In this document: positions 1 through 64,000 of the stretch, in pieces
How positions within the stretch are numbered: position 1 is the first letter of the stretch
Layout of the letters: every line of letters begins with the position of its first letter
Source of the DNA: Escherichia phage KKP 3954
Strand: one strand, 5' to 3'
Sequence record: OR067838.1
DNA: 64,000 nt
The notes under the pieces: generated by a model
Seen by the model: only the letters and a program-made list of their open reading frames with translations
Databases searched by the model: none
What the model was told of the DNA's origin: nothing
Position numbers and translations under genes: made by a program

Positions 1-1100
1 TTTTCGGGCCGTCAGGTCCACGCAGCGACAATTCCCAAATATCATGAGAATGAGAATAATTATCATTCGTATTCAATGACTTATGCAAGGCTCATGCCAA
101 CATAGCGACAAGGTGGCCCACCTGATTATAAATCACACAAACACTTATTTATCAATGGCTTGGCAACTTCATCATATGACGGAACAATGTCAACTGATCC
201 CGCCCATGACAAGCAGACTATTATTTATATGAGAATGATTATTATTTAAACGTTTATTAGCATATAAACTAAAATAAATCAAGAATTTTCTGATTTTATT
301 TACGTTTAAGAGAAGGTGCTCAACATTCCCGCCTGTGGCGGTAACATTTCGCCCCCAAAATTATTGCTTTTTATCTTATTATGTGCATAGTGTGCAATGT
401 ATCGGAATGATGATAATCATCCTCCCATTGCCCCCATAATTATTGCCATGCTAATTGTTTCCTTACGTAATTACCACAATGATTATTGTTATTGCGCTAA
501 TGTTATGATCTTGGTAATTACATATAATGCTAATAATAAGCCAGCGCAATAAGTGTAAGCGTCATTACGCTTGCAATTATTGCAAGCTACGCAGTAACAA
601 GAAATAACCATCACCGATGGTTATGATTGTTGGGGTGTAGTTGGCTTATTATTAGCTCGCTACGTGTCCGGCGTAGCGTGCTAATGATGATCCTTGGAAT
701 GATTCGTTTTGTAATGATTTCATTCAGTCACTATTATGGCAATATACACTATTTTGCTAATAGTTGATCTTTTAATGGTTTCGTTTGTTATTGTTCGTTA
801 GTTGGTTGTTTTGTCGTGTTATCGTTATCTTGTTTAATATTCATCATGGTTTGATTGTTTGTCGTTATCAGTCATCTTGCTATTATTCCTTTGATTATGA
901 TTAGTTTGCTTATTGTTTTATGTTGTTTGTTGGTTAGTTGTTGCGAACTATTATCAACATTATAGTTATGCACTTATATTGAATAGATAATCAATGATAG
1001 ATGATAATGGTTATCATTGCACTAGAAAGGAGGTAAAAGGGTGTTTTTGATGGTTTGTTGTTGGTTGTTGATCGATTTTAACCGCTCTAAATAGCTCTCT
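1..1100. other. Long non-coding AT-rich region with strong T/G skew on the plus strand, short inverted repeats and operator-like palindromes; no ORF of 60 aa or more on either strand
   Basis: ORF track empty before 1120; low-complexity gtt/ttg/tta-rich sequence at 660-1000; hairpin-capable repeats at 540-700. Confidence 0.5.
45..67. promoter_or_regulatory. Palindromic operator-like motif ATGAGAATGAGAATAATTATCATT (Fur-box-like AATGAT-N-ATCATT core); related copies at 231-247, 405-424, 981-1020, 11607-11628, 11667-11685, 11695-11717
   Basis: Repeated near-palindromic motif seen directly in sequence, confined to the non-coding regions flanking the early gene cluster. Confidence 0.3.
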
Positions 1101-1221
1101 AACAGCCTGTTGCCCTGAGATGTATGGTTATTCGTTTAATGGTCGATTAGCTCGATACCGTGATTTATTCAGTTTTGTTCTGTGTCGGTTTTTCATAGGC
1201 GAAAGCTATCAACATTATTCG

Positions 1222-1251
1222 GGCAAAAAGAAAGGGCGCTTGATGCGCCCT
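1222..1251 (-). terminator. Rho-independent terminator (hairpin AGGGCGCATCAAGCGCCCT plus T-run on minus strand); identical copy at 6145-6173
   Basis: GC stem-loop followed by TTTCTTTTT on minus strand, just downstream of the stop of gene 1267..1650. Confidence 0.55.
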
Positions 1252-1266
1252 GGTATGAAATGTTAT

Positions 1267-1650
1267 TTACTGATAAGCCGGATCATTTGTTATATCAATC
1301 CAATGAGATAAATTAATTTTATTTTTTGCTTTCATTTTCTCGATCAAACGTTCGGCTAATGTCTCGGAACGAATATAAACGTTTTCGCTAAAATCTTGCC
1401 CCGTTTCATCGTCGATCATCTCGCGATATTCAATTTTCCCGATAAACGCGTGATTCAGCGCATAAGTTTTACCCGTGTACCAATTATGTAAATGAATCTC
1501 GCATTTATAATCATCGCTATAACCTTCGGTTGTTCTAACTTCAACCAGATCGCCTTTAAACACTGACAAGCACCACATAGGATCACGGTCTACAGCGCCG
1601 TTAAAGTCTTTACCGTTTACAGTCGCTGCCAGGTTGATGATATTGCTCAT
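1267..1650 (-). CDS. Hypothetical early protein
   Basis: ORF track 1267..1725; start moved to ATG at 1650 with AGGAA Shine-Dalgarno (SD); TTGACA-17-TATTAT promoter upstream. Confidence 0.55.
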   Translation of the reverse strand: MSNIINLAATVNGKDFNGAVDRDPMWCLSVFKGDLVEVRTTEGYSDDYKCEIHLHNWYTGKTYALNHAFIGKIEYREMIDDETGQDFSENVYIRSETLAERLIEKMKAKNKINLSHWIDITNDPAYQ

Positions 1651-1696
1651 GGTGATTCCTCGTTTACCGTTTAAAATTGTTTGCCCTACGTGATAA

Positions 1697-1725
1697 ATAA
1701 TAATGTAAGCGTGATCCGGTGTCAA
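1697..1725 (-). promoter_or_regulatory. Sigma70-like early promoter (TTGACA, 17 nt spacer, TATTAT)
   Basis: Consensus -35 and -10 hexamers read on minus strand upstream of gene 1267..1650. Confidence 0.5.
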
Positions 1726-2033
1726 TAGGTAGAATTGTAAAGATTTGATAGTTTATTCCTTTGATGTTTTGTTGTTTGATAGGCATTAGTTATCAATATA
1801 TAGCGGGGTCTTCCGGTGATTATCTTCCCCTGCTTCCAGGTGCCGCCCGTTCAATAAGTATAACAAAAAACAGAACAAAAACAAGTCCTGTTTTTCTTAT
1901 TTTTAAAACCAGTTGCCAACCGTTTCCAATAGGTCACTGACTACCAGGACAACACTGATCAGCACATATTCAACTATGAAGGGGATAAGCGCCAGCGTCG
2001 CTACTATGATCCCCATTGTGATGATTACCTTTC

Positions 2034-2324
2034 TCATTGTTGGCGGCTTACGTAGGCTTTACCGTTTACGGTCATCGGTATGGCCTCAAGGTCTGGATCT
2101 TCCTTAAGGTCGCGTGCAAGCTCACCGCAGCGGATACCCTCGAATCCGTGGTATTCTGTCTCGCCGTCCTTGAAAGTTTTAGCGGCAAGGCATAGGCGAT
2201 AATTAACACCGATCCGGTTTACTGCGTTGATGTCGGTTAGCGTGATAGATTCCGGCAACTCATTAGCCATTGCAGGCGCGTTAATACCAACAACCAGGGC
2301 AACTACTGCGATCATCTTTTTCAT
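2034..2324 (-). CDS. Small secreted or periplasmic protein (N-terminal signal peptide)
   Basis: ORF track; N-terminus MKKMIAVVALVVGINAPAMA is signal-peptide-like; SD present. Confidence 0.6.
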   Translation of the reverse strand: MKKMIAVVALVVGINAPAMANELPESITLTDINAVNRIGVNYRLCLAAKTFKDGETEYHGFEGIRCGELARDLKEDPDLEAIPMTVNGKAYVSRQQ

Positions 2325-2379
2325 GTTGTTTAACCTCTTCCTATTGCGTTTAATGGGGCGTTACCGCCCTGTTTATGGT

Positions 2380-2616
2380 TTATTGATTGATGTTATAATG
2401 AAAATTATTTTCTTCAATAGCTTTTAAAATAAAAGCCGTGATCGCTTTCGTGTCTACTTGTTCGAACGTATCAGAATAGCACCAATAATAATCATCCCCT
2501 ACTTTCGGCGGGTAAACCTGGACAAGGAGATCGCCACCTGGTTGATCTATAAGCTCAACATGCAAGCCGGATGATTCAGCGGTTTTAACGGCGTTTAATA
2601 CTGTTGCAATACTCAT
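2380..2616 (-). CDS. Hypothetical early protein
   Basis: ORF track; ATG start; GC hairpin leader upstream. Confidence 0.55.
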   Translation of the reverse strand: MSIATVLNAVKTAESSGLHVELIDQPGGDLLVQVYPPKVGDDYYWCYSDTFEQVDTKAITAFILKAIEENNFHYNINQ

Positions 2617-2660
2617 AATCTTTCCCTTTCTGATGTGGGGCGTTGCCGCCCCTTTGTTGA

Positions 2661-2960
2661 TTAGATCGCTGTTTCCAGTAGTTCGGCTAACGTCTTACCG
2701 CCTGATAGTTGGTCTAACGTTTGCTCTTCTGGCAAGAAATTAGCTGATATTAAACCGACTTGATTCCCTTTGTGCCAGTTAGCCTGGCGGATGATTCCAT
2801 CCTTTAAGGATTTTACCGCCATTGTGCAACCGTCGCCAAATGATTCATTTTTATGGTCCATCACTTCATAAGCGCCCAGCTTGCTGCTGTTAGGCACCAT
2901 TAACGCGAATACATCACCAACAACCAGTTTTTCTACGGTAACAATAGCGATAGTTTCCAT
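2661..2960 (-). CDS. Hypothetical early protein
   Basis: ORF track; ATG start; promoter and GC hairpin leader at about 2975-3040. Confidence 0.55.
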   Translation of the reverse strand: METIAIVTVEKLVVGDVFALMVPNSSKLGAYEVMDHKNESFGDGCTMAVKSLKDGIIRQANWHKGNQVGLISANFLPEEQTLDQLSGGKTLAELLETAI

Positions 2961-3041
2961 TTTACTTTCCTCATTATCGGCGGCACCATTGCCGCCCTAC
3001 GTGGTAAATATTAGCACACTGGCGATCTGTGTCAATACTTT

Positions 3042-3428
3042 TTATTCAATATAAATCAAATTATCTTCACCAATGTAAGCCGACACGTTCGGCATAAACT
3101 TAGCTGCATTGGTTAGGCGGTTCGCCGTGTTAGTGGTGTATATTTCAGGGCGATCCCAAAAGCCTACGCCGTGACTGTTACGGGTAAAATGTAAATCATT
3201 CCCGATCTGGTTGGCTGTTGCGCCGTCGCTCATTGCCTCAGAGATAGCGGCAAGATTAGCATTAATAAAGGCTGTTACATCCTGGGCGATCCGTTCGTCC
3301 GCGCTAGGAGAAAAATCATAATCGTCTAAGTTATCAATAAAATTACCTTCATGATCCCTTGCTGATTCAGCAAAAATAAAGGCTTCTTTATAACCGTTGA
3401 TGATTTCAATAATGATTTCTGTTTTCAT
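3042..3428 (-). CDS. Hypothetical early protein
   Basis: ORF track 3042..3446; probable ATG at 3428; overlaps upstream gene by about 22 nt. Confidence 0.5.
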   Translation of the reverse strand: MKTEIIIEIINGYKEAFIFAESARDHEGNFIDNLDDYDFSPSADERIAQDVTAFINANLAAISEAMSDGATANQIGNDLHFTRNSHGVGFWDRPEIYTTNTANRLTNAAKFMPNVSAYIGEDNLIYIE

Positions 3429-3642
3429 GCTGTATACGCTCGACAATAATAATAGTTTGCGGGATCTCGTTTTCTACTACTAACAAGGCTTTTTTCTGTG
3501 TGATAGATATTTTAACACGTTGTAAAGTAGCGGTAAAATCTTTCATTTCATTATGCGCGGATTTAGTACAATGCCAGATCTCAGGTTTACCAACTTGCAA
3601 GCCGCGTAAAAATTCCGTTTTACCTGTCTTATTCGTGATCAT
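3406..3642 (-). CDS. Hypothetical early protein
   Basis: ORF track 3406..3651; ATG at 3642. Confidence 0.5.
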   Translation of the reverse strand: MITNKTGKTEFLRGLQVGKPEIWHCTKSAHNEMKDFTATLQRVKISITQKKALLVVENEIPQTIIIVERIQHENRNHY

Positions 3643-3652
3643 TTGTTTCACC

Positions 3653-3757
3653 TTAGCCGATACCGTGGGAAGATAGGATCATGTTAGCCATAGTTGCAAC
3701 CACTCCAACCGATAACGCCAGGCCCACTATTACAACCGTGAAAATTTTCTCTAACAT
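3653..3757 (-). CDS. Hydrophobic micro-protein (34 aa, single predicted TM segment)
   Basis: Not in ORF track (under 60 aa); ATG 3757 behind early promoter and leader; translation MLEKIFTVVIVGLALSVGVVATMANMILSSHGIG. Confidence 0.4.
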   Translation of the reverse strand: MLEKIFTVVIVGLALSVGVVATMANMILSSHGIG

Positions 3758-3838
3758 GATTCTACCCTCATTAATGGGCGTTGCCTTATTGCCCCGCCCT
3801 ACGAAATACATTCTACCCGATTTATAATTGTTGTCAAA

Positions 3839-4108
3839 TTATTTTTTCAAGCTTGACCACTCAAAACACGGGGCGATCTCGTTAAAACTTGTACCCTGTA
3901 AAGCACATAATTTTTTAGCAATAGCCGCCGTAACCTGGCGTTGAACGCGCGGATCTGCTACTGATTGGAGAAAGTAGGCGGTTTTATATGTGATCATGCT
4001 TTCGCCTGTTTCCTTGTTAACATGATGCACTATTTTAGCCTTATCATCTTTTACCAGGATGTAACCGGATTCGATGGCCTTGATTGCAACGTCCAATGAT
4101 ATTTTCAT
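3839..4108 (-). CDS. Hypothetical early protein
   Basis: ORF track; ATG start; hairpin leader upstream. Confidence 0.55.
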   Translation of the reverse strand: MKISLDVAIKAIESGYILVKDDKAKIVHHVNKETGESMITYKTAYFLQSVADPRVQRQVTAAIAKKLCALQGTSFNEIAPCFEWSSLKK

Positions 4109-4154
4109 GATTTACCTCTTTATTGACGGCGGGGATTACTCCCCGCCTCATTAA

Positions 4155-4325
4155 TTACTCTTCATCGTCGCCGTTATAGTATTCAATGCCGTTTTCATCG
4201 GTTACGGTGATATTAACGCCACCGATAGCAACACGATCACGGGCAAACGTCATGGCTTCATTTAAATCTTCAGACCAAAAAATATTGTGACCTTTGCGCG
4301 ATACATAAAACATAGTCGGGATCAT
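4155..4325 (-). CDS. Hypothetical early protein (about 56 aa)
   Basis: ORF track 4155..4409 begins inside the leader hairpin (translated as HIGRRNGP); start moved to ATG 4325. Confidence 0.5.
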   Translation of the reverse strand: MIPTMFYVSRKGHNIFWSEDLNEAMTFARDRVAIGGVNITVTDENGIEYYNGDDEE

Positions 4326-4410
4326 GATTTGTTTCTCTTCTGTTGTGAGCGGTGGACCATTCCGCCGCCCTATGTGGTAAACTTTACTACGTTGTTTGCG
4401 TGCTGTCAAA

Positions 4411-4695
4411 TTATTTTTTAATGTTTTGCCCTACAAAATTAATCATTTCCTTAAGCTGTCTCTCTGTCATGATCGTACCTGGTAATTCCTCTTTAATTTC
4501 TTGCGGTAAATAGATATTACCGTGCCAGGTTAACAAACAACCGTTTTGATCTTCGCAGATAGAATAAGAAAACATCCACTCGCAATCATTTTCAAGCTCC
4601 CAAAAACACAAAAAGTCTTCTTTCCCTAAGTTTTCAACGGTTAAGCATAATCCGCGACGTGCTGCATAATTAGTTAGGCTTTTTGTGATCTTCAT
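4411..4695 (-). CDS. Hypothetical early protein (Cys-rich)
   Basis: ORF track; ATG start; promoter and hairpin leader at 4700-4770. Confidence 0.55.
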   Translation of the reverse strand: MKITKSLTNYAARRGLCLTVENLGKEDFLCFWELENDCEWMFSYSICEDQNGCLLTWHGNIYLPQEIKEELPGTIMTERQLKEMINFVGQNIKK

Positions 4696-4755
4696 GATTT
4701 TTCTCTCTTCTTGTGAGCGGCATCATTGCCGCCCTACGAGATACACTTTACCAGA

Positions 4756-4884
4756 TTAAGCGGACTTGTCAAACTGTTTTTTCTTTTTCTTTGCTTCTAA
4801 CCGTCTAAGGTTACGGCTTGACTTATTGCGCAAGGCGCTTAGATCGTCGTACCCTTTCCATGCTTGCATATCTTTCGGATTCAT
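4756..4884 (-). CDS. Small basic protein (42 aa)
   Basis: Not in ORF track; SD AAGGGGA then ATG 4884; lysine-rich C-terminus. Confidence 0.4.
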   Translation of the reverse strand: MNPKDMQAWKGYDDLSALRNKSSRNLRRLEAKKKKKQFDKSA

Positions 4885-4893
4885 GTTATCCCC

Positions 4894-5055
4894 TTACTTG
4901 TTAGCCGGATTATATGCCAGGACCGCGCCGCTTGCTTTCACGCTTTCCGCTTCATAATTGCGCAAGTCTTCTTCTGTAAGATTGAGCGCGATCACTTCCT
5001 CGATCTCAACGTCAGCGGCAAGGGCGATCTCTTTGATAATGTCTGTTGTTTTCAT
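4894..5055 (-). CDS. Small acidic protein (53 aa)
   Basis: Not in ORF track; SD AAGGTG then ATG 5055; stop lies in the SD of the next gene. Confidence 0.4.
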   Translation of the reverse strand: MKTTDIIKEIALAADVEIEEVIALNLTEEDLRNYEAESVKASGAVLAYNPANK

Positions 5056-5065
5056 GGTATGCACC

Positions 5066-5185
5066 TTATAAGATGATTAATAAGATAGTGACAACGAAAG
5101 CGATTATACTGATGGCAAATGTCATCTTTTTACCTTCGGATACTGCCGGATTTTGTACCGTGTATTCTACTGTGTATTTGCTCAT
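5066..5185 (-). CDS. Hydrophobic micro-protein (39 aa, C-terminal TM segment)
   Basis: Not in ORF track; SD GAGAGGA then ATG 5185; behind promoter and leader at about 5200-5280. Confidence 0.4.
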   Translation of the reverse strand: MSKYTVEYTVQNPAVSEGKKMTFAISIIAFVVTILLIIL

Positions 5186-5283
5186 CGTGTAATCCTCTCG
5201 TTTGCTTTGGGAACTATTCCCGCCGCCCTATGAATTAAATATACACTATCTCAAAATGATTGCAAGCCTTTTTCTAAATTATT

Positions 5284-5568
5284 TTATGCAGTAAACAAAC
5301 CATCATTTACAACGGCGGCGATGATCTCCCGTGCCATTGATTCAGGGAAAGGGGCGCTATAGTCCTGGCTTGTCTCGTTGGTATCAGTGATCCAATGATA
5401 AGCTAACGAGTAAACGCCTTTACTAATTGTTTTCAGTGAGATGATGATCACTCGATTAAGCTTATTGGTGAATGTTGCCGTTAATGTGTTACCCTCCTGC
5501 GTCATGTTAGACAAGTAAGCGGCATCATTAACCAGGGAAAACATTAGCACGGTGTTAGCTTTACTCAT
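5284..5568 (-). CDS. Hypothetical early protein
   Basis: ORF track 5284..5628; start moved to ATG 5568 after leader hairpin; SD GAGGA. Confidence 0.55.
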   Translation of the reverse strand: MSKANTVLMFSLVNDAAYLSNMTQEGNTLTATFTNKLNRVIIISLKTISKGVYSLAYHWITDTNETSQDYSAPFPESMAREIIAAVVNDGLFTA

Positions 5569-5695
5569 GATTTCATCCTCAAAGGGGGCGCGGCACCATT
5601 GCCGCCCTACACGATAACTATAACACAATATAAAGCAGGATCAACTTTTATTTTTCCACGGTGTTAGTTTGTTAATCATTGGTGATAAATAACGT

Positions 5696-5854
5696 TTACC
5701 AACGTAAAACAAGTACGCCAACTGATGCAACGGCGGCGATCTCATGTAAGGAGGAAGGTCGCGCGGTGTCATAGTAGGTACCGATAATAGCAATAGCGGC
5801 AACGGCGGCAATATCGGTAATGATTTTTTCTTGTTTTGTTGTGATAGTGGTCAT
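5696..5854 (-). CDS. Hydrophobic small protein (52 aa)
   Basis: Not in ORF track; ATG 5854 behind promoter and leader at about 5870-5930. Confidence 0.4.
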   Translation of the reverse strand: MTTITTKQEKIITDIAAVAAIAIIGTYYDTARPSSLHEIAAVASVGVLVLRW

Positions 5855-5939
5855 AATGTTTTTCTCTTTTATGTGGTCGGGAACTATTCCCGCCCTATGC
5901 GATACATCTTATCAGACCTGGTTATGGTGTCAACCATTT

Positions 5940-6125
5940 TTAAAGATATTTTATATTAATAACGTTTTCAGGTTTAACCTTGTTGTGATGTGCATCAACA
6001 TAGATCAGACCATCGTCAGAAAAGCCCAGGATCACGCCCTGCGCAATAAAACCGTATTCGTCACGGTAACGCACGGCTATTTTTAATGTTGCGTTGTAGG
6101 CTGTTTTAAGCTCGTTTAAAGTCAT
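5940..6125 (-). CDS. Hypothetical early protein
   Basis: ORF track; ATG 6125 with SD AGGGGAT. Confidence 0.55.
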   Translation of the reverse strand: MTLNELKTAYNATLKIAVRYRDEYGFIAQGVILGFSDDGLIYVDAHHNKVKPENVINIKYL

Positions 6126-6180
6126 CTGTGTTTATCCCCTGCATGTAAAAAGAAAGGGCGCTTGATGCGCCCTTGTTATG

Positions 6181-6327
6181 TTAATCCTCTAAATCCATCC
6201 AATTATATTTGTCACTCTTCCCGCGCTTTGTTTTATTACGCTTATCGCCTTTGCGGATCACTTCCTCGTTCCAGGCCTTGCGGATCTTGGAAGATTGAAT
6301 TTTTTCTGCGCGATTAGATGTATTCAT
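6181..6327 (-). CDS. Small basic protein (48 aa)
   Basis: Not in ORF track; SD GAGGAAACA then ATG 6327; behind promoter and leader at 6340-6400. Confidence 0.4.
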   Translation of the reverse strand: MNTSNRAEKIQSSKIRKAWNEEVIRKGDKRNKTKRGKSDKYNWMDLED

Positions 6328-6406
6328 TTTGTTTCCTCTTCATATGAGCGGCACCATTGCCGCTATATTGTTAATTTAAACTGTTTTGTAAAATTGTCAA
6401 GGTTTA

Positions 6407-6760
6407 TCATTCATAAGAGCAAGCAAGGATCACGCCTGCAATATAAAGCCAATAATTTTCCCTTTCTCGTTGGATTTTATCATCGCTGCTATTCTCTTTA
6501 ATGTATCCCCAGGATGTTAACAAGCGATCAATTTCCCAATATTCGAAAGCGATATTGATATCTGATGGCAAACCTTGTAACCATGATGCAAGTGCTTTAA
6601 CAATACTATAATTAAAACGTGATTGGTTATCAGGGTACCAATACTCGGAATTAAAACGGCGCATCAATTCCGCGATCTTCTCTTTTTCGGTTGTAATACC
6701 GTAATCATTAAAATCGATAGCGGCAAGGATGTACTCTTTAATTGCATTTTGTGCTTTCAT
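6407..6760 (-). CDS. Hypothetical early protein
   Basis: ORF track; ATG 6760; promoter and leader at 6775-6835. Confidence 0.55.
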   Translation of the reverse strand: MKAQNAIKEYILAAIDFNDYGITTEKEKIAELMRRFNSEYWYPDNQSRFNYSIVKALASWLQGLPSDINIAFEYWEIDRLLTSWGYIKENSSDDKIQRERENYWLYIAGVILACSYE

Positions 6761-6850
6761 GGTCTTTCTCTCTTTTTGAGCGGGAACTATTCCCGCCCTA
6801 CGTGTAACAGTTTACTAAAAATTAAATCCGTGTCAAGCCTTATTTTGTTA

Positions 6851-7063
6851 CTACCATTTGGTATACCCTGTCTCAATGTTAGTAAACACTGTTATCCCGT
6901 CCTGGCGTTCACTCATTAACATACAAGGCGCTAACATCCTTTCTACTGCCTTGCACTCATTATAAGCGGCGGTGATGTCTCCTGCTGCCTTGTCTTCTGT
7001 GGTGAATGTATCGTTTACGTAAACCTGACCAGCAACAACGGCGACAATAGCAAAAGTAATCAT
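6851..7063 (-). CDS. Hypothetical early protein (hydrophobic N-terminus)
   Basis: ORF track; ATG 7063; promoter with -10 inside the hairpin loop at 7085-7135. Confidence 0.55.
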   Translation of the reverse strand: MITFAIVAVVAGQVYVNDTFTTEDKAAGDITAAYNECKAVERMLAPCMLMSERQDGITVFTNIETGYTKW

Positions 7064-7137
7064 GATGTTTCCTTGTTAATAGTGGTTTCTCTTCTCTATA
7101 GCGCCCATTATAAGGCGCTATAACGAAAAGTCAACGA

Positions 7138-7305
7138 TTATTTTTTAAGGCTTAAAGTACCTAACTTGTCAGCATGACGCAGACCAGGGAAGATCCATTT
7201 GCCTGATTCATCTTTTACCGGGGCTTTAAACGTTGCGCCCAGGTTGGCGGCGTTAACTTTACGTGCAACGTTGCGAGCGGCTTCACGGGTAGCGAAAGTG
7301 ATCAT
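7138..7305 (-). CDS. Hypothetical early protein (about 55 aa)
   Basis: ORF track 7138..7389; start moved to ATG 7305 with SD GAGGAAACA. Confidence 0.5.
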   Translation of the reverse strand: MITFATREAARNVARKVNAANLGATFKAPVKDESGKWIFPGLRHADKLGTLSLKK

Positions 7306-7395
7306 GATGTTTCCTCTTCTCTTTGTTAGGCGGTGGGCTATTCCACCGCCTTGATGAATACAGTTTACTTTATTTTTGCAGTATTGCAAGCGGTT

Positions 7396-7611
7396 TTATG
7401 AAATAAATGTCAAAGTAAAATCATAATCTTTTGACAGTTTATATTGCACCTTGTTACCGTATATGTCACCTTTACGTAAAGATCCACGGATACCGATAAC
7501 ATCCTTCACGTCTTTTAAATTTTTCACGCCTGTAATGTCTTTGTTGAAATACTCGTCATCTGAAAATAAAACTTGCTTTGCATTTTTTAACAAGGTGCGG
7601 ATATTAGCCAT
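7396..7611 (-). CDS. Hypothetical early protein
   Basis: ORF track; ATG 7611; hairpin leader at about 7630-7660. Confidence 0.55.
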   Translation of the reverse strand: MANIRTLLKNAKQVLFSDDEYFNKDITGVKNLKDVKDVIGIRGSLRKGDIYGNKVQYKLSKDYDFTLTFIS

Positions 7612-7701
7612 CGTGATAATCTCTCTTCTGTTGTGAGCGGCACCATTGCCGCCCTATGTAATATATTCTACTCTTTTTCTTTCCGGTGTCAACAATCTTT
7701 T

Positions 7702-7929
7702 TCAGATTAATTCGTCCAGGCATAACAAGCGATCAACGTTGAGATCGGTTAGGCTAATCGTCGGCACCTGGTAGGATTCGATATACTCAACGCTTGCATA
7801 TTCCCCAAAATTAGCAACAGCCCAGTTATTCAAGATTTCACATACATCATTAATCTTTTTGTTTGTTACAACTGCTACAACCTGGGAATAGCCAACGGTG
7901 CCGGATACGCGAACAATATTGATAGCCAT
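7702..7929 (-). CDS. Hypothetical early protein
   Basis: ORF track; ATG 7929; hairpin leader at 7953-7972. Confidence 0.55.
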   Translation of the reverse strand: MAINIVRVSGTVGYSQVVAVVTNKKINDVCEILNNWAVANFGEYASVEYIESYQVPTISLTDLNVDRLLCLDELI

Positions 7930-7983
7930 AATCTTTAATCTCTCTGTTGTGAGCGGGAAACCATTTCCCGCCCTATGCGATAC

Positions 7984-8011
7984 ATCTTACACTAATTTTA
8001 AACGTTGTCAA
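7984..8011 (-). promoter_or_regulatory. Early promoter of the conserved family (TTGACA, 16 nt spacer, TAAGAT), followed by GC stem-loop leader at 7953-7972
   Basis: Hexamers read on minus strand; same architecture in more than 20 copies. Confidence 0.55.
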
Positions 8012-8020
8012 CTGTTTTTA

Positions 8021-8260
8021 TTACATTCCAACCATCGCGGCACGGATCGCAGTAGTGCTATATTTGAAACCGTCTGGAGTTTTATCTTGTCCAGTTTGTT
8101 CCAGAAAAAGCATCATATCCCGCGCCGCATCATTACGATTAGCATTAGCGTTAATAAAATCCAAGGCCAACCGATACAATGATTCATCGTTATTAATCCA
8201 AAGGCTTACATTCCAATGAGTTTTGTTTTTGTGACCGTTGTAAGTTTTAGTAATAGCCAT
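8021..8260 (-). CDS. Hypothetical early protein
   Basis: ORF track; ATG start; promoter and leader upstream. Confidence 0.55.
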   Translation of the reverse strand: MAITKTYNGHKNKTHWNVSLWINNDESLYRLALDFINANANRNDAARDMMLFLEQTGQDKTPDGFKYSTTAIRAAMVGM

Positions 8261-8349
8261 GATGATAATCTCTCTTTGAATGAGGCGGGAACTATTCCCG
8301 CTCTCTATGTAATACAGTTTACTCTTTTTATTCGTGCTGTCAATGCTTT

Positions 8350-8715
8350 TTATAAATCTTTTTTACGTTTTACATCGCTTGCATGACTGTATACAGTGAT
8401 CCCATTATCACGGCAAAAACGGGAAAGATACGCGCCACGTGAAAACTCTTTACCTTCCATATTAATAACCTTGCTAAATTCTTCCAGGGCGACGGTATCA
8501 AAATGATCACCATAGCCATATTGAAACGGAACGTTAACCACCTCGATCAATTTACCGCCGATCTCAACGTCAACCATTAAAGAAAAATATGTGTTACCGT
8601 AGGACTGTTGAAACCAGCGACGGGCGCTAATATGCACCGCCTCAATGCTGGATAATTCAATTTTAGCCGTGTTAGCCAGGGTAGCATAAGAGGAAACATT
8701 AATATTACTAGCCAT
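8350..8715 (-). CDS. Hypothetical early protein
   Basis: ORF track 8350..8733; ATG 8715 preferred (SD AAGGT); the 8733 ATG abuts the hairpin without an SD. Confidence 0.5.
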   Translation of the reverse strand: MASNINVSSYATLANTAKIELSSIEAVHISARRWFQQSYGNTYFSLMVDVEIGGKLIEVVNVPFQYGYGDHFDTVALEEFSKVINMEGKEFSRGAYLSRFCRDNGITVYSHASDVKRKKDL

Positions 8716-8803
8716 GATGATAACCTTTTTCATTGTTGGCGGGAAACCACTTCCCGCCCTATGTGGTAAACTATACCAGAAGTTTAAACAGTGTCAACCG
8801 TTT

Positions 8804-9166
8804 TTATTCGTAAATTTTACCGCTTTCGGCCCATACCATAACGCGGCGCATACTATCCCAAGTGTTTTGATCCAGGTTTAAGCCGTGCAACTCTTCGGTA
8901 CTTCCCAGACCAGGTACCGCCTTGTTGTAAGTTGCATATAAGCGCCCTTGATACTCATATGCCAGGGTGAGATCCGTTTGAATCATCTTTTTAAGCATAG
9001 CATTAAGCATCATATTAGCGGCATGTTGATCACGTTTTAGCGGTAACATATCAATAAGGGCGCGATAAGCTGAAACATGAATATCAACCGTTTCACGTGG
9101 TAAATTTTTCATATCATCGCGGAAAGATACCAGATTAAACATGATAGTATTGATTTGCTTGCTCAT
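8804..9166 (-). CDS. Hypothetical early protein
   Basis: ORF track; ATG start; leader hairpin at 9188-9209. Confidence 0.55.
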   Translation of the reverse strand: MSKQINTIMFNLVSFRDDMKNLPRETVDIHVSAYRALIDMLPLKRDQHAANMMLNAMLKKMIQTDLTLAYEYQGRLYATYNKAVPGLGSTEELHGLNLDQNTWDSMRRVMVWAESGKIYE

Positions 9167-9220
9167 TGTGTTACCCTTTTTTGTTTTGGCGGGGAAGTAT
9201 TCCGCCGCCCTATGTGATAC

Positions 9221-9248
9221 ATCTTATCAGATTAAAAAACGTTGTCAA
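9221..9248 (-). promoter_or_regulatory. Early promoter of the conserved family (TTGACA, 16 nt spacer, TAAGAT)
   Basis: Hexamers on minus strand, followed by stem-loop 9188-9209 and SD+ATG of gene 8804..9166. Confidence 0.55.
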
Positions 9249-9256
9249 GAATATTT

Positions 9257-9352
9257 TTAGAAAATAATAACCGCTACTACAATCCAAAATGGAACGGCTA
9301 GAATGATACCGTTAATCGTTCCAACCGTCAAGCTATTTTCTTTATTAATCAT
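9257..9352 (-). CDS. Hydrophobic micro-protein (31 aa)
   Basis: Not in ORF track; SD AAGAGG then ATG 9352; translation MINKENSLTVGTINGIILAVPFWIVVAVIIF. Confidence 0.35.
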   Translation of the reverse strand: MINKENSLTVGTINGIILAVPFWIVVAVIIF

Positions 9353-9434
9353 TGTAAGCCTCTTGTATAATTTCACTATGAGCGGCACCATTGCCGCCCT
9401 ACGTGGTAAATATTATGCTAGTGGCGGCGATATG

Positions 9435-10254
9435 TCAAAGACTATTTTCAAAGTTTTCTAGGGCGATCCTTTTTTCTTCCTCTGTCGGCTGATAATCAGG
9501 AAAAGCATCAACACACAACAACGGCGGGATCTCTTCATACTCTTCCTCTTCCGTTGTCTCCTCGTCTTCCTCCTGGGCTATGGCTGCAATTTTGGCTAAT
9601 TTTCTCTCCGCTTGAATCAGTTTACCATCAAATACGTTTTTTGCCATGTTGTAAGCGGTCCAGGTGATGCGCTTACTTTCTAGTGCTTCATCAAGCGCCG
9701 CTATCTTGCTGGGGTATTCATCCAGGACACGAAAAGCCGGATCAACTTTGTATACAAGGGATTATCTTTCGCACCGTCGCTCGCATCTTCCGCACTGGAT
9801 AAATCAGCGTTACCATTTGCCAGCCAACCAGGGCGCACATAACGCGCTTTTACGTTGCCGTTACTACGTGCTAATCTGTTACCTATTTGCTCCCCGCTAT
9901 AGCCCGTGGATTCATCGACAAGATAATCAGGAATGATGCGCGGATCATCTGCTTCATGTTTTACCCAAGACTGGATCACATATTCGCGGCCCATATTAAC
10001 CACCTTTTTTTCAACAATCGGCATACTTTAAAAAGACTTGCTGAATCCTTGCAAGGGTAGAAAGATGTACGATAGTCACGTACGCCAACCTTGCGGATCT
10101 CGATGTTCTCGCATGTTGTTTGATCAAAAATATTTATTTCATCACGCCCCCTTATATAAACATAATGGGGATGTATTAACGCATACTTTGCTAATCTGTA
10201 AAAAGCGTTATCCTTGAACGCGATCACGTGACCTTTTAATTTGATGTAAAACAT
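9435..10254 (-). CDS. Hypothetical early protein with acidic C-terminal domain; one gene split into three track ORFs (9976..10254, 9701..10024, 9435..9647) by two apparent 1-nt deletions (T7 run 10005-10011; GTATAC 9750-9755)
   Basis: Only the first ORF has promoter, leader and SD (ATG 10254); the internal ATGs lack an SD; reading continues without stops after a -1 shift at each junction; C-terminus is Glu/Asp-rich. Confidence 0.5.
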
Positions 10255-10330
10255 TCTACCACCTTACAAATAGCGGGAACTATTCCCGCTTTATGTAACA
10301 TATTAACAAATTATTCGTTAATGTCAAGCC

Positions 10331-10603
10331 TTAAAGCAAAAACGCTACATCTTGCGCTTTTAGTGTAGTATCAACCATTTTTGGGCTTTTATAATCAACA
10401 AAACGCGCGGTTTTTTCAATAGCAAAACCGAGATAATCTTGTTTATTGAATTTACATTCTTTCTTAAATGTTTCCCGCGCCACGGTGATCGCTGCGTCCA
10501 GGGATAAACGCCCGTCAATGTTGATATTTGCGAAAGATCCGCCACCGCTCATAGGTTTACCAGTGGTGCCAGCTACGATCATTGTTGCGCTATATGATGC
10601 CAT
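10331..10603 (-). CDS. Hypothetical early protein
   Basis: ORF track 10331..10663 starts inside the leader hairpin; start moved to ATG 10603. Confidence 0.5.
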   Translation of the reverse strand: MASYSATMIVAGTTGKPMSGGGSFANINIDGRLSLDAAITVARETFKKECKFNKQDYLGFAIEKTARFVDYKSPKMVDTTLKAQDVAFLL

Positions 10604-10626
10604 GATTATAATCTCTCTTCTGTTGT

Positions 10627-10650
10627 GAGCGGCTGGACCATTCCGCCGCC
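10627..10650 (-). other. Conserved GC stem-loop in the 5-prime leader of early transcripts (example copy; family consensus GGCGGCAATGGTGCCGC with compensatory variants)
   Basis: More than 20 copies between promoter -10 and SD; stem changes are compensatory (e.g. CGGGAACTATTCCCG, CGGGAAACCATTTCCCG). Confidence 0.6.
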
Positions 10651-10661
10651 CTATGTGATAC

Positions 10662-10689
10662 ATCTTATCAGGTTGTTGGTTGTTGTCAA
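10662..10689 (-). promoter_or_regulatory. Early promoter of the conserved family (TTGACA, 16 nt spacer, TAAGAT)
   Basis: Hexamers on minus strand upstream of leader hairpin 10627-10650. Confidence 0.55.
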
Positions 10690-10695
10690 TACTTT

Positions 10696-10893
10696 TTATT
10701 CTATTCCTGCAATCTGATTAACGCGTTTGCATTTTGTAGCGTGCTGGTCTTCTGTAATTACTCCCATTTCTAACAGTGAATCAATGAAAGATAAAACCGT
10801 TTCATGATCATCCTGGGGATGACTGAACTCAGTAAAACCGTTTACTACCACGTTTATTTGTCCAGCTTTCGCCACAATGTGCAATGTTGCCAT
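10696..10893 (-). CDS. Hypothetical early protein (about 65 aa)
   Basis: ORF track 10696..10983; start moved to ATG 10893 after the leader hairpin; SD GGAG. Confidence 0.5.
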   Translation of the reverse strand: MATLHIVAKAGQINVVVNGFTEFSHPQDDHETVLSFIDSLLEMGVITEDQHATKCKRVNQIAGIE

Positions 10894-11080
10894 GATCTTA
10901 ACTCCAAATAGTGAGCGGCACCATTGCCGCGCTACGTGGTAAATATTATGCCGCCACCTGGCGAACGTCAACCACTTTTTCAATCTTTTTTATTTTCTTT
11001 TTGCTTGCTATATATAAAGGAAAGGGCTATCATCTTTCTACCGCGCCAACCAGGGCGCACAACAAAGAAAGGGCGACACC

Positions 11081-11347
11081 ATGACAACTACTACATTACA
11101 CCTTATGCACTCATTGGGCTGGCAAGGCGGCACGGTGCACCAGGTAGCAAGCGCAACAGGCTTAAAGGTTGAAACCGTTCTCAACCTGGGCGATCATAAA
11201 GTGGAAGAGATAGAACATTTTGATCCGTTCGCTGATGGTTATTTATGGGCTTGCAGTGGCGGCGGGGAAAGCAAGATCCCGCCAGCGGCGCGGGGCGATA
11301 TGCATTTTTGGTTAGGTGTCCTTTCCTGGCAAGAAAACAAAAAATAA
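11081..11347 (+). CDS. Hypothetical protein in a GC-rich island (atypical composition, possible moron)
   Basis: ORF track; only plus-strand gene in the first 18 kb; local GC clearly above the genome background. Confidence 0.45.
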   Translation: MTTTTLHLMHSLGWQGGTVHQVASATGLKVETVLNLGDHKVEEIEHFDPFADGYLWACSGGGESKIPPAARGDMHFWLGVLSWQENKK

Positions 11348-11349
11348 TC

Positions 11350-11378
11350 TTGACAAGCCCAGGGATCGGGCTTATACT
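11350..11378 (+). promoter_or_regulatory. Near-consensus sigma70 promoter (TTGACA, 17 nt spacer, TATACT) followed by a GC-rich structured segment of about 110 nt
   Basis: Hexamers seen directly; same GGG(A)CTTATACT -10 context recurs at 46759-46787. Confidence 0.5.
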
Positions 11379-11719
11379 GTTTTACATACAGAAGAGGAAG
11401 CGCCACCCCACGGCGTAAAGGCGGGGCTAACATACCAGGGCGCTGGTTGGAAGGTTGATCGCCGGTAGGCTGGGCGCTATATATTTGTAAAGAAATGTAA
11501 AGATAAAATAATCGCTTGCTTTCCTGGCTGGATCTGTTATTCTTATTACATGGCGAGGGGATACGGGAACGCGAGACAAACACCGCCCCTGCGCGTCATT
11601 CTCTAAATGAGAATGATTATCATTTACCTTATTGAATAAGAATCAATCTCATTTATAAACTTAAATGCGAATCATTATCATTTGCATTTCCATATGAGAA
11701 CTCTTCTCATTCTCACCTG

Positions 11720-11960
11720 CATAAATTTTTGTAAACTTTAAATTTTGCTTTTGTATTTTCATTTTTGTAAAAGCAAAAAAACTTTAAATACTGTGGGCGC
11801 GCAAAATTTTTAAAATTTTCCTTGACTTTTGAGTTTTGTTTTGTATCTAACATTTTAAGATAATTTTCCTAAACTTTAAATTTTGGTTTTCAACTTTCAC
11901 TTTTGTAAATTCTTAAAAAGTTTAAATAATTTGAGGAATTTTTGAGATAACAGGTAGTGG
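11720..11960. repeat. AT-rich region with two imperfect direct repeats of about 65 bp (each with AAACTTTAAATTTTG and TTTTGTAAA) and a TTTGAGATAAC direct repeat
   Basis: Repeats read directly in the sequence; no ORFs; lies between the two minus-strand gene clusters. Confidence 0.45.
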
Positions 11961-12060
11961 TAATTTGAGATAACCTTTAATCTTGTTGGTAAACCTTCAG
12001 GAACCCACCTAGATCGAATCCTAGAAAGGTCAACTGAAAAAGACAAGTGTTTGTATAGGA

Positions 12061-12096
12061 CAAAATAATAGGCTCTCTACGGTGCTGTAGGAGCCT
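12061..12096 (-). terminator. Rho-independent terminator downstream of the NADAR gene
   Basis: Hairpin GGCTCTCTAC..GTAGGAGCC followed by T-rich tract on minus strand. Confidence 0.5.
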
Positions 12097-12151
12097 TATT
12101 TCTGTGCTACAAAGTGGCACCTTTGTTCTAAAAATGAAAAAAGTTAAAATA

Positions 12152-12694
12152 TCACAAATATCGTCTTTGCGGTATTTTGTCTGGGAAAAGTATTTCGATC
12201 AGTTTATTATGATATTTGCCTAAAAGATTCTGCCCTTTCCAAGTGGCAGGGTTGAGCACCCCTGGTTCATACATCCCCATTCCAATTCCGTAAACCTTAT
12301 CGTAGGGGCTTGCTTCAACAAACGTTTTGTATTGGTAAAGGTGCAAGTCTGCATACAAATCTGGATTCTGTATATATTTCAAGCATAAACCTCGCATAAC
12401 AATACGCTCACGGTTCTCTTCCCACACGTTGTTATCAAAATCCGACACTGCCCTACCCATACGTTTGTAATAAGCTTGTTTCCTCTCGTTGTCACGTATA
12501 GTCGAGTGATCAAGGATAGCTGCTGCAATCGCATGATCCTTGAACAGCAAAGCCTTACGCCACATCATGTATTGCTCAACACAACAGAAAGTCTCATTGT
12601 AACCTGGTTCGGTTTCTGTAAAGGGTGCAATATACCAATTACTAAAAACATCTTTATGTGAAAAGAAGAATACATATTCGTCAGTTATTCTCAT
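12152..12694 (-). CDS. NADAR-domain (YbiA-like, DUF1768) protein; candidate ADP-ribose-processing enzyme
   Basis: 180 aa; FFF..FSNW..PF, EQ..M..KA.LF and NP.L motifs typical of the YbiA/NADAR fold. Confidence 0.6.
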   Translation of the reverse strand: MRITDEYVFFFSHKDVFSNWYIAPFTETEPGYNETFCCVEQYMMWRKALLFKDHAIAAAILDHSTIRDNERKQAYYKRMGRAVSDFDNNVWEENRERIVMRGLCLKYIQNPDLYADLHLYQYKTFVEASPYDKVYGIGMGMYEPGVLNPATWKGQNLLGKYHNKLIEILFPDKIPQRRYL

Positions 12695-12870
12695 TTTTTC
12701 ATACCTTCTAAGACTTTAGCTTGCCCGTCTTGAAAAGCTTTCATCAGAACTATCTTAAGATTGACTTCCAAACGTTCTTCATCCTCTTTATAACAATCCA
12801 ACACTGCTTTAAGTTCATCATAGTGGTTCAGAATAGGTTTAAAGATTTCATGATCTGCTAAACGTGCCAT
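12691..12870 (-). CDS. Hypothetical protein (about 59 aa)
   Basis: ORF track 12691..12906; start moved to ATG 12870 with SD AAGGAG. Confidence 0.5.
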   Translation of the reverse strand: MARLADHEIFKPILNHYDELKAVLDCYKEDEERLEVNLKIVLMKAFQDGQAKVLEGMKK

Positions 12871-12883
12871 AGTTTCTCCTTTG

Positions 12884-13249
12884 TTAATCCATCCACCAGT
12901 AGCCATAAACTGCGTCTGCGTCGATGAGTTTGTGTTTGTTGTTCCGCATGTAGTCTAAGATAAGTAGACGTTTATTGTATCTAGAGAGATTATGACCCTC
13001 TTTTCCGCCATAGTCAAAATATTTTGCAAGATCTTTACACTCAAACAAAATCAGTTCGGGAGTTTCTTCACACTGGTCTGTCTGGTACACTTGACGAATG
13101 ATCATGTATACATCGTCGTCTTCCGCTAAATGCTCTACTGGTCCACATCCAGCAGGAACAAATTCATAGTCCCATCTGATCAGATGTTTCTCTACTGCTT
13201 CAAAGAAGTCCATTCTTTCGTTGCGCATAATTTGAACGTCAACTAACAT
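12884..13249 (-). CDS. Hypothetical protein
   Basis: ORF track; ATG 13249 with SD AGGAGGA; contains an in-frame GTATAC at 13106-13111 with no break. Confidence 0.55.
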   Translation of the reverse strand: MLVDVQIMRNERMDFFEAVEKHLIRWDYEFVPAGCGPVEHLAEDDDVYMIIRQVYQTDQCEETPELILFECKDLAKYFDYGGKEGHNLSRYNKRLLILDYMRNNKHKLIDADAVYGYWWMD

Positions 13250-14234
13250 GTTTCCTCCTGTAATGTTCCACCATAAAGTTTATAAATGTTTTGTATTGAG
13301 GCCATGCAAGATAACTCTACTGTTTCTGTGTAGCCATCTGGCATAGAATATTTGCTCACTGCTTCCGTGTGAAGGACACGCTTACAACGCTTTTCTGCAT
13401 CTTTGCATTGCTTCACAGTAGGGAAGTGCCACACTTGGCTCTGTTTCATAGTAAACACATTATGACTATTTTGTTCTTTGATACGGCGATCACTACTATT
13501 GGCAATACCAAACTTCAAAGCACAGAGAAGATTTTGTTCATCGTAGATATAGTTGATGTATGCCTGTTGTTGTGTATGCCCTTTACACTGCGGACAACCA
13601 CGCCCCTTATGTAATAAGTGGTCAGCATTCCCTATTTGCTCCCCGTGATCCTTACATCCATATTTAAACTCTCCTGTTGAGGAAGGTTTACTAATCCACT
13701 CCATCCAGATATATCCTTTACTTTCTAAACCTTTTCTCACCTTGTAAGTGATCTGATCTTTTGTGTAACGGTAAACTCTAGTATACAACGACAAGGGATA
13801 ATCCCTTTTTTAAGATCGTTCCCTGCAATGTAAAATTTACCATCACACACTCCTGCTTGTACGTATTCATCATGAGAACAAACAGGACATTCAACCATCC
13901 AGAGAATATGACTCCCTTTACGTTTGCCTGTATTGGTGAAAATAGTACCAGGTTTAAACTTTCCTGTGTTAATGAAATCTTTTATGTGCTGATCGTCTGT
14001 CTTACCTCCTTTCCCAACTCCTTTCCCAATTGCACAGACAGGACAACCAGCACGACCAGTTTTAAAGTTTTTAAATGTTGTAGTGTTCCATTCATGAGCA
14101 TACTGACAACGATTGATCATTTTCGTGTGTTGTCCTGTAAACGGCTCAACAATTCCAATAATCTCAATCCCTTTAGCAGCAGCAATAGGTTGACACTCTT
14201 CAATATATTGTTCAATACTCTTCTTTACTGGCAT
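13243..14234 (-). CDS. Zn-finger plus T5orf172 (MUG113-like) domain protein; split into track ORFs 13737..14243 and 13243..13794 by an apparent 1-nt deletion at GTATAC 13781-13786
   Basis: N-terminal CxxC pairs; C-terminal LKFGIANSSDRRIKEQN resembles the T5orf172 core; the two ORFs join after a -1 shift inside the overlap. Confidence 0.45.
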
Positions 14235-14311
14235 ATCTAACAATTATCTCCCTATTAAACTGAAATCAATATAACAAAACCCGCCGAAGCGGGTTTAATA
14301 AGGGAGCCTTA

Positions 14312-15453
14312 TTAGAACACGCTACCCAGTGTGGTGGAACGTTGTGTTACAGGCTCCAGCACCACTCGCAGAGTGTTACCTGGTGTAGTGCTCGTCACCA
14401 GAATCTTACCACCTTCAATCAGATCACAAGTTAGACCATCACCCGTTGCACATAGATCAATATGTGGATCACCATCTTCGTCCAGGATAACATAACTGTT
14501 GGTTTCCATTGCTTCCACTTCATCATCTTTCAAACTTTGTAGATAGATGTTCAGGGAACAAGCGCCCGACAAAAACTTAGTAGGGGTGAAGTCGTGCCAG
14601 TTATTGATCCAATTCACCTTCAAGGTTTTGCCATTAGCTACGATAGAAGCCACATTCCATTTAGCATCGTTCCCTAAAGAAATACCCATCATTTCAAGAC
14701 ATTCTTTAAAAGTCATTTTTGGATAGAAATTCAATTCTTCTACAATGCCTTGAATAACATCGAAAGACAACTCTGTGCTAACATCCCATAAACGTTGGAA
14801 GTTATCTACGTGCTTTTTATTTACCAAGTTCTTATCCAAGTAATCTAACATAGTTTCACTAGACAGTTTATCGTAATTGAAACTGTAGTAGATACGACTA
14901 GGACGGTTTACAAAATATTCCGAGATATAGCCACTATTTTTAGTGAGGATGTAAAGTTTATTTCCACTTCCTGTTCCATCCAACAAGGTCAACAGTGCTT
15001 CCTGATCTTCTTTCTTAGCGTATACACTTTATCAAACTCGTCAAATAAAACAACAGCACGATCTGTAATTTTACTCATAAATTCTAAGAATCCAGCATCT
15101 GTGTAAGGCTGTGTCACCAAAATGGTTGGAATACCTAAACCTTCTGTGGACATTAGGGACATGCTAATCAGTTTAGCTAACATCGTCTTACCACTGCCCT
15201 TTGTCCCTGTCAGTAACACCCCAGTATTTTTACCTTCTTTACTACGACGAGCAAATGTTTTAATAACATGTGCGGCGCGGTCTTTAGTTTCCCCATAAAG
15301 AGTGTTCGGAAGAGAGAAACTTTCGCCACGCACTAAAGAGTAGTTACCGTGCGGATCGCAGTTGACAACCCAAACTCCAGCAGGAAGTTTATTAGCTTCA
15401 ACACCATATTCCTTATTTACAACAGCCACATCTCCAAAAATAGTGTATTTCAT
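14312..15453 (-). CDS. P-loop NTPase (AAA-type ATPase); split into track ORFs 14989..15507 and 14312..14992 by an apparent 1-nt deletion at GTATAC 15020-15025
   Basis: Walker A GTKGSGKT and Walker B VVLFDEFD; start at ATG 15453 with SD AAGGAG; downstream ORF begins on TTG without an SD and continues in the -1 frame. Confidence 0.55.
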
Positions 15454-15478
15454 TAAAACGTTTCTCCTTTTAAAATAA

Positions 15479-15811
15479 TTACTGTAAACTTTGCAGTTTT
15501 TTCTCACTCTTAATATTCTTGATTAATAAATACTCTCCTCCAGGTGCATCTTTGTATTGTTTAATAGCTACTATTTCATTTTTGCAAGTAGCTATAATCG
15601 AATAAAAAGGACGTTCCGTGTTATCTTCTTTTCCTGTATATGCCTCAACATCTTTGCACTCTTCTAGAACACCATTCCCAGGTGTATAGTAAAACTTGTT
15701 GCCTGTGATCACAACATCTTTACCAATATCCGTTTTAACTGCTACAAATTTTTGAGCGTAAGTGGTGAAGCTTACGGTAGCCAGCAATGTGGCTAAGATT
15801 AATTTTTTCAT
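15479..15811 (-). CDS. Small secreted protein (signal peptide)
   Basis: ORF track 15479..15841; ATG 15811; N-terminus MKKLILATLLATVSFTTYA. Confidence 0.55.
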   Translation of the reverse strand: MKKLILATLLATVSFTTYAQKFVAVKTDIGKDVVITGNKFYYTPGNGVLEECKDVEAYTGKEDNTERPFYSIIATCKNEIVAIKQYKDAPGGEYLLIKNIKSEKKLQSLQ

Positions 15812-15822
15812 AAACTTCCCTC

Positions 15823-15987
15823 CTATTCCCACAACATACAAATCGCAGCGACAAACATATTAGCAATAGCCGCACCAAGAACTATAAACATCGCCAATTC
15901 AGAACAATATTCACCAACCAAAGGGGATACTATTGCACAAAGTAGTCCCAATGTCAAACACAAGTTGATGATGAAGTTTAAAATCAT
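15823..15987 (-). CDS. Hydrophobic small membrane protein (54 aa)
   Basis: Not in ORF track; ATG 15987; two hydrophobic segments; stop abuts the SD of the next gene. Confidence 0.4.
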   Translation of the reverse strand: MILNFIINLCLTLGLLCAIVSPLVGEYCSELAMFIVLGAAIANMFVAAICMLWE

Positions 15988-15996
15988 ATTCTCTCC

Positions 15997-16161
15997 TTAC
16001 AACCAACCCTTTGCCTGATAGCCTTTAGAAAATCCATCTTCCCATTCTTCGAATTCCTTTTTGTGTGTCATTGGACAATATGGATTTACTTTATTAAACA
16101 TACCAAACTTGAACCCTGCGGTATACCCTTTCTTAAAAGCTATTGATTCTAAAGAGATCAT
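15997..16161 (-). CDS. Hypothetical protein (about 54 aa)
   Basis: ORF track 15997..16188; start moved to ATG 16161 with SD AGGAG. Confidence 0.5.
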   Translation of the reverse strand: MISLESIAFKKGYTAGFKFGMFNKVNPYCPMTHKKEFEEWEDGFSKGYQAKGWL

Positions 16162-16174
16162 ATTCTTTCTCCTC

Positions 16175-16426
16175 TTAGAACTCGACAATGATTTTGTCTA
16201 AGTGTTCTGCTTCAACTTGGGATAATGTTAACACCTGCACCAAACCTCTGTCAATACCAATTTTAATGACTTGCAAATAATCACCAAAAAGATCTGATAA
16301 AGAAATAGCATGTTCCGTAACTACAATAACTTCATTACCTTTAGTGTATTCTTTCCACACCCGACCACATTTATAAATGTAATCTTTTTGATCTTCAGTA
16401 ATCATTTTAGGTTTGATACTTAACAT
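16175..16426 (-). CDS. Hypothetical protein
   Basis: ORF track; ATG 16426 overlapping upstream stop (TAATG). Confidence 0.55.
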   Translation of the reverse strand: MLSIKPKMITEDQKDYIYKCGRVWKEYTKGNEVIVVTEHAISLSDLFGDYLQVIKIGIDRGLVQVLTLSQVEAEHLDKIIVEF

Positions 16427-16764
16427 TACATACTCCCGTATTCTGGTTCAATATTATGTTTACGACAAATGGTATCCCAACGTTCATTACCAAAACTTCT
16501 TCCATGTAGAGCGTTAAATGCGAAATGCTCTGCCAACCACAATACTACATCATCAGGATCTGTGTCAAGAGGAATTCTAAACTCTCGATCATAACGCATA
16601 CGCAGAATAAAATCCTTATCATCTTCAAGGAGATACATGTGACTTTTAGCCCGTGATGCCAAATCAAAGAAAGGAGGCTCGTCTTTCCAAACGTGCCGCT
16701 CAACTTCAACACCATGATCAACTACCAGAGTAGCGATCACCTCTCTCATTTCTTTACTAAACAT
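16426..16764 (-). CDS. Hypothetical protein
   Basis: ORF track 16426..16782; start moved to ATG 16764 with SD GGAGGT. Confidence 0.55.
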   Translation of the reverse strand: MFSKEMREVIATLVVDHGVEVERHVWKDEPPFFDLASRAKSHMYLLEDDKDFILRMRYDREFRIPLDTDPDDVVLWLAEHFAFNALHGRSFGNERWDTICRKHNIEPEYGSM

Positions 16765-16774
16765 ATTACCTCCA

Positions 16775-16951
16775 TTAACCAATTAGTTCAACCGATTTGC
16801 AAATGTAGATCCAAACTGGAGTGAGCATAAGAGCTATACCGAATGCACAATTCCACTTAATTCCCATTTCCTCTATTAGAGACATGATTAAGCCAACAGC
16901 ACTAATAATCAGATAGATCCCTAAGAAAGCCATTGTGAAGAATTCAGACAT
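16775..16951 (-). CDS. Small membrane protein (two predicted TM segments)
   Basis: ORF track 16775..16963; ATG 16951 with SD GGAG. Confidence 0.5.
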   Translation of the reverse strand: MSEFFTMAFLGIYLIISAVGLIMSLIEEMGIKWNCAFGIALMLTPVWIYICKSVELIG

Positions 16952-16953
16952 AT

Positions 16954-17310
16954 TTAGCTCCAAAGATTATCAAAATAACTAGCGAATAAAAGACGGCCTT
17001 CTAACCGTGCCTTCCTTTGATCTTCAGCATACACGATTTCTGGATTACCACTATCAATAAAAGCATTCTCCATCTTTTCTAAAATATTTAACCACTCTCT
17101 TCTACCTGTCTCCTCTTCTTCATCTGTATACGGCGCACTTCGATTTGGATACAAAACACGCATCAGTTTAGTGGGGATCATGACAAACGTGCTATTGTTT
17201 GCCTTCTCACGGAAGGCTTTAATTCCTGCATAGATTACCTTCCCCAAAGCTGCATCCAAATCCATCAGGTCACTTTCTTCTATTTGAATTTCATCGTGTA
17301 TAATTTTCAT
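16954..17310 (-). CDS. Hypothetical protein
   Basis: ORF track; ATG overlapping upstream stop (ATGA). Confidence 0.55.
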   Translation of the reverse strand: MKIIHDEIQIEESDLMDLDAALGKVIYAGIKAFREKANNSTFVMIPTKLMRVLYPNRSAPYTDEEEETGRREWLNILEKMENAFIDSGNPEIVYAEDQRKARLEGRLLFASYFDNLWS

Positions 17311-17594
17311 CGTGCCTTCTCCCGATCTGCATCTAATTTCAACAAGAAAGCTGTATACTCTTCCGAACCTTGGTGTAAAAACATGTGATAAGAGCTTACC
17401 AGTTTCTTCGTTGTCGTATAACGTTCCATTTCCCCAACAACACCTCCACCTAGTGTGTAGAGCACAATACCTTCAACTCCAACATGGGTTACTACTTCAA
17501 CCAAATCTGTGTTATCCCAATAGTAGTTAGGTGACACAATAAGATCTCCCACTGCCAGTTTAATGTTTGCTACTTCGTCTTGTGAATAGTACAT
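17307..17594 (-). CDS. Hypothetical protein
   Basis: ORF track; ATG 17594 with SD GAGAGGAG. Confidence 0.55.
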   Translation of the reverse strand: MYYSQDEVANIKLAVGDLIVSPNYYWDNTDLVEVVTHVGVEGIVLYTLGGGVVGEMERYTTTKKLVSSYHMFLHQGSEEYTAFLLKLDADREKAR

Positions 17595-17606
17595 TTTGTT
17601 CTCCTC

Positions 17607-17900
17607 TCACATTAAGACACGTTTTGTATCGATGGGTGCATTATCAAACATGTTAAGAACATTGTCAAGCAGTTTTACTAATTCATTTGTAATTTGTTCT
17701 TTTGAACGGGAGGAAGTGAGCACTTTGCTTTCACCAACGATATGCATAACTTTTATAGGGGCATCTAAAATAATGTTGTGTTGACGATCCTCTTCAAAAG
17801 AAGCCAACCATTTCTCATTGTTACCGTGCAAGGCTACAATCACACCAAAACCGTTAATTGTTTCAGAAATATTCTTAGTTGCTAAAGTAATGTTCATCAT
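17607..17900 (-). CDS. Hypothetical protein (first gene of the leftward 12-18 kb operon)
   Basis: ORF track; ATG 17900 with SD AGAGAGG; divergent promoter region 17901-18014. Confidence 0.55.
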   Translation of the reverse strand: MMNITLATKNISETINGFGVIVALHGNNEKWLASFEEDRQHNIILDAPIKVMHIVGESKVLTSSRSKEQITNELVKLLDNVLNMFDNAPIDTKRVLM

Positions 17901-17956
17901 CTACCTCTCTTGTTAATGTTCATACATGATACCTGAAAATAATTTCAGATCAAGTA

Positions 17957-17984
17957 TTGACATACTTTTTAATCTTGTTAAGAT
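17957..17984 (+). promoter_or_regulatory. Sigma70-like promoter (TTGACA, 16 nt spacer, TAAGAT) at the strand-switch region, driving the plus-strand module
   Basis: Hexamers seen directly, 30 nt upstream of SD+ATG at 18015. Confidence 0.55.
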
Positions 17985-18014
17985 CAACTCCTACCAAACA
18001 AAAGGAGAAAACAA

Positions 18015-18458
18015 ATGCAAAACATCCAAAACATCAAACTGACTTGGCCCGAAGCTAAAGAAGCAATGAAGGAAGGTAGACGTGTTGAGCACCGCCATTT
18101 TTGTGGTGGCGAATGGTTTGAGATGCGAGATGGTGTTATTCTCGACGAACAAGGTTATAACATGGAAACTTGGTTCAGAGGGGAAGCTTGGCAGGAAGAG
18201 GGTTGGTCTGTAATTGAAAAAGAAGACAGTAAGGAAGAAGGCGTGTTGTCTAATGTAGAACGCAAGATGAGGGAAACAAAGATACCTGCTTTGGATTTTG
18301 TATACCTGGAAGAACTTGTGGCAGCATCTTTTGTAGCAGGAAATCTTTGGAATACACCTGTTAGCCGACTGGAGAACCAAAATAACCCATCTGCTCGTAA
18401 TCACAAGCTTTATAAGGGTAAAGGTCACAACAAATTAAAGAAAGGAAAGAAGAAATGA
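18015..18458 (+). CDS. DUF2829-like (Tad2-like) small protein with Lys-rich C-terminal tail
   Basis: N-terminal about 60 aa (W.EA..A.KEGRRV ... GEWFEMRDGVI ... EGWSVIE) resemble the DUF2829 fold; strong SD. Confidence 0.4.
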   Translation: MQNIQNIKLTWPEAKEAMKEGRRVEHRHFCGGEWFEMRDGVILDEQGYNMETWFRGEAWQEEGWSVIEKEDSKEEGVLSNVERKMRETKIPALDFVYLEELVAASFVAGNLWNTPVSRLENQNNPSARNHKLYKGKGHNKLKKGKKK

Positions 18459-18601
18459 TCTACAAAAACAAGTTCACTGGTTGTCTCCGTAAATTTATCG
18501 ATAAGAAAGGGTATGTTTCTCTTGACAACGGGGTTACATGGACAGAGAATGGCACTTCAGAACAGCTGATCAAAGCTTTGCCTTACTACGAGGAGGTTTA
18601 A
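18455..18601 (+). CDS. Small hypothetical protein (48 aa)
   Basis: Not in ORF track; ATGA and TAAATG coupling with both neighbours. Confidence 0.4.
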   Translation: MIYKNKFTGCLRKFIDKKGYVSLDNGVTWTENGTSEQLIKALPYYEEV

Positions 18602-18925
18602 ATGTCAAACAGTTTGTTTAGCGTGTCAATTGCACCACGTGTCAACATCCGTTGTCAGTTTGTTACTTTACCTGGTGTAACGCATATCACATTAGAATAC
18701 GATCCTCGCTCACGAGACAACCCAATCACAGGGAAAATTGATTGTGCTTATGGAGACTTTGTTATGGATCACCAAACCCTCTTATGCTGTGTGCAACGCT
18801 TACAGGCAGGATCTTTATACATCTTTAAGAAAACAGTGTTCCAAGAGATTGCTCAAGCAGTTGAAAGCGGTATGGAGACTCTTAACGTTATGATTGAAGC
18901 AGCCAACCAGAAGGAGGTTTTATGA
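18602..18925 (+). CDS. Hypothetical protein
   Basis: ORF track; SD GAGGAGG. Confidence 0.55.
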   Translation: MSNSLFSVSIAPRVNIRCQFVTLPGVTHITLEYDPRSRDNPITGKIDCAYGDFVMDHQTLLCCVQRLQAGSLYIFKKTVFQEIAQAVESGMETLNVMIEAANQKEVL

Positions 18926-19179
18926 CACTTTATCACGTAACCACTGAAGGCGATACCGAAGGTCGTACTACGAAAGATTTAGGGTATGTTGAAGCAGATT
19001 CCCCTGAACACGCAATTAAGTATTTGCATTCCATCGGTAAATATGCGACTTATGAATATACTATCTACAAGGTTGAAGTTAGCCCTATACAAGTGGCAAC
19101 TCCTATGGTAGAGTTGAAACATCTTAAGGCAAAAGTAAGCCCTGGTATAGTGTCCGATTACAAAGGGGAAGTAAAGTGA
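18922..19179 (+). CDS. Hypothetical protein
   Basis: ORF track; SD AAGGAGG. Confidence 0.55.
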   Translation: MTLYHVTTEGDTEGRTTKDLGYVEADSPEHAIKYLHSIGKYATYEYTIYKVEVSPIQVATPMVELKHLKAKVSPGIVSDYKGEVK

Positions 19180-19388
19180 GTGGATGGATTAAAGTATCTG
19201 GTACCGAGGATGTTCCTATCGGAGAGTGGCTTGTAATCATGGCAAACGGTAAGAAGGGATTCTGTGAAGTTAACAAAACACGCAATGGCACGATAGTTGT
19301 TATCAATGGTCATTTTTATTTTGACTTGGCACCTGTGATCGCATACCATGCACTACCAACATATGAAGAGGAGATTAACAATGGCTAA
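19176..19388 (+). CDS. Hypothetical protein
   Basis: ORF track; GTG start overlapping upstream stop. Confidence 0.5.
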   Translation: MSGWIKVSGTEDVPIGEWLVIMANGKKGFCEVNKTRNGTIVVINGHFYFDLAPVIAYHALPTYEEEINNG

Positions 19389-19704
19389 CAAAGAACCACA
19401 TGTATACACTGCACTGGTAAAGCACTTGAACAAAGAACGTAACAAGATCATTGCAGATTATCGTAAATTTAAACGTAGTAGTCTAAATCGTAAATACATG
19501 CCACATGCAGCTTTTGACGCTACACGTGCAGTATTTCGTGCAAAGATTGCGGAAATGGATAATCTGCTTAAGCTTGCACGATTATCTATTCAGGCATCCA
19601 AAGTAACAGGGGTCACTCACTTCTTTGACTTCGATACTAAAGCACTATATGCACCAGAAGCAGGTGAACAATTGATTTCTCTACTTACCAAAAATAAGTG
19701 TTGA
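19381..19704 (+). CDS. Hypothetical protein (basic)
   Basis: ORF track 19348..19704; ATG 19381 with SD GAGGAG. Confidence 0.55.
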   Translation: MANKEPHVYTALVKHLNKERNKIIADYRKFKRSSLNRKYMPHAAFDATRAVFRAKIAEMDNLLKLARLSIQASKVTGVTHFFDFDTKALYAPEAGEQLISLLTKNKC

Positions 19705-19873
19705 CTTTTTTCAAAAAATATGCTACCCTAACCCCGAAGGGTCGAGCGATAGCGAGTATAGATTATGTAATAGATTAATCTCTATCGTTAGATGTTCGAA
19801 GAACAGAGATTTAAGTATTTGTTCTTATCGGTAGATGATTGTAAGATCAAGAACAATAATAGGAGAGTGTGTT

Positions 19874-20076
19874 ATGTTAGTCAGTGAAATACTACCTGAC
19901 TCTAATGGTAATCAGATCACTGTTGATTGGTTTCCTGGTATTAATGGTATACACTAGATCTAACTGCTGAATGGTCTGGTGATATTTATGGAGAAGGTGT
20001 ATTATCATTGTCTACAGAACAAATGATCATCCTTCGTGACTTCTTAATTAGTTTAGATCTAGGAGAAAACAAATGA
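19874..20076 (+). CDS. Small hypothetical protein, apparently interrupted by a 1-nt deletion at GTATAC 19947-19952
   Basis: ATG 19874 with SD AGGAGAG; frame stops at 19955 while the -1 frame runs to a TGA overlapping the next ATG; break window 19945-19954. Confidence 0.4.
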
Positions 20077-20342
20077 GTAAAACTTCTGTTGAGTTTATCG
20101 AGAAATCCCCTGTTCCAAAGTTATACCGTTTATCTGAAATTGAACCTATGTCTGTTTTCTACTATTACATTGCAGAAGTAGATGAACAAGAACGGGAATA
20201 CTATTTGGCTACAGATACAGGTGCAGTTTGCTTAACAGGCTCTCGTGCAGGAGAATACATTGTGAATAGTCGTTTTAATGAAGCAGACTCCTGTTGGGCT
20301 AAGGTTGAAACTAAGATTGTCATCAACATCACCAATCATTAA
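20073..20342 (+). CDS. Hypothetical protein
   Basis: ORF track; SD AGGAGAAAA. Confidence 0.55.
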   Translation: MSKTSVEFIEKSPVPKLYRLSEIEPMSVFYYYIAEVDEQEREYYLATDTGAVCLTGSRAGEYIVNSRFNEADSCWAKVETKIVINITNH

Positions 20343-20364
20343 GACTAATCTGATAAAGAGCTAC

Positions 20365-20394
20365 TTGACATGTGCAAAGCTCTTTGTGTAGAAT
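20365..20394 (+). promoter_or_regulatory. Sigma70-like promoter (TTGACA, 18 nt spacer, TAGAAT) with the -35 inside an AAAGAGCT/AGCTCTTT inverted repeat
   Basis: Hexamers and flanking inverted repeat seen directly. Confidence 0.45.
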
Positions 20395-20424
20395 AAAGAT
20401 TCACTTACTAAGGAGATTTTATAA

Positions 20425-20622
20425 ATGGCTACAAAGAAACAGAAAATGAAATGTCTTACTCTCACTGAACTGGGTCAAGCTTCCAACTGCGTTACTGTTG
20501 GTAAGATTTATTCTACAGTTCTTGATAAAGACAACAACAGTTTTACTTTCAAAGATGATAACGGAAACCCTCAAGTTGGGATCTACCCTTCCTGTGCTTT
20601 TGGTATTTGGGAAAAAGTGTAA
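20425..20622 (+). CDS. Hypothetical protein
   Basis: ORF track; SD AAGGAG. Confidence 0.55.
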   Translation: MATKKQKMKCLTLTELGQASNCVTVGKIYSTVLDKDNNSFTFKDDNGNPQVGIYPSCAFGIWEKV

Positions 20623-20665
20623 CTAATTAGAGGGTATACTTGTAAACAAGATTAAGGAGGCATTT

Positions 20666-20839
20666 ATGGGAGATAAACAAAGTAACATCCGTTACGCGCT
20701 TTATGGAAGAATGGGTGCAGATTGTGAATGGATGCTTCTGTCGCAACGTATACCCTCTTACAAAGAGGCTCTTGAAAAAAGAGACTATTATAAACAAACA
20801 TGGCGTTTTGTCATTTGTAAACACTATTTGGAGGCGTGA
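20666..20839 (+). CDS. Small hypothetical protein (57 aa)
   Basis: Not in ORF track; SD AAGGAGG then ATG 20666; TGATG coupling with next gene; preferred over track ORF 20703..20927. Confidence 0.45.
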   Translation: MGDKQSNIRYALYGRMGADCEWMLLSQRIPSYKEALEKRDYYKQTWRFVICKHYLEA

Positions 20840-21147
20840 TGAGTACATTATCATTAGCAGTTACGGTGCACCAGTATTACGAAGAAGCTGTAAAAGATTC
20901 AGAAAATCCATCTACATTAGTATTTGAAGATCGGACTGGTCTTAAATGGGTAGAATCTTGTGGTGAACTTTACTTTTGGTATCCACAAGGTTGCACAAGT
21001 AATTCTAATTTGTATAGTTATGAATTGGAGTATCGTGCGCCTGTAGATGAAGATGATAATTACATCATGTATTATGTTAATAATGGTTGCGGTGAAATGT
21101 TTAATGTAGTATTCTCTAAAGCCTTGAAGTCCGACGAGGAGATGTGA
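20839..21147 (+). CDS. Hypothetical protein
   Basis: ORF track 20836..21147; ATG 20839. Confidence 0.55.
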   Translation: MSTLSLAVTVHQYYEEAVKDSENPSTLVFEDRTGLKWVESCGELYFWYPQGCTSNSNLYSYELEYRAPVDEDDNYIMYYVNNGCGEMFNVVFSKALKSDEEM

Positions 21148-21506
21148 TGAGAAAAGTGCTGTTTGCCTTGCTGTTATTAGCCTCTGCTGGTGTTTTTGCT
21201 CGTGACGGCTTTAAGGTTGGGGCAGATCGCACTAAATTCTTCACATGGTTCGGAGGTGAAGCACTTTACCAAGATGGTAAAGATAAAATAAAATGTAAGT
21301 ATGTAGAAACATTAAAAGGTGTGGATGATTGGGGTGATGCTTATCGAGCAACAGGCTTCTCTTGTAAGAAACACCTTTACATTGTAGTAAAAGAGTTTCA
21401 AGATATAAATAAACAACTTTTTATTTTAGTAGATCCTAGTAAATTTAATGAACGGACAGCTTATGAAGTTGACATGTTCTTAGAATACAAGAAGGAGGAA
21501 AAATGA
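21147..21506 (+). CDS. Secreted protein (signal peptide)
   Basis: ORF track 21144..21506; N-terminus MRKVLFALLLLASAGVFA; SD GAGGAG. Confidence 0.55.
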   Translation: MRKVLFALLLLASAGVFARDGFKVGADRTKFFTWFGGEALYQDGKDKIKCKYVETLKGVDDWGDAYRATGFSCKKHLYIVVKEFQDINKQLFILVDPSKFNERTAYEVDMFLEYKKEEK

Positions 21507-21865
21507 GAGAAACGATTGTAGATGTTGTTATTAATGGTCAACGTTATGTACCTGTTGTAGAGAAAGCTGAACCAGACGCTTTAGATGTTGTTTTTGAAGA
21601 CGATGATCTTGGCACTGTTACTGTGCGTGAATATTTCAGACGACTGCTCTCTACACTTTGGGAAGAAGAAGATAGTTTCAGTGGAAAACGCCCTTTCGGT
21701 AACTCTTGCTGGCAGTTCGATTTGATTATTGGTTTGATCGATGCTGGGTACCTGGAAGGTAAAGTTTATCGTGACGAAGATGGTGGTATAGAAGATACCG
21801 ACTATGATCGTGAAGAAGCAGATAAACTCATCCAGGGTCTGATCGCACGTATGTGTTTAGGTTAA
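21503..21865 (+). CDS. Hypothetical protein (acidic)
   Basis: ORF track; ATGA overlap. Confidence 0.55.
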   Translation: MRETIVDVVINGQRYVPVVEKAEPDALDVVFEDDDLGTVTVREYFRRLLSTLWEEEDSFSGKRPFGNSCWQFDLIIGLIDAGYLEGKVYRDEDGGIEDTDYDREEADKLIQGLIARMCLG

Positions 21866-21869
21866 TATT

Positions 21870-22412
21870 GTGGACATAAAAGAACAACTGTTTTATGCTT
21901 ACTACGCAGGTTGCATAGATTGTGATGGGTCTATTATAAGCAGAAACAGGGAGACTTCAGACTCCTACACAGTAAACCTTACACAACACGAGAGATCGGC
22001 AGAAGAAATGACCGATTTGGCTAAAGAGTTGGAAAGTTATGGATATACTGTCTCTTTCACATCGCGCGTAGCTTGGGCTGAAAAATATGATAATTTGATG
22101 TATAATATCAATGTTAGCAGCAGAGAAAGTGTGATAAGATTGCTTGAGAATTTAATCCCTTATCTCCGTTTCAAAAAAGAGAAAGCGGAAGAGGCTGTCA
22201 GATTGCTAAAAGTGATGGATGTAAAGCAACCTATCATGTATGGTGTGGATGATAGACAAGCTAAACGCCGCTACTGGACAGAGGAAGAAGACCAGATTCT
22301 TGAAAAGTTAAATAGTGAAGGGTATAGTCATGCAGGGATTGGTAAGGTTCTAAACAGATCTCGCAACTCTGTATCCCACAGGTTAATGCGAAATAAGGTC
22401 AACACAAAATAA
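21870..22412 (+). CDS. LAGLIDADG-family homing endonuclease-like protein with C-terminal helix-turn-helix-like region
   Basis: Single motif YAGCIDCDGSI close to the I-CreI-type LAGLIDADG block; C-terminal WTEEEDQIL...GIGKVLNRSRNSV resembles an HTH; GTG start. Confidence 0.55.
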   Translation: MDIKEQLFYAYYAGCIDCDGSIISRNRETSDSYTVNLTQHERSAEEMTDLAKELESYGYTVSFTSRVAWAEKYDNLMYNINVSSRESVIRLLENLIPYLRFKKEKAEEAVRLLKVMDVKQPIMYGVDDRQAKRRYWTEEEDQILEKLNSEGYSHAGIGKVLNRSRNSVSHRLMRNKVNTK

Positions 22413-22424
22413 GAGGAGAATTTT

Positions 22425-22778
22425 TTGAAAAATATTATTGATGTAGATGTGTTTGGTATCACAACACTACAAGACAAACAAGCAACACTGTATTATCATA
22501 AAAAAGAGGACCAAGCTTACATCTACATCGGGGCAGAAAAGTTTGGTGTTGGAGATATGGTTTTAAATGTTGAAGGAGATCTTCCTTTAGAACAAAAGTT
22601 GAAAGTTTTTCGTTTCACAGGAGATGTTAAACTAGACGGCGTTATCGCAATCCTACAAGAAGACCATTATTACATGGTAACTTTCGTTACTCCTGCTTTC
22701 TCTGGCCTTAATGGAGAAGAAGCTCTTAACGATGTTATTATCTTAAAGATTGGTAATGCTCTAAACGATGTAAACTAA
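22425..22778 (+). CDS. Hypothetical protein
   Basis: ORF track; TTG start with SD AAGAGGAG. Confidence 0.5.
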   Translation: MKNIIDVDVFGITTLQDKQATLYYHKKEDQAYIYIGAEKFGVGDMVLNVEGDLPLEQKLKVFRFTGDVKLDGVIAILQEDHYYMVTFVTPAFSGLNGEEALNDVIILKIGNALNDVN

Positions 22779-22791
22779 AGGGGGAGTGAGT

Positions 22792-23301
22792 ATGTTCTTT
22801 GATGCAAATTCTCTTTTTGTATCTACAGCAGGGCAGTCTGCTGTTAATGCAGAATTTGAGGAAAGAGAAGAATGGATTGATAATCACAACTACGATCCAA
22901 GTAATTTAAACTGGTGCAGTTTGGATGTTGGTAATCTTAGTAGAGATAATGCACTTAGAGCATACTACTCTGTATATACTGTTGACAATCTTTATCAATA
23001 CTACGTGTTTCGTAGTCTTATTGTTAATCTTAATTTAGCTGGACGTTTAAAGAACAATAAGGCATTCACATTGGGACATTATATTCCCTTCCGTAAAGGT
23101 GGTGTGCATTTTCCATGTAATTGGATTATTCAAACACGAAAAGAAAATAGTTTAGCAGGAGACACCATGCCAAGATTTAAAGATAAATGGACATGGGAAA
23201 AACAAATGGGGTATATTAATGCACATTTGCCACCTAATCTAAAAGAACCTTATGCCAGCAGAGCTAAGGAAATGATGAGGATTGTCAAGAGTTTTTATTA
23301 A
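22792..23301 (+). CDS. Hypothetical protein
   Basis: ORF track 22786..23301; ATG 22792 with SD AGGGGGAG. Confidence 0.55.
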   Translation: MFFDANSLFVSTAGQSAVNAEFEEREEWIDNHNYDPSNLNWCSLDVGNLSRDNALRAYYSVYTVDNLYQYYVFRSLIVNLNLAGRLKNNKAFTLGHYIPFRKGGVHFPCNWIIQTRKENSLAGDTMPRFKDKWTWEKQMGYINAHLPPNLKEPYASRAKEMMRIVKSFY

Positions 23302-23315
23302 GAGAGGAGAAATAC

Positions 23316-24908
23316 GTGTCTACACAATTGAGTTTTACACCTACCGAGGAACAATACGCTATTGAAAGCGGGTATAAAGAAAATCGTTTCGTTACAATTC
23401 AAGCTAAATCTGGATCAGGTAAAACGTCAACACTGTATATGTTGGCTAATGGCACAAATGATAGTATTCTATACTTGGCGTTTAACAAAAGTATGGCAGA
23501 GGAAGCTCGACGTAAAATGCCGCCTAATGTTATGTGCCGAACGCTACATTCTATCTGCTACCAGCGTCTTCCACAAAACCTTCGACACAAATTGTCTCGT
23601 CCAGAAGGTCAATATGTTAACGTAGCTGGAACTGGTAGTGAGATTGCTAAAAAATTCAAGATTCAGAACTTGATCGATAAGAATGGTAAAGTGCTACTGA
23701 CTCGTGCAATGATCGGGTTAATGGTAAAACAAACTTTAGCTAAATACGAGTTTTCTGACGATGAACATATTGGACATAAACATTTTCCTAAAGTGCATAT
23801 GTCAGATCTTAAACGTAAGAACATCAACGAACAAAAACTTATTAACGAAGTTGTTAAATATGCGAAGCAACTTTGGCGTGAGCGTATTGATCCTAAATCA
23901 GAAACCATTATGACTCATGACACCTATGTGAAACTCTTTGAATTGAGTAAAGAAGATTTAGGATATGATATTATTTTTGGAGATGAATTCCAGGATGTTA
24001 ACCCTGCATTCCTGTCTATCCTTCGCAATGCTAAATCGGCTAAACGTATTGTTGTTGTGGGTGATGAGTTTCAGAGTATTTATCAGTTCCGTGGAAGCCA
24101 GAACATGATGAAGCAAACGGCTACATATGGGGTTGAGTTGCCTCTGACAGCTTGTTTTCGCTTTGGTCCTAAAGTTGCGGACATTGCTAATGCGATCCTT
24201 TCTGATCGCTCACCTCTGAAGCATCCGCTGGTAGGGAAAGGTTATGATACTGTCACTGGAAGTTTTCATTCTGATGTGGTAGATTATAGTAAACCTTACA
24301 CCATTATTTTCCGTAAGAATTTGACCCTGTTGCTCGAAGCTATGGACCGAATCGCTAACGGAGAAGAGATTATTATTAACGTAGATACCAAAGATTTCAT
24401 TTCTATGGTTGATAGTGTTAATGCTTTACGTAGAGGTGATTTGGACAAAGTTAAGCATGAGACAGTTCTACCTTACACTTCTTGGGAAGAATTTGTAGAG
24501 TGTGCAGAATCAGATCCTGATGCAAAACGACTTTTAAACATTGTTGTTTCTGGTAAAGCTAATAATATTGCATACACTTTACGTATGCACCGTAACTCTC
24601 CAACGGCTAAAGTTACTTTAACTACAGCCCACAAATCAAAAGGTTTGGAATGGGATCAGGTTATTGTTGCAAATGACTTCCCTTCTAATTACGATAAGAA
24701 GGGTGAGTGGGTAGGTCTTGAAGAATCAGAACGAAATCTTCTGTATGTTGCACATACACGTTGTATTAAATGTCTGCAATGGAACCGAACTGTTCAAGAG
24801 ATTTTAGACATGCATCGTTTAGGTAAGAGCACGGCTCCTGTATCTGAAGAAGATAAGCTTATAGCTGCCCTTGCTCGTAAGATTAATCAAATCAGAGAGG
24901 ATCGTTAA
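23316..24908 (+). CDS. Superfamily 1 DNA helicase (UvrD/Rep/Dda-like)
   Basis: Walker A AKSGSGKT, motif II GDEFQDVN, motif III VVGDEFQSIYQFRG, C-terminal TAHKSKGLEWD. Confidence 0.8.
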   Translation: MSTQLSFTPTEEQYAIESGYKENRFVTIQAKSGSGKTSTLYMLANGTNDSILYLAFNKSMAEEARRKMPPNVMCRTLHSICYQRLPQNLRHKLSRPEGQYVNVAGTGSEIAKKFKIQNLIDKNGKVLLTRAMIGLMVKQTLAKYEFSDDEHIGHKHFPKVHMSDLKRKNINEQKLINEVVKYAKQLWRERIDPKSETIMTHDTYVKLFELSKEDLGYDIIFGDEFQDVNPAFLSILRNAKSAKRIVVVGDEFQSIYQFRGSQNMMKQTATYGVELPLTACFRFGPKVADIANAILSDRSPLKHPLVGKGYDTVTGSFHSDVVDYSKPYTIIFRKNLTLLLEAMDRIANGEEIIINVDTKDFISMVDSVNALRRGDLDKVKHETVLPYTSWEEFVECAESDPDAKRLLNIVVSGKANNIAYTLRMHRNSPTAKVTLTTAHKSKGLEWDQVIVANDFPSNYDKKGEWVGLEESERNLLYVAHTRCIKCLQWNRTVQEILDMHRLGKSTAPVSEEDKLIAALARKINQIREDR

Positions 24909-25160
24909 ATGGCAGGGTATCACATAACAGACATTAAGAAACAACCTTATGGCAGCATAGAAAAGATTAAAGAGGAAGTAGAAGAACTTTTTGATGCTGT
25001 TGAGCAGGATTGCAAAATAATGCAACTTGTTGAATTGTCAGATATTATAGGGGCTGTCGAGGGAGTTTTAGAACAACAGTTCCCAGATATGACTTTACAA
25101 GATTTAATCATTATGTCCAACATTACTAAACGCGCTTTCCGCACAGGAGGAAGGTCATGA
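24909..25160 (+). CDS. Hypothetical protein
   Basis: ORF track. Confidence 0.5.
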   Translation: MAGYHITDIKKQPYGSIEKIKEEVEELFDAVEQDCKIMQLVELSDIIGAVEGVLEQQFPDMTLQDLIIMSNITKRAFRTGGRS

Positions 25161-25714
25161 ACACAGGTGTGATTGCCGAAGCCATCCAGAGTTATGGACG
25201 CTTTGCTGAAATGTTAGATGTTCCTTATTTAGTGGATGCAGATATTTTGGCATTCACACTGCCACCTGGCAAAGAAGATGCTCCTTTGGGGCATCCTAAT
25301 GGGAAGTTTTATGTTGCCAGTGCCGAGCAATCATTCTTGCAAATGGAAAAGGATGGCTACGAGTTTATCGCTGGTCATCCCTACATGGCCCTGACACCAT
25401 GTTACCGCACAGAGGAAGTGTTGGATGATTCTCACTTCAACATCTTCTTGAAGCTGGAGTTGATTGAGTTCTATCCCAGCTTTGGTGAAGTGAAAGAGTA
25501 TGCCGAAGAAATGCGATACTTCTTCTGGACCTACTACAAAGTCCAAACAAGAATTGTAGAAACAGAAATAGGGCTTGACGTGGAAGACATGAATGGTTTA
25601 GAATTAGGGTCATTCGGAACAAGATTGTCCCCACAAGGTCATCCATATATTTATGCAACAGCCATAGCCGAACCTCGTGCATCTATGGCAATTAACAGGA
25701 GGAATCATGATTAA
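25157..25714 (+). CDS. Hypothetical protein
   Basis: ORF track; SD AGGAGGAAGG. Confidence 0.55.
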   Translation: MNTGVIAEAIQSYGRFAEMLDVPYLVDADILAFTLPPGKEDAPLGHPNGKFYVASAEQSFLQMEKDGYEFIAGHPYMALTPCYRTEEVLDDSHFNIFLKLELIEFYPSFGEVKEYAEEMRYFFWTYYKVQTRIVETEIGLDVEDMNGLELGSFGTRLSPQGHPYIYATAIAEPRASMAINRRNHD

Positions 25715-27092
25715 TAAATTTGCCCGTAAACAGGAAGTTGCTGAAGCAGCACGTCGCGCTGGTGTGTATGACAAATTGTGTGAAGGTATTGTGAAGGTGT
25801 ATGGCTGGGAGGGAGAAGATGATCCAACCTGTTCAGGTGATTTTGCAATGAACGATATGACCTTCCCATATATTTCCTACAATGCCTCCACTGGTGAAAT
25901 AAACGGTGCAACCAGCACCAGTGTTGATCGTTATCCAGACGCAGAACAAACCACAGGAGGTTACATGTTAGATTTGATTCTTAAGAAATCAGGGTTATTG
26001 GGAATCGAAGACGTTTTCGTAGATGCAGATAGTTTATCATTAGGAGATGTTGTTAAACTACTGGTAGACTTTAGATTTGCAACAGGTAAAAGCTTCTGGA
26101 AGCCAGAAGATGCTGAACGTTTGAAGACAATCGATCCAAGTATGTATGAACTGCCACAATATAAAGATAAACAATTCCGCAAGGTTATCTTCTTTGATCG
26201 TCAAGCAGGCTTAGATGCAATGCATATTGAAGTTGGGGATTTACCACGCCCACACTCTGCTGCTACTGGTGATCGCGGCCTTGTAGAAGTCACGGCTCAA
26301 GAATTTAAAAATATGTTTGCTGCGAAATACGATGAAGCTGCGCCTGTGCCAAGTATTGAGGAGCAAGAGGAAGAACAGTTTGTAGCGGAAGATACTGCAT
26401 TTGAATATCTGCCGAACACAGGTGTTATGCCTTCGGAAGATTTCGTGCAGGTTCGCTTCAACAATGGTCAAACAGATGTTGCTAAGGGAACAGTATTCAC
26501 TTGGAATATCGACAATCTGGAAGAGTGGGCGATTAAAGAATACTTCATTCTCCCGCGCACGGCAAAATACAACTATAATAATGGTGGACACCGCCCTTGT
26601 GGTGGTCACGTAGAAGTTCTCTTTCGTGACGGAACTACGGATAGTGGATCGGCTACGCATTTCACTTGGGGTCATGTTGGATATGATCGGGATATTGTTG
26701 GTTGGCTTCCAACTAACAACCCTAAACCACGTTACCGTAAGCCTCGTAAGAAGCCTCCGGTAGGTAAGAAGAGTGTCGTTCGTGTCCTCTACACTACGCA
26801 ACAGACCTACACATTTAAAAATGTGGTAGACGTGCAAGTAACCGAGGAGCGAGTTTATATCCAATATGATCGTGAAGTTACAGAGGGTATCAAAGAATCG
26901 GTTACTACCGAAATTGAAAATAAGCTTGTTATGGCAATCATTGTGGAAGAAAGTAAAGTAGAGAACGGTAAAGCCTATACTGTTCGTGATAGCTTCTTGC
27001 GTAATATCGATGGAACCTGGGATTACAATGGACACGATGGGACCGCTGTGAAGAACGGTAAGATCATGGGAAGACAATTCCTCTCCAAATGA
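25707..27092 (+). CDS. Hypothetical protein (461 aa)
   Basis: ORF track 25677..27092; ATG 25707 with SD AGGAGG; antisense ORF 26241..27077 judged spurious. Confidence 0.6.
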   Translation: MINKFARKQEVAEAARRAGVYDKLCEGIVKVYGWEGEDDPTCSGDFAMNDMTFPYISYNASTGEINGATSTSVDRYPDAEQTTGGYMLDLILKKSGLLGIEDVFVDADSLSLGDVVKLLVDFRFATGKSFWKPEDAERLKTIDPSMYELPQYKDKQFRKVIFFDRQAGLDAMHIEVGDLPRPHSAATGDRGLVEVTAQEFKNMFAAKYDEAAPVPSIEEQEEEQFVAEDTAFEYLPNTGVMPSEDFVQVRFNNGQTDVAKGTVFTWNIDNLEEWAIKEYFILPRTAKYNYNNGGHRPCGGHVEVLFRDGTTDSGSATHFTWGHVGYDRDIVGWLPTNNPKPRYRKPRKKPPVGKKSVVRVLYTTQQTYTFKNVVDVQVTEERVYIQYDREVTEGIKESVTTEIENKLVMAIIVEESKVENGKAYTVRDSFLRNIDGTWDYNGHDGTAVKNGKIMGRQFLSK

Positions 27093-27100
27093 TAAAACTT

Positions 27101-27127
27101 AAAGGCGCACTTTGCGCCTTTTTTGAT
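27101..27127 (+). terminator. Rho-independent terminator
   Basis: AAAGGCGCACTTTGCGCCTTTTTTGA hairpin plus T-run. Confidence 0.65.
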
Positions 27128-27195
27128 TTCCCTCAAAGCTTTTTTCGGTTGAAAGAGGTAGAATAATAGTTCTACTCACAAAATAAGGATTAATA

Positions 27196-29010
27196 ATGAA
27201 AGATTTATACCAAGATGTTTTTTCTTTTTTAGATCGCACTTCAGAAACATACACTAGAGAGAATGCAAACAAACCTTCCCACCTTGTTAACACGCACAGG
27301 GATCTCTTGGCGGGGATTTTAAGCAAACATATGGCAATGACACAGATACTGCCAAAAAACTTGTCAGAATGGCATACAGAAGGTTTTGGACATATTCACG
27401 ACTTGGATTATCTGCTCTCTCCTCTTACAAACTGTTGTCTTGTTAATTATCAAGATATGTTAGAGAATGGTTTTAAGATCGGTGCTGCACAGATAGAAAA
27501 ACCAAAATCTATTGGAGTAGCTACTACAGTGCTAACTCAAATCATCCAAGCTGTTGCCTCCAGTCAGTATGGAGGTCAGACGTGTGCGCACATTGATAAA
27601 GGTCTTAGTCCTTATGTTGAAGCCAGTTTCCTTAAAAACATGGAGATAACCAAACGTCGCTACGGTTGTTATGCAAGGAAAGAAGCCCTAGAAATGACCG
27701 AACAAGATGTATATGACGCTATGCAAACTCTTTTGTATCAGGTTAACACTTTAATGAGTGTTAATGGACAATCTCCTTTTATTACAATCAGTATGGGTCT
27801 GGATACCTCTGTTTTTGGCAGAATGATCACAGCTAACTATCTTAAAGTGCATAGTAACGGTCTAGGTAAAGATCATGTAACGCCTGTATTCCCTAAAGTT
27901 ATTTTCTTTTTACAAGAAGGTGTTAACATGAAACCTAGTGATCCTAACTACGACCTTAAGCAACAAGCTTTGGCATGTTGTGCTGATCGTATTTATCCAG
28001 ATTTTATTTCTGTTCCTTTGAACAAAGAAGTTACGGGATCAGCAGATGGTACCGTTACGAGTATGGGTTGTCGTTCCTTTTTGTCATACTATGCCACCGA
28101 ACAAGGAGAAAAATATGATGGACGATTCAACCTTGGAGTAGTTTCTATCAACTTGCCTCTGATTGCTGCGGAAGCGAGAAGTAAAGGAGAATCTTTCACC
28201 GATCTTCTTAATAAACATATGGAGATAGCCTACGATGCTCACATGCTACGTGTAAACCGTATCAGACATACCAAAGCATCTGAAAACCCTATTCTTTTCA
28301 TGGAAGGGGCTTTAGCGCGTTTAAATGCCAACGATGAAATTGGTGCTTTGTTTGAAGGTGGTTATGCTTCTATTAGTATTGGTTATGTAGGTCTTGCCGA
28401 AGCTTTGGAAATCCTTTATCCAGAGGAAAAAGATAAAAAGGAACTAGGTAAAAACATTCTGCAACATATGAAAGATATGTGTGCTGTGTTTAAAGAACGA
28501 TCTAAGTTGGCATTTAGTCTTTATGGAACTCCAGCAGAATCCTTGTGCTATAAATTTGCAACAGCTTTAAATGAAAAATATCCAGGTCTGGTAGAAAGAG
28601 ACTATCTTACTAATTCTTTTCATCAACCTGTATGGTTGGTAACAAATCCTTTTGAAAAATGGGATTATGAAGCAGGTTTTGCACAGATTAGCAATGGTGG
28701 TAACATAAGTTATGTCGAAACACCAAACTTAAAGAATAACTTAGAAGCTTTGGAGACTTTAGTAGACTACGCTTATGAACATATTCACTATTTTGGTATT
28801 AATCAGCCCGTGGATCAATGCTTTAAGTGTGGTTTTCATGGAGAATTTAAGGCAACGGCTAAAGGGTTTGAGTGTCCTAATTGTGGCAACCATGAAGAAG
28901 AAACTATTTCTGTAGTTAGACGTGTATCAGGGTATCTTTCTGCCCCTAATTCACGGCCTTATAACAAAGGTAAAATGCAGGAAGTTTTGCAAAGGGAGAA
29001 ACATCTTTGA
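27196..29010 (+). CDS. nrdD: Anaerobic ribonucleoside-triphosphate reductase (class III RNR large subunit)
   Basis: 604 aa; C-terminal Zn ribbon CFKCGF..CPNCGNHE and glycyl-radical motif RRVSGYLS. Confidence 0.85.
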   Translation: MKDLYQDVFSFLDRTSETYTRENANKPSHLVNTHRDLLAGILSKHMAMTQILPKNLSEWHTEGFGHIHDLDYLLSPLTNCCLVNYQDMLENGFKIGAAQIEKPKSIGVATTVLTQIIQAVASSQYGGQTCAHIDKGLSPYVEASFLKNMEITKRRYGCYARKEALEMTEQDVYDAMQTLLYQVNTLMSVNGQSPFITISMGLDTSVFGRMITANYLKVHSNGLGKDHVTPVFPKVIFFLQEGVNMKPSDPNYDLKQQALACCADRIYPDFISVPLNKEVTGSADGTVTSMGCRSFLSYYATEQGEKYDGRFNLGVVSINLPLIAAEARSKGESFTDLLNKHMEIAYDAHMLRVNRIRHTKASENPILFMEGALARLNANDEIGALFEGGYASISIGYVGLAEALEILYPEEKDKKELGKNILQHMKDMCAVFKERSKLAFSLYGTPAESLCYKFATALNEKYPGLVERDYLTNSFHQPVWLVTNPFEKWDYEAGFAQISNGGNISYVETPNLKNNLEALETLVDYAYEHIHYFGINQPVDQCFKCGFHGEFKATAKGFECPNCGNHEEETISVVRRVSGYLSAPNSRPYNKGKMQEVLQREKHL

Positions 29011-29477
29011 ATTTTGCAGGATATGAACCTGTAGATCTTATTAATGGTGAGGGAGTTAGGTGCTCCCTCTGGGTTAGTGGTTGTAGCCACGGTTGTCGTG
29101 GCTGTTTTAACCAGAAAGCCTGGTCTTATTCTTATGGGAAACCGTTCACTAACGAAAATGTAGAGCAAGTTTTAAAAGATTTGTCAAGACCGTTTGTAAA
29201 AGGTTTAACAATTTTAGGAGGAGAACCATTAGATCCGCAGAATATTTACAATGTTAAAAACCTTATAGAAAAGGTTAGAGACGTTTATGGGTCAAGCAAA
29301 GATATAATGGTGTATACAGGATATACTTTTGAGGAAGTGCCTTTGTATATTAAAAATCTTGTTGACATTATTGTAGACGGAAAGTATGAAATAAACAATC
29401 CAACCACAAAACCTTTCAGAGGGTCAGATAATCAAAGATTATGGACCAAAACGGCGAGTGGTTGGCAATCAGATTAG
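29007..29477 (+). CDS. nrdG: Anaerobic RNR activating protein (radical SAM)
   Basis: 156 aa; CSHGCRGC radical-SAM cluster motif; TGYTFEE and GSDNQRLW blocks as in T4 NrdG; TTG start overlapping nrdD stop. Confidence 0.8.
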   Translation: MNFAGYEPVDLINGEGVRCSLWVSGCSHGCRGCFNQKAWSYSYGKPFTNENVEQVLKDLSRPFVKGLTILGGEPLDPQNIYNVKNLIEKVRDVYGSSKDIMVYTGYTFEEVPLYIKNLVDIIVDGKYEINNPTTKPFRGSDNQRLWTKTASGWQSD

Positions 29478-29490
29478 CGTAGGAGGTTTT

Positions 29491-29682
29491 ATGGTTACAT
29501 ATTTTGCTGTAGGAGATAGGGTAGGGACGGCAGGAGAACTTTTGAAGAACAGTGATCGGGACGTTAAGGACATTCTTGCAACCCTTGTGGATATTTTACA
29601 AAGAAAAGAGTTGCTTTCTGATCGAGATGTTGCTAAATTACTTGATATCGGAGGAGATGAACTTCAAAGACTTCCATTTTAA
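29491..29682 (+). CDS. Small hypothetical protein
   Basis: ORF track 29458..29682; ATG 29491 with SD AGGAGG. Confidence 0.45.
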   Translation: MVTYFAVGDRVGTAGELLKNSDRDVKDILATLVDILQRKELLSDRDVAKLLDIGGDELQRLPF

Positions 29683-29697
29683 GTGAGGAGATAAGTA

Positions 29698-30303
29698 ATG
29701 CAACATAGTGTAGTAGTCAACATGCCGAATAGTGGGGATAAATCTTTTGGTGTCCCTGCTAAAAAAGTGTGGAAAGCCCATTTTCATCTTACTTTATCTA
29801 ACGTTAGTTCTGAAGAGTTGATGAAAGCAGCTAAGATCATTGGTGCCAAATGCACAACAATTGATTTACATCGGGATACAAAGTCTCAACGTGATCGTAT
29901 GTTAACAAAGTATCAAAGCGATCTCGACACTACGTTAATGTTGCAATGTGTAGAAAAACTTGAGAATGCAGGTTTCAATGTTGTTCGTTACAAACTAGAA
30001 CGAATGTTCAAACATGTTGCCTGTGTTCTTTTCATGGATCTAAGCAAAGAAAATTACGGAGAAGTTCACATTAAAACTTCAGCAAGTGATCCTGAAGTAG
30101 AAACAAACTTCTTCCGTATTTCTTCTAATGCTGAAGAACTTGATTACCGATTTTACAATGCTCGCTTATATTCCGCAGAAGATAAGTTGCGTTTCAATGA
30201 AGCATATGATATGCTCTTGAACAGTGGGATACAGATAAAAGGCTACCACATAGAACAAGTTGTGGTAGACAGTAACTTAAATCTTGATGCATGGTGGGCC
30301 TAA
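29698..30303 (+). CDS. Hypothetical protein, first gene of the Ter-like cluster
   Basis: ORF track; SD GAGGAG. Confidence 0.55.
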   Translation: MQHSVVVNMPNSGDKSFGVPAKKVWKAHFHLTLSNVSSEELMKAAKIIGAKCTTIDLHRDTKSQRDRMLTKYQSDLDTTLMLQCVEKLENAGFNVVRYKLERMFKHVACVLFMDLSKENYGEVHIKTSASDPEVETNFFRISSNAEELDYRFYNARLYSAEDKLRFNEAYDMLLNSGIQIKGYHIEQVVVDSNLNLDAWWA

Positions 30304-30304
30304 T

Positions 30305-30961
30305 ATGACAATAAAACATATCTCTTTTGATGTATGGAATACTCTTATTTCTGCCAATCAAAACTATGCAGATGCACGTACGCACACTATTGCCACATAT
30401 GGTAGAATGTCTGAACGTGCCGCAAAAGAAGCATATAAAGATGCCAAAGAAATTATGGATAATGCTGCACTAAATGGGTGTGCAGAAGGTGTAGCATATG
30501 CATGGAATATGTTGGGAAGAAAGATAGGTTTAACCCCTGTAGAATCTGCACAAATGCGTTTTGAGTGTGAGCAATGGTTTCTTAAATTTCCTCCACATAT
30601 TGCTTTAGATTTGCCAGTTTGTTTGCTATACTTGTCTGGTAAATATGATCTTAGTATTAAAAGCAATACTAATTTTATATCTGGGGATATTTTGCGTCGT
30701 GCTTGCATGTTTGATAGTTGGAATTGTTTTGAATTTATGCATTTTTCAGACGAACATTTGTTGTGTAAACCAGATCCTAGATTCTTTGTTAGGACCGCAA
30801 CATATTCAAGCATTCCTTTGAAGGCTGAAGAGATTTTACATGTTGGGGACAGCGAAGAATTTGATGGAAAATGTGTTGACATAGGGATTAACTTCTGTCA
30901 TATTAAGAACCCTAACGACTTACTAGAGAAACTTAAAAGAGGAGAAATTGTAAATGCGTAA
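30305..30961 (+). CDS. HAD-superfamily hydrolase-like protein
   Basis: N-terminal ISFDVWNTL (HAD motif I variant) and later HVGDS; ORF track 30284..30961 trimmed to ATG 30305. Confidence 0.45.
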   Translation: MTIKHISFDVWNTLISANQNYADARTHTIATYGRMSERAAKEAYKDAKEIMDNAALNGCAEGVAYAWNMLGRKIGLTPVESAQMRFECEQWFLKFPPHIALDLPVCLLYLSGKYDLSIKSNTNFISGDILRRACMFDSWNCFEFMHFSDEHLLCKPDPRFFVRTATYSSIPLKAEEILHVGDSEEFDGKCVDIGINFCHIKNPNDLLEKLKRGEIVNA

Positions 30962-30990
30962 TCAAACTCAAATTTTTGCAAATAAATTTG

Positions 30991-31782
30991 ATGACACTGG
31001 AAACTGCTACTTTTGATATCAAAGATTATTCAAAATTGAAATTTGGTAGTAACCAAGCTGCGCGTCGTATGGGTAAAGAATTGGCACTTCAGTTTTTTGC
31101 TCAAGTGGCAATGAAACATATTGGGGAACAATTTGTTATCATTCCTTCTCCTTATAACCATGTGCATAATGCTGCAACAATGATGACAGATCATTTTATT
31201 AATTACTTTAATATGTTGCAAGCACAATATGATCAAGGTCGTTCAGCAGAACTGGATATTATTCATCGTAAAGTTAGCTATATCAACGATTATGGTTTCT
31301 TGGATAAAGCTAGTCGTAAGAAACTTATTGATGGGGATACATTCTACTGCAACAAAGAATTCTGGGGTGATAAGAAGCTTGTGTTCATTGATGATGTAAA
31401 TATCACTGGAACTCATGAAGACAAACTAATTGAGATTCTTGATGAAAATCAAGTTAAAAATGATGTTTACTTCTTGTATTTTGCAAAATATGAAGGTAAT
31501 CAAGCAGATACCGAAGCTAAGCTGAATTTTAACTATATTAATACACCAGAAGCGTTTGTTAAAATGATTAATGAAGAACGTGATGCACAGTGTCTTGTTC
31601 GTCCTATTAAGTATCTTATGGGCCAAAATCATGAAGACTTCAAAATCATTCTTAGCCAATTGCCACACTACTATGTGGAACAACTTTTCTTCGGCTGTTT
31701 AGCTGAAGGCTACAATCGAATTGCAAAGTATGCTGAAAACTTTGAGTTCTTGGATCGCTACACAAAACAACATATTCTGTAA
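30991..31782 (+). CDS. Phosphoribosyltransferase (PRTase type I)-like protein
   Basis: PRPP-binding motif KKLVFIDDVNITGTHEDKL; start ATG 30991 or TTG 30976. Confidence 0.5.
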   Translation: MTLETATFDIKDYSKLKFGSNQAARRMGKELALQFFAQVAMKHIGEQFVIIPSPYNHVHNAATMMTDHFINYFNMLQAQYDQGRSAELDIIHRKVSYINDYGFLDKASRKKLIDGDTFYCNKEFWGDKKLVFIDDVNITGTHEDKLIEILDENQVKNDVYFLYFAKYEGNQADTEAKLNFNYINTPEAFVKMINEERDAQCLVRPIKYLMGQNHEDFKIILSQLPHYYVEQLFFGCLAEGYNRIAKYAENFEFLDRYTKQHIL

Positions 31783-31795
31783 TAAGGAGCTAAAA

Positions 31796-32269
31796 ATGCT
31801 TAAAATGAAAACAGGTAATCTTATTGATGCCGCTAAAGCAGGTGAAGTAACTGTTATCGCTCATTGTTGCAATTGTATGTGTAATATGGGGGCAGGTATT
31901 GCCCCACAAATCAAACGAGCATTTCCTTACGCATATGCAGCAGACTTAGACACAATGGCTGGTGATCAAAGTAAACTAGGTTGTTTTAGTTTAGGGGTGC
32001 CAGACGAACAATCAGACCCTTTGGTATATAATCTATACGGGCAATACCGTTACGGATACAATGCTAAAGGTCGTCAGTTGGACTATGATGCACTTTACGA
32101 TGCACTAATAGCTATGGCTAATGATTTGCTTCTCCGTGACCAAAAATGTAAGATCGGCTTACCTATGATTGGCGCTGGACATGCTGGAGGTAATTGGGCT
32201 ATCATCCAAGTGATGATTGAAGAAACTTTAGTAAAAACAGGTCACGATGTGACTATTTATAAACTTTAA
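31796..32269 (+). CDS. Macro-domain protein (ADP-ribose binding/processing)
   Basis: VIAHCCNCMCNMGAGIA and GLPMIGAGHAGGNW blocks fit the macro-domain Gly-rich loops; SD AAGGAG. Confidence 0.55.
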   Translation: MLKMKTGNLIDAAKAGEVTVIAHCCNCMCNMGAGIAPQIKRAFPYAYAADLDTMAGDQSKLGCFSLGVPDEQSDPLVYNLYGQYRYGYNAKGRQLDYDALYDALIAMANDLLLRDQKCKIGLPMIGAGHAGGNWAIIQVMIEETLVKTGHDVTIYKL

Positions 32270-32281
32270 GAGGAGATTAGT

Positions 32282-32503
32282 ATGGGTGTTTTTGCAGGTA
32301 TTGTTGCAGTGGTAAGCTTTTTTGTTATTGCTTTTATGCTTAGTTTGATTCCAGCTTGGTTATTGTTGCTGGCTTACAACTATGTTGCTGAAGTTATGGG
32401 TCATGCAGATATCACTGTCCCAGTAACCTTCTGGACCGTGGTTTGTGTTTCGTTTATTCTGGCTGTATTACGAGGAATCTTTTCCTCTCATTCAACAAAA
32501 TAA
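32282..32503 (+). CDS. Small membrane protein (two TM helices)
   Basis: ORF track; hydrophobic throughout. Confidence 0.5.
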   Translation: MGVFAGIVAVVSFFVIAFMLSLIPAWLLLLAYNYVAEVMGHADITVPVTFWTVVCVSFILAVLRGIFSSHSTK

Positions 32504-32506
32504 GTG

Positions 32507-32534
32507 TTGACATAGTTCTTAAAAAGAGTAAGAT
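32507..32534 (+). promoter_or_regulatory. Early-family promoter (TTGACA, 16 nt spacer, TAAGAT) with GC stem-loop leader (32546-32564) upstream of the TerC gene
   Basis: Same promoter-leader architecture as the left-end early genes, here on the plus strand. Confidence 0.5.
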
Positions 32535-32584
32535 ATATCACATGAAGCGGGGAATAGTTCCCCGCAAAGAGAAAGGAGAAAATA

Positions 32585-33559
32585 ATGCAACTTGGTTTCC
32601 CAATCATTGATGTAGTTGTTTTAGTTGGTATTTTAGCATTGTCTATTGGTATCGATTTCTTTGGTCATAAAGAGAATAAAGAAATTGGAATTAAATCTGC
32701 TTTGCTTTGGTCTGTTTTTTGGATTGCTTTAGCTTTAGGATATTACGCATTCATTTGGGTAGAACATGGTAAAGAGTTTGCCGCGCTTTTCCTAAGTGGC
32801 TATGTGTTGGAAAAGAGTCTTTCTGTAGATAACCTAATGGTGTTCATGGCAATTTTTGCAAGCTTTGGAATTAAGAGCACACATCTCCAACATAAGATTT
32901 TACTTTGGGGGATTGCAGGAGCCATTGTCTTCCGAGGTATTTTTGTTGCAGCAGGCACCGCTTTGTTTAACCTTCATTGGTCGGTCCAAGTGTTGTTCGG
33001 TTTGATTGTAGCTTGGTCTGCCGTGGCTATCATCAAAGGTGGTGATGAAGAAGAGGATATCGATTACTCTAAACATTGGGCTGTTCGTTTAGTAGGTAAA
33101 GTTCTGCCTGTGCACAATGCACTGGATGGTGAAAAGTTCATCACCATTAAGAATGGTATTAAATATGCAACTCCTGCTCTTCTTTGTGTGTTTGTTATTG
33201 AGCTTACAGATATTGTCTTCTCTTTTGATTCAGTTCCGGCTGTGATCGGTGTGACACAAGAACCTGTGCTAGTTTATTCTGCAATGCTGATGGCTGTTCT
33301 TGGTTTACGTGCACTTTTCTTTGTGTTAAGTGTAGCTGTGAAATATCTGGTTCACTTAGAGAAAGCTGTTGCTGTGGTTCTGGTGTTTGTTGGTGCTAAA
33401 CTTATGTATCACCCGTTCGGTGAAACACTTCATGCCAAGTGGTCATTCCTCCCGCATGATATTTCCCCTAACGTAAGTCTGATGATTGTTCTAGGCACAT
33501 TAGCTCTTGGTGTTATTGCAAGCTTTATCTTCCCTGAAAAAGAAGAAGCTGCTGTTTAA
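32585..33559 (+). CDS. terC: TerC-family integral membrane protein
   Basis: 324 aa, multi-TM; conserved LSVDNLMVFMAIF and ELTDIVFSFDSVPAV blocks. Confidence 0.7.
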   Translation: MQLGFPIIDVVVLVGILALSIGIDFFGHKENKEIGIKSALLWSVFWIALALGYYAFIWVEHGKEFAALFLSGYVLEKSLSVDNLMVFMAIFASFGIKSTHLQHKILLWGIAGAIVFRGIFVAAGTALFNLHWSVQVLFGLIVAWSAVAIIKGGDEEEDIDYSKHWAVRLVGKVLPVHNALDGEKFITIKNGIKYATPALLCVFVIELTDIVFSFDSVPAVIGVTQEPVLVYSAMLMAVLGLRALFFVLSVAVKYLVHLEKAVAVVLVFVGAKLMYHPFGETLHAKWSFLPHDISPNVSLMIVLGTLALGVIASFIFPEKEEAAV

Positions 33560-33565
33560 TAGATG

Positions 33566-33590
33566 AGCCTCCTTCGGGAGGCTATTTTTA
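33566..33590 (+). terminator. Rho-independent terminator after the TerC gene
   Basis: AGCCTCCTTCGGGAGGCT hairpin plus T-run. Confidence 0.65.
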
Positions 33591-33602
33591 TAGGAGAGAC
33601 TT

Positions 33603-33953
33603 ATGAGCAATTTTGATGAAATTCAAAAACTTGTTTGGGATTTACCTGGTGATGTTGATTACGTTTCAGATTATCTTTCAAAAGTTTACCTTGGGGTAAG
33701 CGTTATGATTGTGACCAAAGATCCAATTAACCTTCCTCCTAATGTAGTAGCTTGTTGTGGAAGTGGTTCAGGAGAGGTAGAACCTGTATCTCGTTGGGAA
33801 TTAACCAAGGCTGTTTCAAAACGAAACGGCGAAGTTTTGAATATTGATATCGAACAAATCTGGACTTCTCCAGCCGCCAAGTGGAATGATCCTAATGGTT
33901 GGGATTTGTTCTTCTGGGATAATGAAACTGATGATGAGGTATTTTTAAAATGA
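33603..33953 (+). CDS. Hypothetical protein
   Basis: ORF track; SD GGAGAGA. Confidence 0.55.
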   Translation: MSNFDEIQKLVWDLPGDVDYVSDYLSKVYLGVSVMIVTKDPINLPPNVVACCGSGSGEVEPVSRWELTKAVSKRNGEVLNIDIEQIWTSPAAKWNDPNGWDLFFWDNETDDEVFLK

Positions 33954-34195
33954 AATACTTGTTGGTTGTGTTTGAAAATATTTGTTTTGCAATAGGGTTG
34001 TTTGTTGTAATTTTTGTATTGACAAGCGTAATCAACGGCAGTAAAGTGAGTTTATACCGAGATGGAGAGCAGCTTTATTGCTTCTCTGGAGATTTCAAAC
34101 ACAGATGTATTAATAGTCAAAACGAGGAAAGCAAATATGAAAAAACTAGCCCTGATTTTAATTGGTTGTATCTTTTTAACAGCTTGCGAGGATGA
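33950..34195 (+). CDS. Small membrane protein (single TM); 3-prime end overlaps the lipoprotein gene in another frame
   Basis: ORF track; the true end is uncertain. Confidence 0.35.
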   Translation: MKYLLVVFENICFAIGLFVVIFVLTSVINGSKVSLYRDGEQLYCFSGDFKHRCINSQNEESKYEKTSPDFNWLYLFNSLRG

Positions 34196-34574
34196 AACAA
34201 ATCCTACACAATATCAACAACCTCCTCAACAATACGCTCAACAAGGATCTGACGGAGATACAACTATTATCAACAATGGTGGCGGTTCTAGTAGTAGCGG
34301 TGTTGGTGAGTTTGCTACAGGTATGTTGTTAGGACATATGATGAGCGGTGGTAGTAATCGTAGCGGCGGGGATTATAACGATAACAGAACGATTATTAAT
34401 AAACATTATAACACACCTAAACCGAAAACTAATTTTTATGGTAAGCCTAAACAAGAGATAAAAACTTATGAAAAGCCAAGACAAACTTTTAAAACAAATA
34501 GCAGCTATACAACTCGTAAATCTTACAATAGCCCTTTAAGTAAAAAGAGTTCATCTCGTAGCAAGCGACGTTAA
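34137..34574 (+). CDS. Lipoprotein (signal peptide with LTAC lipobox; Gly/Ser/Asn-rich; basic C-terminus)
   Basis: ATG 34137 with SD GAGGAAAG; N-terminus MKKLALILIGCIFLTAC. Confidence 0.55.
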   Translation: MKKLALILIGCIFLTACEDETNPTQYQQPPQQYAQQGSDGDTTIINNGGGSSSSGVGEFATGMLLGHMMSGGSNRSGGDYNDNRTIINKHYNTPKPKTNFYGKPKQEIKTYEKPRQTFKTNSSYTTRKSYNSPLSKKSSSRSKRR

Positions 34575-34588
34575 TAAGGAGAAAAATA

Positions 34589-35182
34589 ATGACAATTTCT
34601 ATTCGTACTTCCATCGTAGGTGTTAAAAGGTTGCCTAATGCTTTGCAAATCACACGTGCTTTGAGGGATACGTTCTCTGCTGTGGATGAGCATAAGATGC
34701 TTGATAATCTGTCAAATTGGCCCTATTTTCATTATTTTAAAAATGAAGACGACGAGTTTATAGATGCTGTTTCTTATGGTTATGATTTCGGTAAGGAGGT
34801 TTCTCCTGAAGAATTTGTAGCTACGGTATTCCCAAATGGTTTCCCTACTCGCAGTAAACGTAAAAAAGGACCAAAAAACAAGAAACGTGCTACTAATAAA
34901 GCTACCATTTTCTTTACTGATGGGACACAGTATACGATTAAAGATTTTGAAGAAGTATCTTATACAGCAGGTGGGAATCTTTCTTTCTACACCATCAAAA
35001 AACAAAACTCTACGTTCAGCCATGTTTCTAACATGATTGAAATGTTAGTAGAAGATATTGAAAGCGTGGCTGTGTTAGGTATGCATAAAAGCTTTTTAAT
35101 TACAAATATTTCAGATTTCAGTGCACGTTTATCTGGCCCTGATTTTGAAGCCACGACCACGCATTTCACTTTTAAGGTGTAA
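34589..35182 (+). CDS. Hypothetical protein
   Basis: ORF track; SD AAGGAG; in-frame GTATAC at 34930 with no break. Confidence 0.55.
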   Translation: MTISIRTSIVGVKRLPNALQITRALRDTFSAVDEHKMLDNLSNWPYFHYFKNEDDEFIDAVSYGYDFGKEVSPEEFVATVFPNGFPTRSKRKKGPKNKKRATNKATIFFTDGTQYTIKDFEEVSYTAGGNLSFYTIKKQNSTFSHVSNMIEMLVEDIESVAVLGMHKSFLITNISDFSARLSGPDFEATTTHFTFKV

Positions 35183-35185
35183 GTT

Positions 35186-35776
35186 ATGTATACCGAGAGA
35201 GACTTGCAACTCTTGTGGTGGGAAGTGATGCAGGAAATAAAAGAAGATTTTCCTGTTTACTACAACATGTTACGTGAAGCAGGATATAAAGCTTGTGTTA
35301 GAAACAAAGTGAATAACTCTTTCGGTTGGTGCAACTACCGAGATAAAATTGTTGTTGTAAATTGGCACTTGCATAAGAACTCTACAAGAGATATGATCGT
35401 GGATACAATGAAGCACGAAATTGCTCATGCTATTGATGGTTGTATGGGTAAGTTTAGTCGGCACGGTGCTCATTGGCAAAAACTGGCAGCAGAATTAGGG
35501 GCTAATCCTAAAGCCACTTCCAAAGAGCCGTTGAACCACGAATATAAATATGTTCTTGTTCTGGTAGATAGGTTTGCGACAAGATGTGTTAGAGGTTATA
35601 ATCGTAAACCTAATCGCATGTACCCAGGTAAGCAACCTAATATGTGGTTGAAATCAGATAAAGAAGGGACCGAAGGAAAATTATGGTTGTATAAATGGGA
35701 CGATTGGGTTAAAGTAGCTAAAGAATACGGTGTTTCACCATATATAAGAGATGCAGAAGAGGAGAATGAAGAATGA
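35186..35776 (+). CDS. SprT-like zinc metalloprotease-domain protein
   Basis: HEIAHAI (HExxH) followed by HGAHW, as in SprT-like domains. Confidence 0.55.
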   Translation: MYTERDLQLLWWEVMQEIKEDFPVYYNMLREAGYKACVRNKVNNSFGWCNYRDKIVVVNWHLHKNSTRDMIVDTMKHEIAHAIDGCMGKFSRHGAHWQKLAAELGANPKATSKEPLNHEYKYVLVLVDRFATRCVRGYNRKPNRMYPGKQPNMWLKSDKEGTEGKLWLYKWDDWVKVAKEYGVSPYIRDAEEENEE

Positions 35777-36885
35777 CAAGTCCATTTTTAAAAGCAGCTA
35801 CTGGTGGTCAGAAGAAGCCTGAAATGAGCGTATTTGCTGCAACAACAGATGCAAGTAAATCTGTATTCGCTCCAAGCGTGTTAGATGCCAGTCCTGTTTA
35901 TGCACCAGCGGCACCGCAAGAAGTTCCAGTTTTGCCTTCTATGACCCGACAAGAGATCGAAGAGATTGGGGCAGAGGCAGGAACAACCTTGCGTTCCTTG
36001 AATGCCGAGGTATTAAAACATCAACGTAGTAATCAAGGAGATCAGATGAGTGAACGACTCACAGCTTTGATTAAACAGGCAAAACAACTTGATCCAAACT
36101 CTATTAAACAAAGCAAAGGTATTACTAAACTCATTAAAAAAGTTATGGGTATGAAAGAAGACCTGTTTGGGGAGTTTGATAATGTTAATAACCGTATTGA
36201 AGAGTTGGTAAAGAACCTTCAAATGGATATTCGCAAAGAAGAAGATTCCTTGGTATATCTTGAAAAGCTACATCAAGCTATTGGACAATATGCCGCAAGT
36301 TTGAACCGAGATATGCAGCTTCTAACAGCAACCTACGAAAAAGAAGAACAAGCTTTGGCTGCTCTTCCAGAAGATGCGGTAGAACAGCGACAAGTGATCC
36401 GAGATACTTTGGATCTTCTGGAGATTCGTATTGCGGATTTAAAAGCATTGCGCCTACTGTGTGTCCAAATGGGACCACGTGTGCAAGGTATGCAAAAAGT
36501 TTCTGCAAGCTTAATGCGATCTGCGCGTAACATAGTAAATAATGTTATTCCTGCTTACTCTGCTAACTTCTCAATGTATATTGAGAGCTTGCGTCAAATG
36601 AAAGCCGCAGAGACGCAGAATAACGTTCTTGATGAATTTAACCTGGCAATTAAACTGGGTAGCGATCTTGCCACACAGAATCAGATCGAAGCAGCAGCAC
36701 TGGCTAACCGTCAAGTGTTGGATATTGAAACTCTGCGTCACGATCAGGAAAACTTGGTTAAGATGTTGGAAGAAACTAACCGCATCAATACGGAAGCCCG
36801 TGCTGCTCGTGTTGATTATATTAATGAAGTTCAATCTCTGGAAGACGGGATGGTAGCTGCTGTGAAACGAGGGCTTGGTAAATGA
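35773..36885 (+). CDS. TelA-like (toxic anion resistance family) protein
   Basis: 370 aa, long predicted coiled coils; size and Ter-cluster context fit TelA; assignment from context and composition rather than a sharp motif. Confidence 0.45.
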   Translation: MTSPFLKAATGGQKKPEMSVFAATTDASKSVFAPSVLDASPVYAPAAPQEVPVLPSMTRQEIEEIGAEAGTTLRSLNAEVLKHQRSNQGDQMSERLTALIKQAKQLDPNSIKQSKGITKLIKKVMGMKEDLFGEFDNVNNRIEELVKNLQMDIRKEEDSLVYLEKLHQAIGQYAASLNRDMQLLTATYEKEEQALAALPEDAVEQRQVIRDTLDLLEIRIADLKALRLLCVQMGPRVQGMQKVSASLMRSARNIVNNVIPAYSANFSMYIESLRQMKAAETQNNVLDEFNLAIKLGSDLATQNQIEAAALANRQVLDIETLRHDQENLVKMLEETNRINTEARAARVDYINEVQSLEDGMVAAVKRGLGK

Positions 36886-37077
36886 GAATCCGTATCTATA
36901 TAATTGATGAAGACATTGGTGTCCGTTATGATGACGAAAAACGATTCGCACCGATGGGAGGCATATACCCCCAAGTGTTCTAGCAGTTTGTCGTGATTGT
37001 TATATTTATGAAGGTTGTCGTAACTTCCGTAAATTCGAACTCCTTGCAGATATTGACTTCAATGAGGAGGAGGAGTA
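36882..37077 (+). CDS. Small Zn-ribbon-like protein, apparently interrupted by a 1-nt deletion in a C5 run (36968-36972)
   Basis: ATGA coupling at both ends; 33-codon ORF stops at 36981 while the -1 frame encodes CRDCYIYEGC..EEEE up to a stop abutting the next ATG. Confidence 0.35.
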
Positions 37078-37251
37078 ATGAAAATATTACGAGTGAATAT
37101 TGAAACTGCTTGGTGTGGATGTAATGAGGTTGTGGATATCGAAATTGAAGATGATATGTCTCAAGAGGATATAGAAGATCTTGCGCACGAAACCTTTCAG
37201 GACTATTGTAATTACGGGTTCCATATTTTAGAGGAGGAAGAGGATGTTTAA
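37078..37251 (+). CDS. Small acidic Cys-containing protein (57 aa)
   Basis: Not in ORF track; SD GAGGAGGAGGAG then ATG 37078. Confidence 0.4.
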   Translation: MKILRVNIETAWCGCNEVVDIEIEDDMSQEDIEDLAHETFQDYCNYGFHILEEEEDV

Positions 37252-37447
37252 CTACGATAACGATCCTAATATTATCCAGTTAACCCGACAAGAACTGATC
37301 ACAATCATTGAAGATGCTTTTATTGATGGCTGGAATACACAAGATAATGACTGGGGTGGACCTGAAGCTTTTCTAGAACATCATAAAGCGTATGGAGAAT
37401 TTTGCGAAACCACTGTAGCTCTTGATAATCTGAAGGAGGGTTTGTAA
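37244..37447 (+). CDS. Hypothetical protein
   Basis: ORF track. Confidence 0.5.
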   Translation: MFNYDNDPNIIQLTRQELITIIEDAFIDGWNTQDNDWGGPEAFLEHHKAYGEFCETTVALDNLKEGL

Positions 37448-38010
37448 TGGGTTGTTTTAGTTTTTTGTGTAAGGAATCGGGCAAAGCTGCCCTTTCTACT
37501 TCTTTCGACGGATCACCTTGCTATCTCTTTCTTTTGAAGGATGGTGTTGTTATTGAAGAGATGTATGGCAACTATGATAGTTATGGTTGTGTTTTCTCTG
37601 GAAAGGAGGATGAAAATGGCGTTCGTGAGCGGTTCGAATGGGCTATGGATTGGGGTAAGGTTTGTGATTTAATGCATTCCTCGAATCCAAGGGACGGTAT
37701 CGCTATGGTGCTGGAAGAGTATTTTACAGGCGAGATCCCTACAGAACAATCTGACGGAGATCCTAATCAAGGTTGGGGTGATGGGGAAGAAGATCCAGAT
37801 TGTTTTTTCAGCACAGAAAAGAATAAGTTTAAACGTGTTGACAACCCTTATCACAAAGTGCATAATACTCTCATTGAAACAGAAGATAACAAGATGGAAA
37901 TTGAAGAAGATGATCCTCTTGTAACACTTCCTATAAGCGAGTTGCAAAAGATCACTAAAGAAGCTTACGATTTGGGCTTCAAAATTGGTAAAGGAGGTAT
38001 ACGTGTTTAG
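37447..38010 (+). CDS. Hypothetical protein (acidic)
   Basis: ORF track. Confidence 0.55.
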   Translation: MGCFSFLCKESGKAALSTSFDGSPCYLFLLKDGVVIEEMYGNYDSYGCVFSGKEDENGVRERFEWAMDWGKVCDLMHSSNPRDGIAMVLEEYFTGEIPTEQSDGDPNQGWGDGEEDPDCFFSTEKNKFKRVDNPYHKVHNTLIETEDNKMEIEEDDPLVTLPISELQKITKEAYDLGFKIGKGGIRV

Positions 38011-38281
38011 ATTCAATATTCAAGAAGAAAAGTGCCAGGATTTACCTATTGCTTTCGAAGATCTTGGCATAGGGGCCACATTCATGTATTATGATGCCTA
38101 TGAAGACGCAGGGTTGGATACCTACCGTAACTTGGTGTTCATTAAAAATTCCACAAACAGTGCGATCTGTATTAATGGATCACTAGCACAACGAGGCTAT
38201 ACTCATTGCATCCCACCAGATACAAATATGGTGGAAGTAGATTTAGAAGTTACCAATATTACACTTAAGAAGGAGAAATAA
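38003..38281 (+). CDS. Small protein, paralog of 39305..39574
   Basis: GTG 38003 with SD AAAGGAGG; shared blocks with its paralog (DL.IG.TF.Y, GLD, EV.L.VT.ITLK). Confidence 0.5.
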   Translation: MFRFNIQEEKCQDLPIAFEDLGIGATFMYYDAYEDAGLDTYRNLVFIKNSTNSAICINGSLAQRGYTHCIPPDTNMVEVDLEVTNITLKKEK

Positions 38282-38282
38282 T

Positions 38283-39079
38283 ATGTCCGAGAAAATCAGC
38301 CTGAAAAAACGTCAAGAAAACCTTGCTTTCTCTCTGAAAAAGAATAAGAACCTGAACGAAGGTAAGATTGTTCTTCGTGTAGCATGTGCTCTAGATATTT
38401 CTGGTAGTATGCATGGTCTATATACTCGTGGGGTAGTGAGTGATTTTGTAGGTAAACTGCTTCCTTTTGGTATGCTGTTCGACGATAATGAACAAATTGA
38501 CATGTGGGCCTTCAATACGAGTTCTCAAGAGCTTACTCCAGCAACAGCAGACGTTTACGATGACTACGTTGGTAAATGTATGCGTAATGTTCGTATCGGA
38601 GGTGGAACAAATTACGCCCCTGTAATGGCAGATATCTACGATGAGTATTTTGGCACTGTTACCAAATATGTTACCACTAAACAAGTGGTATACAAGAGGA
38701 GGCTCCAAAGAAAGGCTTCTTTAATCGTCTGCTTGGTAAAACTGAAACAGTATCGGTAGAGCGTGAAAAAGTTGTAGCTGTATCTGAACCAGGTGCTGAT
38801 GTTACTCCTGGCGTTGTATTCTTCCAGACAGACGGTGAGAATGGTGATCCTAGTGCTGTTCGTCGTCTTATTGAAGAGAATAAGAATAAGCCTATCTATT
38901 GGTTCATGGTTGGCGTTGGTAATGAGAAGTTCAGCTTCCTGAAAGAACTGGCAAATGCTTATGACAATGTTGGTTTTATTGGCATTAAAGATTTAGACTT
39001 GACAGATTCAGAGCTTTATGACAAACTCTTATCTGAAGAGTTCGGAGAGTGGGTTGTTAAAGTAGGTGCTAAAAAATGA
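38283..39079 (+). CDS. von Willebrand factor A (vWA) domain protein, TerY-like; split by an apparent 1-nt deletion at GTATAC 38688-38693
   Basis: MIDAS motif DISGSM in the N-terminal part (track ORF 38283..38759); vWA C-terminal half (VVFFQTDGENGD...WFMVGVGNEKF) continues in the -1 frame to a stop at 39077-39079. Confidence 0.6.
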
Positions 39080-39324
39080 TCGACGAGCTTGCCTCTCAAG
39101 TCGTAGAAAATTATTGGCGCGAGAGAGAAGCTTTCATTATGCGCAGTCTCAAAGAATATTTCATTGGGACTGTGAGGATGGAAGATATTGTAAGTAGAGT
39201 AGAGATTCATGTATGGCCTGATTATGAAGAATGGGTTGACAAAGAAAATGAAAATGCTATAATTCTTCGTATATACAAACCGGAGATAACATTAGGAGGA
39301 AGAAGTGTTAAACTTCGAAATTGA
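39076..39324 (+). CDS. Hypothetical protein
   Basis: ORF track; ATGA coupling. Confidence 0.5.
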   Translation: MIDELASQVVENYWREREAFIMRSLKEYFIGTVRMEDIVSRVEIHVWPDYEEWVDKENENAIILRIYKPEITLGGRSVKLRN

Positions 39325-39574
39325 TGAGCAAAAAGTAAATAAACGATGCCTTACCATTAAAGATTTGGATGTAGGAGATACTTTCGTCTATGAAAATGCA
39401 TTTGACGAAAATGGTTTAGACCTTAGTGAAGTAATTGTTTATTTAAAAGTAGATGATGGGGAAAATGATTATTCTGCTGTAGAACTAAACCATCATGCAC
39501 AATTAGTAGCAATCCAAAACACATCTAAGCTTTTGGAAGTAGAATTGACTGTAACTGGTATTACACTTAAATAA
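39305..39574 (+). CDS. Small protein, paralog of 38003..38281
   Basis: GTG start with SD GGAGGAAGAA; paralogous to the gene preceding the vWA gene. Confidence 0.5.
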   Translation: MLNFEIDEQKVNKRCLTIKDLDVGDTFVYENAFDENGLDLSEVIVYLKVDDGENDYSAVELNHHAQLVAIQNTSKLLEVELTVTGITLK

Positions 39575-39589
39575 TAGAGGAGACAAAAG

Positions 39590-40192
39590 ATGACTGATAA
39601 AATTTCCCTGAAAAAAGGCTCTAGCGAAAAAATTTCCCTGAAGAAAGTTGCTCCGGCTCTGAAAGAACTGCGCCTGGAATTCTCTTGGAAATCTGATTCT
39701 AAACTGGATCTGGATGTAAGTGCACTGGTTTGTCGTCATAATGCCGCTGGCAATCCTGAAATGCTGTCTGCACGTCATCTGGTTTGCTATGCTAACAAGT
39801 TTGATCCTGAACGTTCTACCTTCGCTGGTGACGATGTTCGTGATGGAACTGGCAGCATGGAGCAGATTGATATTACTCTGGCTAAAATCTCTCCTGATGC
39901 ACAAGAGATTGCCTTTGTTCTGACCATTGATGATGATACAGGTCTGAAACGTTTTGGTCATGCTTCTGAAGGTATGCTTAAAATCTTCGACTCCGAGCGC
40001 AATGTGGAAATTCTGGATTTTGACTTCCTGGCTCCTGAAGTAGCTGGCAACACAATCTGCCACGTGGCTTCCTTGGTTCGTGAAGATGGGGAATGGAAAC
40101 TGAAAGCATATGGTGTAGGTAAAGCTGGTCTGGATATTTGCGATGTGGTGATGGCCTTCGGTGGTAAAAAAGAATGGTATGAATGTCCATAA
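39590..40192 (+). CDS. terD: TerD-domain protein
   Basis: 200 aa; N-terminal ISLKKG..ISLKK and LDLDVSAL blocks and overall pattern match the TerD/TerE/TerZ family. Confidence 0.75.
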   Translation: MTDKISLKKGSSEKISLKKVAPALKELRLEFSWKSDSKLDLDVSALVCRHNAAGNPEMLSARHLVCYANKFDPERSTFAGDDVRDGTGSMEQIDITLAKISPDAQEIAFVLTIDDDTGLKRFGHASEGMLKIFDSERNVEILDFDFLAPEVAGNTICHVASLVREDGEWKLKAYGVGKAGLDICDVVMAFGGKKEWYECP

Positions 40193-40210
40193 TAATTAAC
40201 AAATGATTTT

Positions 40211-40230
40211 GAGGGGGAGAAATCCCCCTC
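40211..40230 (+). terminator. GC hairpin after the TerD gene (possible weak terminator; no clear T-run)
   Basis: GAGGGGGAGAAATCCCCCTC inverted repeat. Confidence 0.3.
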
Positions 40231-40291
40231 TTGCAATAAAGCCTCTATCGTGTTATACTAGAAGTTCGTTAACTTAAAAAGGAGGCAAAAT

Positions 40292-40813
40292 TTGCTGATA
40301 AAAAACTTTGTAACAGTTGCGTTACTATCCTTAACTGCTTTTACATTTACACCTGTTGTGGCGAAAGCCGAAGCTGCAAACGTAAAAACCGCTAAAGTAG
40401 TTCACAAATATACAAAGCAATATAATGATAAAATTCTATTAGCTTGTGCAATTTACGCAGAAGGTCGCGGTCTGGGTAAAAAGGGAATGAATGCCGTTGG
40501 GAATGTGGTAATCAATAGAAGAAATGATGCCTACTTTCCTAACACAGTCAGAGGAGTCTTGTTCCAGAAAGGGCAATTCTCATATGCGAAAACTTTTAAC
40601 GTAACAGAGAAAGATAAGTGGCAGGAAGCAAAAGCAATAGCGGAGCGTTTACTTTATTTAGAGAAACATTTTCCTGAATTGCGGTCTGTTTTAGATGTTA
40701 CTAAAGGTGCTCTATACTTCAAGAAGCGGAATATAAAGACACACTGGGAGCGTGATATGCGTCTTGTTTATCGAGATAAAGTGCATGGTTTCTATCTACC
40801 AAAGGGGAGTTAA
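40292..40813 (+). CDS. Secreted cell-wall hydrolase, SleB/Hydrolase_2-like (lysin candidate)
   Basis: Signal peptide; ILLACAIYAEGRG..GMNAVGNVVINR..FPNTVRGVLFQKGQFS matches the cell-wall hydrolase fold. Confidence 0.6.
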   Translation: MLIKNFVTVALLSLTAFTFTPVVAKAEAANVKTAKVVHKYTKQYNDKILLACAIYAEGRGLGKKGMNAVGNVVINRRNDAYFPNTVRGVLFQKGQFSYAKTFNVTEKDKWQEAKAIAERLLYLEKHFPELRSVLDVTKGALYFKKRNIKTHWERDMRLVYRDKVHGFYLPKGS

Positions 40814-40814
40814 A

Positions 40815-41099
40815 ATGCAAGAAGATAATACTGTTGTTGTAGCAAGTTACCTGGTTGTCGGTCTTACCGAAGAGGACGTATACTACACCCGTAAGCATTT
40901 GGAAGCATACGCTACTTTGTTTATGGAAGATGAAAAGGATGTAGATAAATACAGTATTGATATGATCAACGACAGTATTTATCCTTGTATGGTTCTTAAA
41001 GTAGATGCTGTGTTGTGGGAGCGTTTTGCAAGGACTCATGATGCTGTAGAATGCTCCGCAGTAATGTCTCAAAACAACATTTTAGGGGAGATTCACTGA
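40815..41099 (+). CDS. Hypothetical protein
   Basis: ORF track 40752..41099 trimmed to ATG 40815; in-frame GTATAC at 40878 with no break. Confidence 0.5.
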   Translation: MQEDNTVVVASYLVVGLTEEDVYYTRKHLEAYATLFMEDEKDVDKYSIDMINDSIYPCMVLKVDAVLWERFARTHDAVECSAVMSQNNILGEIH

Positions 41100-41329
41100 T
41101 GGGAGAAGTCATTGAAGTCAATTTTCGCACTAAACAAAAAGTGCAAAAATATGTCGTTATTAAAAACATTTGCGTTGTCTGCTTCAATACTGTAATATAC
41201 GATTCACGACGCGGAGAAAACGAAAATGAACCTTACATTGAAATTTCTAAGAACAAAGGTCAATGTATTTGTAAGAACTGTGCAGTAGCTATTAAGGAGG
41301 TTGTAAATGAAAACGCTTGGGACCAATGA
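41099..41329 (+). CDS. Small Zn-ribbon protein
   Basis: ORF track 41051..41329 trimmed to ATG 41099; CVVCF...CKNC. Confidence 0.5.
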   Translation: MGEVIEVNFRTKQKVQKYVVIKNICVVCFNTVIYDSRRGENENEPYIEISKNKGQCICKNCAVAIKEVVNENAWDQ

Positions 41330-41498
41330 AACTGGCGAGATCTCTCTTCAAGAAGTGACAAACGACAAACTGATTAAACTACGGGATGTAGCTCGTGACC
41401 ATCTCCAAGAATCTTTTAAAGAATATATGGAAGCACGAGATCGTGTCATCCAAATCCAACAAGAAATGATTAAACGTGGGATTGTAGCTGACAGTTAA
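41307..41498 (+). CDS. Hypothetical protein
   Basis: ORF track; SD AAGGAGG. Confidence 0.5.
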   Translation: MKTLGTNETGEISLQEVTNDKLIKLRDVARDHLQESFKEYMEARDRVIQIQQEMIKRGIVADS

Positions 41499-41514
41499 TA
41501 TAACGGAGGGGAGA

Positions 41515-42078
41515 ATGATTTATTATATTACTCCCTATCTGACAGGAAATATCGGCAAGGCTATCAATGAAGCTATTGCCGTTCTTCCAGATGATAGTTG
41601 GGTGTGTTTAAGAGATACCGATACGATGTTCCTCCTACCTGATCAACCATCTATGCTTGAAGAGCTTGTTATGTCAAACCCGCCTTTTGATGTAATAGGT
41701 GCAACTTGTAACAGGTTAGGTAGTGGTTATCAGCTTTTCTCTAACCAAATTAACGATGATCCAGATATTCTAAACCATATAGAATATGCTAAGATTGCAA
41801 GAGAATATCATAAAGTGAGTGTTGAAGAAGTTCCTTTTGGAACACCTCTGGCAGGTTTCTTTTTGCTTTTTAGAAAATCATTGTGGAATGAAATTCCTTT
41901 CGAAGAAAAATCTATCCAATTTGACTTAATTTTCTCTCGCACTTTACATGAAAAAGGAAAGAGGTTAGGATTGATGCGGGGAATGTATCTGTTTCACATT
42001 TACAGATTAGGTCAAACAAATCCTCAACGGTCTATACATCATTTATTACACTGTCACGATCACAGTAAAACTATTTAG
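41515..42078 (+). CDS. Hypothetical protein, possible glycosyltransferase-like
   Basis: ORF track; DTD motif and cluster context only; weak assignment. Confidence 0.35.
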   Translation: MIYYITPYLTGNIGKAINEAIAVLPDDSWVCLRDTDTMFLLPDQPSMLEELVMSNPPFDVIGATCNRLGSGYQLFSNQINDDPDILNHIEYAKIAREYHKVSVEEVPFGTPLAGFFLLFRKSLWNEIPFEEKSIQFDLIFSRTLHEKGKRLGLMRGMYLFHIYRLGQTNPQRSIHHLLHCHDHSKTI

Positions 42079-42086
42079 GAGAGAAA

Positions 42087-42770
42087 ATGGAAAATATTAA
42101 AATCGGAGTGGGTGTTATCACTGTAGGTGTCCGTCCACTTAAAGACTACCTTGTAACAGATCCACATGCAGATTTTCGAGTATTCAACGATCCAGATCGT
42201 AAAGGTGTAGCTTACGCCAGGAATGAACTTATGCACCAGTTTTATGAAGAAGGTTATGATTATTGGTTTATTTTTGACGACGATTGCTACCCAATCATGG
42301 AGGGATGGGAAACATATTTTGTAGATCAAGCTGTCTCTGGAGGATGGGATTTCTTTGGTATGCCGGAGTATTTCAAAGATAAAGTTGTTGGGAGTAAAGG
42401 AGAAGTTATTCTCTGGGAACTTGCAATGTGTCAATTTGCAATGTATTCTCGTGCCGTTGTTGAGAAGATGGGTTATTTCCGCCCTTACACTCACGGCTAT
42501 GGTTTTGAAGATGCTGAATGGGTACACCGTTTGAAAGCTGCTGGTTTGAATCAGGGTATTCAGGCAATACCTTGTCCACTTCGTATCATGGCTTATATCC
42601 ACCCAGACGATGTTTTTGGAAACAATCCTATGCCTTTTGCTAATCTGACAAAAGAAGAGAAAGAAGCTGCTATTGGCATTAACTGGGAAGAATATAAAGC
42701 GTCTTTAGAAGATATTAAAAATGGGAAAATCCGAATTTCTTATGAGGAGGCACTGGCACATGTCAAATAA
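42087..42770 (+). CDS. Glycosyltransferase, GT-A fold (family 2-like)
   Basis: DxD-type motif FIFDDDCYP and GYGFEDAEW block. Confidence 0.55.
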   Translation: MENIKIGVGVITVGVRPLKDYLVTDPHADFRVFNDPDRKGVAYARNELMHQFYEEGYDYWFIFDDDCYPIMEGWETYFVDQAVSGGWDFFGMPEYFKDKVVGSKGEVILWELAMCQFAMYSRAVVEKMGYFRPYTHGYGFEDAEWVHRLKAAGLNQGIQAIPCPLRIMAYIHPDDVFGNNPMPFANLTKEEKEAAIGINWEEYKASLEDIKNGKIRISYEEALAHVK

Positions 42771-43707
42771 AAAATGGACTAAACTGAAAATTGATGCAAA
42801 ACCTCACAGTGGTTGTGATTATCATCGTATTGTTATACCATTTAACAACAATAATTTTCAGCCTAAGAAAGATGTTGTCGTGTTTAACCGTATTCATTCT
42901 AAAGGGGCAGAATATGTTCTGTCCCTGAAACGTCAAGGTGTTAAGATTATTGTAGATTTAGATGATTTCTACCAACTTAATCCAGAACATTATTTAGCAA
43001 GTTTATATGAGTCAAACACTCATGCTATTGTAGCTATGGTTAAGCTTGCCGATGTGGTCATTGTGACTACGGAATATTTGGCATATAAGATCCGTCACTT
43101 AAATAGGAATGTTGTTGTGATCCGAAATGCACTTCCTTTTGATAGCGGACAATTCACTTTGTCAAATGATCGTTCATCCGGTACCCCTGTTGTATGGGCT
43201 GGCGGTGCTAGTCACGAACCCGATTTACGACTAGTCTCTAATACTTTCGATGATGAACTTCTTACTATTGCAGGATATGAAGCATCGCAGAGTATCACGG
43301 GGCAAGAGTGGATTAAGATCCGTAGAAATTTACCAAACGCCAAATATAAAGCTGCTGTAAAAGATTTAGATAATTACATGAGTGTTTACGAAAGTCATGC
43401 TATTGCTATAGCTCCTTTGGTAGACAATGATTTTAATAATTGTAAAAGTAATCTCAAAATCCTTGAAGCTGGGGCAAAAGGTATTCCGATTGTTTGTTCT
43501 AAGGTATTACCTTATTTTAACCCTGTGGATGCTCGCGCTGTTGCTTACGCAGAGAATAAAGCAGAATGGCATTACGAAATTGTTAAACTTCTTCGCAATC
43601 CGAACTATCGGGAAGATCGCGGCTTGTTCTTAGCGGAACATGTTCGAACACATTATAATCTGGCAGATGCAAACGAATTGCGACGCCAGGTTATTGAAAG
43701 CTTGTAG
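42760..43707 (+). CDS. Glycosyltransferase-like protein, tandem paralog A
   Basis: Shares NNCKSNLKILEAGAKGIPIVCS and other blocks with 43715..44659; ATG 42760 with SD GAGGAGG. Confidence 0.5.
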   Translation: MSNKKWTKLKIDAKPHSGCDYHRIVIPFNNNNFQPKKDVVVFNRIHSKGAEYVLSLKRQGVKIIVDLDDFYQLNPEHYLASLYESNTHAIVAMVKLADVVIVTTEYLAYKIRHLNRNVVVIRNALPFDSGQFTLSNDRSSGTPVVWAGGASHEPDLRLVSNTFDDELLTIAGYEASQSITGQEWIKIRRNLPNAKYKAAVKDLDNYMSVYESHAIAIAPLVDNDFNNCKSNLKILEAGAKGIPIVCSKVLPYFNPVDARAVAYAENKAEWHYEIVKLLRNPNYREDRGLFLAEHVRTHYNLADANELRRQVIESL

Positions 43708-43714
43708 GTGAAGT

Positions 43715-44659
43715 ATGGGACAAATAATTCTTGACAATCGTAACGGAATCAATTATAGTGTCTGCGATTTCCATAGGGTAGTGCTGCCTTACTCAAGGCA
43801 GTTCTCTTCACAACCTAAACACAACGTTTTCGTTTTTAACGGAGTGCCAACAAAAGGTAAAGAGGGCTTTTTAGCCCTTAAAAACCTAGGCTTTAAAATG
43901 GTTATGGATTTGGATGACTCTTTAGTTATTCCAAAAGGACACATGTTAGAAGGTATTTTTGAATCCGGTATTCGTGAACATTTAAAATGGTTTTTAGAGC
44001 ACAGTGATCTTGTTACAACTACGACACCTGCCTTGCAAGTTGAACTTTCACAATACAATGATAATGTGCACATAATCCCTAATGGACTTCCTTATGATGA
44101 AGGTCAATTTGTGTTGACCCGTGATCGCTACTCCAAAACTCCATTAGTCTGGGCTGGAAGTGAAACACATAAACAAGATTTGGCTATCTTACCCGATTTT
44201 GGTAAAGATCTTACAATATGTGGTTTTCGTAGGGATTCTGAAGTTTTAAGTAGTCGTGAATGGTCTTTAATCAGAGAAAATGTAGCACCAACTTGTGTTT
44301 ATGAAGGTGTAAGACCATATGCCAACTACATGGAATCTTACGATGGTCATCAAATCAGTCTTGCACCATTGATCGATAACGTGTTTAATAATGCAAAAAG
44401 CAATCTTAAAATTCTTGAGGCAGGTGCTAAGGGTTTACCTTTAATCTGCTCTCCTCGTGAGAATTATCATACACAAGAGTTTAAAGATTTGTTATTCTTT
44501 GCTGAAACACCTTCCGAGTGGAAAGATATTACGGAATACTTATTAAGTGCTCCCGATGTTTGCATGGAGAAAGGATTAGCATTAGCTAAGTATGTCAGGA
44601 CTCATTATCACATTGATGTGTTGAATGAGCGTCGTAGACTTTTATTTGAGGAGCTATAA
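43715..44659 (+). CDS. Glycosyltransferase-like protein, tandem paralog B
   Basis: About 35-40 percent identical to the preceding gene by eye (NNAKSNLKILEAGAKGLPLICS). Confidence 0.5.
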   Translation: MGQIILDNRNGINYSVCDFHRVVLPYSRQFSSQPKHNVFVFNGVPTKGKEGFLALKNLGFKMVMDLDDSLVIPKGHMLEGIFESGIREHLKWFLEHSDLVTTTTPALQVELSQYNDNVHIIPNGLPYDEGQFVLTRDRYSKTPLVWAGSETHKQDLAILPDFGKDLTICGFRRDSEVLSSREWSLIRENVAPTCVYEGVRPYANYMESYDGHQISLAPLIDNVFNNAKSNLKILEAGAKGLPLICSPRENYHTQEFKDLLFFAETPSEWKDITEYLLSAPDVCMEKGLALAKYVRTHYHIDVLNERRRLLFEEL

Positions 44660-44937
44660 TGATTAACACTTTTGATTTTGAATACACCACTCGTAACGGG
44701 AAAGCCTTGGTCGTGGAGGTGGATTACTATTATGAAGAACCTAATCCACTTTCTCGTGAAAGTGATTGGGATTACCACGGAGGGCTTTTAATTGACGGTA
44801 TTCGTTTTTATGAAGGATCTACAGAAGTTTTTGAAAAAGATTTAAATGTAACTGTAGCAGAAATTGCTTTCCAATTTAGAAAGCACATGGAAGAACTAGA
44901 AGCAGAATATATGATGGAGACTAACGAACCATTTTAA
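44659..44937 (+). CDS. Hypothetical protein
   Basis: ORF track; SD GAGGAG. Confidence 0.55.
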   Translation: MINTFDFEYTTRNGKALVVEVDYYYEEPNPLSRESDWDYHGGLLIDGIRFYEGSTEVFEKDLNVTVAEIAFQFRKHMEELEAEYMMETNEPF

Positions 44938-44949
44938 CAGGAGAACAAA

Positions 44950-46728
44950 GTGTCGCACATTATAACTAAATATGGATTTGATGTTGATCTTAGCAAGGAA
45001 GGACATACAGGTTGTCCGCGCTGCATGAAAAATGGCAAGGATCGCTCTCGTAATAACCTGATGGTTTACGGATTAGATTCTAATGGAGAGCATAAAGGTG
45101 CTAAGTGCTTTGCGTGTGAATACACTATTCCTAGCGTAGAATGGTTACGAGAAAATGGTGAAGTTTTAGAAGAAGAGGAGGAGATTGTGGGTTCGGAATT
45201 TAATAAACAGATTCATCGTAAAATTGTTCAAGAAACATCAACCAACCCACGTGGTTATCGAGGCATTAAAGAAAAAGTTTCATCTTTCTATGGTGTTCGT
45301 TATGAATACCGTCAGGAAGGGGATCAGATGGTAGTAGAAAGTTGTTTATATCCGACTACCATCGGTAAAGAATTGGTTGGTTTTAAGCGTCGTATTCATC
45401 CTAAAGATTTCAGTAAACCTATTGGTCAAGTAGGTAAAGATGTAGATCTTTTTGGACAAATTCGTTTTGCAGACCGTTCTCATACTGTTGTAATTACAGG
45501 TGGTGAACACGATGCTCTGGCAGCTTATCAAATGCTATCTGAAAACTTGGACAGTAAATATGAGCTTCCAGCCGTAGTAAGTGGCACAACTGGTGAAACC
45601 AGTATGTATAAACAAGTTCAGGCACAATATCCTTTCTTTGAAAAATTTAAGAAGATTATTGTTTGCATGGATAACGACAAAGCAGGTAATGAGGCATTTG
45701 AAAATATTGTTAAGGTGCTGCCTCGTAACAAAGTCTACCGTATGCAGATGGATCTTAAGGATGCCAATCAGTATCTGGAAGAAGGCCGTGCAAAAGATTT
45801 CGTAAAAGCTTTTTGGAGTGCTCGTCTATACACCCCAGCAGGTGTTTATGCTTCTAATGTCTTGTATGAAGCTGCATTGGAATGCTTGGAATCCAAGATG
45901 ATTACCTTGCCTCCTTTTATGCGTGTTGCTGCAAACATGTTGGGTGGTGGTTTAGTAGAAGAAGAGATTACAGTCATCCTGGCAAAGACCAGTATCGGTA
46001 AAACTTTGATGGTGAACGAGATCACCAAACATATTATTGTTGCACACCCAGAACATACCCTAGGTATTCTGTCCTTGGAAGCGACTTATAAAAAGTATTC
46101 TCGTAACCTGTTATCCTCTTTCCTACACATTCCTCTACACAGGAAAACACCGGAAGAGAAATTTCAAATCTTGGAAGAGAATAAAGAAAAAATCCTAGAT
46201 TTTTACGAAAGAGAAGATGGATCACCACGTTTTTACGTGTGTGATGATCGTGGAGCAGATGTGGAGTCTATCAAAGAAAAAGTTTTGGAGATGATCATCT
46301 ATTTTGGAGTAACAATTCTTGTTATCGACCCTTATTCTGATTTGCTTTCTGGTATGGATGTTCAAGCCCAGGAAGAGTTAGCAACATGGTTGAAGCGAAT
46401 CATGAAAGAGTATGCTATAACTATTATCGTCATCTCACACGTTAAGAAGTCAGCTAATGGTGGCAATGAGCACTTAACAGAGGACGATGCAATGGGTAGT
46501 AGTTTCTTGGCTAAAGGTGCTGGTATTACCTTGGCTTTGGAACGAGATAAGGCTGCTGAAGATCCTGTAGAACGTAATACAACTCATTGCTTTATCCTAA
46601 AAAACCGTGAGTTCTCGGAGACTGGTCCAGCAGGGCAGTTTTACTATGACATTAGAACTGCAACTCTTCACGACAAAGAGCAGTATTTTAACAACCCTGC
46701 TAACTTACCTACGGATAGCAACTACTAA
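44950..46728 (+). CDS. Bifunctional DNA primase-helicase (T7 gp4-like: Zn ribbon, TOPRIM, DnaB-like helicase)
   Basis: CPRC..C..C zinc ribbon, TOPRIM blocks VVITGGEHD and DNDKAG, Walker A AKTSIGKT, Walker B ILVIDPYSD. Confidence 0.8.
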   Translation: MSHIITKYGFDVDLSKEGHTGCPRCMKNGKDRSRNNLMVYGLDSNGEHKGAKCFACEYTIPSVEWLRENGEVLEEEEEIVGSEFNKQIHRKIVQETSTNPRGYRGIKEKVSSFYGVRYEYRQEGDQMVVESCLYPTTIGKELVGFKRRIHPKDFSKPIGQVGKDVDLFGQIRFADRSHTVVITGGEHDALAAYQMLSENLDSKYELPAVVSGTTGETSMYKQVQAQYPFFEKFKKIIVCMDNDKAGNEAFENIVKVLPRNKVYRMQMDLKDANQYLEEGRAKDFVKAFWSARLYTPAGVYASNVLYEAALECLESKMITLPPFMRVAANMLGGGLVEEEITVILAKTSIGKTLMVNEITKHIIVAHPEHTLGILSLEATYKKYSRNLLSSFLHIPLHRKTPEEKFQILEENKEKILDFYEREDGSPRFYVCDDRGADVESIKEKVLEMIIYFGVTILVIDPYSDLLSGMDVQAQEELATWLKRIMKEYAITIIVISHVKKSANGGNEHLTEDDAMGSSFLAKGAGITLALERDKAAEDPVERNTTHCFILKNREFSETGPAGQFYYDIRTATLHDKEQYFNNPANLPTDSNY

Positions 46729-46748
46729 GGGCTTCGGCCCTTTTATTA
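46727..46748 (+). terminator. Rho-independent terminator after the primase-helicase gene
   Basis: AAGGGCTTCGGCCCTT hairpin plus TTTATT. Confidence 0.65.
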
Positions 46749-46758
46749 AAAATACCTG

Positions 46759-46787
46759 TTGACAACTTTGCGGAAGGGACTTATACT
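46759..46787 (+). promoter_or_regulatory. Sigma70-like promoter (TTGACA, 17 nt spacer, TATACT)
   Basis: Hexamers seen directly; -10 context GGGACTTATACT as at 11350-11378. Confidence 0.55.
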
Positions 46788-46820
46788 TGTCTCATCAACC
46801 AAACAAGAGGAGAAGTAAAA

Positions 46821-47252
46821 ATGCGTATGACAATCGATCTGAATGCAAAAGTTAAAGCTGCTGGTGCTCTGGGTGCTGGTGTTATTAAACACAAACAAGC
46901 GTTGGCATTTGCCATCCCACACATGATTGTTGAGGATCATCCTGAAGAGTTTGCTGTAAAAGTTGTTGAGAACAATGTCTCTGTTATTGAACATCTTCCA
47001 ACTGGACGTTCTTACCGTGTTGTTTCTTCTAAAGGTTTTCGTTTCGATGTAAGCCCTTCTTTCACAAAAGGTGCTGGTCGTAGTAAAGTGGGTATTCTTT
47101 CTTACAAATATTATATCGATAAAGTTGCAGATGGTGTTGCATTCTGTCGTGTAAGTGAAGGTAAAGTAGATATCATCTTTAAAAATACCAAAAACATGGT
47201 TATTTCTGATGATGGTAAAGTGGACCTCACTATTGAGTTCGCTAACAACTAA
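46821..47252 (+). CDS. Hypothetical protein
   Basis: ORF track; SD AGAGGAGAAG. Confidence 0.55.
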   Translation: MRMTIDLNAKVKAAGALGAGVIKHKQALAFAIPHMIVEDHPEEFAVKVVENNVSVIEHLPTGRSYRVVSSKGFRFDVSPSFTKGAGRSKVGILSYKYYIDKVADGVAFCRVSEGKVDIIFKNTKNMVISDDGKVDLTIEFANN

Positions 47253-47261
47253 GGAGGACTA

Positions 47262-48056
47262 TTGAGCAAGTTGAACACACTTGATCAATATTACACTAAC
47301 CCCGCTTATGCGGGGTTCTTATGTGATAAGATCAAAGAAATTTTTGGAGAGGAAGCTAACTACGTAGAACCATCTGCGGGAGAAGGAGCTTTCTCTTCTT
47401 GTTTTAAAAACATAACTTCTTTTGATATTGACCCTAAGTTTGAAGATTGTATTGAGGCAGATTTTTTAGCTCAATCTGTTGAGTCTGTTGGTAGTGTAAC
47501 TGCTTTTGTCGGTAATCCTCCATTTGGAAAAAATGCTAGTCTTGCCATTAAATTCTTTAACCATTGTGCTGAAATGCTGGATAACGAAGGTGGTATTTGT
47601 TTTATCTTGCCTCGCACATTTCAAAAAATCTTTTTTGCACACAAACTAAATCCCCATATGCATCTTCTTTACGAAGAAGAATGTCCAAAAGGATCTTTTA
47701 TTCTTCATGGAGAACCTTGGGATGTTCCTTGTGTATTCCAGATATGGATTAAACGCAACGAGAAGCGTTCTCCCGTTGTTTTAGGAGAGAATCGACTATT
47801 CGTATTAGGTAACAGTAAAGACTACGATATAGCCGTTAGGAGAGCGGGAGCAAGTGCAGGTAAAGTGTTATCAGAAGAAGATTCTTTATCTGAAGCATCT
47901 ACCTATTTTTTAAAAGCCTTGACTTCTGATCTTAAAACGCGTATCATTGAGGCTTACCCGTTACTTAAAGCTGAAGCTAGTAAAACTGCGGGAGTAAGAA
48001 GTTTAAGTTTAAAAGAACTTCAGTGGGTTCTGGAGAACATTAGAAAGGAGGAATAG
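47262..48056 (+). CDS. DNA N6-adenine methyltransferase (gamma-class-like)
   Basis: Motif I-like VEPSAGEGAF followed by motif IV GNPPFGKN; TTG start with SD AAGGAGG. Confidence 0.65.
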   Translation: MSKLNTLDQYYTNPAYAGFLCDKIKEIFGEEANYVEPSAGEGAFSSCFKNITSFDIDPKFEDCIEADFLAQSVESVGSVTAFVGNPPFGKNASLAIKFFNHCAEMLDNEGGICFILPRTFQKIFFAHKLNPHMHLLYEEECPKGSFILHGEPWDVPCVFQIWIKRNEKRSPVVLGENRLFVLGNSKDYDIAVRRAGASAGKVLSEEDSLSEASTYFLKALTSDLKTRIIEAYPLLKAEASKTAGVRSLSLKELQWVLENIRKEE

Positions 48057-50653
48057 TGAGTAAGTTTACATGGGATATTGAAGCAAACGGATTGTTGAAT
48101 AATGACACTATTGATTATTTAGCTAGTCCTTATCGTCTCAAAGACACATTTCAAATGCACTGTATTGTCTTAGAGAACCATGAAACAGGAGAAATAGTAG
48201 CTTTCCACGATGGCCCTAAATACATCTTTGATGGGCGTCCTTATGAAGAGTCAGATGGTAAATACACATATGTTCTTAAAGAGTATGTGGCGCAAGATTA
48301 CACACATTTTCAACTAAAAGATTTCCCAGACTTTATTAATCATGAAGGTTATTTTAAAGATAAGCCTGAATATCTGGTTGAAATGGCTGTGGCTCACAAC
48401 GGTATCAACTATGACTGGTTGGCTACAAAACTGTTTTATGGTTTAGATTACAGTGTTAAATATAATACGTGGGGCAAAAATAAGGTAAAACTTATTGACT
48501 CCTTGATTTTGAGTAAAGTGTTAAACCCAGATCGAAAGATTGAGGGCAAATCAGGACATAGTTTGGCAGCACTTTCTCGAAAGGCAGGGGGTGATGTAAA
48601 AATAGATTTCCGTAAAGAGATTCCAGAAGAAGATCGATTTAAGACTTTTGCTGCTGATATGCTTTATTACTGTATCTATGACAACAAAGCCAATACGAGC
48701 GTATATAATTACCTTATGGAAGAATGGGGTGATTATGATAAATGGGAAGGTCCATTTGAACTTGAACAACGTGTAGCAGACATTATTACACGCCAGGAAC
48801 ACCGTGGGTTTGCTTTTAACATGAAGCAAGCAGAAGAGAACCTTGCTTTTTTGGATGCAGAAATGGAGCGTCTTCGTTTACTCGTTGAGCCTATTTTGCC
48901 ACCTAAACCAGCAACAAAAGGTTATCTTAAGGCTTTTATTCCACCTAAGTTGCAAATTAAAAAGAACTTAGAGCCAACTAACCATATGATCAATTTTGCT
49001 AAGAAACATGATGGTCATTTGGAAGAGAGGGATGGAGATTGGTGGTTAGTGATGTTGGGGAAAGAATGGAAACTGCCAGTTGCAGCAGATGAGCCTTTGT
49101 GTGATCCTAATATCCCTGCAACATTGAACGATACTACCCATATTAAAAACTGGCTTGTAGGATTAGGTTGGGTACCGTCTGAATATAAAGATAAAGACTT
49201 GACTCTTAAATCTGGCACCAAGATTAAAAAGAGCGAGGAAGAACTTCAGAAAGGTATTCGAGCTTACGTTGAGCAAACTCTATCTTCTAATTTTTGTCAG
49301 GATCGTTGTGATCATCTGGAGTGCACACCGGAAACCTTGGAGAGGAAGATTCAAGAGCGTATAGCAAAAGGTAAAGGTCGCGGTCTTAAAGTATTGACTA
49401 ACCCATGTTTTACCAAAGGTCAGGAAAAAGAAATTTGTCCTAACCTGCAAGCTTTGGGTGAGAAATTTCCTTATGCTACACAGATTGTAGAATACTTAAC
49501 GTATAAACACCGTAGGAACTCTATTTTAGGTGGTGGTGCCGATTGGGAAGAAGACGAAGAAGATCAAGAATACGATAAAGGTTTCTTAGCCGCAGTAAGG
49601 GCGGATGGTCGTATTCCTACCCCAGCCGCTACATGTGATGCTGCAACCTCTCGTATGAAGCATAGATCTGTAGCTAATATTCCTCGTGTCACATCTTTGT
49701 TTGGATGGGAGATGCGTAACTTGTTTGGTGTAGAGGTTCCTAAATACTTCCAGATTGGCTACGACTTCGACTCTTTGGAAGCAAAAATTGAATCACACTA
49801 CTGTTGGCGGTACGAGCCGGAGCCACACGAATATTGTAACGCTCTGTTGTTAGAGAAACCTAACGATGTTCACACAATGATGGCAAAACGTATCACTGAA
49901 ACTATTGGACGTAAATTTGAACGTAGTCCTGCTAAATCTGTTAAGTATGGTATTACCTATGGTGCACAAGCCGACAAGGTTGCTAAAACAATTGGTAGCG
50001 ATAAGTTTACAGGTCAGTTGGTGTTCGATGCTTTCTGGGAAGCTGCCTTCCCACTGGCACGTCTTAAAGAACGTTTAAACGATTTCTGGGTTAAAACTGG
50101 TAAACAATATGTTTTGGGTATTGACGGTCGTAAGGTTCCTACTCGTTCTGCTCACGCGATTCTTAACTCTTTGTTCCAAAGCGGTGGGGTTATCTGTGCT
50201 AAACGTGCAATGGTTATTTATGACGACATGATCGAAGAAGAAGGGCTAAGTGTTGACTTCTTTAAAGATGACTGGAAGAATAAAGACTTCGTGCAACAAA
50301 TGATTGCATACCACGATGAAGCCCAGCTTGAAGTTTCTCGTAACCTTGTAGAATTCAAATGGTTTTCACCTGAATCATTAGGTTGGAAGAAAGTAGACGA
50401 TCCTGAAGAACAAAAGAAAATTGATAAAGAATGCCTTGCTAAAGTCGAAGAATGGAAGCATAATAAGGAAAAAGAGACAGGGCAAATTTGGGCTAACATT
50501 CATGAATCTCCCAAAGGTGGATGGTTTACAGCCTATAGTCGGGCAGGTGAACTTGCTGCTTTAGCTGTTACTAAGGCTGGAGAATTTTACAATCTTAACG
50601 TTCAGCTTACTGCCGGATATGATGTGGGTAATTCTTGGGCGTCCTGTCACTAG
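48056..50653 (+). CDS. DNA polymerase, family A, with N-terminal 3-5 exonuclease domain
   Basis: 865 aa; Exo I WDIEANGL; motif A DFDSLEAKI; motif B RSPAKSVKYGITYG; motif C YHDEAQLE. Confidence 0.85.
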   Translation: MSKFTWDIEANGLLNNDTIDYLASPYRLKDTFQMHCIVLENHETGEIVAFHDGPKYIFDGRPYEESDGKYTYVLKEYVAQDYTHFQLKDFPDFINHEGYFKDKPEYLVEMAVAHNGINYDWLATKLFYGLDYSVKYNTWGKNKVKLIDSLILSKVLNPDRKIEGKSGHSLAALSRKAGGDVKIDFRKEIPEEDRFKTFAADMLYYCIYDNKANTSVYNYLMEEWGDYDKWEGPFELEQRVADIITRQEHRGFAFNMKQAEENLAFLDAEMERLRLLVEPILPPKPATKGYLKAFIPPKLQIKKNLEPTNHMINFAKKHDGHLEERDGDWWLVMLGKEWKLPVAADEPLCDPNIPATLNDTTHIKNWLVGLGWVPSEYKDKDLTLKSGTKIKKSEEELQKGIRAYVEQTLSSNFCQDRCDHLECTPETLERKIQERIAKGKGRGLKVLTNPCFTKGQEKEICPNLQALGEKFPYATQIVEYLTYKHRRNSILGGGADWEEDEEDQEYDKGFLAAVRADGRIPTPAATCDAATSRMKHRSVANIPRVTSLFGWEMRNLFGVEVPKYFQIGYDFDSLEAKIESHYCWRYEPEPHEYCNALLLEKPNDVHTMMAKRITETIGRKFERSPAKSVKYGITYGAQADKVAKTIGSDKFTGQLVFDAFWEAAFPLARLKERLNDFWVKTGKQYVLGIDGRKVPTRSAHAILNSLFQSGGVICAKRAMVIYDDMIEEEGLSVDFFKDDWKNKDFVQQMIAYHDEAQLEVSRNLVEFKWFSPESLGWKKVDDPEEQKKIDKECLAKVEEWKHNKEKETGQIWANIHESPKGGWFTAYSRAGELAALAVTKAGEFYNLNVQLTAGYDVGNSWASCH

Positions 50654-50670
50654 TTAACTTATTGTTTTAT

Positions 50671-50692
50671 AAGGGGCTTCTGCCCCTTTATA
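50671..50692 (+). terminator. Rho-independent terminator after the DNA polymerase gene
   Basis: AAGGGGCTTCTGCCCCTTTAT hairpin. Confidence 0.6.
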
Positions 50693-50701
50693 GGAGGAGA
50701 T

Positions 50702-50893
50702 ATGCATTACGATTTAGATTGTTTTGGTATGCCTTACCTACCAGATGAATTTGAAGGTGAAGAAGAACGTGAATGGGATGATGGGGATATCCGTTGTTGG
50801 TCTTGTGGTAAAGATATGTCTTACGAACAACATATGCACAATGATGGTTTCTGCATACATTGTTATAATGAAATTGATCTGGAGGAAGATTAA
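50702..50893 (+). CDS. Small Zn-finger protein
   Basis: ORF track; CWSCGK...CIHCY; SD GGAGGAG. Confidence 0.5.
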   Translation: MHYDLDCFGMPYLPDEFEGEEEREWDDGDIRCWSCGKDMSYEQHMHNDGFCIHCYNEIDLEED

Positions 50894-51060
50894 TGGGAAA
50901 TGGTATCATGATTTGCTATAAAATTGTGCGTATTGTCGGAGACGAAGTTACCACTCGGTATTTTATGATAGAGTCTCAAGCCGATGAGGTTTACAATGAC
51001 TGGCTTGAAAAAGGTGGATACGATTTTGTATCTAAAGAAACTTTCCGTTTAGAAGTATAA
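50893..51060 (+). CDS. Small hypothetical protein (55 aa)
   Basis: Not in ORF track; SD GGAGGAAG; TAATG coupling. Confidence 0.4.
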   Translation: MGNGIMICYKIVRIVGDEVTTRYFMIESQADEVYNDWLEKGGYDFVSKETFRLEV

Positions 51061-51070
51061 GGAGAAAACA

Positions 51071-51289
51071 ATGCGTAAATTAGTGAGCTTTAATGTTTCA
51101 ATTCTTGTTGATGAACAAAATGAAGATGTTATTAAAGGTCTTGCAAATAAGATTGCAGGTGGAATGACGGAAGCTGAAGTGTGGGAAGAATGTGCTCGAC
51201 TTTATGAGGAAGGTGTTATTGAGGTCTTGGGGGATGAGATTAATATGGACGATGTTGTAAAAGTAACTGTGGAGCGTATCAATGACTAA
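51071..51289 (+). CDS. Hypothetical protein (acidic)
   Basis: ORF track; SD AAGGAG. Confidence 0.55.
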   Translation: MRKLVSFNVSILVDEQNEDVIKGLANKIAGGMTEAEVWEECARLYEEGVIEVLGDEINMDDVVKVTVERIND

Positions 51290-51875
51290 ATCAAAACAAA
51301 TCAATATTGCCAAAGAGATTCTTACCGTATTAAAGATCGCTGATCCTAATTCTGTCTTGGCTGGCGGTGCTGTTCGTGATTGGCGTATTCTTGATATTGC
51401 TGGACGTGATCTGGATTTCTACACATCCCTTCCTGCACATCGATCAGAAGAGCAAATACAAGAATTGATTGCATCTGCTTTGATGGGAACTAATGTTCGT
51501 AAACTAGGAAACAAAGAGGCTTCTGACAATTATGAGGGTGTTACTGGTCTTAAACACGTTTTTGAGTTTGAACGTGATGGTCAGCTTTGCAACCTTATGA
51601 TTATGGAACCAAGCGTAATGACAACCTTTCTAAATGAGTTTGATCTGTCCATCTGCCAGGCTGCATTTGATGGGAAGGATTGCTATTATTCTAAAGATTT
51701 TGAAACAACCTTGGAAACAGGGATCTGCTTCTTGCACAAAGATGTTAGAGAAGATGCCAAACACGTTATTAAAATTGCTACACGTTTCCCATATCTTCGT
51801 TTTGTGAAAGAGGTTAAGGTTCCACGTCCACCTCAAGTAGATACCAGATTAGAAGAAGATGATATTCCTTGGTAA
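51282..51875 (+). CDS. Nucleotidyltransferase-like protein (CCA-adding enzyme / poly(A) polymerase head-domain-like)
   Basis: LAGGAVRDWRI ... RDLDFYT resembles the GGxVRD ... DxD nucleotidyltransferase signature. Confidence 0.45.
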   Translation: MTKSKQINIAKEILTVLKIADPNSVLAGGAVRDWRILDIAGRDLDFYTSLPAHRSEEQIQELIASALMGTNVRKLGNKEASDNYEGVTGLKHVFEFERDGQLCNLMIMEPSVMTTFLNEFDLSICQAAFDGKDCYYSKDFETTLETGICFLHKDVREDAKHVIKIATRFPYLRFVKEVKVPRPPQVDTRLEEDDIPW

Positions 51876-51920
51876 TTAAAGCTTGACAATATTAAACATT
51901 TTATGATAGGATAGCATTCA

Positions 51921-52313
51921 ATGACTGAACGTTCTAAGATAGCTGTTGAAACTGTTTATGGAAACTATACCAGTTTAACACTAGTTGAGAAAAATGTTGT
52001 AGGTCTTGACAACTCTTTTTATTTTCAGATTTTGGTTATTCAAGGTGGAAACAAGAAGCTAACTGCTCGTGTTGAAGCATCTGAAATAATTGAAACCACT
52101 GTTACAAACAAAGAATTCATTTCACTGCAAGATACAATCCGAAACGTTATAGACGAAGAAGGCAAAGCTGCCACAATTAAACTCGGAGGTTTTCCAGTGC
52201 AAATAGTTCATTTCCCTAATGGTGAAATTGGAGTTGGAATAGGTAAAGGTAAATACCTGTTAGAGCAAGATGATATGGAAAGACTCCGCTCTTTCTGTGC
52301 AAAATTAATGTAA
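51921..52313 (+). CDS. Hypothetical protein
   Basis: ORF track; promoter-like TTGACA at 51883; no obvious SD. Confidence 0.45.
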   Translation: MTERSKIAVETVYGNYTSLTLVEKNVVGLDNSFYFQILVIQGGNKKLTARVEASEIIETTVTNKEFISLQDTIRNVIDEEGKAATIKLGGFPVQIVHFPNGEIGVGIGKGKYLLEQDDMERLRSFCAKLM

Positions 52314-52329
52314 TGTAGAGGAGATAATA

Positions 52330-53217
52330 ATGTCCGTAATTAATACTGAAACTGATCGTAAAGGCAAAACCGTAACTTATGCAACTGGTATCGTAGACTA
52401 CGTTAAACTGGATAAATTCGCCGAACCTAAAACTTTTCATTGGGAAGGAAAAACGATTGTTTCAACTCACCGAGCTTCTCTTGTTCTGAAAGAGAAAGGT
52501 GCTAAACCAGATGAGAAAGGTGTTTGGATTTCTCTTGGTGACATTGAACTGAAAGAAGGTTATGAAAACCTGCAAGTCAAAGAAGGTGATAACTGGATCA
52601 CTATTGAAAAAGGTGTAGAAGTAAGTATTGATATTGATCGCGTTGATAATAAAGGCGGTAAAACTTACTACAATACTAAAAAATCTCGTATTACAGTATT
52701 GTCTACCGATGGTGTTCAGAAGTCTAACAAATCTTCTGGCAATAAGGGTTCCAACGATGCTGCTCCTAAGCAGTCCTATAAAAAACGTGATACTGTAGGT
52801 CTGGAAACTGGTCACGCAGTAAATGGTGCACTGGAACTGATTCGTAATGGTGTTAAAGGCGATGCTTTCGATATCGCTGGGGTTGTTCAATCTGCAACTG
52901 TCACACTGAAATCGGAAATTGCTGAATCTCGTGGCGTTGATATTAATGATTATGATCTTGGGGCATCTGTTGGTCACGCTATCCTCAATGCTTGTAAAGA
53001 CCATACCGTTAAGACTGTATCTGTAGAAGATCTGATTGATTCTGCTCGTAAAGTTCTGGCTCTGTCTGATAAAGTTGCTGCTGCCATTCGTGGTTCCGCA
53101 GAACAGCCTAAGAAAGAAGAGAAGAAAGAAGTTAAGAAACCTGAACCACAACCAGAACCAACTCCAAGTAATCAAGAAGAACCTCCAATGGACTTCGACG
53201 ATGATATTCCATTCTGA
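52330..53217 (+). CDS. ssb: Single-stranded DNA-binding protein with host-SSB-like acidic C-terminal tail
   Basis: C-terminus ends MDFDDDIPF, the protein-interaction tail of bacterial SSB; Pro/Glu/Lys-rich linker before it. Confidence 0.65.
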   Translation: MSVINTETDRKGKTVTYATGIVDYVKLDKFAEPKTFHWEGKTIVSTHRASLVLKEKGAKPDEKGVWISLGDIELKEGYENLQVKEGDNWITIEKGVEVSIDIDRVDNKGGKTYYNTKKSRITVLSTDGVQKSNKSSGNKGSNDAAPKQSYKKRDTVGLETGHAVNGALELIRNGVKGDAFDIAGVVQSATVTLKSEIAESRGVDINDYDLGASVGHAILNACKDHTVKTVSVEDLIDSARKVLALSDKVAAAIRGSAEQPKKEEKKEVKKPEPQPEPTPSNQEEPPMDFDDDIPF

Positions 53218-53248
53218 TCTTATTGATTTATAAAGAGTTTTTATAAAA

Positions 53249-53279
53249 GAAAAGGGAACCCGCAAAGGTTCCCTTTTTT
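53249..53279. terminator. Bidirectional rho-independent terminator at the convergent junction between the replication module and the tail genes
   Basis: AAAAGGGAACC..GGTTCCCTTTTTT hairpin flanked by A-run and T-run. Confidence 0.65.
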
Positions 53280-53280
53280 A

Positions 53281-55956
53281 TTAGTCGTAATATTTCAAAC
53301 CTGTAATGAACTTCGATCCCCAATCCGCACTTGCGGCGGTGAACGTCAACATCCAAGTTGTAGCTGTACCAGTGAAGACCTCTCGTTGCACAATACCATC
53401 AGTGTGGTAAATGTCCACGCCAGTATGTCCATTCTTAGGAATAGTGAAGGTAACAGCACTGGTAGTGTCTCGTGCATAAGAACAAACAAATGGTGTCCCC
53501 GCCCAAACTGGATTTGTCATATCCCCCATCTCAAGCTGTGGAACCCAAGCAATAAGACCTGCCATACCATCTCCTGCGAAAGTGTCTGATCCACTTGCAT
53601 TCAAAGCTATAATCTCATAGGTTATAGATGCTTGTTTGGCAACTGTCACTTTGTGTAGAATTACACGATACCAACCATTCCCCATATCGATTATGTTTGC
53701 ATCTGCACCTGTAAATGTTCCAGCTACAAGATCATAAGTCCCTTCGTTAATCTCATCTCCTGAAGTCAATTTGAGTTTCACTTTAGTGATCCCATCTGGC
53801 TTCAAGAATACGGATGCCGCCCAGTGCTTACCTGCTGTAATATCAGAAGCTGTATTCACTGCTGATAAAATATGTTGTCCTGAAGTTGTAGAAGGTGTTA
53901 ACTTGTAAGTGTTAGCCGTAGTTCCAACCGGAGAGTTGATTGTTGATGCTGTGACTGTCAAGTTCGTCTTCAACCACGGGGAAGCTGTTGTCAAGTTATT
54001 GTTGATAAAGATATGTATACGGTTGGCTGCTACAACACGTCTACCTTGTGGAGTTGTACCAACATATTCTAAAGGTGCTACGGGAGCAGAACTCTCTGTA
54101 GGTACAAGGATATCTCCAGAAGCCCTGGCATAACGGTTACTCCTGTTGACCTTTACATCCGCCGGAATAGTTTCTTGCGTCAAATCATAGTCCATCACAA
54201 TCACCACAGCATTCACTGCGAGATAAGAACTATCTTCGGCAGTTACCACACCTTGATAAGTTGCTCTACAACCGATACGACAATCCCCATCAGCAACCGC
54301 TGTAATAACGCCTGTAACGGGGTCAACTGTTGCTACCGTAGGATCATTAGAGAAATACTCAACAACCATACCAGGTAAGCTTGCTGCCCCTGTTGGCGTT
54401 ATTTCTGCTACCATTGTTTGTGTTGTTCCTACATCCATCGCAGATAAGCTAGGAGTGTAAACGCTCAATGTTGAAGCATATCCTCCAGAGGTATCTGATA
54501 AAGTTGTTCCTTCAGCGTTTAAGGCTGTCATACCTGCATCAAAACCACCTTCTGCATGGAAAGTCATTAAACCAGTAGATGATATTGTCATGTTTGCAGG
54601 GGCAGAAGAAGTGTATTTAATATTGAAAAGTTTACCTCCTTCTGGGCTAACAGAATGTGTCAACTGTTTAGTTCCACCTACAATACAAATTCCTAAAGAA
54701 TCTGTAGTTAAGCCAGTTGCCAGAACATCACCCGTAATCACGGAGCTTGCTATTGGTGTGAATTTATTATAGTTTAGACCACTATTGAACAGATACGAAG
54801 CTTTCCCATCTTTCCAAATACCGGAATAATACATATCTCCATTATAAACGAAAAAGGTTCCTTGATAACCTAATTGGTTAGTAACATCCATATTCAGCGT
54901 ATGAACGCTTGTGAGCTTGTTTATATCCCAAGAACCCACTCCTTCAGGTTTAACTGGTTTTCCCACTTGGAGTGGATCTCCGCTCGCAGAATCATACCCC
55001 AAACCTAAGTTTGCAGTGTAGTTCTTACCAATAGCCCACAAGGAATTATTGATCCCAACGAAAAAAGAGTGGCGGCTTGGTGGAAACTTCCATGTTGAGA
55101 AACCTGCTGCAAAGGTATCCAGTTTAGTGTAGGTTGTTTCTGTATTAGATCTAACATATAAGTAGTTTACCATACCCGTGCCACCGGAGGTATCTCCTAC
55201 AACTATTGTCTGGGAAACTGTATTGATGTAATCTTTGACATACACTGTTTCAGTAGCGGATATCTTGGCATTGACAAAAGCTGTTGTTGTGTTATTATTA
55301 CCTGCTAAACCTTTACTAGCTCCACAAACACGCAAGGTTCCCACATTGTTGACATAAGAGCATTGGTTGTAACCTGCATCAAAAGCAACTGCTGCACTCG
55401 TTATTTGACGAGGAGTAGAAACTTCGTTAGTAGTACTTGCACCTAAACTGCCTACTGTGTTTTGACCCGATCCATAAAGAACGCCACTATTCATTAACCA
55501 GAGAGTGTTATTATATCCTCCCTTAACCTCTTTAAGATTGGCTAAAGAGATAGTCCCCGTTATTACAGATGGAAAGCTGGTCCAAGTAGTTACACATGCA
55601 TCCATACCACCTGCTGCTATAGATCCTACCAACCCTGCTGTCAATCCTGAATATTGCCATCCCCCACTATTAGTTTTAATAATAAAACAACGATCTGCGG
55701 TAAACACATCCGCTACTACAGTAGAAGCTAAGTAGAAATTATTGAATCGTGCACTACGAGTTCCATCTGCAATCTCACCAAAAAGGTTTGCACCTTGAGT
55801 AAACAATCTACCATCGTTAAGCAAAATTGCTAAACTACTGTTAGAATTACCAGCATTGTCTGGGTAATCTAAAGTGATTACTTTTTTAACAATACCCGCT
55901 GGCAGAGGAACGACACCAGTACTGGTCATAATAGTAAATATTGGAATTGGAAACAT
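53281..55956 (-). CDS. Large tail fiber / receptor-binding protein (891 aa)
   Basis: ORF track; Gly/Thr/Ser/Asn/Val-rich beta-rich composition; tail-gene context; SD GGAGGG; in-frame GTATAC at 54015 with no break. Confidence 0.55.
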   Translation of the reverse strand: MFPIPIFTIMTSTGVVPLPAGIVKKVITLDYPDNAGNSNSSLAILLNDGRLFTQGANLFGEIADGTRSARFNNFYLASTVVADVFTADRCFIIKTNSGGWQYSGLTAGLVGSIAAGGMDACVTTWTSFPSVITGTISLANLKEVKGGYNNTLWLMNSGVLYGSGQNTVGSLGASTTNEVSTPRQITSAAVAFDAGYNQCSYVNNVGTLRVCGASKGLAGNNNTTTAFVNAKISATETVYVKDYINTVSQTIVVGDTSGGTGMVNYLYVRSNTETTYTKLDTFAAGFSTWKFPPSRHSFFVGINNSLWAIGKNYTANLGLGYDSASGDPLQVGKPVKPEGVGSWDINKLTSVHTLNMDVTNQLGYQGTFFVYNGDMYYSGIWKDGKASYLFNSGLNYNKFTPIASSVITGDVLATGLTTDSLGICIVGGTKQLTHSVSPEGGKLFNIKYTSSAPANMTISSTGLMTFHAEGGFDAGMTALNAEGTTLSDTSGGYASTLSVYTPSLSAMDVGTTQTMVAEITPTGAASLPGMVVEYFSNDPTVATVDPVTGVITAVADGDCRIGCRATYQGVVTAEDSSYLAVNAVVIVMDYDLTQETIPADVKVNRSNRYARASGDILVPTESSAPVAPLEYVGTTPQGRRVVAANRIHIFINNNLTTASPWLKTNLTVTASTINSPVGTTANTYKLTPSTTSGQHILSAVNTASDITAGKHWAASVFLKPDGITKVKLKLTSGDEINEGTYDLVAGTFTGADANIIDMGNGWYRVILHKVTVAKQASITYEIIALNASGSDTFAGDGMAGLIAWVPQLEMGDMTNPVWAGTPFVCSYARDTTSAVTFTIPKNGHTGVDIYHTDGIVQREVFTGTATTWMLTFTAASADWGSKFITGLKYYD

Positions 55957-55972
55957 TTAAACCCTCCATAAA

Positions 55973-55997
55973 AAGAAAGCCCCTTTCGGGGCTTCTG
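55973..55997 (-). terminator. Rho-independent terminator/attenuator between the two fiber genes
   Basis: AGAAGCCCCGAAAGGGGCTTTCT hairpin plus T-run on minus strand. Confidence 0.55.
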
Positions 55998-58022
55998 CTA
56001 TCGTGTTACAACAACCATGTCCACGATATCACCCACACCAGGATACGTTAATTGCAAAATTGTTACTGCGTTAGCAGTAGTTGCTATTTCTGTATCATTC
56101 AGTGCTCCATAAGACGCATCTAGTGTAACCGTGTGTCCCGTTGTATCTTGAATCAAATAAATCATTGCTGAAAACGCTTTAGGTTTTGTAGAGCCAGTGA
56201 CACCAGGCCATGCTCCAACTGTCAGAGCGTCAGTTACTGTAACAACATACATATTGGAAGTTCCAGAAGGAGTCCAAGATGCTCCAGAGTTGGTAGTAGT
56301 TGTTTCAAGTTCCATGAAACCTGCTGTAACTCTAGTTGGTGTTATAGCTTCCGTAGGATCTGATCCTGATATTTCGATCCAGTTTCCATCAGAACGACCA
56401 TACGTCAAGCCGTCTTGAGGGGCTTCTGGTATACTAGGAAGAGTTCCTATAAGTGTCCACGTAGAAGAATCTGTTTTCTTAAACACTGCTCCAGTGGTAG
56501 TATTGAAGGCGTAATCATTGATAACACCGTCTCCTGCGACTGGATTAGTTGTTGCTACAAACCACTGTGCGCCGTCCTTACCGTTGGTCCCATCAATACC
56601 GTTGGTTCCGTTTGTTCCAGGATCACCCTTATCTCCTTTATCCCCTTTTTCACCTTTGTCGCCTTTAATACTTCCCATGTCAACAAAAGATGCGGAATTG
56701 GTGTCTTGATCGTAGGTATAGATGTAAAGATTACTAGTGTCTTCAGTTAAGTAGGCATCGCCATAGTTATTGTAAACAGGTAGAGCTTCACTGTTCGGAA
56801 CATGACCTTTAGCTGTAATTGATGTTCCTCCAAGACTACCAACATTCATCCATTCCGTAGCATCTTGAACCCAAACATACAAATCATTATTAATTTTATA
56901 TGCGTCACCTACTTCTCCAGTCGGAGGAAGTTCAGCTTCGCTGTTCAGAACCCCGATAATCTCTAAACCTGATCCTGTTGCACCCACTGGTCCTTGTGGA
57001 CCTAATTCGCCTTGTGGTCCTCGTTCTCCTTGCTCTCCCTTGTCTCCTTTTGGACCTTTAAGCGAGGCAATAAAATCTACTTCTGTCCCTTCATTACCAG
57101 CATCCAGCCAACTTTGATATGCAGATTTCCCTTCATCTCCATCTGTTCCATCTAGACCGTCTTTACCTGCCTCACCTTGTGGACCTTGAGGACCAACAAT
57201 ATTACCCATGTTGACCCAAGCTGTCCCATTGGAGACATAAAGATTACCACTGATAGAATAAGCTTGGCTTACGTTTTCAGAGTTAGGTTGTGGTAAGTTA
57301 CTTGTAGAAGGCAAATCCCCACGATAATCAAAACCATTAGCGTTGACACCAGGTGCACCCTGTGGACCTGTAGGACCAACGTCTCCTTTATCACCTTTTA
57401 TAGAGGCAAGAAAGTCATAAACAGATCCTGTATTACCATCTGCCAACCATACCTCGTAAGCTGATTTCCCTTCTGGTCCAAGAGAAGAAATAAGTTTCCA
57501 AACAGAACCGTCCCAAGCGTAAATCACATCACCTACGATATAACCATCCCCTGCAACGTTACCTGTAGATGGTAGTTCACTAGTGCTTGCTAATGATCCT
57601 TTAATATTAAGTTGAGCACCAGTATCCCCTTTCAAAGAAGCAAGCCATTGTGCTTCTGTTCCAACAAAACCATTATCAAGTGCGATCTGATAAGCCGATT
57701 TACCAGCTTCAGGTATTGCTTCTGACAAATCATCGATCTGTTGTTGCACTGCCGTAAACTTGGCATTGATAATTGCTATATCATCAGCGGTCCCAACACT
57801 TTGCCATGCAAGGGAAGAAATACCACCTGTGGTGGCTGGCGTAGAGTTTGCTGGAACTACTTTAGGAAAAGTTCCTTTCCATTGGTAATAATTCCCTTCT
57901 GCCGCTAACAGCAAAACTTCACGGGAATTACGTAATGTAAAACCTGCCTCAAAGCTGCGACGTTTTCGATAAGTAGCTTCTACCAGATCGGCTATCGCAC
58001 TATTAGGTCTTGTTAAATTCAT
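55998..58022 (-). CDS. Tail fiber protein with collagen-like Gly-X-Y repeat segments
   Basis: ORF track; several Gly-X-Y runs (GDKGDVGPTGPQGAPG; GPQGPQGEAGKDGLDGTDGDEG; GPKGDKGEQGERGPQGELGPQGPVGATG; GDKGEKGDKGDKGDPGTNGTNGIDGTNGKDG). Confidence 0.65.
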   Translation of the reverse strand: MNLTRPNSAIADLVEATYRKRRSFEAGFTLRNSREVLLLAAEGNYYQWKGTFPKVVPANSTPATTGGISSLAWQSVGTADDIAIINAKFTAVQQQIDDLSEAIPEAGKSAYQIALDNGFVGTEAQWLASLKGDTGAQLNIKGSLASTSELPSTGNVAGDGYIVGDVIYAWDGSVWKLISSLGPEGKSAYEVWLADGNTGSVYDFLASIKGDKGDVGPTGPQGAPGVNANGFDYRGDLPSTSNLPQPNSENVSQAYSISGNLYVSNGTAWVNMGNIVGPQGPQGEAGKDGLDGTDGDEGKSAYQSWLDAGNEGTEVDFIASLKGPKGDKGEQGERGPQGELGPQGPVGATGSGLEIIGVLNSEAELPPTGEVGDAYKINNDLYVWVQDATEWMNVGSLGGTSITAKGHVPNSEALPVYNNYGDAYLTEDTSNLYIYTYDQDTNSASFVDMGSIKGDKGEKGDKGDKGDPGTNGTNGIDGTNGKDGAQWFVATTNPVAGDGVINDYAFNTTTGAVFKKTDSSTWTLIGTLPSIPEAPQDGLTYGRSDGNWIEISGSDPTEAITPTRVTAGFMELETTTTNSGASWTPSGTSNMYVVTVTDALTVGAWPGVTGSTKPKAFSAMIYLIQDTTGHTVTLDASYGALNDTEIATTANAVTILQLTYPGVGDIVDMVVVTR

Positions 58023-58083
58023 TTATCTCTCCTATCATTAGACCATTCTATTGGAAGAAGAGGGGGAATCCCCCTCTATTCCA

Positions 58084-61000
58084 TTAGGTTGTTGGCACAT
58101 CTACTACTGGCGTTGGGCGAATAACCGCAGTATTACCTACAGAAACATTACTGGAATCATTAGGTATGGTTTTAATTCTAACTCCAGCACTTGTAGGCGT
58201 TACAATTGGATCTGCAATGTCTATTTTAACTGGGTTAGTCCACGTATCATTATCTTGATAAGGTGCACGAGTAATAACTGTGTCCAAATCTGCTCCACCT
58301 ACGCCAGCACCAGGAATACGGATACGTGTCCCTGCTGACAGAGGGTAATGATACAACCAAGAAGCATTTGTTGCTGTCCCGTTAGGAGTCAAGTTCTGTG
58401 TCAGGAAGGTATCTCCTGCCTGTGTAGCTCGAATACCGAAAGCTGGGATATCTGGAATATATGCCCCACTTGTTGTTACAAGGAAGAACGTATTATCCGC
58501 CTTGACTATCATATCACCTTTGTCAAACTCTTTCCCTGTTGGGAAATGCATTCCATCAATGTTTCGACTAGGATTAGGCTCTAAGTAATAAACTTTGCCC
58601 GTTGTCCCTACAATAGCTCCAATACCACCTGCGATATTGGTATACATATTAGCTTCAACATTACAGTTGACACGATGAATATCCGAGTAACGGCAACGGC
58701 TCCACTGTGGACGACCAGTAACCATCGTCTTGCCATCTGGGTAACAGTTTACGTTAACCATTTCAAGAACAGATTTTTCTCTACGGAAGAATCCATCATA
58801 AAATGTCCCTGGACCAGATTCAGGTTGACCAACACAATCGAAGATATTACAGGTAATGTTAGACATTGAAAGCCAAGAAGCTATACCGAACAACTGCAAT
58901 GCAGCGCAACGAATATTTTCAAAGCTAACTCTGTTTTCATAACCTGGACCAGCGGAAACTCCCGCAAAAACACGCCCAGTTTTGGTGTGAATGTTACGAA
59001 CAGAATAGTTAAAGCATGGATTTGAAGGTCTGCCCTGTGCCGGAACTACCGGATTACCTTCTTCGTCCAGAACTGCGTTAGTTCCCCACTCCAAATAAAT
59101 CATACGGATATTACTTGCAAGTGTGCTACCGTCTGTTTTAGGCTCTCCATAAACACCGTCAATCGTAAAATCTTTACTTCCATACATTACAACTGCGCCA
59201 GTTGCCAAACCTGTCCCAACAGATACAGTCTGGTCTGGATCGCCATGAATGTTTTCGATAGAGATATTACGACCAACTTCTACATGGACAATCTGACGAC
59301 AACGTTTTGCAAAAACGTTACGAATTGTAATATTCTTGCAATATTGATCATCAGGGATTCCGTAACCATATGGTCCTTTACCAGCTACACCGATACCGAT
59401 ACCCCAGTTGGACAGAGGAATAGGAGCGTTAGTCCCATCGATATTAGACAGGTAAATATTCTCAATCACACAACCATCGTCATAATGTTTATTGATGACG
59501 TTCAGTTCTATTGCATCACCTTGCATGTCCATGAAGGTAAGGTTACGGAAGACACCACGTGTTACTGGTTCCCCTGTTCCTTGTTGAAGGATGCCATACA
59601 ACCCGTTTTTAAAAATACAGTTATCAATTTCAAAAATACCTGATATTGGGTTGCCTTGGAATACCAAGCTACCAACTTGACCTGCGCGAGGAGCACCGTC
59701 CCACAAACAATCGAACATGCGCACAGCACCACCCCAATACATAACACGAGAGTTACGGAAAGTTGTGCCTTCTACTGTAGCATTTTGCACACGATAGTCG
59801 CGTTGACCACGGAACACACCCCCACGCAAAGTGATACCTTGAATATCAAAAGAGCTTGTCGTGAAAGTCATATCGCAACCGTAAGCATCGAGAATCTTGC
59901 TTTTCGAAGCTTTTGCTGCTAACAGTGCCGCTTGGAAAGCTGCTTCTGGTGTGGTATATGTTGTTGTGTTGTTAGCAAATTCTGACAAGTAGACAACATC
60001 GAATAAATCGTTGTATGTTCCACCACGAGGGGTTAACAGTCCTTCTGTATTGGTCAGAACCCATGCATTTGGACCTAATCCACCGCTTGTCTCCAATGTA
60101 TCAGAGGCCAAAATACTTTTTGGTAAACTTCCAGCCCAACGATAACGACCAGCACCACGTCCAATCGTCTGATTTTTAGCTGTCAGAGTTACGTTATTAC
60201 CAAAGCTTGTAGGCAAATGAACAAACTGTCCACGTTCAACAGCTAGTGCAGAAAGATCTACAGACCCCCCAGAATAAGTCATTACTCCAGAAACAGACAA
60301 GGATGTTAAAGTTCCTGTGATGTTAGGAGGTAATGTGTAGGAAGACTGTGCTACTGGATCATACAGAGCTTTAATCCCTGTTAACGATTGACCTGCTGTT
60401 GCGTAAGCCACCTCATCATCTAACAAACCATATTTACGAGCAATAGTTTGCAGAGGGACTTTATCCATGCTTTCTGTTAGTTCTTCCGTTTTTGTTTCTA
60501 AACTAACAAGACGGTTCTCTAGATTAGGATCTGTATCTGCTGAAGCTACGATTTTACCAATATAAGCAAAAAGCTTGTTTGGTAGTCCTGTTGCAGGATC
60601 GTGTCCCAAAGGTTCAGATAAGATGATCTTACTATCTTCTATACGGAAAGCTTCTCCCAGAACCTGAATAACACCGTTGATAGTAACAATAGCACTGTCA
60701 AAAATATAAGGAGGACTAATTACTGTTTCATAACCCGTTGCACCAGAATATACCCACGGGGTGACTTCTGTTGCTAATTGTTCTGTTTTCAGTCCCCACA
60801 ATACCCAGTTATTATCCCCTACTGGAGAATACCTTGCATAGGGATTGGGTTTACCAATGTAGCATTAGGAGCATAATAATAACCGCTCAATACCCCATTC
60901 TGGAAATAACGCAGTTGGTTAAAAACCGTTTCATTTGTGCCTTGCGCCCAATCCAATGGACTTTTAAAGAAAAAGTTGTCAACAAGGGCTTTTCTCAGGG

Positions 61001-61139
61001 TTGGTATCAACCCTGATTCTGTTTCAATACTCTCTGTAGCACTTCCATTAATAACATCATGGAGTTGGTTAGACGAGAAAATAACCAGATCTACGCCCTG
61101 TTCAAGAGACGTTGCTGGATATGTTGGGAATGTTGCCAT
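58084..61139 (-). CDS. Tailspike-like protein (probable beta-helix body), annotated as one gene from track ORFs 60819..61139 (106 aa) and 58084..60801 (905 aa)
   Basis: The 106-aa ORF has SD+ATG; the 905-aa ORF begins on TTG with no SD, 17 nt after the TAG and in the -1 frame, which is open back to 60864; composition fits tailspike/depolymerase proteins. Confidence 0.45.
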
Positions 61140-61142
61140 TAA

Positions 61143-61478
61143 TTACCCCTTATTCTGTATACGTTTAACTATGTCATCTAGCATCATTTGAATAGTAGCA
61201 TTCTTGAGGTCCATAATCTTTTCAATCTTTTGCTCAAGAGTGTTATTATTTGCCATTAATGTAGAGTTAATTTGATTTAGCATCTGGGTAAGTTCGGCTT
61301 TAGTTGCATAAGTTGATTCAACAAAGACCAACTTCTTCTCTAGCTCTCGACTTTTCTCCTCCATTTCCTCAAGATCAGAGCCGAATTTATCCATTTTTTG
61401 TTTGAAAAAGAACCAGATGACTCCGATTAAAGGGATGATTGCATCCTTTGCAAGTCCCCATGCTTCTTGAAATTCCAT
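61143..61478 (-). CDS. Small protein with N-terminal TM segment and coiled coil (tail-associated)
   Basis: ORF track; hydrophobic AIIPLIGVIWFFF then heptad-like region. Confidence 0.5.
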   Translation of the reverse strand: MEFQEAWGLAKDAIIPLIGVIWFFFKQKMDKFGSDLEEMEEKSRELEKKLVFVESTYATKAELTQMLNQINSTLMANNNTLEQKIEKIMDLKNATIQMMLDDIVKRIQNKG

Positions 61479-61487
61479 AGTGATCCC

Positions 61488-62033
61488 TTATTCCGTCGGT
61501 AATGTAGGCCAATCTATAGCGTAAGGATAGTTTTTTTGAAGCGGAACACGGTTTAGTTTAACCACATAAACTTGAAGATTTTTAAGATAAGTTAATTCAT
61601 CTTCAGTAGCCATTTCTAAATCTTTAGCATATTGTAAAGGTGTTATAAGTGCTACCGCTGTTTCTTGTAAAGAGCGAATCTTTGCACTAGCTTGTGTCAT
61701 CAACTCTTCACGGGAATACTCTTTATCCTTAAGAGTTAAGGTTTCTAAATCCAAAACCTTGTTCCTAATATCCTCAAAAGTATCTATATTAAAGTCTACT
61801 TGTGCTATAGAAAGATCTTCAGGGCAAAGTAGTGTAGGATCAGTATTCCAAAACACAATACGATTTTGATCATCAAAAACGACTTTCATTTTGTCGTTAT
61901 TGAATTCTGTGCTACGTAAATCATACCAATCGTAACCTTGATCACAACGAAGGAAAAGAATGTTCTCTGCTTCTACCAATTCTTTTAGTTCAGGATCTTC
62001 AGGAATATACTTTTTAAAATTTGTAAATATCAT
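61488..62033 (-). CDS. Hypothetical tail-associated protein
   Basis: ORF track; tail-module context. Confidence 0.5.
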   Translation of the reverse strand: MIFTNFKKYIPEDPELKELVEAENILFLRCDQGYDWYDLRSTEFNNDKMKVVFDDQNRIVFWNTDPTLLCPEDLSIAQVDFNIDTFEDIRNKVLDLETLTLKDKEYSREELMTQASAKIRSLQETAVALITPLQYAKDLEMATEDELTYLKNLQVYVVKLNRVPLQKNYPYAIDWPTLPTE

Positions 62034-63095
62034 TTAGCCTCCAATATCATACCAGTTTCCGTTAACGTTGCGCTGGAGGCGTTTGAAGTAAACCCCACCA
62101 ATGTTATCCGCAGAACTACGACCTGTTTCCTGAACAATAATACCAGAAAGAACATAACCAGAAGAACAGATATAAGTCCAAGAAACTTCGTTCCCTGGTG
62201 GATAATACACACCTTGGCTAGTATAACGAATATCTCTTACAAAGGTTCCATTAGCATAGTTGTAGTTATTTGTAATCTGATTTTGATGATTACTTTCTAC
62301 ATTGTTTATACGGGAAGAGAGGTTGCTGTTAACACTATTCAGGTTGTTTTGAACAGTGTTAATATTCGTCTGCAATGTGTTCTGAAGAGAAGTCAAACGA
62401 GAATTCAGATAATCTAAGCGAACCAAGGCATTTCCGTTAGAAGTGTCTTGTCCATTGTTTGATCTTGGATTATCTATTAGAACATAACCTGCATCATATA
62501 AACGAACACCTGCGGCTACACTACCTGTGCTAGGATTTCTACGATAAATATAAAGCTGACCTCCACTTTGGTATTCGGCAGAAATCTCACCATTAGTCTG
62601 TCCTGCAAAGTTCTTGAAAAACAGGGTTGCAGGATCTGTTGTGGAAATACCATTAACATAAACATCACCACCATAAATAGCACCACCTGCATCACGTTTT
62701 ACCAACACATTTGGTGTTACTATTGAACTAGTAGCATCTGTAATGTTTGCCGATAAGTGATTATGACTGTTGTCTTGAACTTGGATAGATAAAGTAACTT
62801 CTTTATTACCATTCCAAGTAGCTTCACCAGTAGCATCACCTGCCATTGTAATCTTAGTTCCAACTAAAGGCAAGTAAGTATCAGGTAAAGTTGGAAGAAA
62901 GTCATCCACCAAATAGCGAATCCATAAACCGATATTATTAAGAATCCAGTTCATTTCTTCGCAAGTCATGATTTGACCATAATCCATACCAACTGTGCGG
63001 ATGGTTTCTTTAGGTCTAATTTTGTTTGTGTTTAAAGTTCCTGGGAGCGTTACAGTTTGTGTAGCCCAGTCAGGATAATATATTGGCTTCGCCAT
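62034..63095 (-). CDS. Tail fiber / baseplate-associated fiber protein (353 aa)
   Basis: ORF track; Asn/Ser/Thr-rich with coiled-coil segment (LDYLNSRLTSLQNTLQTNINTVQNNL). Confidence 0.55.
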   Translation of the reverse strand: MAKPIYYPDWATQTVTLPGTLNTNKIRPKETIRTVGMDYGQIMTCEEMNWILNNIGLWIRYLVDDFLPTLPDTYLPLVGTKITMAGDATGEATWNGNKEVTLSIQVQDNSHNHLSANITDATSSIVTPNVLVKRDAGGAIYGGDVYVNGISTTDPATLFFKNFAGQTNGEISAEYQSGGQLYIYRRNPSTGSVAAGVRLYDAGYVLIDNPRSNNGQDTSNGNALVRLDYLNSRLTSLQNTLQTNINTVQNNLNSVNSNLSSRINNVESNHQNQITNNYNYANGTFVRDIRYTSQGVYYPPGNEVSWTYICSSGYVLSGIIVQETGRSSADNIGGVYFKRLQRNVNGNWYDIGG

Positions 63096-63104
63096 TTAAA
63101 CTCC

Positions 63105-63734
63105 TTAATCTATTTGCTTGAGAAGCGTATACATGCGTCCTGTTTCATCCCCAGTAGATTCCATGTATAGGGAACCTAAACCACCAATACCATGAGGCGG
63201 TTTGGTAGCATAATAAGAACTAAAACCAAAAGCTGATCCTGCTTTTGCTCCAAGACGGTAGCTACTAATAATAGGGAAAACACTTAGCAACTGTTCTAAA
63301 GCTTGATCAGATTGAAGACACAGGTTGTAGAAAAACACATCAAAGGTTTTATTCAAACCTACGTAAGTATTAAGCGTTTCACGCTCTGTTCCTGTGAAAC
63401 GGGCGAAGATATCAATTATGTCACCACGAGTCCCCGATGAGGCTACGCGGTAAGCCCTGATTTTTAATATTGTTCTATACTCTTCATCATCAGAGCCATT
63501 ACGTTCGATCCCCATTTCTTCTCCTAAGATATCTAGGTATTTGCCTGTGGCTGTGGAGATCAAGCGGTGTTTAGCAAGATAGATCATTGCCTGATCTATC
63601 TTTTGCTTTTCACTGGATACGATGTAGAGGAGCTTGACAATGTTAGGAGAAGATTTAAAATCTTCAATCAGAAGGTTTTTAACGTCTTCATTGATACTGG
63701 CCCAAGTTGTTACATGGTCAACACTCACTGCCAT
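63105..63734 (-). CDS. Tail/baseplate structural protein (hypothetical)
   Basis: ORF track; tail-module context. Confidence 0.5.
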   Translation of the reverse strand: MAVSVDHVTTWASINEDVKNLLIEDFKSSPNIVKLLYIVSSEKQKIDQAMIYLAKHRLISTATGKYLDILGEEMGIERNGSDDEEYRTILKIRAYRVASSGTRGDIIDIFARFTGTERETLNTYVGLNKTFDVFFYNLCLQSDQALEQLLSVFPIISSYRLGAKAGSAFGFSSYYATKPPHGIGGLGSLYMESTGDETGRMYTLLKQID

Positions 63735-63736
63735 TT

Positions 63737-64000
63737 TTACACTCCATACTCGTAAGAAATGTTATCAAGGTCAAAAGAAGGGACAACATTATAAGCAGGA
63801 ACTATATTATTCTCTGTATATTTACTGTCATCCTCAGTATTAAGTTTAACATAAACACGAAGAGAAGTCAAGCGTCCAAAAGCAAGTGCTGCATAAATAA
63901 CACCTTTGATTTGATCGTTCGTTACTGAAGAACCTAATTCAAAGTAAGCTTGCAGGTTTTGTAAAGCTTCTACAATGTTTTGTTTTTCTGTTCCACTTAA
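63737..64000 (-). CDS. C-terminal part of a minus-strand gene continuing beyond the window end (partial)
   Basis: Frame checked by hand as open from the stop at 63737-63739 to position 64000; absent from ORF track because it has no start inside the window. Confidence 0.45.
   Translation of the reverse strand, partial: LSGTEKQNIVEALQNLQAYFELGSSVTNDQIKGVIYAALAFGRLTSLRVYVKLNTEDDSKYTENNIVPAYNVVPSFDLDNISYEYGV

Follow-up and report, generated by a model that had tools for sequence, protein, structure and literature searches.

The Fur box is a textbook element of promoters in bacteria; its classical 19-bp form is GATAATGATAATCATTATC, and a 7-1-7 Fur unit, TGATAATNATTATCA, was reportedly defined by Baichoo and Helmann. 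At lambda cosB, an IHF site allows a host protein to help build a complex beside the DNA end. Clusters of Fur sites were described in E. coli by Chen et al. 2007, with 83% overlapping promoters, the usual geometry of repression (PMC2189734). On phage genomes, a Fur box is found upstream of sitABCD in lambdoid prophages (PMC6969025), and phages of Alphaproteobacteria carry CtrA boxes (PMC9437464). In T5, the palindromes of the injection stop signal (iss) and the DRC repeats (PalD-PalJ) form Repeat Region 3 of the left terminal repeat, and the FST shear point is at 9618 (Davison, bioRxiv 10.1101/866236). Our literature search, T5 papers included, found no report of Fur boxes as conserved arrays in the terminal repeats or non-coding islands of virulent coliphages.

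Palindromes in the terminal repeat and the left non-coding region

The window (the whole stretch of DNA analysed, 64 kb) is from a Phapecoctavirus, phAPEC8-like, with a genome of about 150 kb. It was scored against the Fur 7-1-7 core TGA(T/G)AAT-N-ATT(A/C)TCA, with G or T accepted at core position 4, A or C at position 12, and a cut-off of at least 12/14. Nine sites at 12-14/14 were found, all within two non-coding regions, 1-1266 and 11185-12151. Outside these regions the 64-kb window has a single site at or above 12/14, at 22983, which with 12/14 is at background level. A sequence-only reading had placed the palindromes in non-coding DNA, and this restriction holds; it holds likewise in a further 50 kb of phage Schickermooser, where the sites scoring 13 or more are the terminal-repeat sites only. 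The features of the left end are as follows (all unstranded).

1..320: inner 320 bp of the short direct terminal repeat (DTR), from the Schickermooser and phi92 ends
51..65: box A1, TGAGAATAATTATCA, 13/14 to the Fur 7-1-7 core
230..244: box A2, TGAGAATGATTATTA, 12/14 strict
411..425: weak box, perfect left half, right half 5/7
942..956: weak box, TGCGAACTATTATCA, 12/14 with degeneracy, next box 60 bp on
1002..1016: box A5, TGATAATGGTTATCA, 13/14 strict

The sites stand well above shuffled background, a comparison that had been proposed (here by consensus score, with an E. coli positive control alongside). When the two non-coding regions alone were dinucleotide-shuffled, the degenerate core occurred on the average 0.09 times per shuffle and the observed number was reached in 0/2000; for the strict core, five sites were observed against a mean of 0.055 in local dinucleotide shuffles. 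The strict core TGATAATNATTATCA is matched with one mismatch at 51-65, 1002-1016 and 11608-11622, and with two at 230-244 and 11666-11680. Against the 19-mer Fur consensus, the sites at 46-64 and 11609-11627 reach 16/19, the two best scores of the 64 kb, so that the earlier figure of about 15/19 for the best match has to be corrected; 15/19 is found at 406-424 and 1003-1021, and 14/19 at 231-249 and 11667-11685. The motif is present in all seven of the intervals previously pointed out (7/7). The one at 405-424 does contain it, but as a weak site with one good half only, which is lost in phage ukendt. The three sites noticed in the later cluster are also there; a fourth, at 11637-11651, and the exact 29-bp spacing had been overlooked.

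The physical DNA end probably lies about 8-9 nt to the left of window position 1 (TAACGCGA...), judging from relatives: in the Schickermooser record the two ends are exact repeats of 329 bp, equivalent to window -8..320 (Korf 2019 gives 328 bp, PMC6563267), and in phi92 a DTR of 343 bp is annotated at this place. There are two boxes per copy of the 329-bp repeat, at distances of about 60 and 240 bp from the end of the DNA; the 1.2 kb of non-coding DNA past the last gene adds two or three. The segment 46-64 reads GAGAAT-GAGAAT-A-ATTATC, with hexamers arranged forward-forward-x-reverse as in the classical 19-bp Fur box. Box A1 is kept in Schickermooser, ukendt, TSP7_1, phiWec181 and phi92, and the repeat sequence between conserved islands diverges. 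The repeat of phi92 aligns poorly outside the conserved islands, yet both terminal-repeat boxes have kept their positions there, the counterpart of box A2 being TGATAATGATTATCA (14/14); in place of the 942/1002 sites phi92 has two boxes separated by 58 bp. Between boxes A1 and A2 there is a conserved sequence of IHF consensus, TATCAATGGCTTG. Both of these boxes (51 and 230) are upstream, by 120-330 bp, of the closest candidate promoters reading leftward.

The internal array and its neighbours

The second non-coding region, 11185-12151, contains four boxes (11608, 11637, 11666 and 11695) exactly 29 bp apart, 11.6 kb from the end, and the following elements lie in it or next to it (strand given where there is one; the promoters are predictions).

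11081..11347, plus strand: small ORF, 88 aa, phrog_19316, the only rightward gene of the region, in Stephanstirmvirinae only
11350..11378, plus strand: promoter P1, TTGACA-17-TATACT, 11/12, conserved in the alignment, opposes all flanking genes
11385..11480, plus strand: GC-rich element RNA1, nearly invariant over two phage subfamilies, no Rfam match
11516..11543, plus strand: promoter P2, TTGCTT-16-TATTCT, from sequence and alignment, with invariant TTTGTAAAGAAnTGTAAAGA just before it
11550..11625, plus strand: GC-rich element RNA2, carries invariant GAGACAAnCACC, with box B1 at its end
11608..11622: box B1, TGAGAATGATTATCA, 13/14 strict, first of the 29-bp series
11637..11651: box B2, TAAGAATCAATCTCA, 12/14 with degeneracy
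11666..11680: box B3, TGCGAATCATTATCA, 12/14 strict
11695..11709: box B4, TGAGAACTCTTCTCA, 12/14 with degeneracy, ATGAGAA-CTC-TTCTCAT
11724..11933: AT-rich direct repeats AAACTTTAAAT (units 11724-11795 and 11862-11933), downstream of the array

With a start predicted for P2 near 11550, the array extends from +58 to +160 of P2, i.e. 58-160 nt downstream of two promoters that run against the direction of the genes. The boxes do not overlap the -35/-10 elements or the start site of a repressed promoter, which is where a Fur operator is looked for. A weak TTGAAT-16-TATAAA between boxes B1 and B3 is unconserved in other phages, and no conserved promoter was found within the array in the phage alignment. 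The proposal that early transcription is tied to iron status is thus unsupported in the form in which it was made, because the boxes are off the early-gene promoters (none covers the -35/-10 of an early protein-coding gene) and downstream of counter-directed promoters.

RNA2 has a folding energy of -27.3 kcal/mol (z = -3.2). Consensus folding gave one covarying pair each for RNA1 and RNA2, and for that reason we make no claim of a structured RNA family; window positions 1-14000 gave no Rfam match at E values up to 1, and scanning for tRNA genes over all of the window found none. An ORF of 114 aa annotated in phAPEC8 (11239-11583, minus strand) was taken as non-coding, because its translation is of low complexity and it overlaps the conserved promoter and RNA module.

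Conservation in phages and the same motif in bacteria

The array recurs in Vequintavirinae, in other Stephanstirmvirinae and in the annotated iss of T5. In FBKp34, EmilieFrey, Mydo, POP15, PBES02, rV5 and Salmonella R7 the boxes keep a constant spacing, and alignment of the relatives shows spacers that vary in sequence and not in length. Units overlapping with a 6-bp shift are seen in phiWec181 (617 and 623) and T5 (9693, 9699 and 9705), and saus47N has the same pattern; the four array boxes here are, instead, single units. For related loci, distant BLAST against phage records was far more informative than the NADAR protein used as an anchor in IMG/VR, which gave 5 loci. An IMG/VR scan, run without taxonomy, found the 19-mer in at least 120 viral contigs, i.e. 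the motif is common there. We conclude that the sites are under purifying selection across phage families.

The T5 sequence (NC_005859) has six boxes at 9554-9719, within the annotated iss feature (9140-10149), and a perfect TGATAATCATTATCA at 233-247. Window positions 11635-11689 (boxes B2 and B3 with their spacer) are 83-87% identical to T5-like iss DNA. As judged from their sequence, the most regular T5 iss palindromes turn out to be near-perfect Fur boxes.

How the phage boxes compare with bacterial operators was assessed in 50 kb of E. coli K-12 round ent/fep, the positive control. The best match, 13/14, lies in the entC promoter, a score also found in the phage, and 11/14 matches lie in the fepA-fes, fepD-entS and fepB-entC intergenic regions; therefore the phage boxes (12-13/14 strict) score as well as footprinted operators. 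In bacteria at large, AATGAKAATNATTMTCATT was found in at least 120 loci. For 69 listed loci with the phage-typical TGAGAAT half, 90 adjacent ORFs could be called (heuristically, and with a scan pattern that included the canonical Fur consensus). They comprise 10 TonB-receptor Plug proteins, 4 FUR, 4 Peripla_BP_2, 3 FecCD, 3 FeoB, 3 iron SBP and 2 ZnuA. In a control set of 90 ORFs from these loci, taken 2.5 kb or more away, each of these families has fewer than 2 members. The bacterial 19-mer class, TGAGAAT half included, thus flanks TonB receptors, fur, feoB and iron ABC transporters, and the phage sites belong to the sequence class used at the promoters of bacterial Fur regulons.

Candidate binders, rival explanations and known systems

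The idea that these are sites for host Fur now has strong support from sequence and comparison (match to the consensus, overlapping hexamers, the bacterial Fur-regulon promoter class, conservation in unrelated families of Enterobacterales phages). We think it probable that the palindromes are genuine Fur boxes, cis sites that recruit the host iron-loaded Fur dimer to the phage DNA. The use of the motif by bacterial Fur regulons and the failure to find a T5 pre-early homologue in the window or an HTH domain nearby make host Fur the most likely binder. It is from such comparisons that we infer Fur binding.

The alternatives differ in what would read the palindromes. Operators of a phage-encoded dimeric protein with Fur-like specificity, such as the 88-aa product (11081-11347) or an unrecognised early protein, are an unlikely explanation but one with several arguments on its side. 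This lone small rightward gene adjoins the array, and its conserved N-terminus, GGTVHQVA.ATGL.V, looks HTH-like by eye; regular, separate sites resemble operator or iteron arrays; and G predominates over T at core position 4 (38 of the 53 distinct phage sites), which leaves room for a protein that prefers TGAGAAT. However, the ORF is missing from the fetched rV5, Mydo, POP15, PBES02 and T5-like loci, all of which have the array, and it has no Pfam domain and a PHROG family without known function. The motif, moreover, is common to T5-, rV5- and phi92-like phages. No homologue of the T5 left-terminal-repeat or pre-early proteins, DNA-binding A2 included, was detected in the window or its relatives, and a Pfam search of 46 nearby early ORFs gave no HTH, repressor or Fur-like domain. 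The identical sequence class is a Fur operator in bacteria. The dimeric phage repressor that the sequence-only reading had offered beside Fur is disfavoured. A role as signals for DNA end processing, packaging or entry, read by a terminase, a nuclease or the ejection machinery with no part for Fur, would suit the two boxes of the phi92-like terminal repeat, the T5 boxes around the shear point and near the left end, and the GenBank records of phiWec189 and ESCO5/ESCO37, the boundaries of which fall exactly at box edges and could hint at a role in end formation. Davison also proposed that T5 A1 cleaves the iss palindromes (bioRxiv 10.1101/866236). We nevertheless regard this role as distinctly improbable: the phi92 and Schickermooser ends are 55-60 bp from the nearest box, the largest array (11.6 kb) is not terminal, and the exact match to Fur operators is left unaccounted for. 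Nor is a terminase specificity common to Demerecviridae and Vequintavirinae/Stephanstirmvirinae expected, on the basis of classification, because T5-like siphoviruses and rV5-/phi92-like myoviruses are classed in separate families.

We give a very low probability to the view that the palindromes work by folding into hairpins, whether in RNA (terminators or processing sites) or in DNA (cruciforms). At the 3' end of RNA2, box B1 could pair with the upstream TCATTCTC into a weak, conserved hairpin of 9 bp with a U-rich tail behind it, which was flagged as terminator-like, but B1 is the only box with a plausible hairpin: most have no complementary upstream arm, their stems are AT-rich and a 7-1-7 palindrome leaves a 1-nt loop. 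In addition, core positions 4 and 12 vary independently (G/A 22, G/C 16, T/C 8 and T/A 6 in the 53 sites) and are complementary in 22/53, the value expected from independence; this is what one expects of a dimer tolerating G or T in each half, and not of a selected hairpin. As for chance matches in AT-rich non-coding DNA, the 36-38% GC of the two regions speaks for them, but they are already refuted by the shuffles and by the conservation of the sites over genera and subfamilies, and their probability is negligible.

If host Fur is the binder, one dimer would occupy each 15-bp core TGA(T/G)AAT-N-ATT(A/C)TCA, with its AAA and TTT flanks, and two dimers would bind where cores overlap by a 6-bp shift (46-65 and several T5 units), as at classical 19-bp Fur boxes. 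The array directly follows a conserved non-coding unit of two predicted rightward sigma-70 promoters opposing every neighbouring gene. In the mechanism that we consider most likely, Fur would cover about 100 bp of DNA in an iron-replete cell, from +58 to +160 of this unit. The coated array might then be a roadblock or insulator that limits how far non-coding transcription proceeds rightward into the AT-rich repeats, and Fur bound at the ends of the genome may help form a host-protein-bound terminal structure. Upon iron starvation Fe-Fur would be lost, and the roadblock and end-structure effects lifted. These consequences of binding, be it a roadblock, an end structure or a T5-like DNA-entry checkpoint, are speculative. 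If Fur does bind, large phages of enterobacteria from three unrelated groups have each retained, independently, a means of reading or exploiting the iron state of the host at their DNA ends.

The sitABCD Fur box and the CtrA boxes are likewise operators of a global host regulator on a phage genome, and it is by carrying such operators that the phage could sense host physiology. Those sites, however, are at promoters of specific genes (a cargo operon, lytic genes), whereas here they lie in non-coding landmark regions of a virulent phage, where no gene under their control is apparent. As at lambda cosB, there are sites for a host protein close to a physical end, no more than a few hundred bp from it; the host protein is a different one, a packaging role is without evidence here, and there is an extra large array far from the end.

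The phage sites are like bacterial Fur operators in their 12-14/14 core, in the forward-forward-x-reverse hexamers at 46-64, in the 6-bp overlaps of phiWec181 and T5 and in scores equal to those of the footprinted entC, fepA-fes and fepD-entS sites. They are unlike them in being carried by a virulent phage rather than a chromosome, in lying off promoter hexamers, in the terminal repeat and downstream of non-coding promoters, and in their preference for G at core position 4. Whereas bacterial clusters are contiguous with 6-bp shifts, the phage sites are separate with a fixed period of 29 bp (or roughly 35 bp). We know of no Fur arrangement with separate sites at the 29-bp spacing of the myoviruses or the roughly 35-bp spacing of T5.

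The closest parallel is the T5 iss. In both phages a GC-rich hairpin precedes the array, and the distance of the array from the end would be 7.7-8% of the genome length (here 11.6 kb, as inferred from relatives, or about 7.7% of roughly 150 kb, with a repeat of only 329 bp). T5 differs by its period of about 35 bp against 29 bp, its 10-kb terminal repeat, its nine DRD repeats and its DnaA and LexA boxes: the LexA boxes that accompany the array in T5 are absent here, and the DnaA box TTWTNCACA was found in neither non-coding region, nor in the homologues from rV5, phi92, FBKp34 and EmilieFrey. Two-step DNA transfer is a T5 feature, not known for the phAPEC8-like group. It is a long shot that Fur-box arrays are the core of a DNA-entry checkpoint common to T5-, rV5-, phAPEC8- and phi92-like phages, at which host Fur, then the long-sought host factor, would halt DNA entry once roughly 8% of the genome is inside (9.6 kb for T5, 11.6 kb for this phage), the small leading-end genes would gain time, and P1/P2 (A1/A2 in T5) would then release the block; were it true, staged genome entry would be widespread and gated by iron. 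The Fur-box identity that sequence suggests for the T5 iss palindromes offers, in any case, a concrete and cheap way to test a sixty-year-old puzzle.

The motif and its distribution

By BLAST, positions 1-1300 and 11200-12150 are 90-97% identical to phAPEC8-like myoviruses (Phapecoctavirus, Stephanstirmvirinae, ~150 kb). In 1267 to ~11000 and from 12152 onward, all credible genes are small and on the minus strand.

Non-coding regions, without credible minus-strand gene
1-1266: NCR-A
~11185-12151: NCR-B

Circularly assembled relatives have ~285 bp more on the left side of NCR-A. The bracketing genes encode a T4 Gp30.8-like protein (1267-1725, minus strand) and a NADAR (YbiA-like) protein (12152-12694, minus strand). 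The WPEC1 and WPEC2 records are ~10 kb longer than those of relatives and have 23 kb between the two non-coding regions; this points to an insertion or to an artefact of assembly.

The palindromes described in the sequence-only reading are real, as consensus scores, shuffles and a repeat finder all agree, and every site named there does fall within NCR-A or NCR-B. The top two scores in 64 kb against the 19-bp Fur consensus were 16/19, at 46-64 and 11609-11627; the remaining named intervals gave 14-15/19. The clearest description of the motif is a 15-bp 7-1-7 unit, TGATAATNATTATCA, found with one mismatch at 51-65 (box A1), 1002-1016 (A5) and 11608-11622 (B1), and with two at 230-244 (A2) and 11666-11680 (B3). 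The phage's own consensus is TGAGAATNATTATCA, with exact copies at 51 and 11608. When G or T was allowed at core position 4 and A or C at position 12, nine sites inside the two regions scored at least 12/14, against one outside (22983, 12/14). Dinucleotide-preserving shuffles restricted to the two regions averaged 0.09 such sites and never reached nine (0/2000); for the strict Fur core, 5 were observed versus 0.055 in shuffles.

The repeat finder independently recovered the same site families, together with a fourth array site (11637-11651) that had been overlooked. So had the spacing: the sites at 11608, 11637, 11666 and 11695 are exactly 29 bp apart, start to start. The 405-424 site is present in the window but weak, with one good half, and is missing in phage ukendt. 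In a further 50 kb, from the related phage Schickermooser, the terminal-repeat copies were the only sites scoring at least 13. The two boxes closest to the last gene (942-1016) have a spacing of 60 bp, versus 58 bp in phi92 (1132-1204), or about twice the array period.

Boxes in the terminal repeat and in the NCR-B module

Both ends of the Schickermooser record consist of an exact repeat of 329 bp, corresponding to window -8 to 320 (328 bp according to its authors, PMC6563267), and in phi92, which belongs to another genus, a terminal repeat of 343 bp is annotated at the same map position. These repeats place boxes A1 and A2 inside the direct terminal repeat, at distances of ~60 and ~240 bp from where the DNA physically ends. 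The phi92 repeat has diverged and was not aligned to the window by BLAST; despite this divergence it keeps both boxes: the one at 56-70 reads TGAGAATAATTATCA, and the other, at 251-265, is a perfect TGATAATGATTATCA. A four-way alignment showed conserved islands at the end itself (TAACGCGA), at the two boxes and the bases directly beside them, at an IHF-consensus sequence and at the inner limit of the repeat; as judged from this alignment, they are a phylogenetic footprint. The repeat start, TAACGCGA, is common to both genera, as is the IHF-consensus island (TATCAATGGCTTG) between the two boxes (window 150-162, phi92 162-174). The phiWec189 record opens, at position 1, with AAATGAGAACGGTTATCATT, the exact box edge, and the ESCO5 and ESCO37 records stop directly after box A1 (window position 67/68); these limits may be true ends or breakpoints of assembly.

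In distant BLAST matches, 11381-11689 is recognisable at 70-80% identity, and neighbouring sequence is not, in rV5-like phages, Mydo, Certrevirus (POP15, PBES02) and Klebsiella, Salmonella, Erwinia and Cronobacter phages. The alignment gives the order P1, RNA1, TTTGTAAAGAAnTGTAAAGA, P2, RNA2, boxes.

Elements of the NCR-B module
11350-11378, plus strand: promoter P1, TTGACA-17-TATACT, 11/12
After P1, plus strand: RNA1, GC-rich, nearly invariant
11484-11512: invariant TTTGTAAAGAAnTGTAAAGA, between RNA1 and P2, just upstream of the P2 -35
11516-11543, plus strand: promoter P2, TTGCTT-16-TATTCT
After P2, plus strand: RNA2, second GC-rich element, with invariant GAGACAAnCACC

Both promoters point rightward, opposite to all flanking genes. 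They are tandem sigma-70 promoters within 11350-11625, each followed by its GC-rich element, and RNA1 (core GCCACCCCACGGCGwAAAGGCGGGGCTAAC...GGAAGGTnrATCGCCGG) and RNA2 are nearly invariant across Stephanstirmvirinae and Vequintavirinae. Rfam returned no match for the RNA1/RNA2 region; 11350-11625 may encode a non-coding RNA not yet described in phages or may be a primer unit of the origin type. The element upstream of P2 consists of two TGTAAAGA units spaced by 11 bp, does not vary among the 9/9 aligned phages, and may act as an UP element or as a site for a protein. Arrays hold 2-5 boxes depending on the phage. The 29-bp spacing recurs in FBKp34, POP15, PBES02 and Mydo with different spacer sequence: what is conserved is the position and sequence of the boxes, not the spacer. 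Between the array and the NADAR gene terminator lie AT-rich direct repeats (11724-11933), also carried by EmilieFrey. Their two 72-nt copies are 81% identical, lie 138 bp apart and contain AAACTTTAAAT; the region may serve in DNA unwinding or be iteron-like.

Candidate binding proteins

Three independent lines bear on Fur: a positive control, bacterial context and architecture. When the ent/fep cluster of E. coli K-12 with its surroundings (50 kb in all) was scored as the phage boxes were, the single best match (13/14) was in the fepB-entC intergenic region, and the 11/14 matches included the fepA-fes, fepD-entS and fepB-entC regions, which are footprinted Fur operators. Since these operators score 11-13/14, the phage boxes score as high as real ones or higher. 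A scan for AATGAKAATNATTMTCATT in one genome per bacterial species found at least 120 loci across Proteobacteria and Firmicutes. To guard against circularity, the analysis was kept to the 69 loci, among the matches listed, with at least one phage-type TGAGAAT half. Their 90 callable adjacent ORFs included 10 TonB-receptor Plug, 4 Fur-family, 4 Peripla_BP_2, 3 FecCD, 3 FeoB, 3 iron-type solute-binding and 2 ZnuA members; each of these families had fewer than two members in a control set of 90 ORFs from these loci, all at a distance of at least 2.5 kb. As to architecture, 46-64 reads GAGAAT-GAGAAT-A-ATTATC, the forward-forward-x-reverse hexamers of the classical Fur box, and phiWec181 and T5 have overlapping units shifted by 6 bp, the signature of E. 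coli Fur clusters according to Chen et al. (PMC2189734). The earlier proposal that these are Fur sites is well supported as sequence identity; as biology it is plausible, binding being predicted.

The palindromes might instead be hairpins. In 53 distinct phage sites, core positions 4/12 were G/A in 22, G/C in 16, T/C in 8 and T/A in 6. They were complementary in 22/53, the value expected under independent variation, each half-site tolerating G or T separately; this fits binding by a putative protein dimer and speaks against a stem being under selection. The exception is box B1, which forms a hairpin with upstream TCATTCTC at the end of RNA2; RNA2 folds well (-27.3 kcal/mol, z = -3.2), and B1 may therefore have two roles.

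The binder might also be a phage protein. The motif is common to three phage groups, and T5 pre-early proteins, including the DNA-binding A2, had no match in the window or in fetched relatives. There is one nearby candidate:

11081-11347, plus strand: 88-aa ORF, phrog_19316 (PHROG family with no assigned function), the only rightward coding ORF for >10 kb

It is restricted to Stephanstirmvirinae, without a Pfam domain, and has a conserved N-terminus, TLHLMH.L.WQGGTVHQVA.ATGL. A minus-strand ORF annotated in phAPEC8 (11239-11583), which overlaps the promoter and RNA module, looks spurious as a gene. When 46 ORFs in 1.2-19.3 kb were compared with Pfam, none belonged to an HTH, repressor or Fur family. 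These negatives are weak; taken with the motif evidence, they make host Fur the most economical candidate binder.

Possible consequences of binding and the T5 injection stop signal

Iron control of early transcription, as first suggested, does not fit the layout of the sites: early protein-coding genes are served by promoters of their own, devoid of boxes and followed by a conserved leader hairpin.

Leader hairpins in phAPEC8
172-191, 1188-1207, 2077-2096 and 2716-2735, minus strand (window ~8370-10935)

These hairpins (ACATAGGGCGGCAATGGTGCCGCTCA), directly after sigma-70 early promoters, are what is annotated in phAPEC8 as "PHIRE promoters"; RNA2 starts with ACATrGCG, as they do. The array is 58-160 nt downstream of P2, whose rightward unit ends by a terminator-like site (12104-12120) and appears to make only non-coding RNA. 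In the terminal repeat, the boxes stand upstream of the nearest leftward promoter candidates, by 120-330 bp. A cis-acting, architectural reading should take the place of the regulatory one: depending on iron, the array would act on the rightward non-coding unit as a roadblock or insulator, and the terminal repeat would be a host-protein-bound end structure.

Other readings deserve consideration. A silencer such as H-NS may be displaced from upstream sites, as at E. coli ftnA. The boxes may also assist end processing. The most interesting alternative is that the array may be a T5-like DNA-entry checkpoint. As judged from relatives, its distance to the DNA end is 11.6 kb, or ~7.7% of the genome, against 7.9% for the T5 array, and in both phages the leading segment is full of small genes and a GC-rich hairpin precedes the array; however, no DnaA boxes were found in the two non-coding regions of the window phage, and its repeat is only 329 bp. 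The roadblock or insulator and the bound end structure remain our preferred readings.

The lowest-coverage BLAST matches were T5-like phages, at 9.5-9.9 kb of the left terminal repeat. The T5 (NC_005859) boxes, at 9554, 9589, 9658 (TGAGAATCATTATCA), 9693, 9699 and 9705 (period ~35 bp), are all six inside the annotated "injection stop signal" (9140-10149) and surround 9618, the first-step-transfer shear point calculated by Davison (bioRxiv 10.1101/866236). They are repeats and palindromes (DRC, PalD-PalJ) left unexplained in Davison's list. A perfect TGATAATCATTATCA is also found at 233-247, near the left end of T5, inside the dmp gene. DnaA was proposed as the arresting host factor, the host protein question being called "unsolved" (bioRxiv 10.1101/866236); Fur is mentioned neither there nor in a 2026 T5 preprint. 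Two perfect LexA boxes (CTGTATAAATATACAG) lie in the T5 IRC/IRD' repeats (6213-6228 and 9411-9426), beside DnaA boxes; with the Fur-type sites, three DNA-binding proteins of the host therefore have sites in the injection stop region.

The main value of these observations is that simple fur-mutant experiments can now address both the injection stop of T5 and what the non-coding islands do. Host-regulator sites in a phage are of a known kind; their presence at DNA ends and in an island resembling the injection stop signal, conserved across families, is new.

Follow-up and report, generated by a model that had tools for sequence, protein, structure and literature searches.

The DNA analysed here, a stretch of 64,000 nucleotides referred to below as the window, appears by homology to begin where a phAPEC8-like coliphage genome has its physical left end, a placement that is supported because the direct terminal repeats (DTRs) of its relatives share boundary sequences and map to positions -8 to 320. 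Our preferred reading, to which we assign a probability of roughly 0.6, is that positions 1-320 are one DTR copy of a linear Phapecoctavirus genome and that positions 321-1266 are adjoining gene-free DNA with packaging and end-processing signals. The region most likely functions as a set of cis-acting signals for concatemer processing and packaging. The terminus itself has already been published for this phage group and is not new; no description of its internal anatomy beyond the repeat length was found in a limited literature search or in the database records examined.

The source group was identified as Phapecoctavirus (Stephanstirmvirinae), positions 1-1300 being 90-97% identical to 58 records of the genus. 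The records of Schickermooser, Mt1B1_P17 and WPEC1 carry exact repeats of 328-329 bp at both ends, which map to window positions -8 to 320, and a terminal repeat of 328 bp has been published for Schickermooser (Korf et al. 2019, PMC6563267). In the relatives the left end of the DTR lies 8-9 nt before window position 1, at TAACGCGA|TTTTCGGG..., which puts the start of the feature slightly outside the window; by homology, the window would start 8 nt inside the physical genome end. The right end of the repeat, ...AAGAGAAGGTGCT, is at 320, and the boundary around it (311-328, AGAAGGTGCT|CAACATTC) places GCT|CAACA within the window at 320|321. A purine-rich ...GTGCT| also precedes the left boundary in the relatives, matching the right one. 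The window covers one genome end, and the repeat at both ends was seen in the records of the relatives; many independent assemblies break within the DTR.

Left and right terminal repeats of 343 bp with the same architecture are annotated in the phi92 record, and the 342-bp DTR of BME3 was mapped with PhageTerm (PMC12210895). The boundaries of both phages, GTGCT|TAACGCG and GGTGCT|CAACA, match those of the other relatives. The ends are fixed and sequence-specific, with the same GCT|TAACGCG and GCT|CAACA in four lineages and in the PhageTerm-mapped BME3, whereas the DTR interiors are just 54-66% identical to the window. In its homologous sequence, in its boundaries and in the order of its parts (DTR, about 0.9-1.1 kb of non-coding DNA, gp248-like gene on the minus strand), the region shows no essential difference from the other Stephanstirmvirinae repeats (phi92 343 bp, Schickermooser 328 bp, BME3 342 bp), apart from the absence of the first 8 nt of the repeat from the window. 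The finer order of DTR, fold, C-poor spacer, palindrome, terminator and gp248-like gene is common to Justusliebigvirus and the Klebsiella relatives. The earlier note had offered three possibilities for this region, a genome terminus or packaging region, a nick or injection-control region, or an origin, and had proposed a comparison with the termini of related phages; that comparison was run, and it supports the terminus.

The second possibility would correspond to a nick or injection-stop region of the T5 type, at which DNA entry would pause once a first segment had gone in. There is a general resemblance in the repeats and inverted repeats near a genome end, but we hold this explanation to be very improbable: the repeat is 328 bp long and gene-free, against roughly 10 kb in T5 relatives, and this end carries the 3' ends of genes, the small promoter-led genes of probable early type being at the other end. 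Neither a nick consensus nor blast similarity to T5 was identified, and nothing was found in support of nicking or injection control. A T5-type terminal region, with a repeat of about 10 kb carrying pre-early genes, was rejected on the same observations.

No ORF of at least 60 aa was present on either strand of 1-1119, in agreement with what had been claimed for the first 1.1 kb. This is the longest such gap in the window, followed by one of 568 nt (11584-12151), and the maximum stop-free run over the six frames of 1-1100 is 171 nt. The non-coding DNA extends to 1266, and the minus-strand gene 1267-1725, a homologue of phi92 gp248, stops behind an intrinsic terminator (1251-1233, minus strand) that is annotated as such in Schickermooser and phAPEC8. 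The strong T/G skew was also borne out: the seven 300-nt segments with the highest T+G of the whole 64 kb start between 601 and 901, with a maximum of 0.687 against a mean of 0.511 (sd 0.040, z 4.4), and C falls to 0.09 at 751-1050, its lowest fraction anywhere in the window. GC in that interval is 0.29 (mean 0.394), and there is a local reversal of the GC skew. GTT occurs 8.0 times per 100 nt in 700-1100 and 2.3 times genome-wide. The span 660-1000 described previously as rich in gtt, ttg and tta is indeed skewed, but the skewed zone has wider limits, about 600-1150, and the term low complexity suits only about 770-960 and not the rest of the 1.1 kb. Just one weak tandem repeat was detected, a 7-nt TTGTTGT run at 913-942; no tRNA or tmRNA was found in the window, and no Chi sites in the region.

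Between the skewed core and the terminator, a non-coding block (1145-1232) is conserved between genera, being 82% identical to phi92 and 94% to phiWec179, and a 63-aa plus-strand ORF at 1120-1311 is interrupted by a stop in phi92. The core itself (771-960, plus strand), T/G-rich and C-poor, contains no conserved ORF. It is 94% identical to phiWec179 with no indel, beside a phiWec179 DTR that is just 66% identical, a combination that argues against a drifting spacer. Between genera its sequence is not conserved and only the low C content is kept. Eight relatives have stops at the same places in all three plus-strand frames, and the core is non-coding. A further reading, that short protein genes such as those annotated in WPEC1, FKP3 and PsgM04F lie concealed here, is hardly credible. 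Some records do annotate CDSs of 30-107 aa here, and a 17-codon ORF at 1041-1094 has a strong Shine-Dalgarno sequence in front of it (AAGGAGGT, 1027-1034). Against this, besides the shared stops, the 107-aa CDS of WPEC1 exists only because a single stop was lost; the start of the 17-codon ORF is gone in phiWec179, as is its stop in each of phAPEC8, Mt1B1_P17 and WPEC1, and phi92 lacks both the Shine-Dalgarno sequence and the ORF. These small CDSs were rejected, their frames not being conserved among relatives, and those annotated here in several GenBank records should be dropped.

Within the repeat, a site TATCAATGGCTTG matching the IHF consensus WATCAANNNNTTR lies at 150-162 on the plus strand, at the geometric centre of the DTR. 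The consensus has only two matches in the 64 kb, against 6.9 expected. In nine phages exactly one such site was found per DTR, 0-4 nt from its centre, with the consensus bases kept and the N positions varying. From the consensus match and this pattern of conservation, 150-162 is a candidate IHF binding site. Immediately beyond the repeat, a boundary module (321-367) consists of CAACA, the hairpin CCGCC-TGT-GGCGG (329-341) and then TTCGCCCCC; the sequence of the hairpin differs among phages, and the module occurs in one to three tandem copies in relatives. It is followed by five direct, iteron-like copies of GCTAAT on the plus strand (450-761, starting at 450, 496, 529, 680 and 756), where 0.23 were expected and none of 1000 local shuffles reached five. 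The Klebsiella relatives have more copies.

The earlier note had named three inverted repeats, and these are present at 557-572 (AAGCGTCATTACGCTT), 571-585 (TTGCAATTATTGCAA) and 658-664/672-678 (CGCTACG/CGTAGCG). Rather than arising by chance, they belong to a fold whose pairing is maintained, with compensatory changes, in four phage lineages. That the inverted repeats make one conserved fold had been missed. The folded element, a three-way junction of about 150 nt, lies at 529-678 on the plus strand. A closing helix P1 (529-542/643-656) encloses hairpin H1 (546-561/568-583) and helix P2 (585-592/635-642), which in turn encloses hairpin H2 (604-612/616-624); hairpin H3 (658-665/671-678) directly follows P1. 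RNAalifold gave 53 pairs, and compensatory changes were seen in 14; of 527 cells, 99.8% were paired, the observed values being reached in none of 500 shuffles. The element is present in one copy per genome, at the same place, in 132 phage records. A distant blast with the Klebsiella-phage version returned the same 132 records, with no extension to rV5-like phages, and a pattern scan of IMG/VR gave four contigs, all from the same phage group. A box labelled 'non-coding', for which no explanation is given, appears on the published map of rV5 (PMC3606486). As far as a limited literature search reached, the fold is a previously undescribed, strongly conserved element. It was also considered as a borrowed plasmid ssi or a host sRNA, and both were ruled out when blast against plasmids and 5,426 E. 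coli genomes produced no match.

The fold is specific to one strand. Its energy was -78.8 kcal/mol (z -9.8) on the plus strand and -62.3 on the minus strand, a difference of 16.5 kcal/mol in favour of the plus strand, and the covariance model scored 170 bits against 24, and it recognises one copy of the element in the window. The count of G.U cells is about 51 and that of A.C cells zero, and the covariation, with its CG/UG/UA series and four invariant G.U pairs, passes through G.U intermediates on the plus strand only. G.U pairs that never vary are characteristic of functional RNAs more than of hairpins in DNA, and they speak, as far as the fold is concerned, for an alternative that we regard as possible though tentative: 529-678 would be a plus-strand gene for a stable non-coding RNA acting in trans, either regulatory, decoy or anti-defence, or a packaging RNA like the pRNA of phi29, and the rest of the region would be promoter, flanks and DTR. 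The TATAAT that abuts P1 at 523-528 in Phapecoctavirus is in line with such a gene. However, promoter scans for sigma-70 in three lineages revealed neither enrichment nor a positionally conserved promoter upstream of the fold, and no U-tract terminator was found after H3. No transcriptome study of the subfamily was found in the literature search.

The likeness to phi29 pRNA lies in a structured element of roughly 120-170 nt encoded a few hundred nucleotides from the genome end. In that RNA a closing helix leads into a three-way junction that carries two arms; the element here likewise has a helix joining its 5' and 3' portions, a junction and a pair of hairpin arms. The Rfam families include phi29 pRNA. 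An Rfam search of 1-2500 at E up to 1 gave nothing at 529-678, its sole return being a chance snoRNA match at 132-179 (E 0.92). Moreover, free variation was seen in the H1 and H2 loops and no loop-loop complementarity is evident, and packaging in the present phage is of the terminase type.

The GCTAAT copies, the skewed core and the fold could also be read together as a phage replication origin, in which the iterons would bind a phage initiator or primase-helicase, the C-poor, AT-rich stretch would unwind, and the plus-strand fold would serve as a signal for single-strand initiation, of the kind known from ColE1 or G4, on the template of the displaced or lagging strand. The five direct repeats, the fall of GC with its local skew reversal and the strand specificity of the fold are consistent with this, and the excess of G and T on the plus strand is the skew that would be expected of a leading strand if forks left the left end. 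GTT, strongly enriched here, is a template site of T4-type primases. Nevertheless, we find an origin unlikely: CTG, the site of the E. coli primase, is absent from 700-1100, blast showed the fold to resemble neither plasmids nor chromosomes, no initiator gene adjoins, the T/G core keeps only its low C between genera, and a position right at the physical end is a more direct pointer to end processing. The origin suggested by the earlier note gained no positive support, and a DnaA-dependent one was rejected, as no DnaA box (TTWTNCACA) was present in 1-1500.

According to the preferred reading, end formation and packaging, replicating genomes would be joined head to tail through a single DTR copy, and terminase would cut at two look-alike sites, ...GTGCT|TAACGCG and ...GGTGCT|CAACA, 328 bp apart. 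Host IHF, bound at the consensus site in the middle of the repeat, would bend the DNA and bring the cut sites together, and the repeat would then be copied, giving a DTR at both ends of every packaged genome. The adjoining DNA, with the boundary hairpin module, the GCTAAT repeats and the fold, would supply the terminase-binding and end-processing signals of the first-packaged end. That this end is packaged first is argued by analogy with T7, because the small, probably early, promoter-led genes are at the opposite end. The fold would act as a single-stranded nucleic acid of the plus strand, possibly by a T7-style snap-back in which P1 positions the plus-strand 3' end to prime leftward synthesis through the repeat. 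The T/G-rich core is left unexplained by this model.

The concatemer junction of T7 and T3 comprises a DTR of 160-230 bp, pac sites and flanking arrays of short repeats. The present region resembles it in the short, exact DTR with sequence-specific ends, in the short palindromes and repeated motifs in or beside the repeat, and in the presence, a few hundred bp in from one end, of an inverted-repeat structure; in both cases that end is the one away from the small promoter-led genes, which are probably early. To our knowledge, the cutting and duplication of short terminal repeats is still only modelled, even for T7. A passage in PMC4281155, citing Chung and Hinkle 1990, reports hairpin-ended DNA containing the terminal repeat in T7 infection. 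On the other hand, there is no sequence similarity to T7 or T3, the promoters here are of host type rather than promoters of the T7 phage RNA polymerase, the fold, as a 150-nt three-way junction with long-range pairing, is more than a simple palindrome, T7 is not known to have an IHF site centred in its repeat, and the present phage is a 150-kb myovirus.

In lambda, cos consists of cosN and of cosB, with the IHF site I1 and the terminase-binding R sites, and the 12-nt cohesive ends arise from nicks 12 bp apart. The arrangement here is similar in having an IHF consensus between the cut sites, with repeated candidate binding sites next to it, at what would be the first end to be packaged. It differs from lambda in that the cuts would be 328 bp apart, with the interval duplicated. 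A broader and more tentative proposal is that all Stephanstirmvirinae encode a new 150-nt class of three-way junction about 210 nt inward of the terminal repeat, which would serve the making of genome ends as single-stranded nucleic acid of the plus strand, either as a packaging RNA of a myovirus that uses a terminase or as a snap-back DNA primer for duplication of the repeat, with an IHF U-turn pairing the cut sites 328 bp apart. The phage group offers three testable handles, namely two look-alike cut sites, an IHF site midway between them and a covarying single-stranded fold beside the repeat, and its annotation and orientation can be anchored at TAACGCG and GCT|CAACA.

Palindromes resembling Fur boxes are a further component of the region. 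Box A (46-68, GAGAATGAGAATAATTATCATTC) is an array whose position is kept in all lineages, with 46-64 matching 16 of the 19 positions of the E. coli Fur consensus (GATAATGATAATCATTATC), and Box B (228-246, TATGAGAATGATTATTATT) has a phi92 counterpart, TGATAATGATTATCA, that is a perfect 7-1-7 Fur motif (TGATAATnATTATCA). In the Klebsiella relatives a LexA-box-like palindrome, CTGT-N8-ACAG, replaces Box B. Eight sites with up to two mismatches to the 13-bp Fur core were found in the 1.1 kb against about 0.3 expected, far in excess of local chance. A promoter-like TTGAAT-18-GATAAT (979-1021, plus strand) has a Fur-like palindrome, GATAATGGTTATCATT (1003-1018), over its -10 and start region, and an equivalent arrangement occurs in phi92 and the Klebsiella relatives. 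Since they closely resemble either the 19-bp consensus or the 7-1-7 motif, these are candidate Fur boxes. A symmetric variant, TGAGAATCATTCTCA, stands in the Klebsiella relatives and suggests that the palindromes could be read by another dimeric protein. The literature search found no papers linking Fur boxes to phage termini. Fur-like boxes also recur in a second intergenic region at 11.6 kb and are therefore a general regulatory motif and not a packaging signal. Within the end-formation and packaging reading, they (and the LexA-like palindrome of the Klebsiella phages) would be operators for host or phage repressors of promoters in or beside the repeat. If Fur and LexA do read them, the earliest transcription of these lytic phages would be tied to the iron status of the host or to DNA damage.

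The recurrence at 11.6 kb, together with the overlap of Fur-like boxes and promoter-like hexamers, would also suit an explanation of everything past the DTR as ordinary transcription punctuation. The region would then insulate the end of the minus-strand operon from the next promoters in concatemers; its A/C-rich, G-poor minus-strand RNA would load Rho in support of the terminator at 1251-1233, the palindromes would function as operators, and the skew would be partly mutational, through C-to-T changes on an often single-stranded strand. The flanking genes are all on the minus strand, the gap lies between the terminator and the next gene block, and C exceeds G on the minus strand in all lineages. 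We nonetheless judge this explanation rather unlikely, since it accounts neither for a plus-strand-specific fold of 53 pairs nor for an IHF site centred in the repeat, nor for a core that stays indel-free in a relative with so divergent a DTR, and every other intergenic gap in the window is less than half as long. The gp248-like gene beyond the terminator is of the phi92 type, not of the phAPEC8 type.

Positions 1-1300 of the window were 90-97% identical to 58 records of Phapecoctavirus, a genus of Stephanstirmvirinae made up of phAPEC8-like myoviruses with genomes of about 150 kb. As the earlier note had claimed, the left edge was free of longer ORFs: positions 1-1119 contained none of 60 aa or more, a longer gap than anywhere else in the 64 kb (the runner-up, 11584-12151, had 568 nt), and the three inverted repeats that it named were located at 557-572, 571-585 and 658-664/672-678. 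The T/G skew was also borne out: T+G, on average 0.511, peaked at 0.687 (z 4.4), all seven of the T+G-richest 300-nt windows started between 601 and 901, and the C fraction fell to 0.09 at 751-1050. The non-coding DNA extended beyond this stretch to 1266. The relative TSP7_1, assembled as a circle, had a gene-free gap of about 1.6 kb that reached about 290 nt past window position 1 on the left, with − strand genes on both sides.

A genome terminus was one of the readings that had been proposed for this region, and comparison with the termini of relatives supported it. Many related records start or stop within the terminal region, and exact direct repeats found at both record ends of Schickermooser (329 bp), Mt1B1_P17 (328 bp) and WPEC1 (328 bp) mapped to window −8..320. 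Published lengths are 328 bp for the Schickermooser repeat (Korf et al., PMC6563267) and 342 bp for that of BME3, determined with PhageTerm (PMC12210895); the BME3 record starts with AACGCGATTTTC and its repeat ends with GTAGGCT, followed by CAACAAAT. The phi92 record (Justusliebigvirus) has a 343-bp terminal repeat annotated at either end; on the side that corresponds to the window, 1.1 kb of non-coding DNA separates the repeat from the gp248 gene. The repeat start TAACGCGA and the repeat end ...AAGAGAAGGTGCT, followed by CAACA, were common to four lineages, the repeat interiors of which were just 54-66% identical to the window. A similar purine-rich sequence ending in GTGCT precedes both boundaries and may be the cut-site motif. 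The repeats of the relatives and the shared boundaries thus provide strong evidence by homology that positions 1-320 are a direct terminal repeat (DTR) and that the window begins 8 nt inside the physical genome end. A terminus of this kind is already known and published for Stephanstirmvirinae. The original observation is ordinary as well as correct, but the region offers testable handles on the making of short terminal repeats.

Right after the DTR boundary, CAACA is followed by a short hairpin, variable in sequence among phages, and by TTCGCCCCC. The window has a single copy of this boundary module (hairpin 329-341), TSP7_1 has two and the Klebsiella relatives have two or three, every copy being preceded by GTGCT. 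Tandem modules of 2-3 units (GTGCT and CAACA plus the variable hairpin) were located at 6318-6376 in L003, 1034-1170 in KP13-26 and 828-964 in FKP3. Which units are shared differs between phages, which suggests that the repeat boundary recombines or is sometimes mis-cut. Further right, GCTAAT occurred in five + strand copies between 450 and 761, with 0.23 expected.

Conserved blocks inside the DTR were read from an alignment of six repeats, each of which contained exactly one IHF consensus site (WATCAANNNNTTR). The predicted site of the window, at 150-162, is one of only two consensus matches in the 64 kb (6.9 expected). In nine phages the geometric centre of the repeat and that of the site were 0-4 nt apart, with the consensus bases retained and the four N positions variable. 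The site is flanked by two palindromes resembling the E. coli Fur box, box A (46-68) and box B (228-246); positions 46-64 agreed with the 19-bp Fur consensus at 16 of 19 positions, and the phi92 palindrome TGATAATGATTATCA was a perfect 7-1-7 Fur motif. Eight sites with at most two mismatches to the 13-bp Fur core were found in 1-1100, vs. about 0.3 expected from local shuffles, none of 500 of which reached eight. As a further cluster of such boxes was present at 11606-11685, they look regulatory rather than packaging-specific. In KP2025 (1119-1140) and at the same place in KP13-26, box B is replaced by CCACTGTATAAGTGAACAGTGG, with the LexA-box pattern CTGT-N8-ACAG, suggesting that one DTR position carries different host-repressor-like operators, Fur-like in coliphages and LexA-like in these Klebsiella phages.

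The best-conserved portion of the non-coding DNA was an element at 529-678, detected at 133 places in 132 phage records and hence essentially single per record. Its identity was 95-99% within Phapecoctavirus and 91% for the phiWec group, falling to 76-79% for Justusliebigvirus and to 74-77% for the Klebsiella relatives; sequence searches did not find it in plasmids or E. coli genomes. The RNAalifold consensus of ten sequences had 53 base pairs, and compensatory double changes occurred in 14 of these. On the + strand, the long-range helix P1 (529-542/643-656) encloses the hairpin H1 (546-561/568-583) and the helix P2 (585-592/635-642), which in turn encloses the hairpin H2 (604-612/616-624); the hairpin H3 (658-665/671-678) directly follows P1. 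Standard pairs filled 99.8% of the 527 cells of this structure, 500 column shuffles never attained the observed pairing or covariation, and shifting the partners by 1-3 columns reduced pairing to 23-54%.

About 51 cells, at ten pair positions, were G.U and none was A.C. The folding energy in the window was −78.8 kcal/mol (z −9.8) on the + strand and −62.3 on the − strand, and a covariance model scored 170 bits on the + strand and 24 on the − strand, finding the element only once in the window. Together, these asymmetries indicate that the element is probably used as a single-stranded + strand nucleic acid, RNA or DNA, rather than as a cruciform or a protein-binding site in double-stranded DNA.

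In the most likely mechanism, genomes would be joined head to tail through a single repeat copy, and the terminase would cut at two look-alike sites 328 bp apart, which IHF at the repeat midpoint could bring together by folding the repeat; the repeat would be duplicated after cutting. The boundary module, the GCTAAT repeats and the fold may then be signals of the first-packaged end. That the end in the window is packaged first is argued from T7, given the small promoter-led, probably early genes at the other end. In T7, hairpin DNA with the terminal repeat has been reported (PMC4281155). On that model the fold could act as a snap-back, P1 laying a + strand 3′ end near position 656 onto 529-542 and so priming leftward synthesis through the repeat.

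Invariant G.U pairs suit RNA better than snap-back DNA, and a non-coding RNA is for this reason retained as a serious rival, tentative as it is. The element had no match in Rfam, no conserved sigma-70-like promoter was found upstream of it and no terminator was found downstream of H3. A phage-specific replication origin and ordinary transcription punctuation that includes a Rho site, both rather improbable, are kept as further rivals; these readings are not mutually exclusive. A T5-type injection-stop region, close to another of the earlier proposals, is unlikely. A limited open-access literature search found no description of a repeat centred on an IHF site, of palindromes resembling host operators in it or of the covarying fold; in the genome paper on rV5, a box is marked 'non-coding' without explanation (PMC3606486).

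Hidden genes are unlikely in the region, and no frame of the T/G-rich core was open in any relative compared. A 107-aa CDS annotated in WPEC1 is owed solely to the loss of one stop there, and a 17-codon ORF after a Shine-Dalgarno sequence at 1027-1034 has lost its start or stop in several relatives. Strings of 'hypothetical proteins' of 30-107 aa are annotated across the terminal non-coding region of WPEC1, FKP3, PsgM04F and phi1_175008; as none is conserved, they look like over-prediction. Low + strand C (9-14%) was common to all lineages, and the T/G-core sequence itself was not conserved between genera. Between the Phapecoctavirus and phiWec lineages, positions 771-960 were 94% identical with zero indels, whereas the DTR reached just 66%, which may reflect either constraint or a recent exchange of block 529-1232.

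A promoter-like TTGAAT-18-GATAAT at 979-1008, its −10 region covered by a Fur-like palindrome, has counterparts with the palindrome in phi92 and the Klebsiella relatives. The non-coding block at 1145-1232 was 82% identical to phi92, where it holds no ORF, and is kept between genera. The − strand gene at 1267-1725, a homologue of phi92 gp248 (91% identity to phi92), is closed by an intrinsic terminator at 1251-1233. The second IHF match of the 64 kb (1738-1750, − strand) lies just upstream of a near-consensus promoter, TTGACA-17-TATTAT (1725-1697), itself directly upstream of ORF 1267-1725 and overlapping part of its annotated start. The gene adjoining the terminal region is mosaic, an unrelated gene standing there in phAPEC8 and phiWec179 (comparison with L008 and L009); the non-coding block 529-1232 was 93-98% identical to those phages.

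Elsewhere in the window, an intergenic cassette occurred in at least eight copies within 2950-10960, each before a small − strand ORF (for example 2956-3050, 4682-4761, 5842-5948, 7920-8026, 9353-9452 and 10594-10704). Read on the − strand, it consists of TTGACAC, about 17 nt, a TAATAT-like sequence, a GC-rich hairpin (GGGCGGCAATGGTGCCGC or CGGGAATAGTTCCCG), a purine-rich ribosome site and ATG, an arrangement that we take to resemble the promoter-plus-stem-loop cassettes of T4-type phages. The ORF-free stretch at 11584-12151 contained two Fur-box-like palindromes (11606-11627 and 11664-11685) followed by two copies of a 72-nt, AAACTTTAAATTTTG-rich repeat (11724-11795 and 11862-11933). At 11350-11480 on the + strand, where no tRNA was found, a consensus sigma-70 promoter (TTGACA-17-TATACT) precedes a potentially folding GC-rich stretch that could be a small RNA.

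Follow-up and report, generated by a model that had tools for sequence, protein, structure and literature searches.

Repeated promoter-hairpin cassettes of a phAPEC8-like Escherichia phage are a structure-conserved variant of PeSL cassettes

Introduction

What is the function of a GC-rich hairpin that recurs between the promoter and the start codon of small phage genes? This question is raised by the window analysed here, a stretch of 64,000 nucleotides from Escherichia phage KKP 3954 (OR067838.1), which is a phAPEC8-like Phapecoctavirus sequence with ~95% identity to known phages. The hairpin module is already marked in GenBank records of relatives, as a "PHIRE promoter" ("putative promoter determined with PHIRE") in phAPEC8 and as a "terminator" in ASO2A. 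No paper analysing the hairpin was found in the literature, and none of its copies matched an Rfam family. A preliminary description of the window had interpreted the hairpin as a leader element selected for its structure. Here, the repeated promoter-hairpin cassettes are confirmed, and that interpretation as a whole is partly supported.

Architecture and number of the cassettes

The units share one layout, in which the preceding gene ends with its stop codon inside an A-rich UP-like tract, which is followed by TTGACA, 16-17 nt, TAnnnT, ~10 nt (..CAYRTAG), the GC hairpin, a ~20 nt A-rich unpaired leader, the Shine-Dalgarno sequence (SD) and ATG. This cassette measures ~90 bp and occurs in ~20 repeats. 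The repeated module reported in the preliminary description is thus real, but instead of more than 20 complete copies there are 20, namely 19 on the minus strand (2979-10971) and one on the plus strand (32507-32565, 5′ of terC), with two further promoters being incomplete or variant (1725 and 7134). Similarly, the statement that almost every small minus-strand gene is preceded by the module was too broad, as 21 of the 32 minus-strand genes have their own promoter. The near-consensus sigma-70 promoters were corroborated: TTGACA-N15-19-TANNNT matched 37 times in the window versus 6.0 ± 2.4 times in shuffled sequences, with 18 of the 37, at 16 distinct TTGACA sites, being on the minus strand from 3008 to 10689. 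On the minus strand between 1650 and 11000, 20 of the 29 promoter-like sites have a structure of ≤ -10 kcal/mol 3′ of them, compared with 5 of 120 in the rest of the window.

A covariance model (CM) built from representative hairpin copies was used to scan the 64 kb at E ≤ 1. It returned 18 minus-strand copies (2974 to 10936), the plus-strand copy (32541-32569) and one antisense match of a palindromic copy, with no further matches at this threshold; the irregular copy c3837 was missed. The consensus hairpin GGCGGCAATGGTGCCGC and the variants quoted earlier, which had been spelled as on the plus strand, are present in the array, while the supposedly conserved ACAACAGAAGAG tract was found in only ~5 copies (10689, 8011, 7692, 4772 and 4409). 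The gene 3′ of the plus-strand copy does encode TerC (Pfam E=3e-40). Among nine putative early proteins tested against Pfam, eight had no match and the ninth matched only DUF7249.

Individual copies

On the minus strand, the outermost module c10971 (10908..10971) combines TTGACG-17-TAATAT with the hairpin core CGCGGCAATGGTGCCG (MFE helix 10935-10908). In c10689 (10627..10689; TTGACA-16-TAAGAT), the hairpin GGGCGGCGGAATGGTCCAGCCGCTC (10651-10627) is followed by the ACAACAGAAGAGAG tract, which also follows the hairpin GGGCGGCAATGGTGCCGCTC (7654-7635) of c7692 (7635..7692; TTGACA-16-TAGAAT). The same hairpin GGGCGGCAATGGTGCCGCTC (9399-9380) is carried by c9438 (9380..9438; TTGACA-17-TAATAT). Between these, c10327 (10272..10327; TTGACA-16-TAATAT) contains AGCGGGAATAGTTCCCGCT (10290-10272), c9248 (9188..9248; TTGACA-16-TAAGAT) contains GGCGGCGGAATACTTCCCCGCC (9209-9188), c8797 (8738..8797; TTGACA-16-TATAGT) contains GGCGGGAAGTGGTTTCCCGCC (8758-8738), and c8011 (7951..8011; TTGACA-16-TAAGAT) contains GGGCGGGAAATGGTTTCCCGCTC (7973-7951). 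Module c8343 (8282..8343; TTGACA-16-TAAACT), with the hairpin GAGAGCGGGAATAGTTCCCGCCTC (8305-8282), is shared together with its DUF7249 gene (8021-8260) with jumbo Asteriusvirus phages.

Further along the array, hairpin AGGCGGTGGAATAGCCCACCGCCT (7351-7328) belongs to c7389 (7328..7389; TTGCAA-16-TAAACT), GGGCGGGAATAGTTCCCGCTC (6798-6778) to c6836 (6778..6836; TTGACA-16-TAAACT), AGCGGCAATGGTGCCGCT (6364-6347) to c6400 (6347..6400; TTGACA-16-TAAATT) and GGGCGGCAATGGTGCCGCGCC (5607-5587) to c5644 (5587..5644; TTGATC-16-TATAGT). One G x A mismatch interrupts GGCGGGAATAGTTCCCGACC (5894-5875) in c5933 (5875..5933; TTGACA-16-TAAGAT), and one C x A mismatch interrupts GGGCGGCGGAATGGTCCACCGCTC (4370-4347) in c4409 (4347..4409; TTGACA-17-TAAAGT). 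The hairpin of c5265 (5204..5265; TTGCAA-16-TATATT) is degenerate, with GGGAATAGTTCCC alone being paired (-7.8 kcal/mol). In c4772 (4713..4772; TTGACA-16-TAAAGT), pairing within GTAGGGCGGCAATGATGCCGCTCAC (4737-4713) extends up to the predicted +1. The last two complete minus-strand modules are c3837 (3776..3837; TTGACA-16-TAGAAT), with the irregular hairpin GGGCGGGGCAATAAGGCAACGCCC (3799-3776), and c3035 (2979..3035; TTGACA-16-TAATAT), with GGCGGCAATGGTGCCGCC (2996-2979). The plus-strand module (32507..32565; TTGACA-16-TAAGAT), present where the preliminary description had placed it, carries GCGGGGAATAGTTCCCCGC (32547-32565) at 19 nt from the terC start codon (32585).

In the minus-strand variant c7134 (7086..7134; TTGACT-16-TATAAT), an inverted repeat, TATAGCGCC / GGCGCTATA, encloses the -10. 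The half module c1725 (1683..1725, minus strand) consists of TTGACA-17-TATTAT and TTATCACGTAGGGC; this promoter carries CACGTAGGGC without a hairpin, and homology to relatives breaks within it. Promoterless intercistronic GC hairpins also occur on the minus strand of the array, 7-13 nt 3′ of stop codons and at the same distance to start codons as the promoter-linked hairpins. These are GGCGGGGAGTAATCCCCGCC (4129..4148), which has a GNRA-type loop, lies 19 nt from the next ATG and is annotated as a terminator in its ASO2A counterpart, as well as GGGGCGGCAACGCCCC (2637..2652) and GGGCGGTAACGCCC (2358..2371). Within the array there is a single canonical intrinsic terminator, AAGGGCGCATCAAGCGCCCTT followed by TCTTTTT (6154..6174, minus strand), which provides a reference for the appearance of a terminator in this phage.

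Geometry and covariation of the hairpin

As described before, the hairpin is located 3′ of the promoter, and its register is fixed. From the -10 to the start of the stem there are 7-11 nt (mean 9.7, sd 1.2), and from its end to the ATG 14-27 nt (mean 19.9, sd 2.9); relative to the predicted start, the hairpin spans +1/+4 to ~+25. A survey of pair positions covered 83 distinct modules, which were drawn from 12 sources. C (64) and then a purine (~73/83, paired G's included) occupy positions 7/8 after the -10, and positions 11-18 are paired in >85% of the modules, with 3-4 canonical pair types each. In the predicted transcripts, only the 5′ hairpin is folded, leaving the SD and AUG unpaired. A U-run is absent after every promoter-linked hairpin, and none of these hairpins is terminator-like in sense-direction scoring, in agreement with the preliminary description.

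Covariation of the arms, an analysis proposed in that description, was assessed by permutation. When 3′ halves were swapped among 49 distinct hairpins, the mean energy went from -12.9 to -9.2 ± 0.3 kcal/mol, and the native energy was reached by 0 of 2000 permutations. Joint changes in the two arms are seen between paralogs as well as between phage genera, which indicates that conservation extends to the structure and is not limited to the sequence. To this extent the claim of selection on structure holds; selection at the RNA level, as opposed to a DNA palindrome, is not proven, since sense and antisense folds do not differ significantly in stability (p=0.33; 16 vs 9 G.U pairs). Pair counting with the CM gave ambiguous results, as the register can slip along the G/C runs. 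The arms are asymmetric in purine/pyrimidine content, with 251 G-C versus 54 C-G and 92 A-T versus 2 T-A pairs.

In the orthologous comparison, divergence per site was 0.034-0.043 in the stems, 0.078 in the loop, 0.052 in the coding sequence and 0.10 in the spacer plus initial transcribed region. At orthologous sites, whole hairpin types have been exchanged while a stable hairpin (-9.6 to -15.7 kcal/mol) was kept, except in a single variant (-3.4 kcal/mol), which belongs to c5265, itself degenerate. A search of other phage genomes, likewise proposed earlier, revealed the module in at least three further genera, Justusliebigvirus, Vequintavirus and the jumbo Asteriusvirus. The register there is identical and the stems are different, as in phi92, FV3 and jumbo phage UB (e.g., GGGGAGAA/TTCTCCCC).

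Comparison with known systems

The closest known kind are the promoter-early stem-loop (PeSL) cassettes of the T4-like phages RB49/phi1, PST/T4 and nt-1/KVP40 (Arbiol et al. 2010, PMC2839356; Comeau et al. 2014, PMC4122927). In both, an AT-rich tract that includes the stop codon of the upstream gene is followed by a near-consensus sigma-70 promoter, then by a stem-loop of the G-run...C-run kind and finally by SD and ATG; both exist in dozens of copies 5′ of small ORFans, in an early region that is hyperplastic, and are situated at indel and gene-replacement junctions between close relatives. In contrast to the PeSL hosts, which are Straboviridae, the hosts here are Stephanstirmvirinae, and also Vequintavirinae and Asteriusvirus. 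Furthermore, the stem-loop of RB49 is found 5′ of the promoter or inside it (in the -35/-10 spacer or overlapping the -10) and that of PST/nt-1 just 5′ of the promoter, whereas 20 of the 21 hairpin-bearing copies here are fixed 3′ of the -10, inside their own predicted 5′ leader. The remaining variant, c7134, in which the stem-loop surrounds the -10, has the classical RB49-type geometry.

Like intrinsic (rho-independent) terminators, the hairpins are intergenic and have 7-10 bp in a GC-rich stem and 3-6 nt in the loop, but they are positioned 3′ of a promoter and just 5′ of a ribosome binding site (RBS), and their tails are A/C-rich. The 5′-terminal stabiliser stem-loops of ompA, papA and the T7 gene 10 leader (Emory/Bouvet/Belasco 1992, cited in PMC3997798) likewise combine a stable hairpin a few nt from the 5′ end (here predicted) with a leader free of structure and a strong RBS. 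They have no sequence similarity to the present hairpins, which in addition are repeated ~20 times within a mobile promoter cassette.

Possible functions of the hairpin

Among the functions considered for the hairpin, stabilisation of the mRNA from its 5′ end is the likeliest. Transcription by the host RNA polymerase is predicted to initiate at a conserved Y-R step situated 7-8 nt 3′ of the -10, which would place the stem-loop 0-3 nt from the 5′ end. Since this start is a prediction, we infer rather than observe that the hairpin is a leader element. In such a position, the unpaired 5′ nucleotides would be too few to be used by RppH or by the 5′ sensor of RNase E, both of which require single-stranded 5′ termini, so that 5′ secondary structure stabilises transcripts (review, PMC3997798). 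Internal orthogonal stem-loops are easily passed by scanning RNase E (PMC9943677); it is therefore the terminal position that would matter. As the stem-loop would also border directly on the ribosome footprint at its 5′ edge, these presumably early, small mRNAs would have their short leader sealed against 5′-end-dependent decay. The hairpin-to-ATG distance is constrained as well, which speaks against a stabiliser, and because promoterless hairpins keep the same distance, a role at the RBS edge or between cistrons fits equally well.

It is possible, although on balance unlikely, that the hairpin insulates each cassette by attenuating read-through from the one upstream, as proposed for PeSLs. 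RNA polymerase would pause or terminate there, or a 3′ exonuclease would be blocked, giving upstream mRNAs a protective stem, and each cassette would be expressed mainly from its own promoter. PeSL stem-loops acted as strong terminators in a lacZ assay, and an RB49 G-run/C-run stem-loop without a classical U-run cut reporter expression to the same extent as rrnB T1 (PMC2839356), so the missing U-run does not exclude attenuation. The hairpin occupies every intergenic gap of the head-to-tail gene array, where promoterless GC hairpins also follow stop codons closely, and the ASO2A annotators labelled it a terminator. However, an efficient terminator 3′ of its own promoter would abort its own transcripts too, a terminator role suits the RB49 stem-loops within or upstream of the promoter better than hairpins fixed after the -10, and the U-run seen in the one true terminator of the array is found in 0 copies.

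A specific protein recognition site appears improbable. On RNA, a phage or host factor could time the shut-off of early mRNAs or protect or cleave them as a regulon; on DNA, a recombination protein, as speculated by the PeSL authors, or a repressor could bind the palindrome at +4 to +25. The recurrence of AAU(G/A)G loops and the ACAUAG leader on different stems and in different genera would suit such a site, and the equal sense and antisense stability is compatible with a DNA palindrome. Against this, the stems are diverse and so are the loops (TAG, TGG, ATGG, GTGGT, CAC, CTA, AAC and ACAAG), the loop diverges faster than the stem, the nine Pfam-tested proteins include no candidate binder, and the purine/pyrimidine asymmetry of the arms is unexpected for a symmetric dimer site.

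We consider it very improbable that the hairpin is functionless and the module spreads merely by homologous recombination and gene conversion. Breakpoints at modules, different hairpin types at orthologous sites and cassettes common to several genera, jumbo phages included, would all follow. However, simple homology does not require complementarity, and the arms change jointly, keeping -10 to -19 kcal/mol (-7.8 in c5265) in stems of little identity that are more conserved than the adjoining spacer and leader.

A phage-specific promoter, as in the phAPEC8 record, is hardly credible. In its favour, the 20-mer GTAGGGCGGCAATGGTGCCG is over-represented, and PHIRE detects nothing beyond this. Against it, the hairpin varies in sequence while its pairing persists, always ~10 nt 3′ of a near-consensus sigma-70 promoter and ~20 nt 5′ of the ATG, and this group is not known to have a phage RNA polymerase.

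Cassettes at points of gene exchange

The repeated cassettes coincide with points of gene swapping between phages. In comparison with nine relatives, intergenic regions that bear a module contain 27 of 41 synteny-breakpoint clusters while accounting for 21.5% of the sequence (p ~1e-9), although breakpoints are not enriched there relative to module-free intergenic regions (p=0.80). In phage SKA64, an extra inserted gene has the c3035 module on both flanks. Being repeated ~20 times and common to related phages, the ~90-bp cassette would sit at gene-cassette exchange sites and may take part in an exchange that resembles the modular shuffling of PeSLs. Combined, these cassettes are a structure-conserved variant of the published PeSL cassettes and not a new kind of element. 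We see an even chance that each unit is an autonomous early-gene cassette, located at exchange points, whose hairpin would act as a 5′-terminal mRNA stabiliser.

Early promoter and hairpin modules in the small-gene array

The early sigma-70 promoter and the GC hairpin downstream of it form a regulatory cassette that is genuine and well conserved and shows structural covariation. These modules belong to an array of 32 small genes arranged head to tail on the minus strand (~1267–10893). Of nine early proteins tested against Pfam, eight gave no match, and the ninth matched DUF7249 only. Between 4000 and 9000, the sequence shows 95% identity to Escherichia phages anhysbys, ukendt, AV125 and ESCO13, and this region is also related to phAPEC8 (genus Phapecoctavirus, Stephanstirmvirinae).

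The pattern TTGACA-N15–19-TANNNT matched 37 times in the window compared with 6.0 ± 2.4 times in shuffled sequences. On the minus strand between 1650 and 11000, a structure of −10 kcal/mol or lower followed 20 of 29 promoter-like sites, against 5 of 120 sites elsewhere, which confirms the repeated module proposed in the preliminary description. Every copy has TTGACA (or TTGCAA, TTGACG, TTGATC), a spacer of 16–17 nt and TAnnnT, and upstream of the −35 element lies an A-rich tract in which the preceding gene has its stop codon, e.g., gaaTAAaaagtaTTGACA and TAAtaaaaacagTTGACA.

Instead of the more than 20 copies first proposed, 19 complete modules were counted on the minus strand, with −35 elements at 10971, 10689, 10327, 9438, 9248, 8797, 8343, 8011, 7692, 7389, 6836, 6400, 5933, 5644, 5265, 4772, 4409, 3837 and 3035, and one on the plus strand at 32507. 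The latter is situated 19 nt ahead of a gene assigned as TerC by Pfam, in agreement with its earlier placement before terC. The statement that almost every gene is preceded by the module had to be narrowed, as just 21 of the 32 genes possess their own promoter, and the supposedly conserved ACAACAGAAGAG tract is present in only about five copies. A covariance model (CM) built from representative copies recovered 18 of the 19 minus-strand modules and the plus-strand module, while a scan of the entire 64 kb gave no further match except the antisense of one palindromic copy.

Two minus-strand sites deviate from this layout. The half module at 1683–1725 contains a consensus promoter and the conserved CACGTAGGGC without the hairpin. 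Homology with phi92-like phages breaks within it, and this sequence pattern suggests a recombination junction inside a module. At 7086–7134, the inverted repeat TATAGCGCC/GGCGCTATA encloses the −10 element, and a 51-nt stretch here is 96% identical in Klebsiella phage 05F01.

Downstream of the array, positions 1–1250 form an ORF-poor stretch of ~1.25 kb that is 89–97% conserved in relatives and has no annotated CDS there; a search of this stretch for tRNAs, Rfam matches and notable repeats found none. The homologous array in phi92 points toward the right terminal repeat.

Position of the hairpin in the predicted leader

Among the 19 minus-strand copies, the stem starts 7–11 nt after the −10 element (mean 9.7, sd 1.2), and in the plus-strand copy it begins 12 nt after it. 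The stem ends 14–27 nt before the ATG (mean 19.9, sd 2.9), and the hairpin energies range from −7.8 to −18.7 kcal/mol, with a 5′ arm rich in G and a 3′ arm rich in C (251 G-C versus 54 C-G pairs). The ~10 nt following the −10 element carry a conserved ..A-C-(A/G)-T-A, in which the C-purine step occupies positions 7/8 after the −10. Transcription in E. coli usually begins at a pyrimidine-purine step 7/8 nt after the −10. With the start predicted at these positions and the stem running from position 8–12, the transcripts would therefore possess only 0–3 (at most 4) unpaired 5′ nucleotides. The G and U of the CGTAG copies form pairs with the conserved ..CAC that follows the stem; if the predicted start is correct, the 5′ end itself would then be paired. 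The hairpin has a fixed position, terminal relative to the predicted start; it is the sole fold of the predicted transcripts, leaving the SD and AUG open.

A sense-strand terminator scan found no U-run after the promoter-linked hairpins, as previously described, and an intrinsic terminator is ruled out on this basis. The same scan did recover the array's one true terminator, at 6174–6154. This sole canonical intrinsic terminator of the early array lies between genes 6181–6327 and 5940–6125 and, owing to its palindromic character, scores on both strands.

Three GC hairpins on the minus strand have no promoter (4129–4148, 2637–2652 and 2358–2371, with the GNRA-type tetraloops GTAA, GCAA and GTAA, respectively). 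They are located 7–13 nt past a stop codon and precede the following ATG by 19–31 nt. In the plus-strand (antisense) direction, 2637–2652 and 2358–2371 score as terminators with T-rich tails.

In the commonest hairpin, GGCAAUGGUGCC (9380–9399 and the other class-A copies), the loop contains an AUG. In the copy at 9438, this AUG is in frame with the downstream gene, lacks an SD and sits within the stem-loop; judging from this context, it is probably not used.

Conservation of structure and sequence

The MAFFT alignments (A1 and A2) and the CM-fitted alignment (A4) of the copies slip in G/C runs and are structurally inconsistent. Therefore, a table of 83 distinct modules, drawn from 11 loci as well as the window and aligned by promoter register only, and a half-swap permutation test were used instead. 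In the table, over 85% of the modules are paired at positions 11–18 after the −10, with several canonical pair types at each position: C-G 51, G-C 21 and A-T 2 at position 14, and G-C 31, C-G 20, A-T 14 and T-A 2 at position 17. When the 3′ halves were exchanged among 49 distinct hairpins, the mean fold weakened from −12.9 to −9.2 ± 0.3 kcal/mol, and none of 2000 permutations attained the native energy. Both results support the earlier view that pairing is conserved over sequence. The pair count from the register-slipping alignment A4 was above shuffles (0 of 500) but not above a −1 slide control.

Comparison of orthologous modules in nine relatives showed that the stems have the lowest divergence of all parts after the −35 (0.034–0.043 per site), compared with 0.078 for the loop and 0.10 for the spacer and initial transcribed region. 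At orthologous sites, entire hairpin types have been replaced with retention of a stable stem (−9.6 to −15.7 kcal/mol). The only exception, at −3.4 kcal/mol, is a variant of the module at 5265, whose hairpin is already degenerate.

Possible function of the hairpin

By analogy with known 5′ structures, the hairpin may act as a 5′-terminal mRNA stabiliser, a reading to which we give an even chance. Both RppH and RNase E require 5′ ends that are single-stranded, and mRNA is stabilised by secondary structure at its 5′ end (PMC3997798), while internal orthogonal stem-loops are readily scanned past by RNase E (PMC9943677). Since RNase E passes internal stem-loops, it is the terminal position that would protect, and a hairpin at the predicted 5′ end would guard the transcript against both enzymes. 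By analogy with ompA, the hairpin would end where a bound 30S subunit begins, so that hairpin and ribosome together could cover the whole leader.

A smaller share of plausibility falls to an insulator or attenuator, including a barrier to 3′-exonucleases: in phage RB49, a stem-loop without a classical U-run lowered lacZ expression as much as rrnB T1 (PMC2839356). However, an efficient terminator 4–25 nt past its own promoter would be self-defeating. Because of this position and the missing U-run, a leader element, as first proposed, is the better reading, with the start being a predicted one and the attenuator kept as a rival.

It is unlikely that the hairpin serves as a recognition site for a protein on RNA or DNA. 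Fold stability, compared between the sense and antisense strands in order to separate RNA from DNA selection, did not differ significantly (p = 0.33), even though the arms show a strong purine/pyrimidine asymmetry. A similarly unlikely reading is that the hairpin is a tag recognised by a factor that the phage encodes, or by a host factor that it has modified, joining some 20–25 early transcripts in one post-transcriptional regulon; the tag would have spread among three large-coliphage lineages with their cassettes. Recurrent features of the hairpins are the AAU(G/A)G loop and the ACAUAG 5′ end. Such a regulon might serve protection during phage-accelerated host mRNA decay, or timed shut-off.

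A CsrA site is ruled out by loops lacking GGA. Stems of 7–10 bp would be too short for an RNase III site, and lambda-type nut/boxB elements and N4 hairpin promoters would not fit in loop type and position.

Relation to PeSLs and cassette exchange

In T4-like phages, promoter-early stem-loop (PeSL) cassettes lie on either side of ORFans in hyperplastic regions and bring about the shuffling of modules (PMC2839356, PMC4122927). PeSL stem-loops terminate or attenuate transcription, and mini-circles arise by recombination between PeSL copies. The modules share with these cassettes a near-consensus sigma-70 early promoter, an AT-rich tract before the −35 that includes the preceding gene's stop codon, and a stable stem-loop whose 5′ arm is G-rich and whose 3′ arm is C-rich. 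Like PeSLs, they also precede small ORFans in a variable region and occur where relatives differ by an indel or a replacement. They differ in host lineage and in stem-loop placement, which in PeSLs is within or upstream of the promoter, acting on upstream transcripts; the RB49 geometry occurs solely in the copy at 7134. Arbiol et al. described a rarer PeSL subclass with the stem-loop downstream of the −10 (PMC2839356). In our direct check of RB49, the stem-loops overlapped the −10 or lay between it and the −35; the leader position was not seen in any of them. On these sequence features, the module is best filed with the PeSL kind, with the stem-loop shifted into the predicted 5′ leader.

Of 41 clusters of synteny breakpoints relative to nine relatives, 27 fall in module-bearing intergenic regions, which comprise 21.5% of the sequence (p ~1e-9). 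Between genera, gene order changes in single-cassette blocks, and phage SKA64 has an extra gene with a copy of the 3035 module on either side. Breakpoints were not enriched in module-bearing intergenic DNA when compared with intergenic DNA that lacks the module (p = 0.80). Accordingly, what the data show is exchange cassette by cassette, and not the module as its cause. We regard it as quite improbable that the module is kept as recombination homology only.

Distribution and existing annotation

A search of other phage genomes, as earlier suggested, found the same layout in phi92 and other Justusliebigvirus phages, Vequintavirus FV3 and the jumbo Asteriusvirus phage UB, where the stems are GGGGAGAA/TTCTCCCC behind TTGCAA-16-TATAAT. 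BLAST with one module returned 155 phage records, mostly Stephanstirmvirinae and Vequintavirinae. Across 5,426 E. coli genomes it found nothing, which rules out a host-derived element (REP or similar). The cassette at 8016–8360, consisting of a module and the DUF7249 gene, is 82% identical in the jumbo Asteriusvirus phages UB, G17 and JP4. The DUF7249 CDS by itself is ~90% identical in several Vequintavirinae, and the UB version of the hairpin has an inverted centre, GGGAACTATTCCC versus GGGAATAGTTCCC.

The module is already visible in database records, but mislabelled. In the phAPEC8 record (JX561091), the 20-mer GTAGGGCGGCAATGGTGCCG is labelled 'putative promoter determined with PHIRE' and the sigma-70 part 'host dependent promoter', whereas the ASO2A record (MZ726793) contradicts this by labelling the same hairpins 'rho-independent terminator'. 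The PHIRE reading is ruled out by position and variability, and a hairpin acting as a phage-specific promoter is barely credible. Rfam gave no match in the 64 kb window at the gathering score, and a permissive search of 1500–11500 gave chance-level matches at E > 1 only, none on a hairpin. Literature searches found no paper analysing these hairpins or motif sequences and nothing on Phapecoctavirus or Vequintavirinae transcriptomes.

The conflicting 'phage promoter' and 'terminator' labels in GenBank would be corrected by this description. The modules provide strong promoter and 5′-UTR parts that have diversified in nature, and they point to usable junctions for engineering therapeutic phAPEC8-like phages. 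Furthermore, they offer a testable leader design consisting of a predicted 5′-terminal hairpin, ~20 nt of open leader and the RBS. The PeSL idea would widen from T4-like phages to Stephanstirmvirinae, Vequintavirinae and jumbo Asteriusvirus, and, by analogy with known mRNA stabilisers, large lytic coliphages appear to use this hairpin leader design so that many of their short early mRNAs persist.
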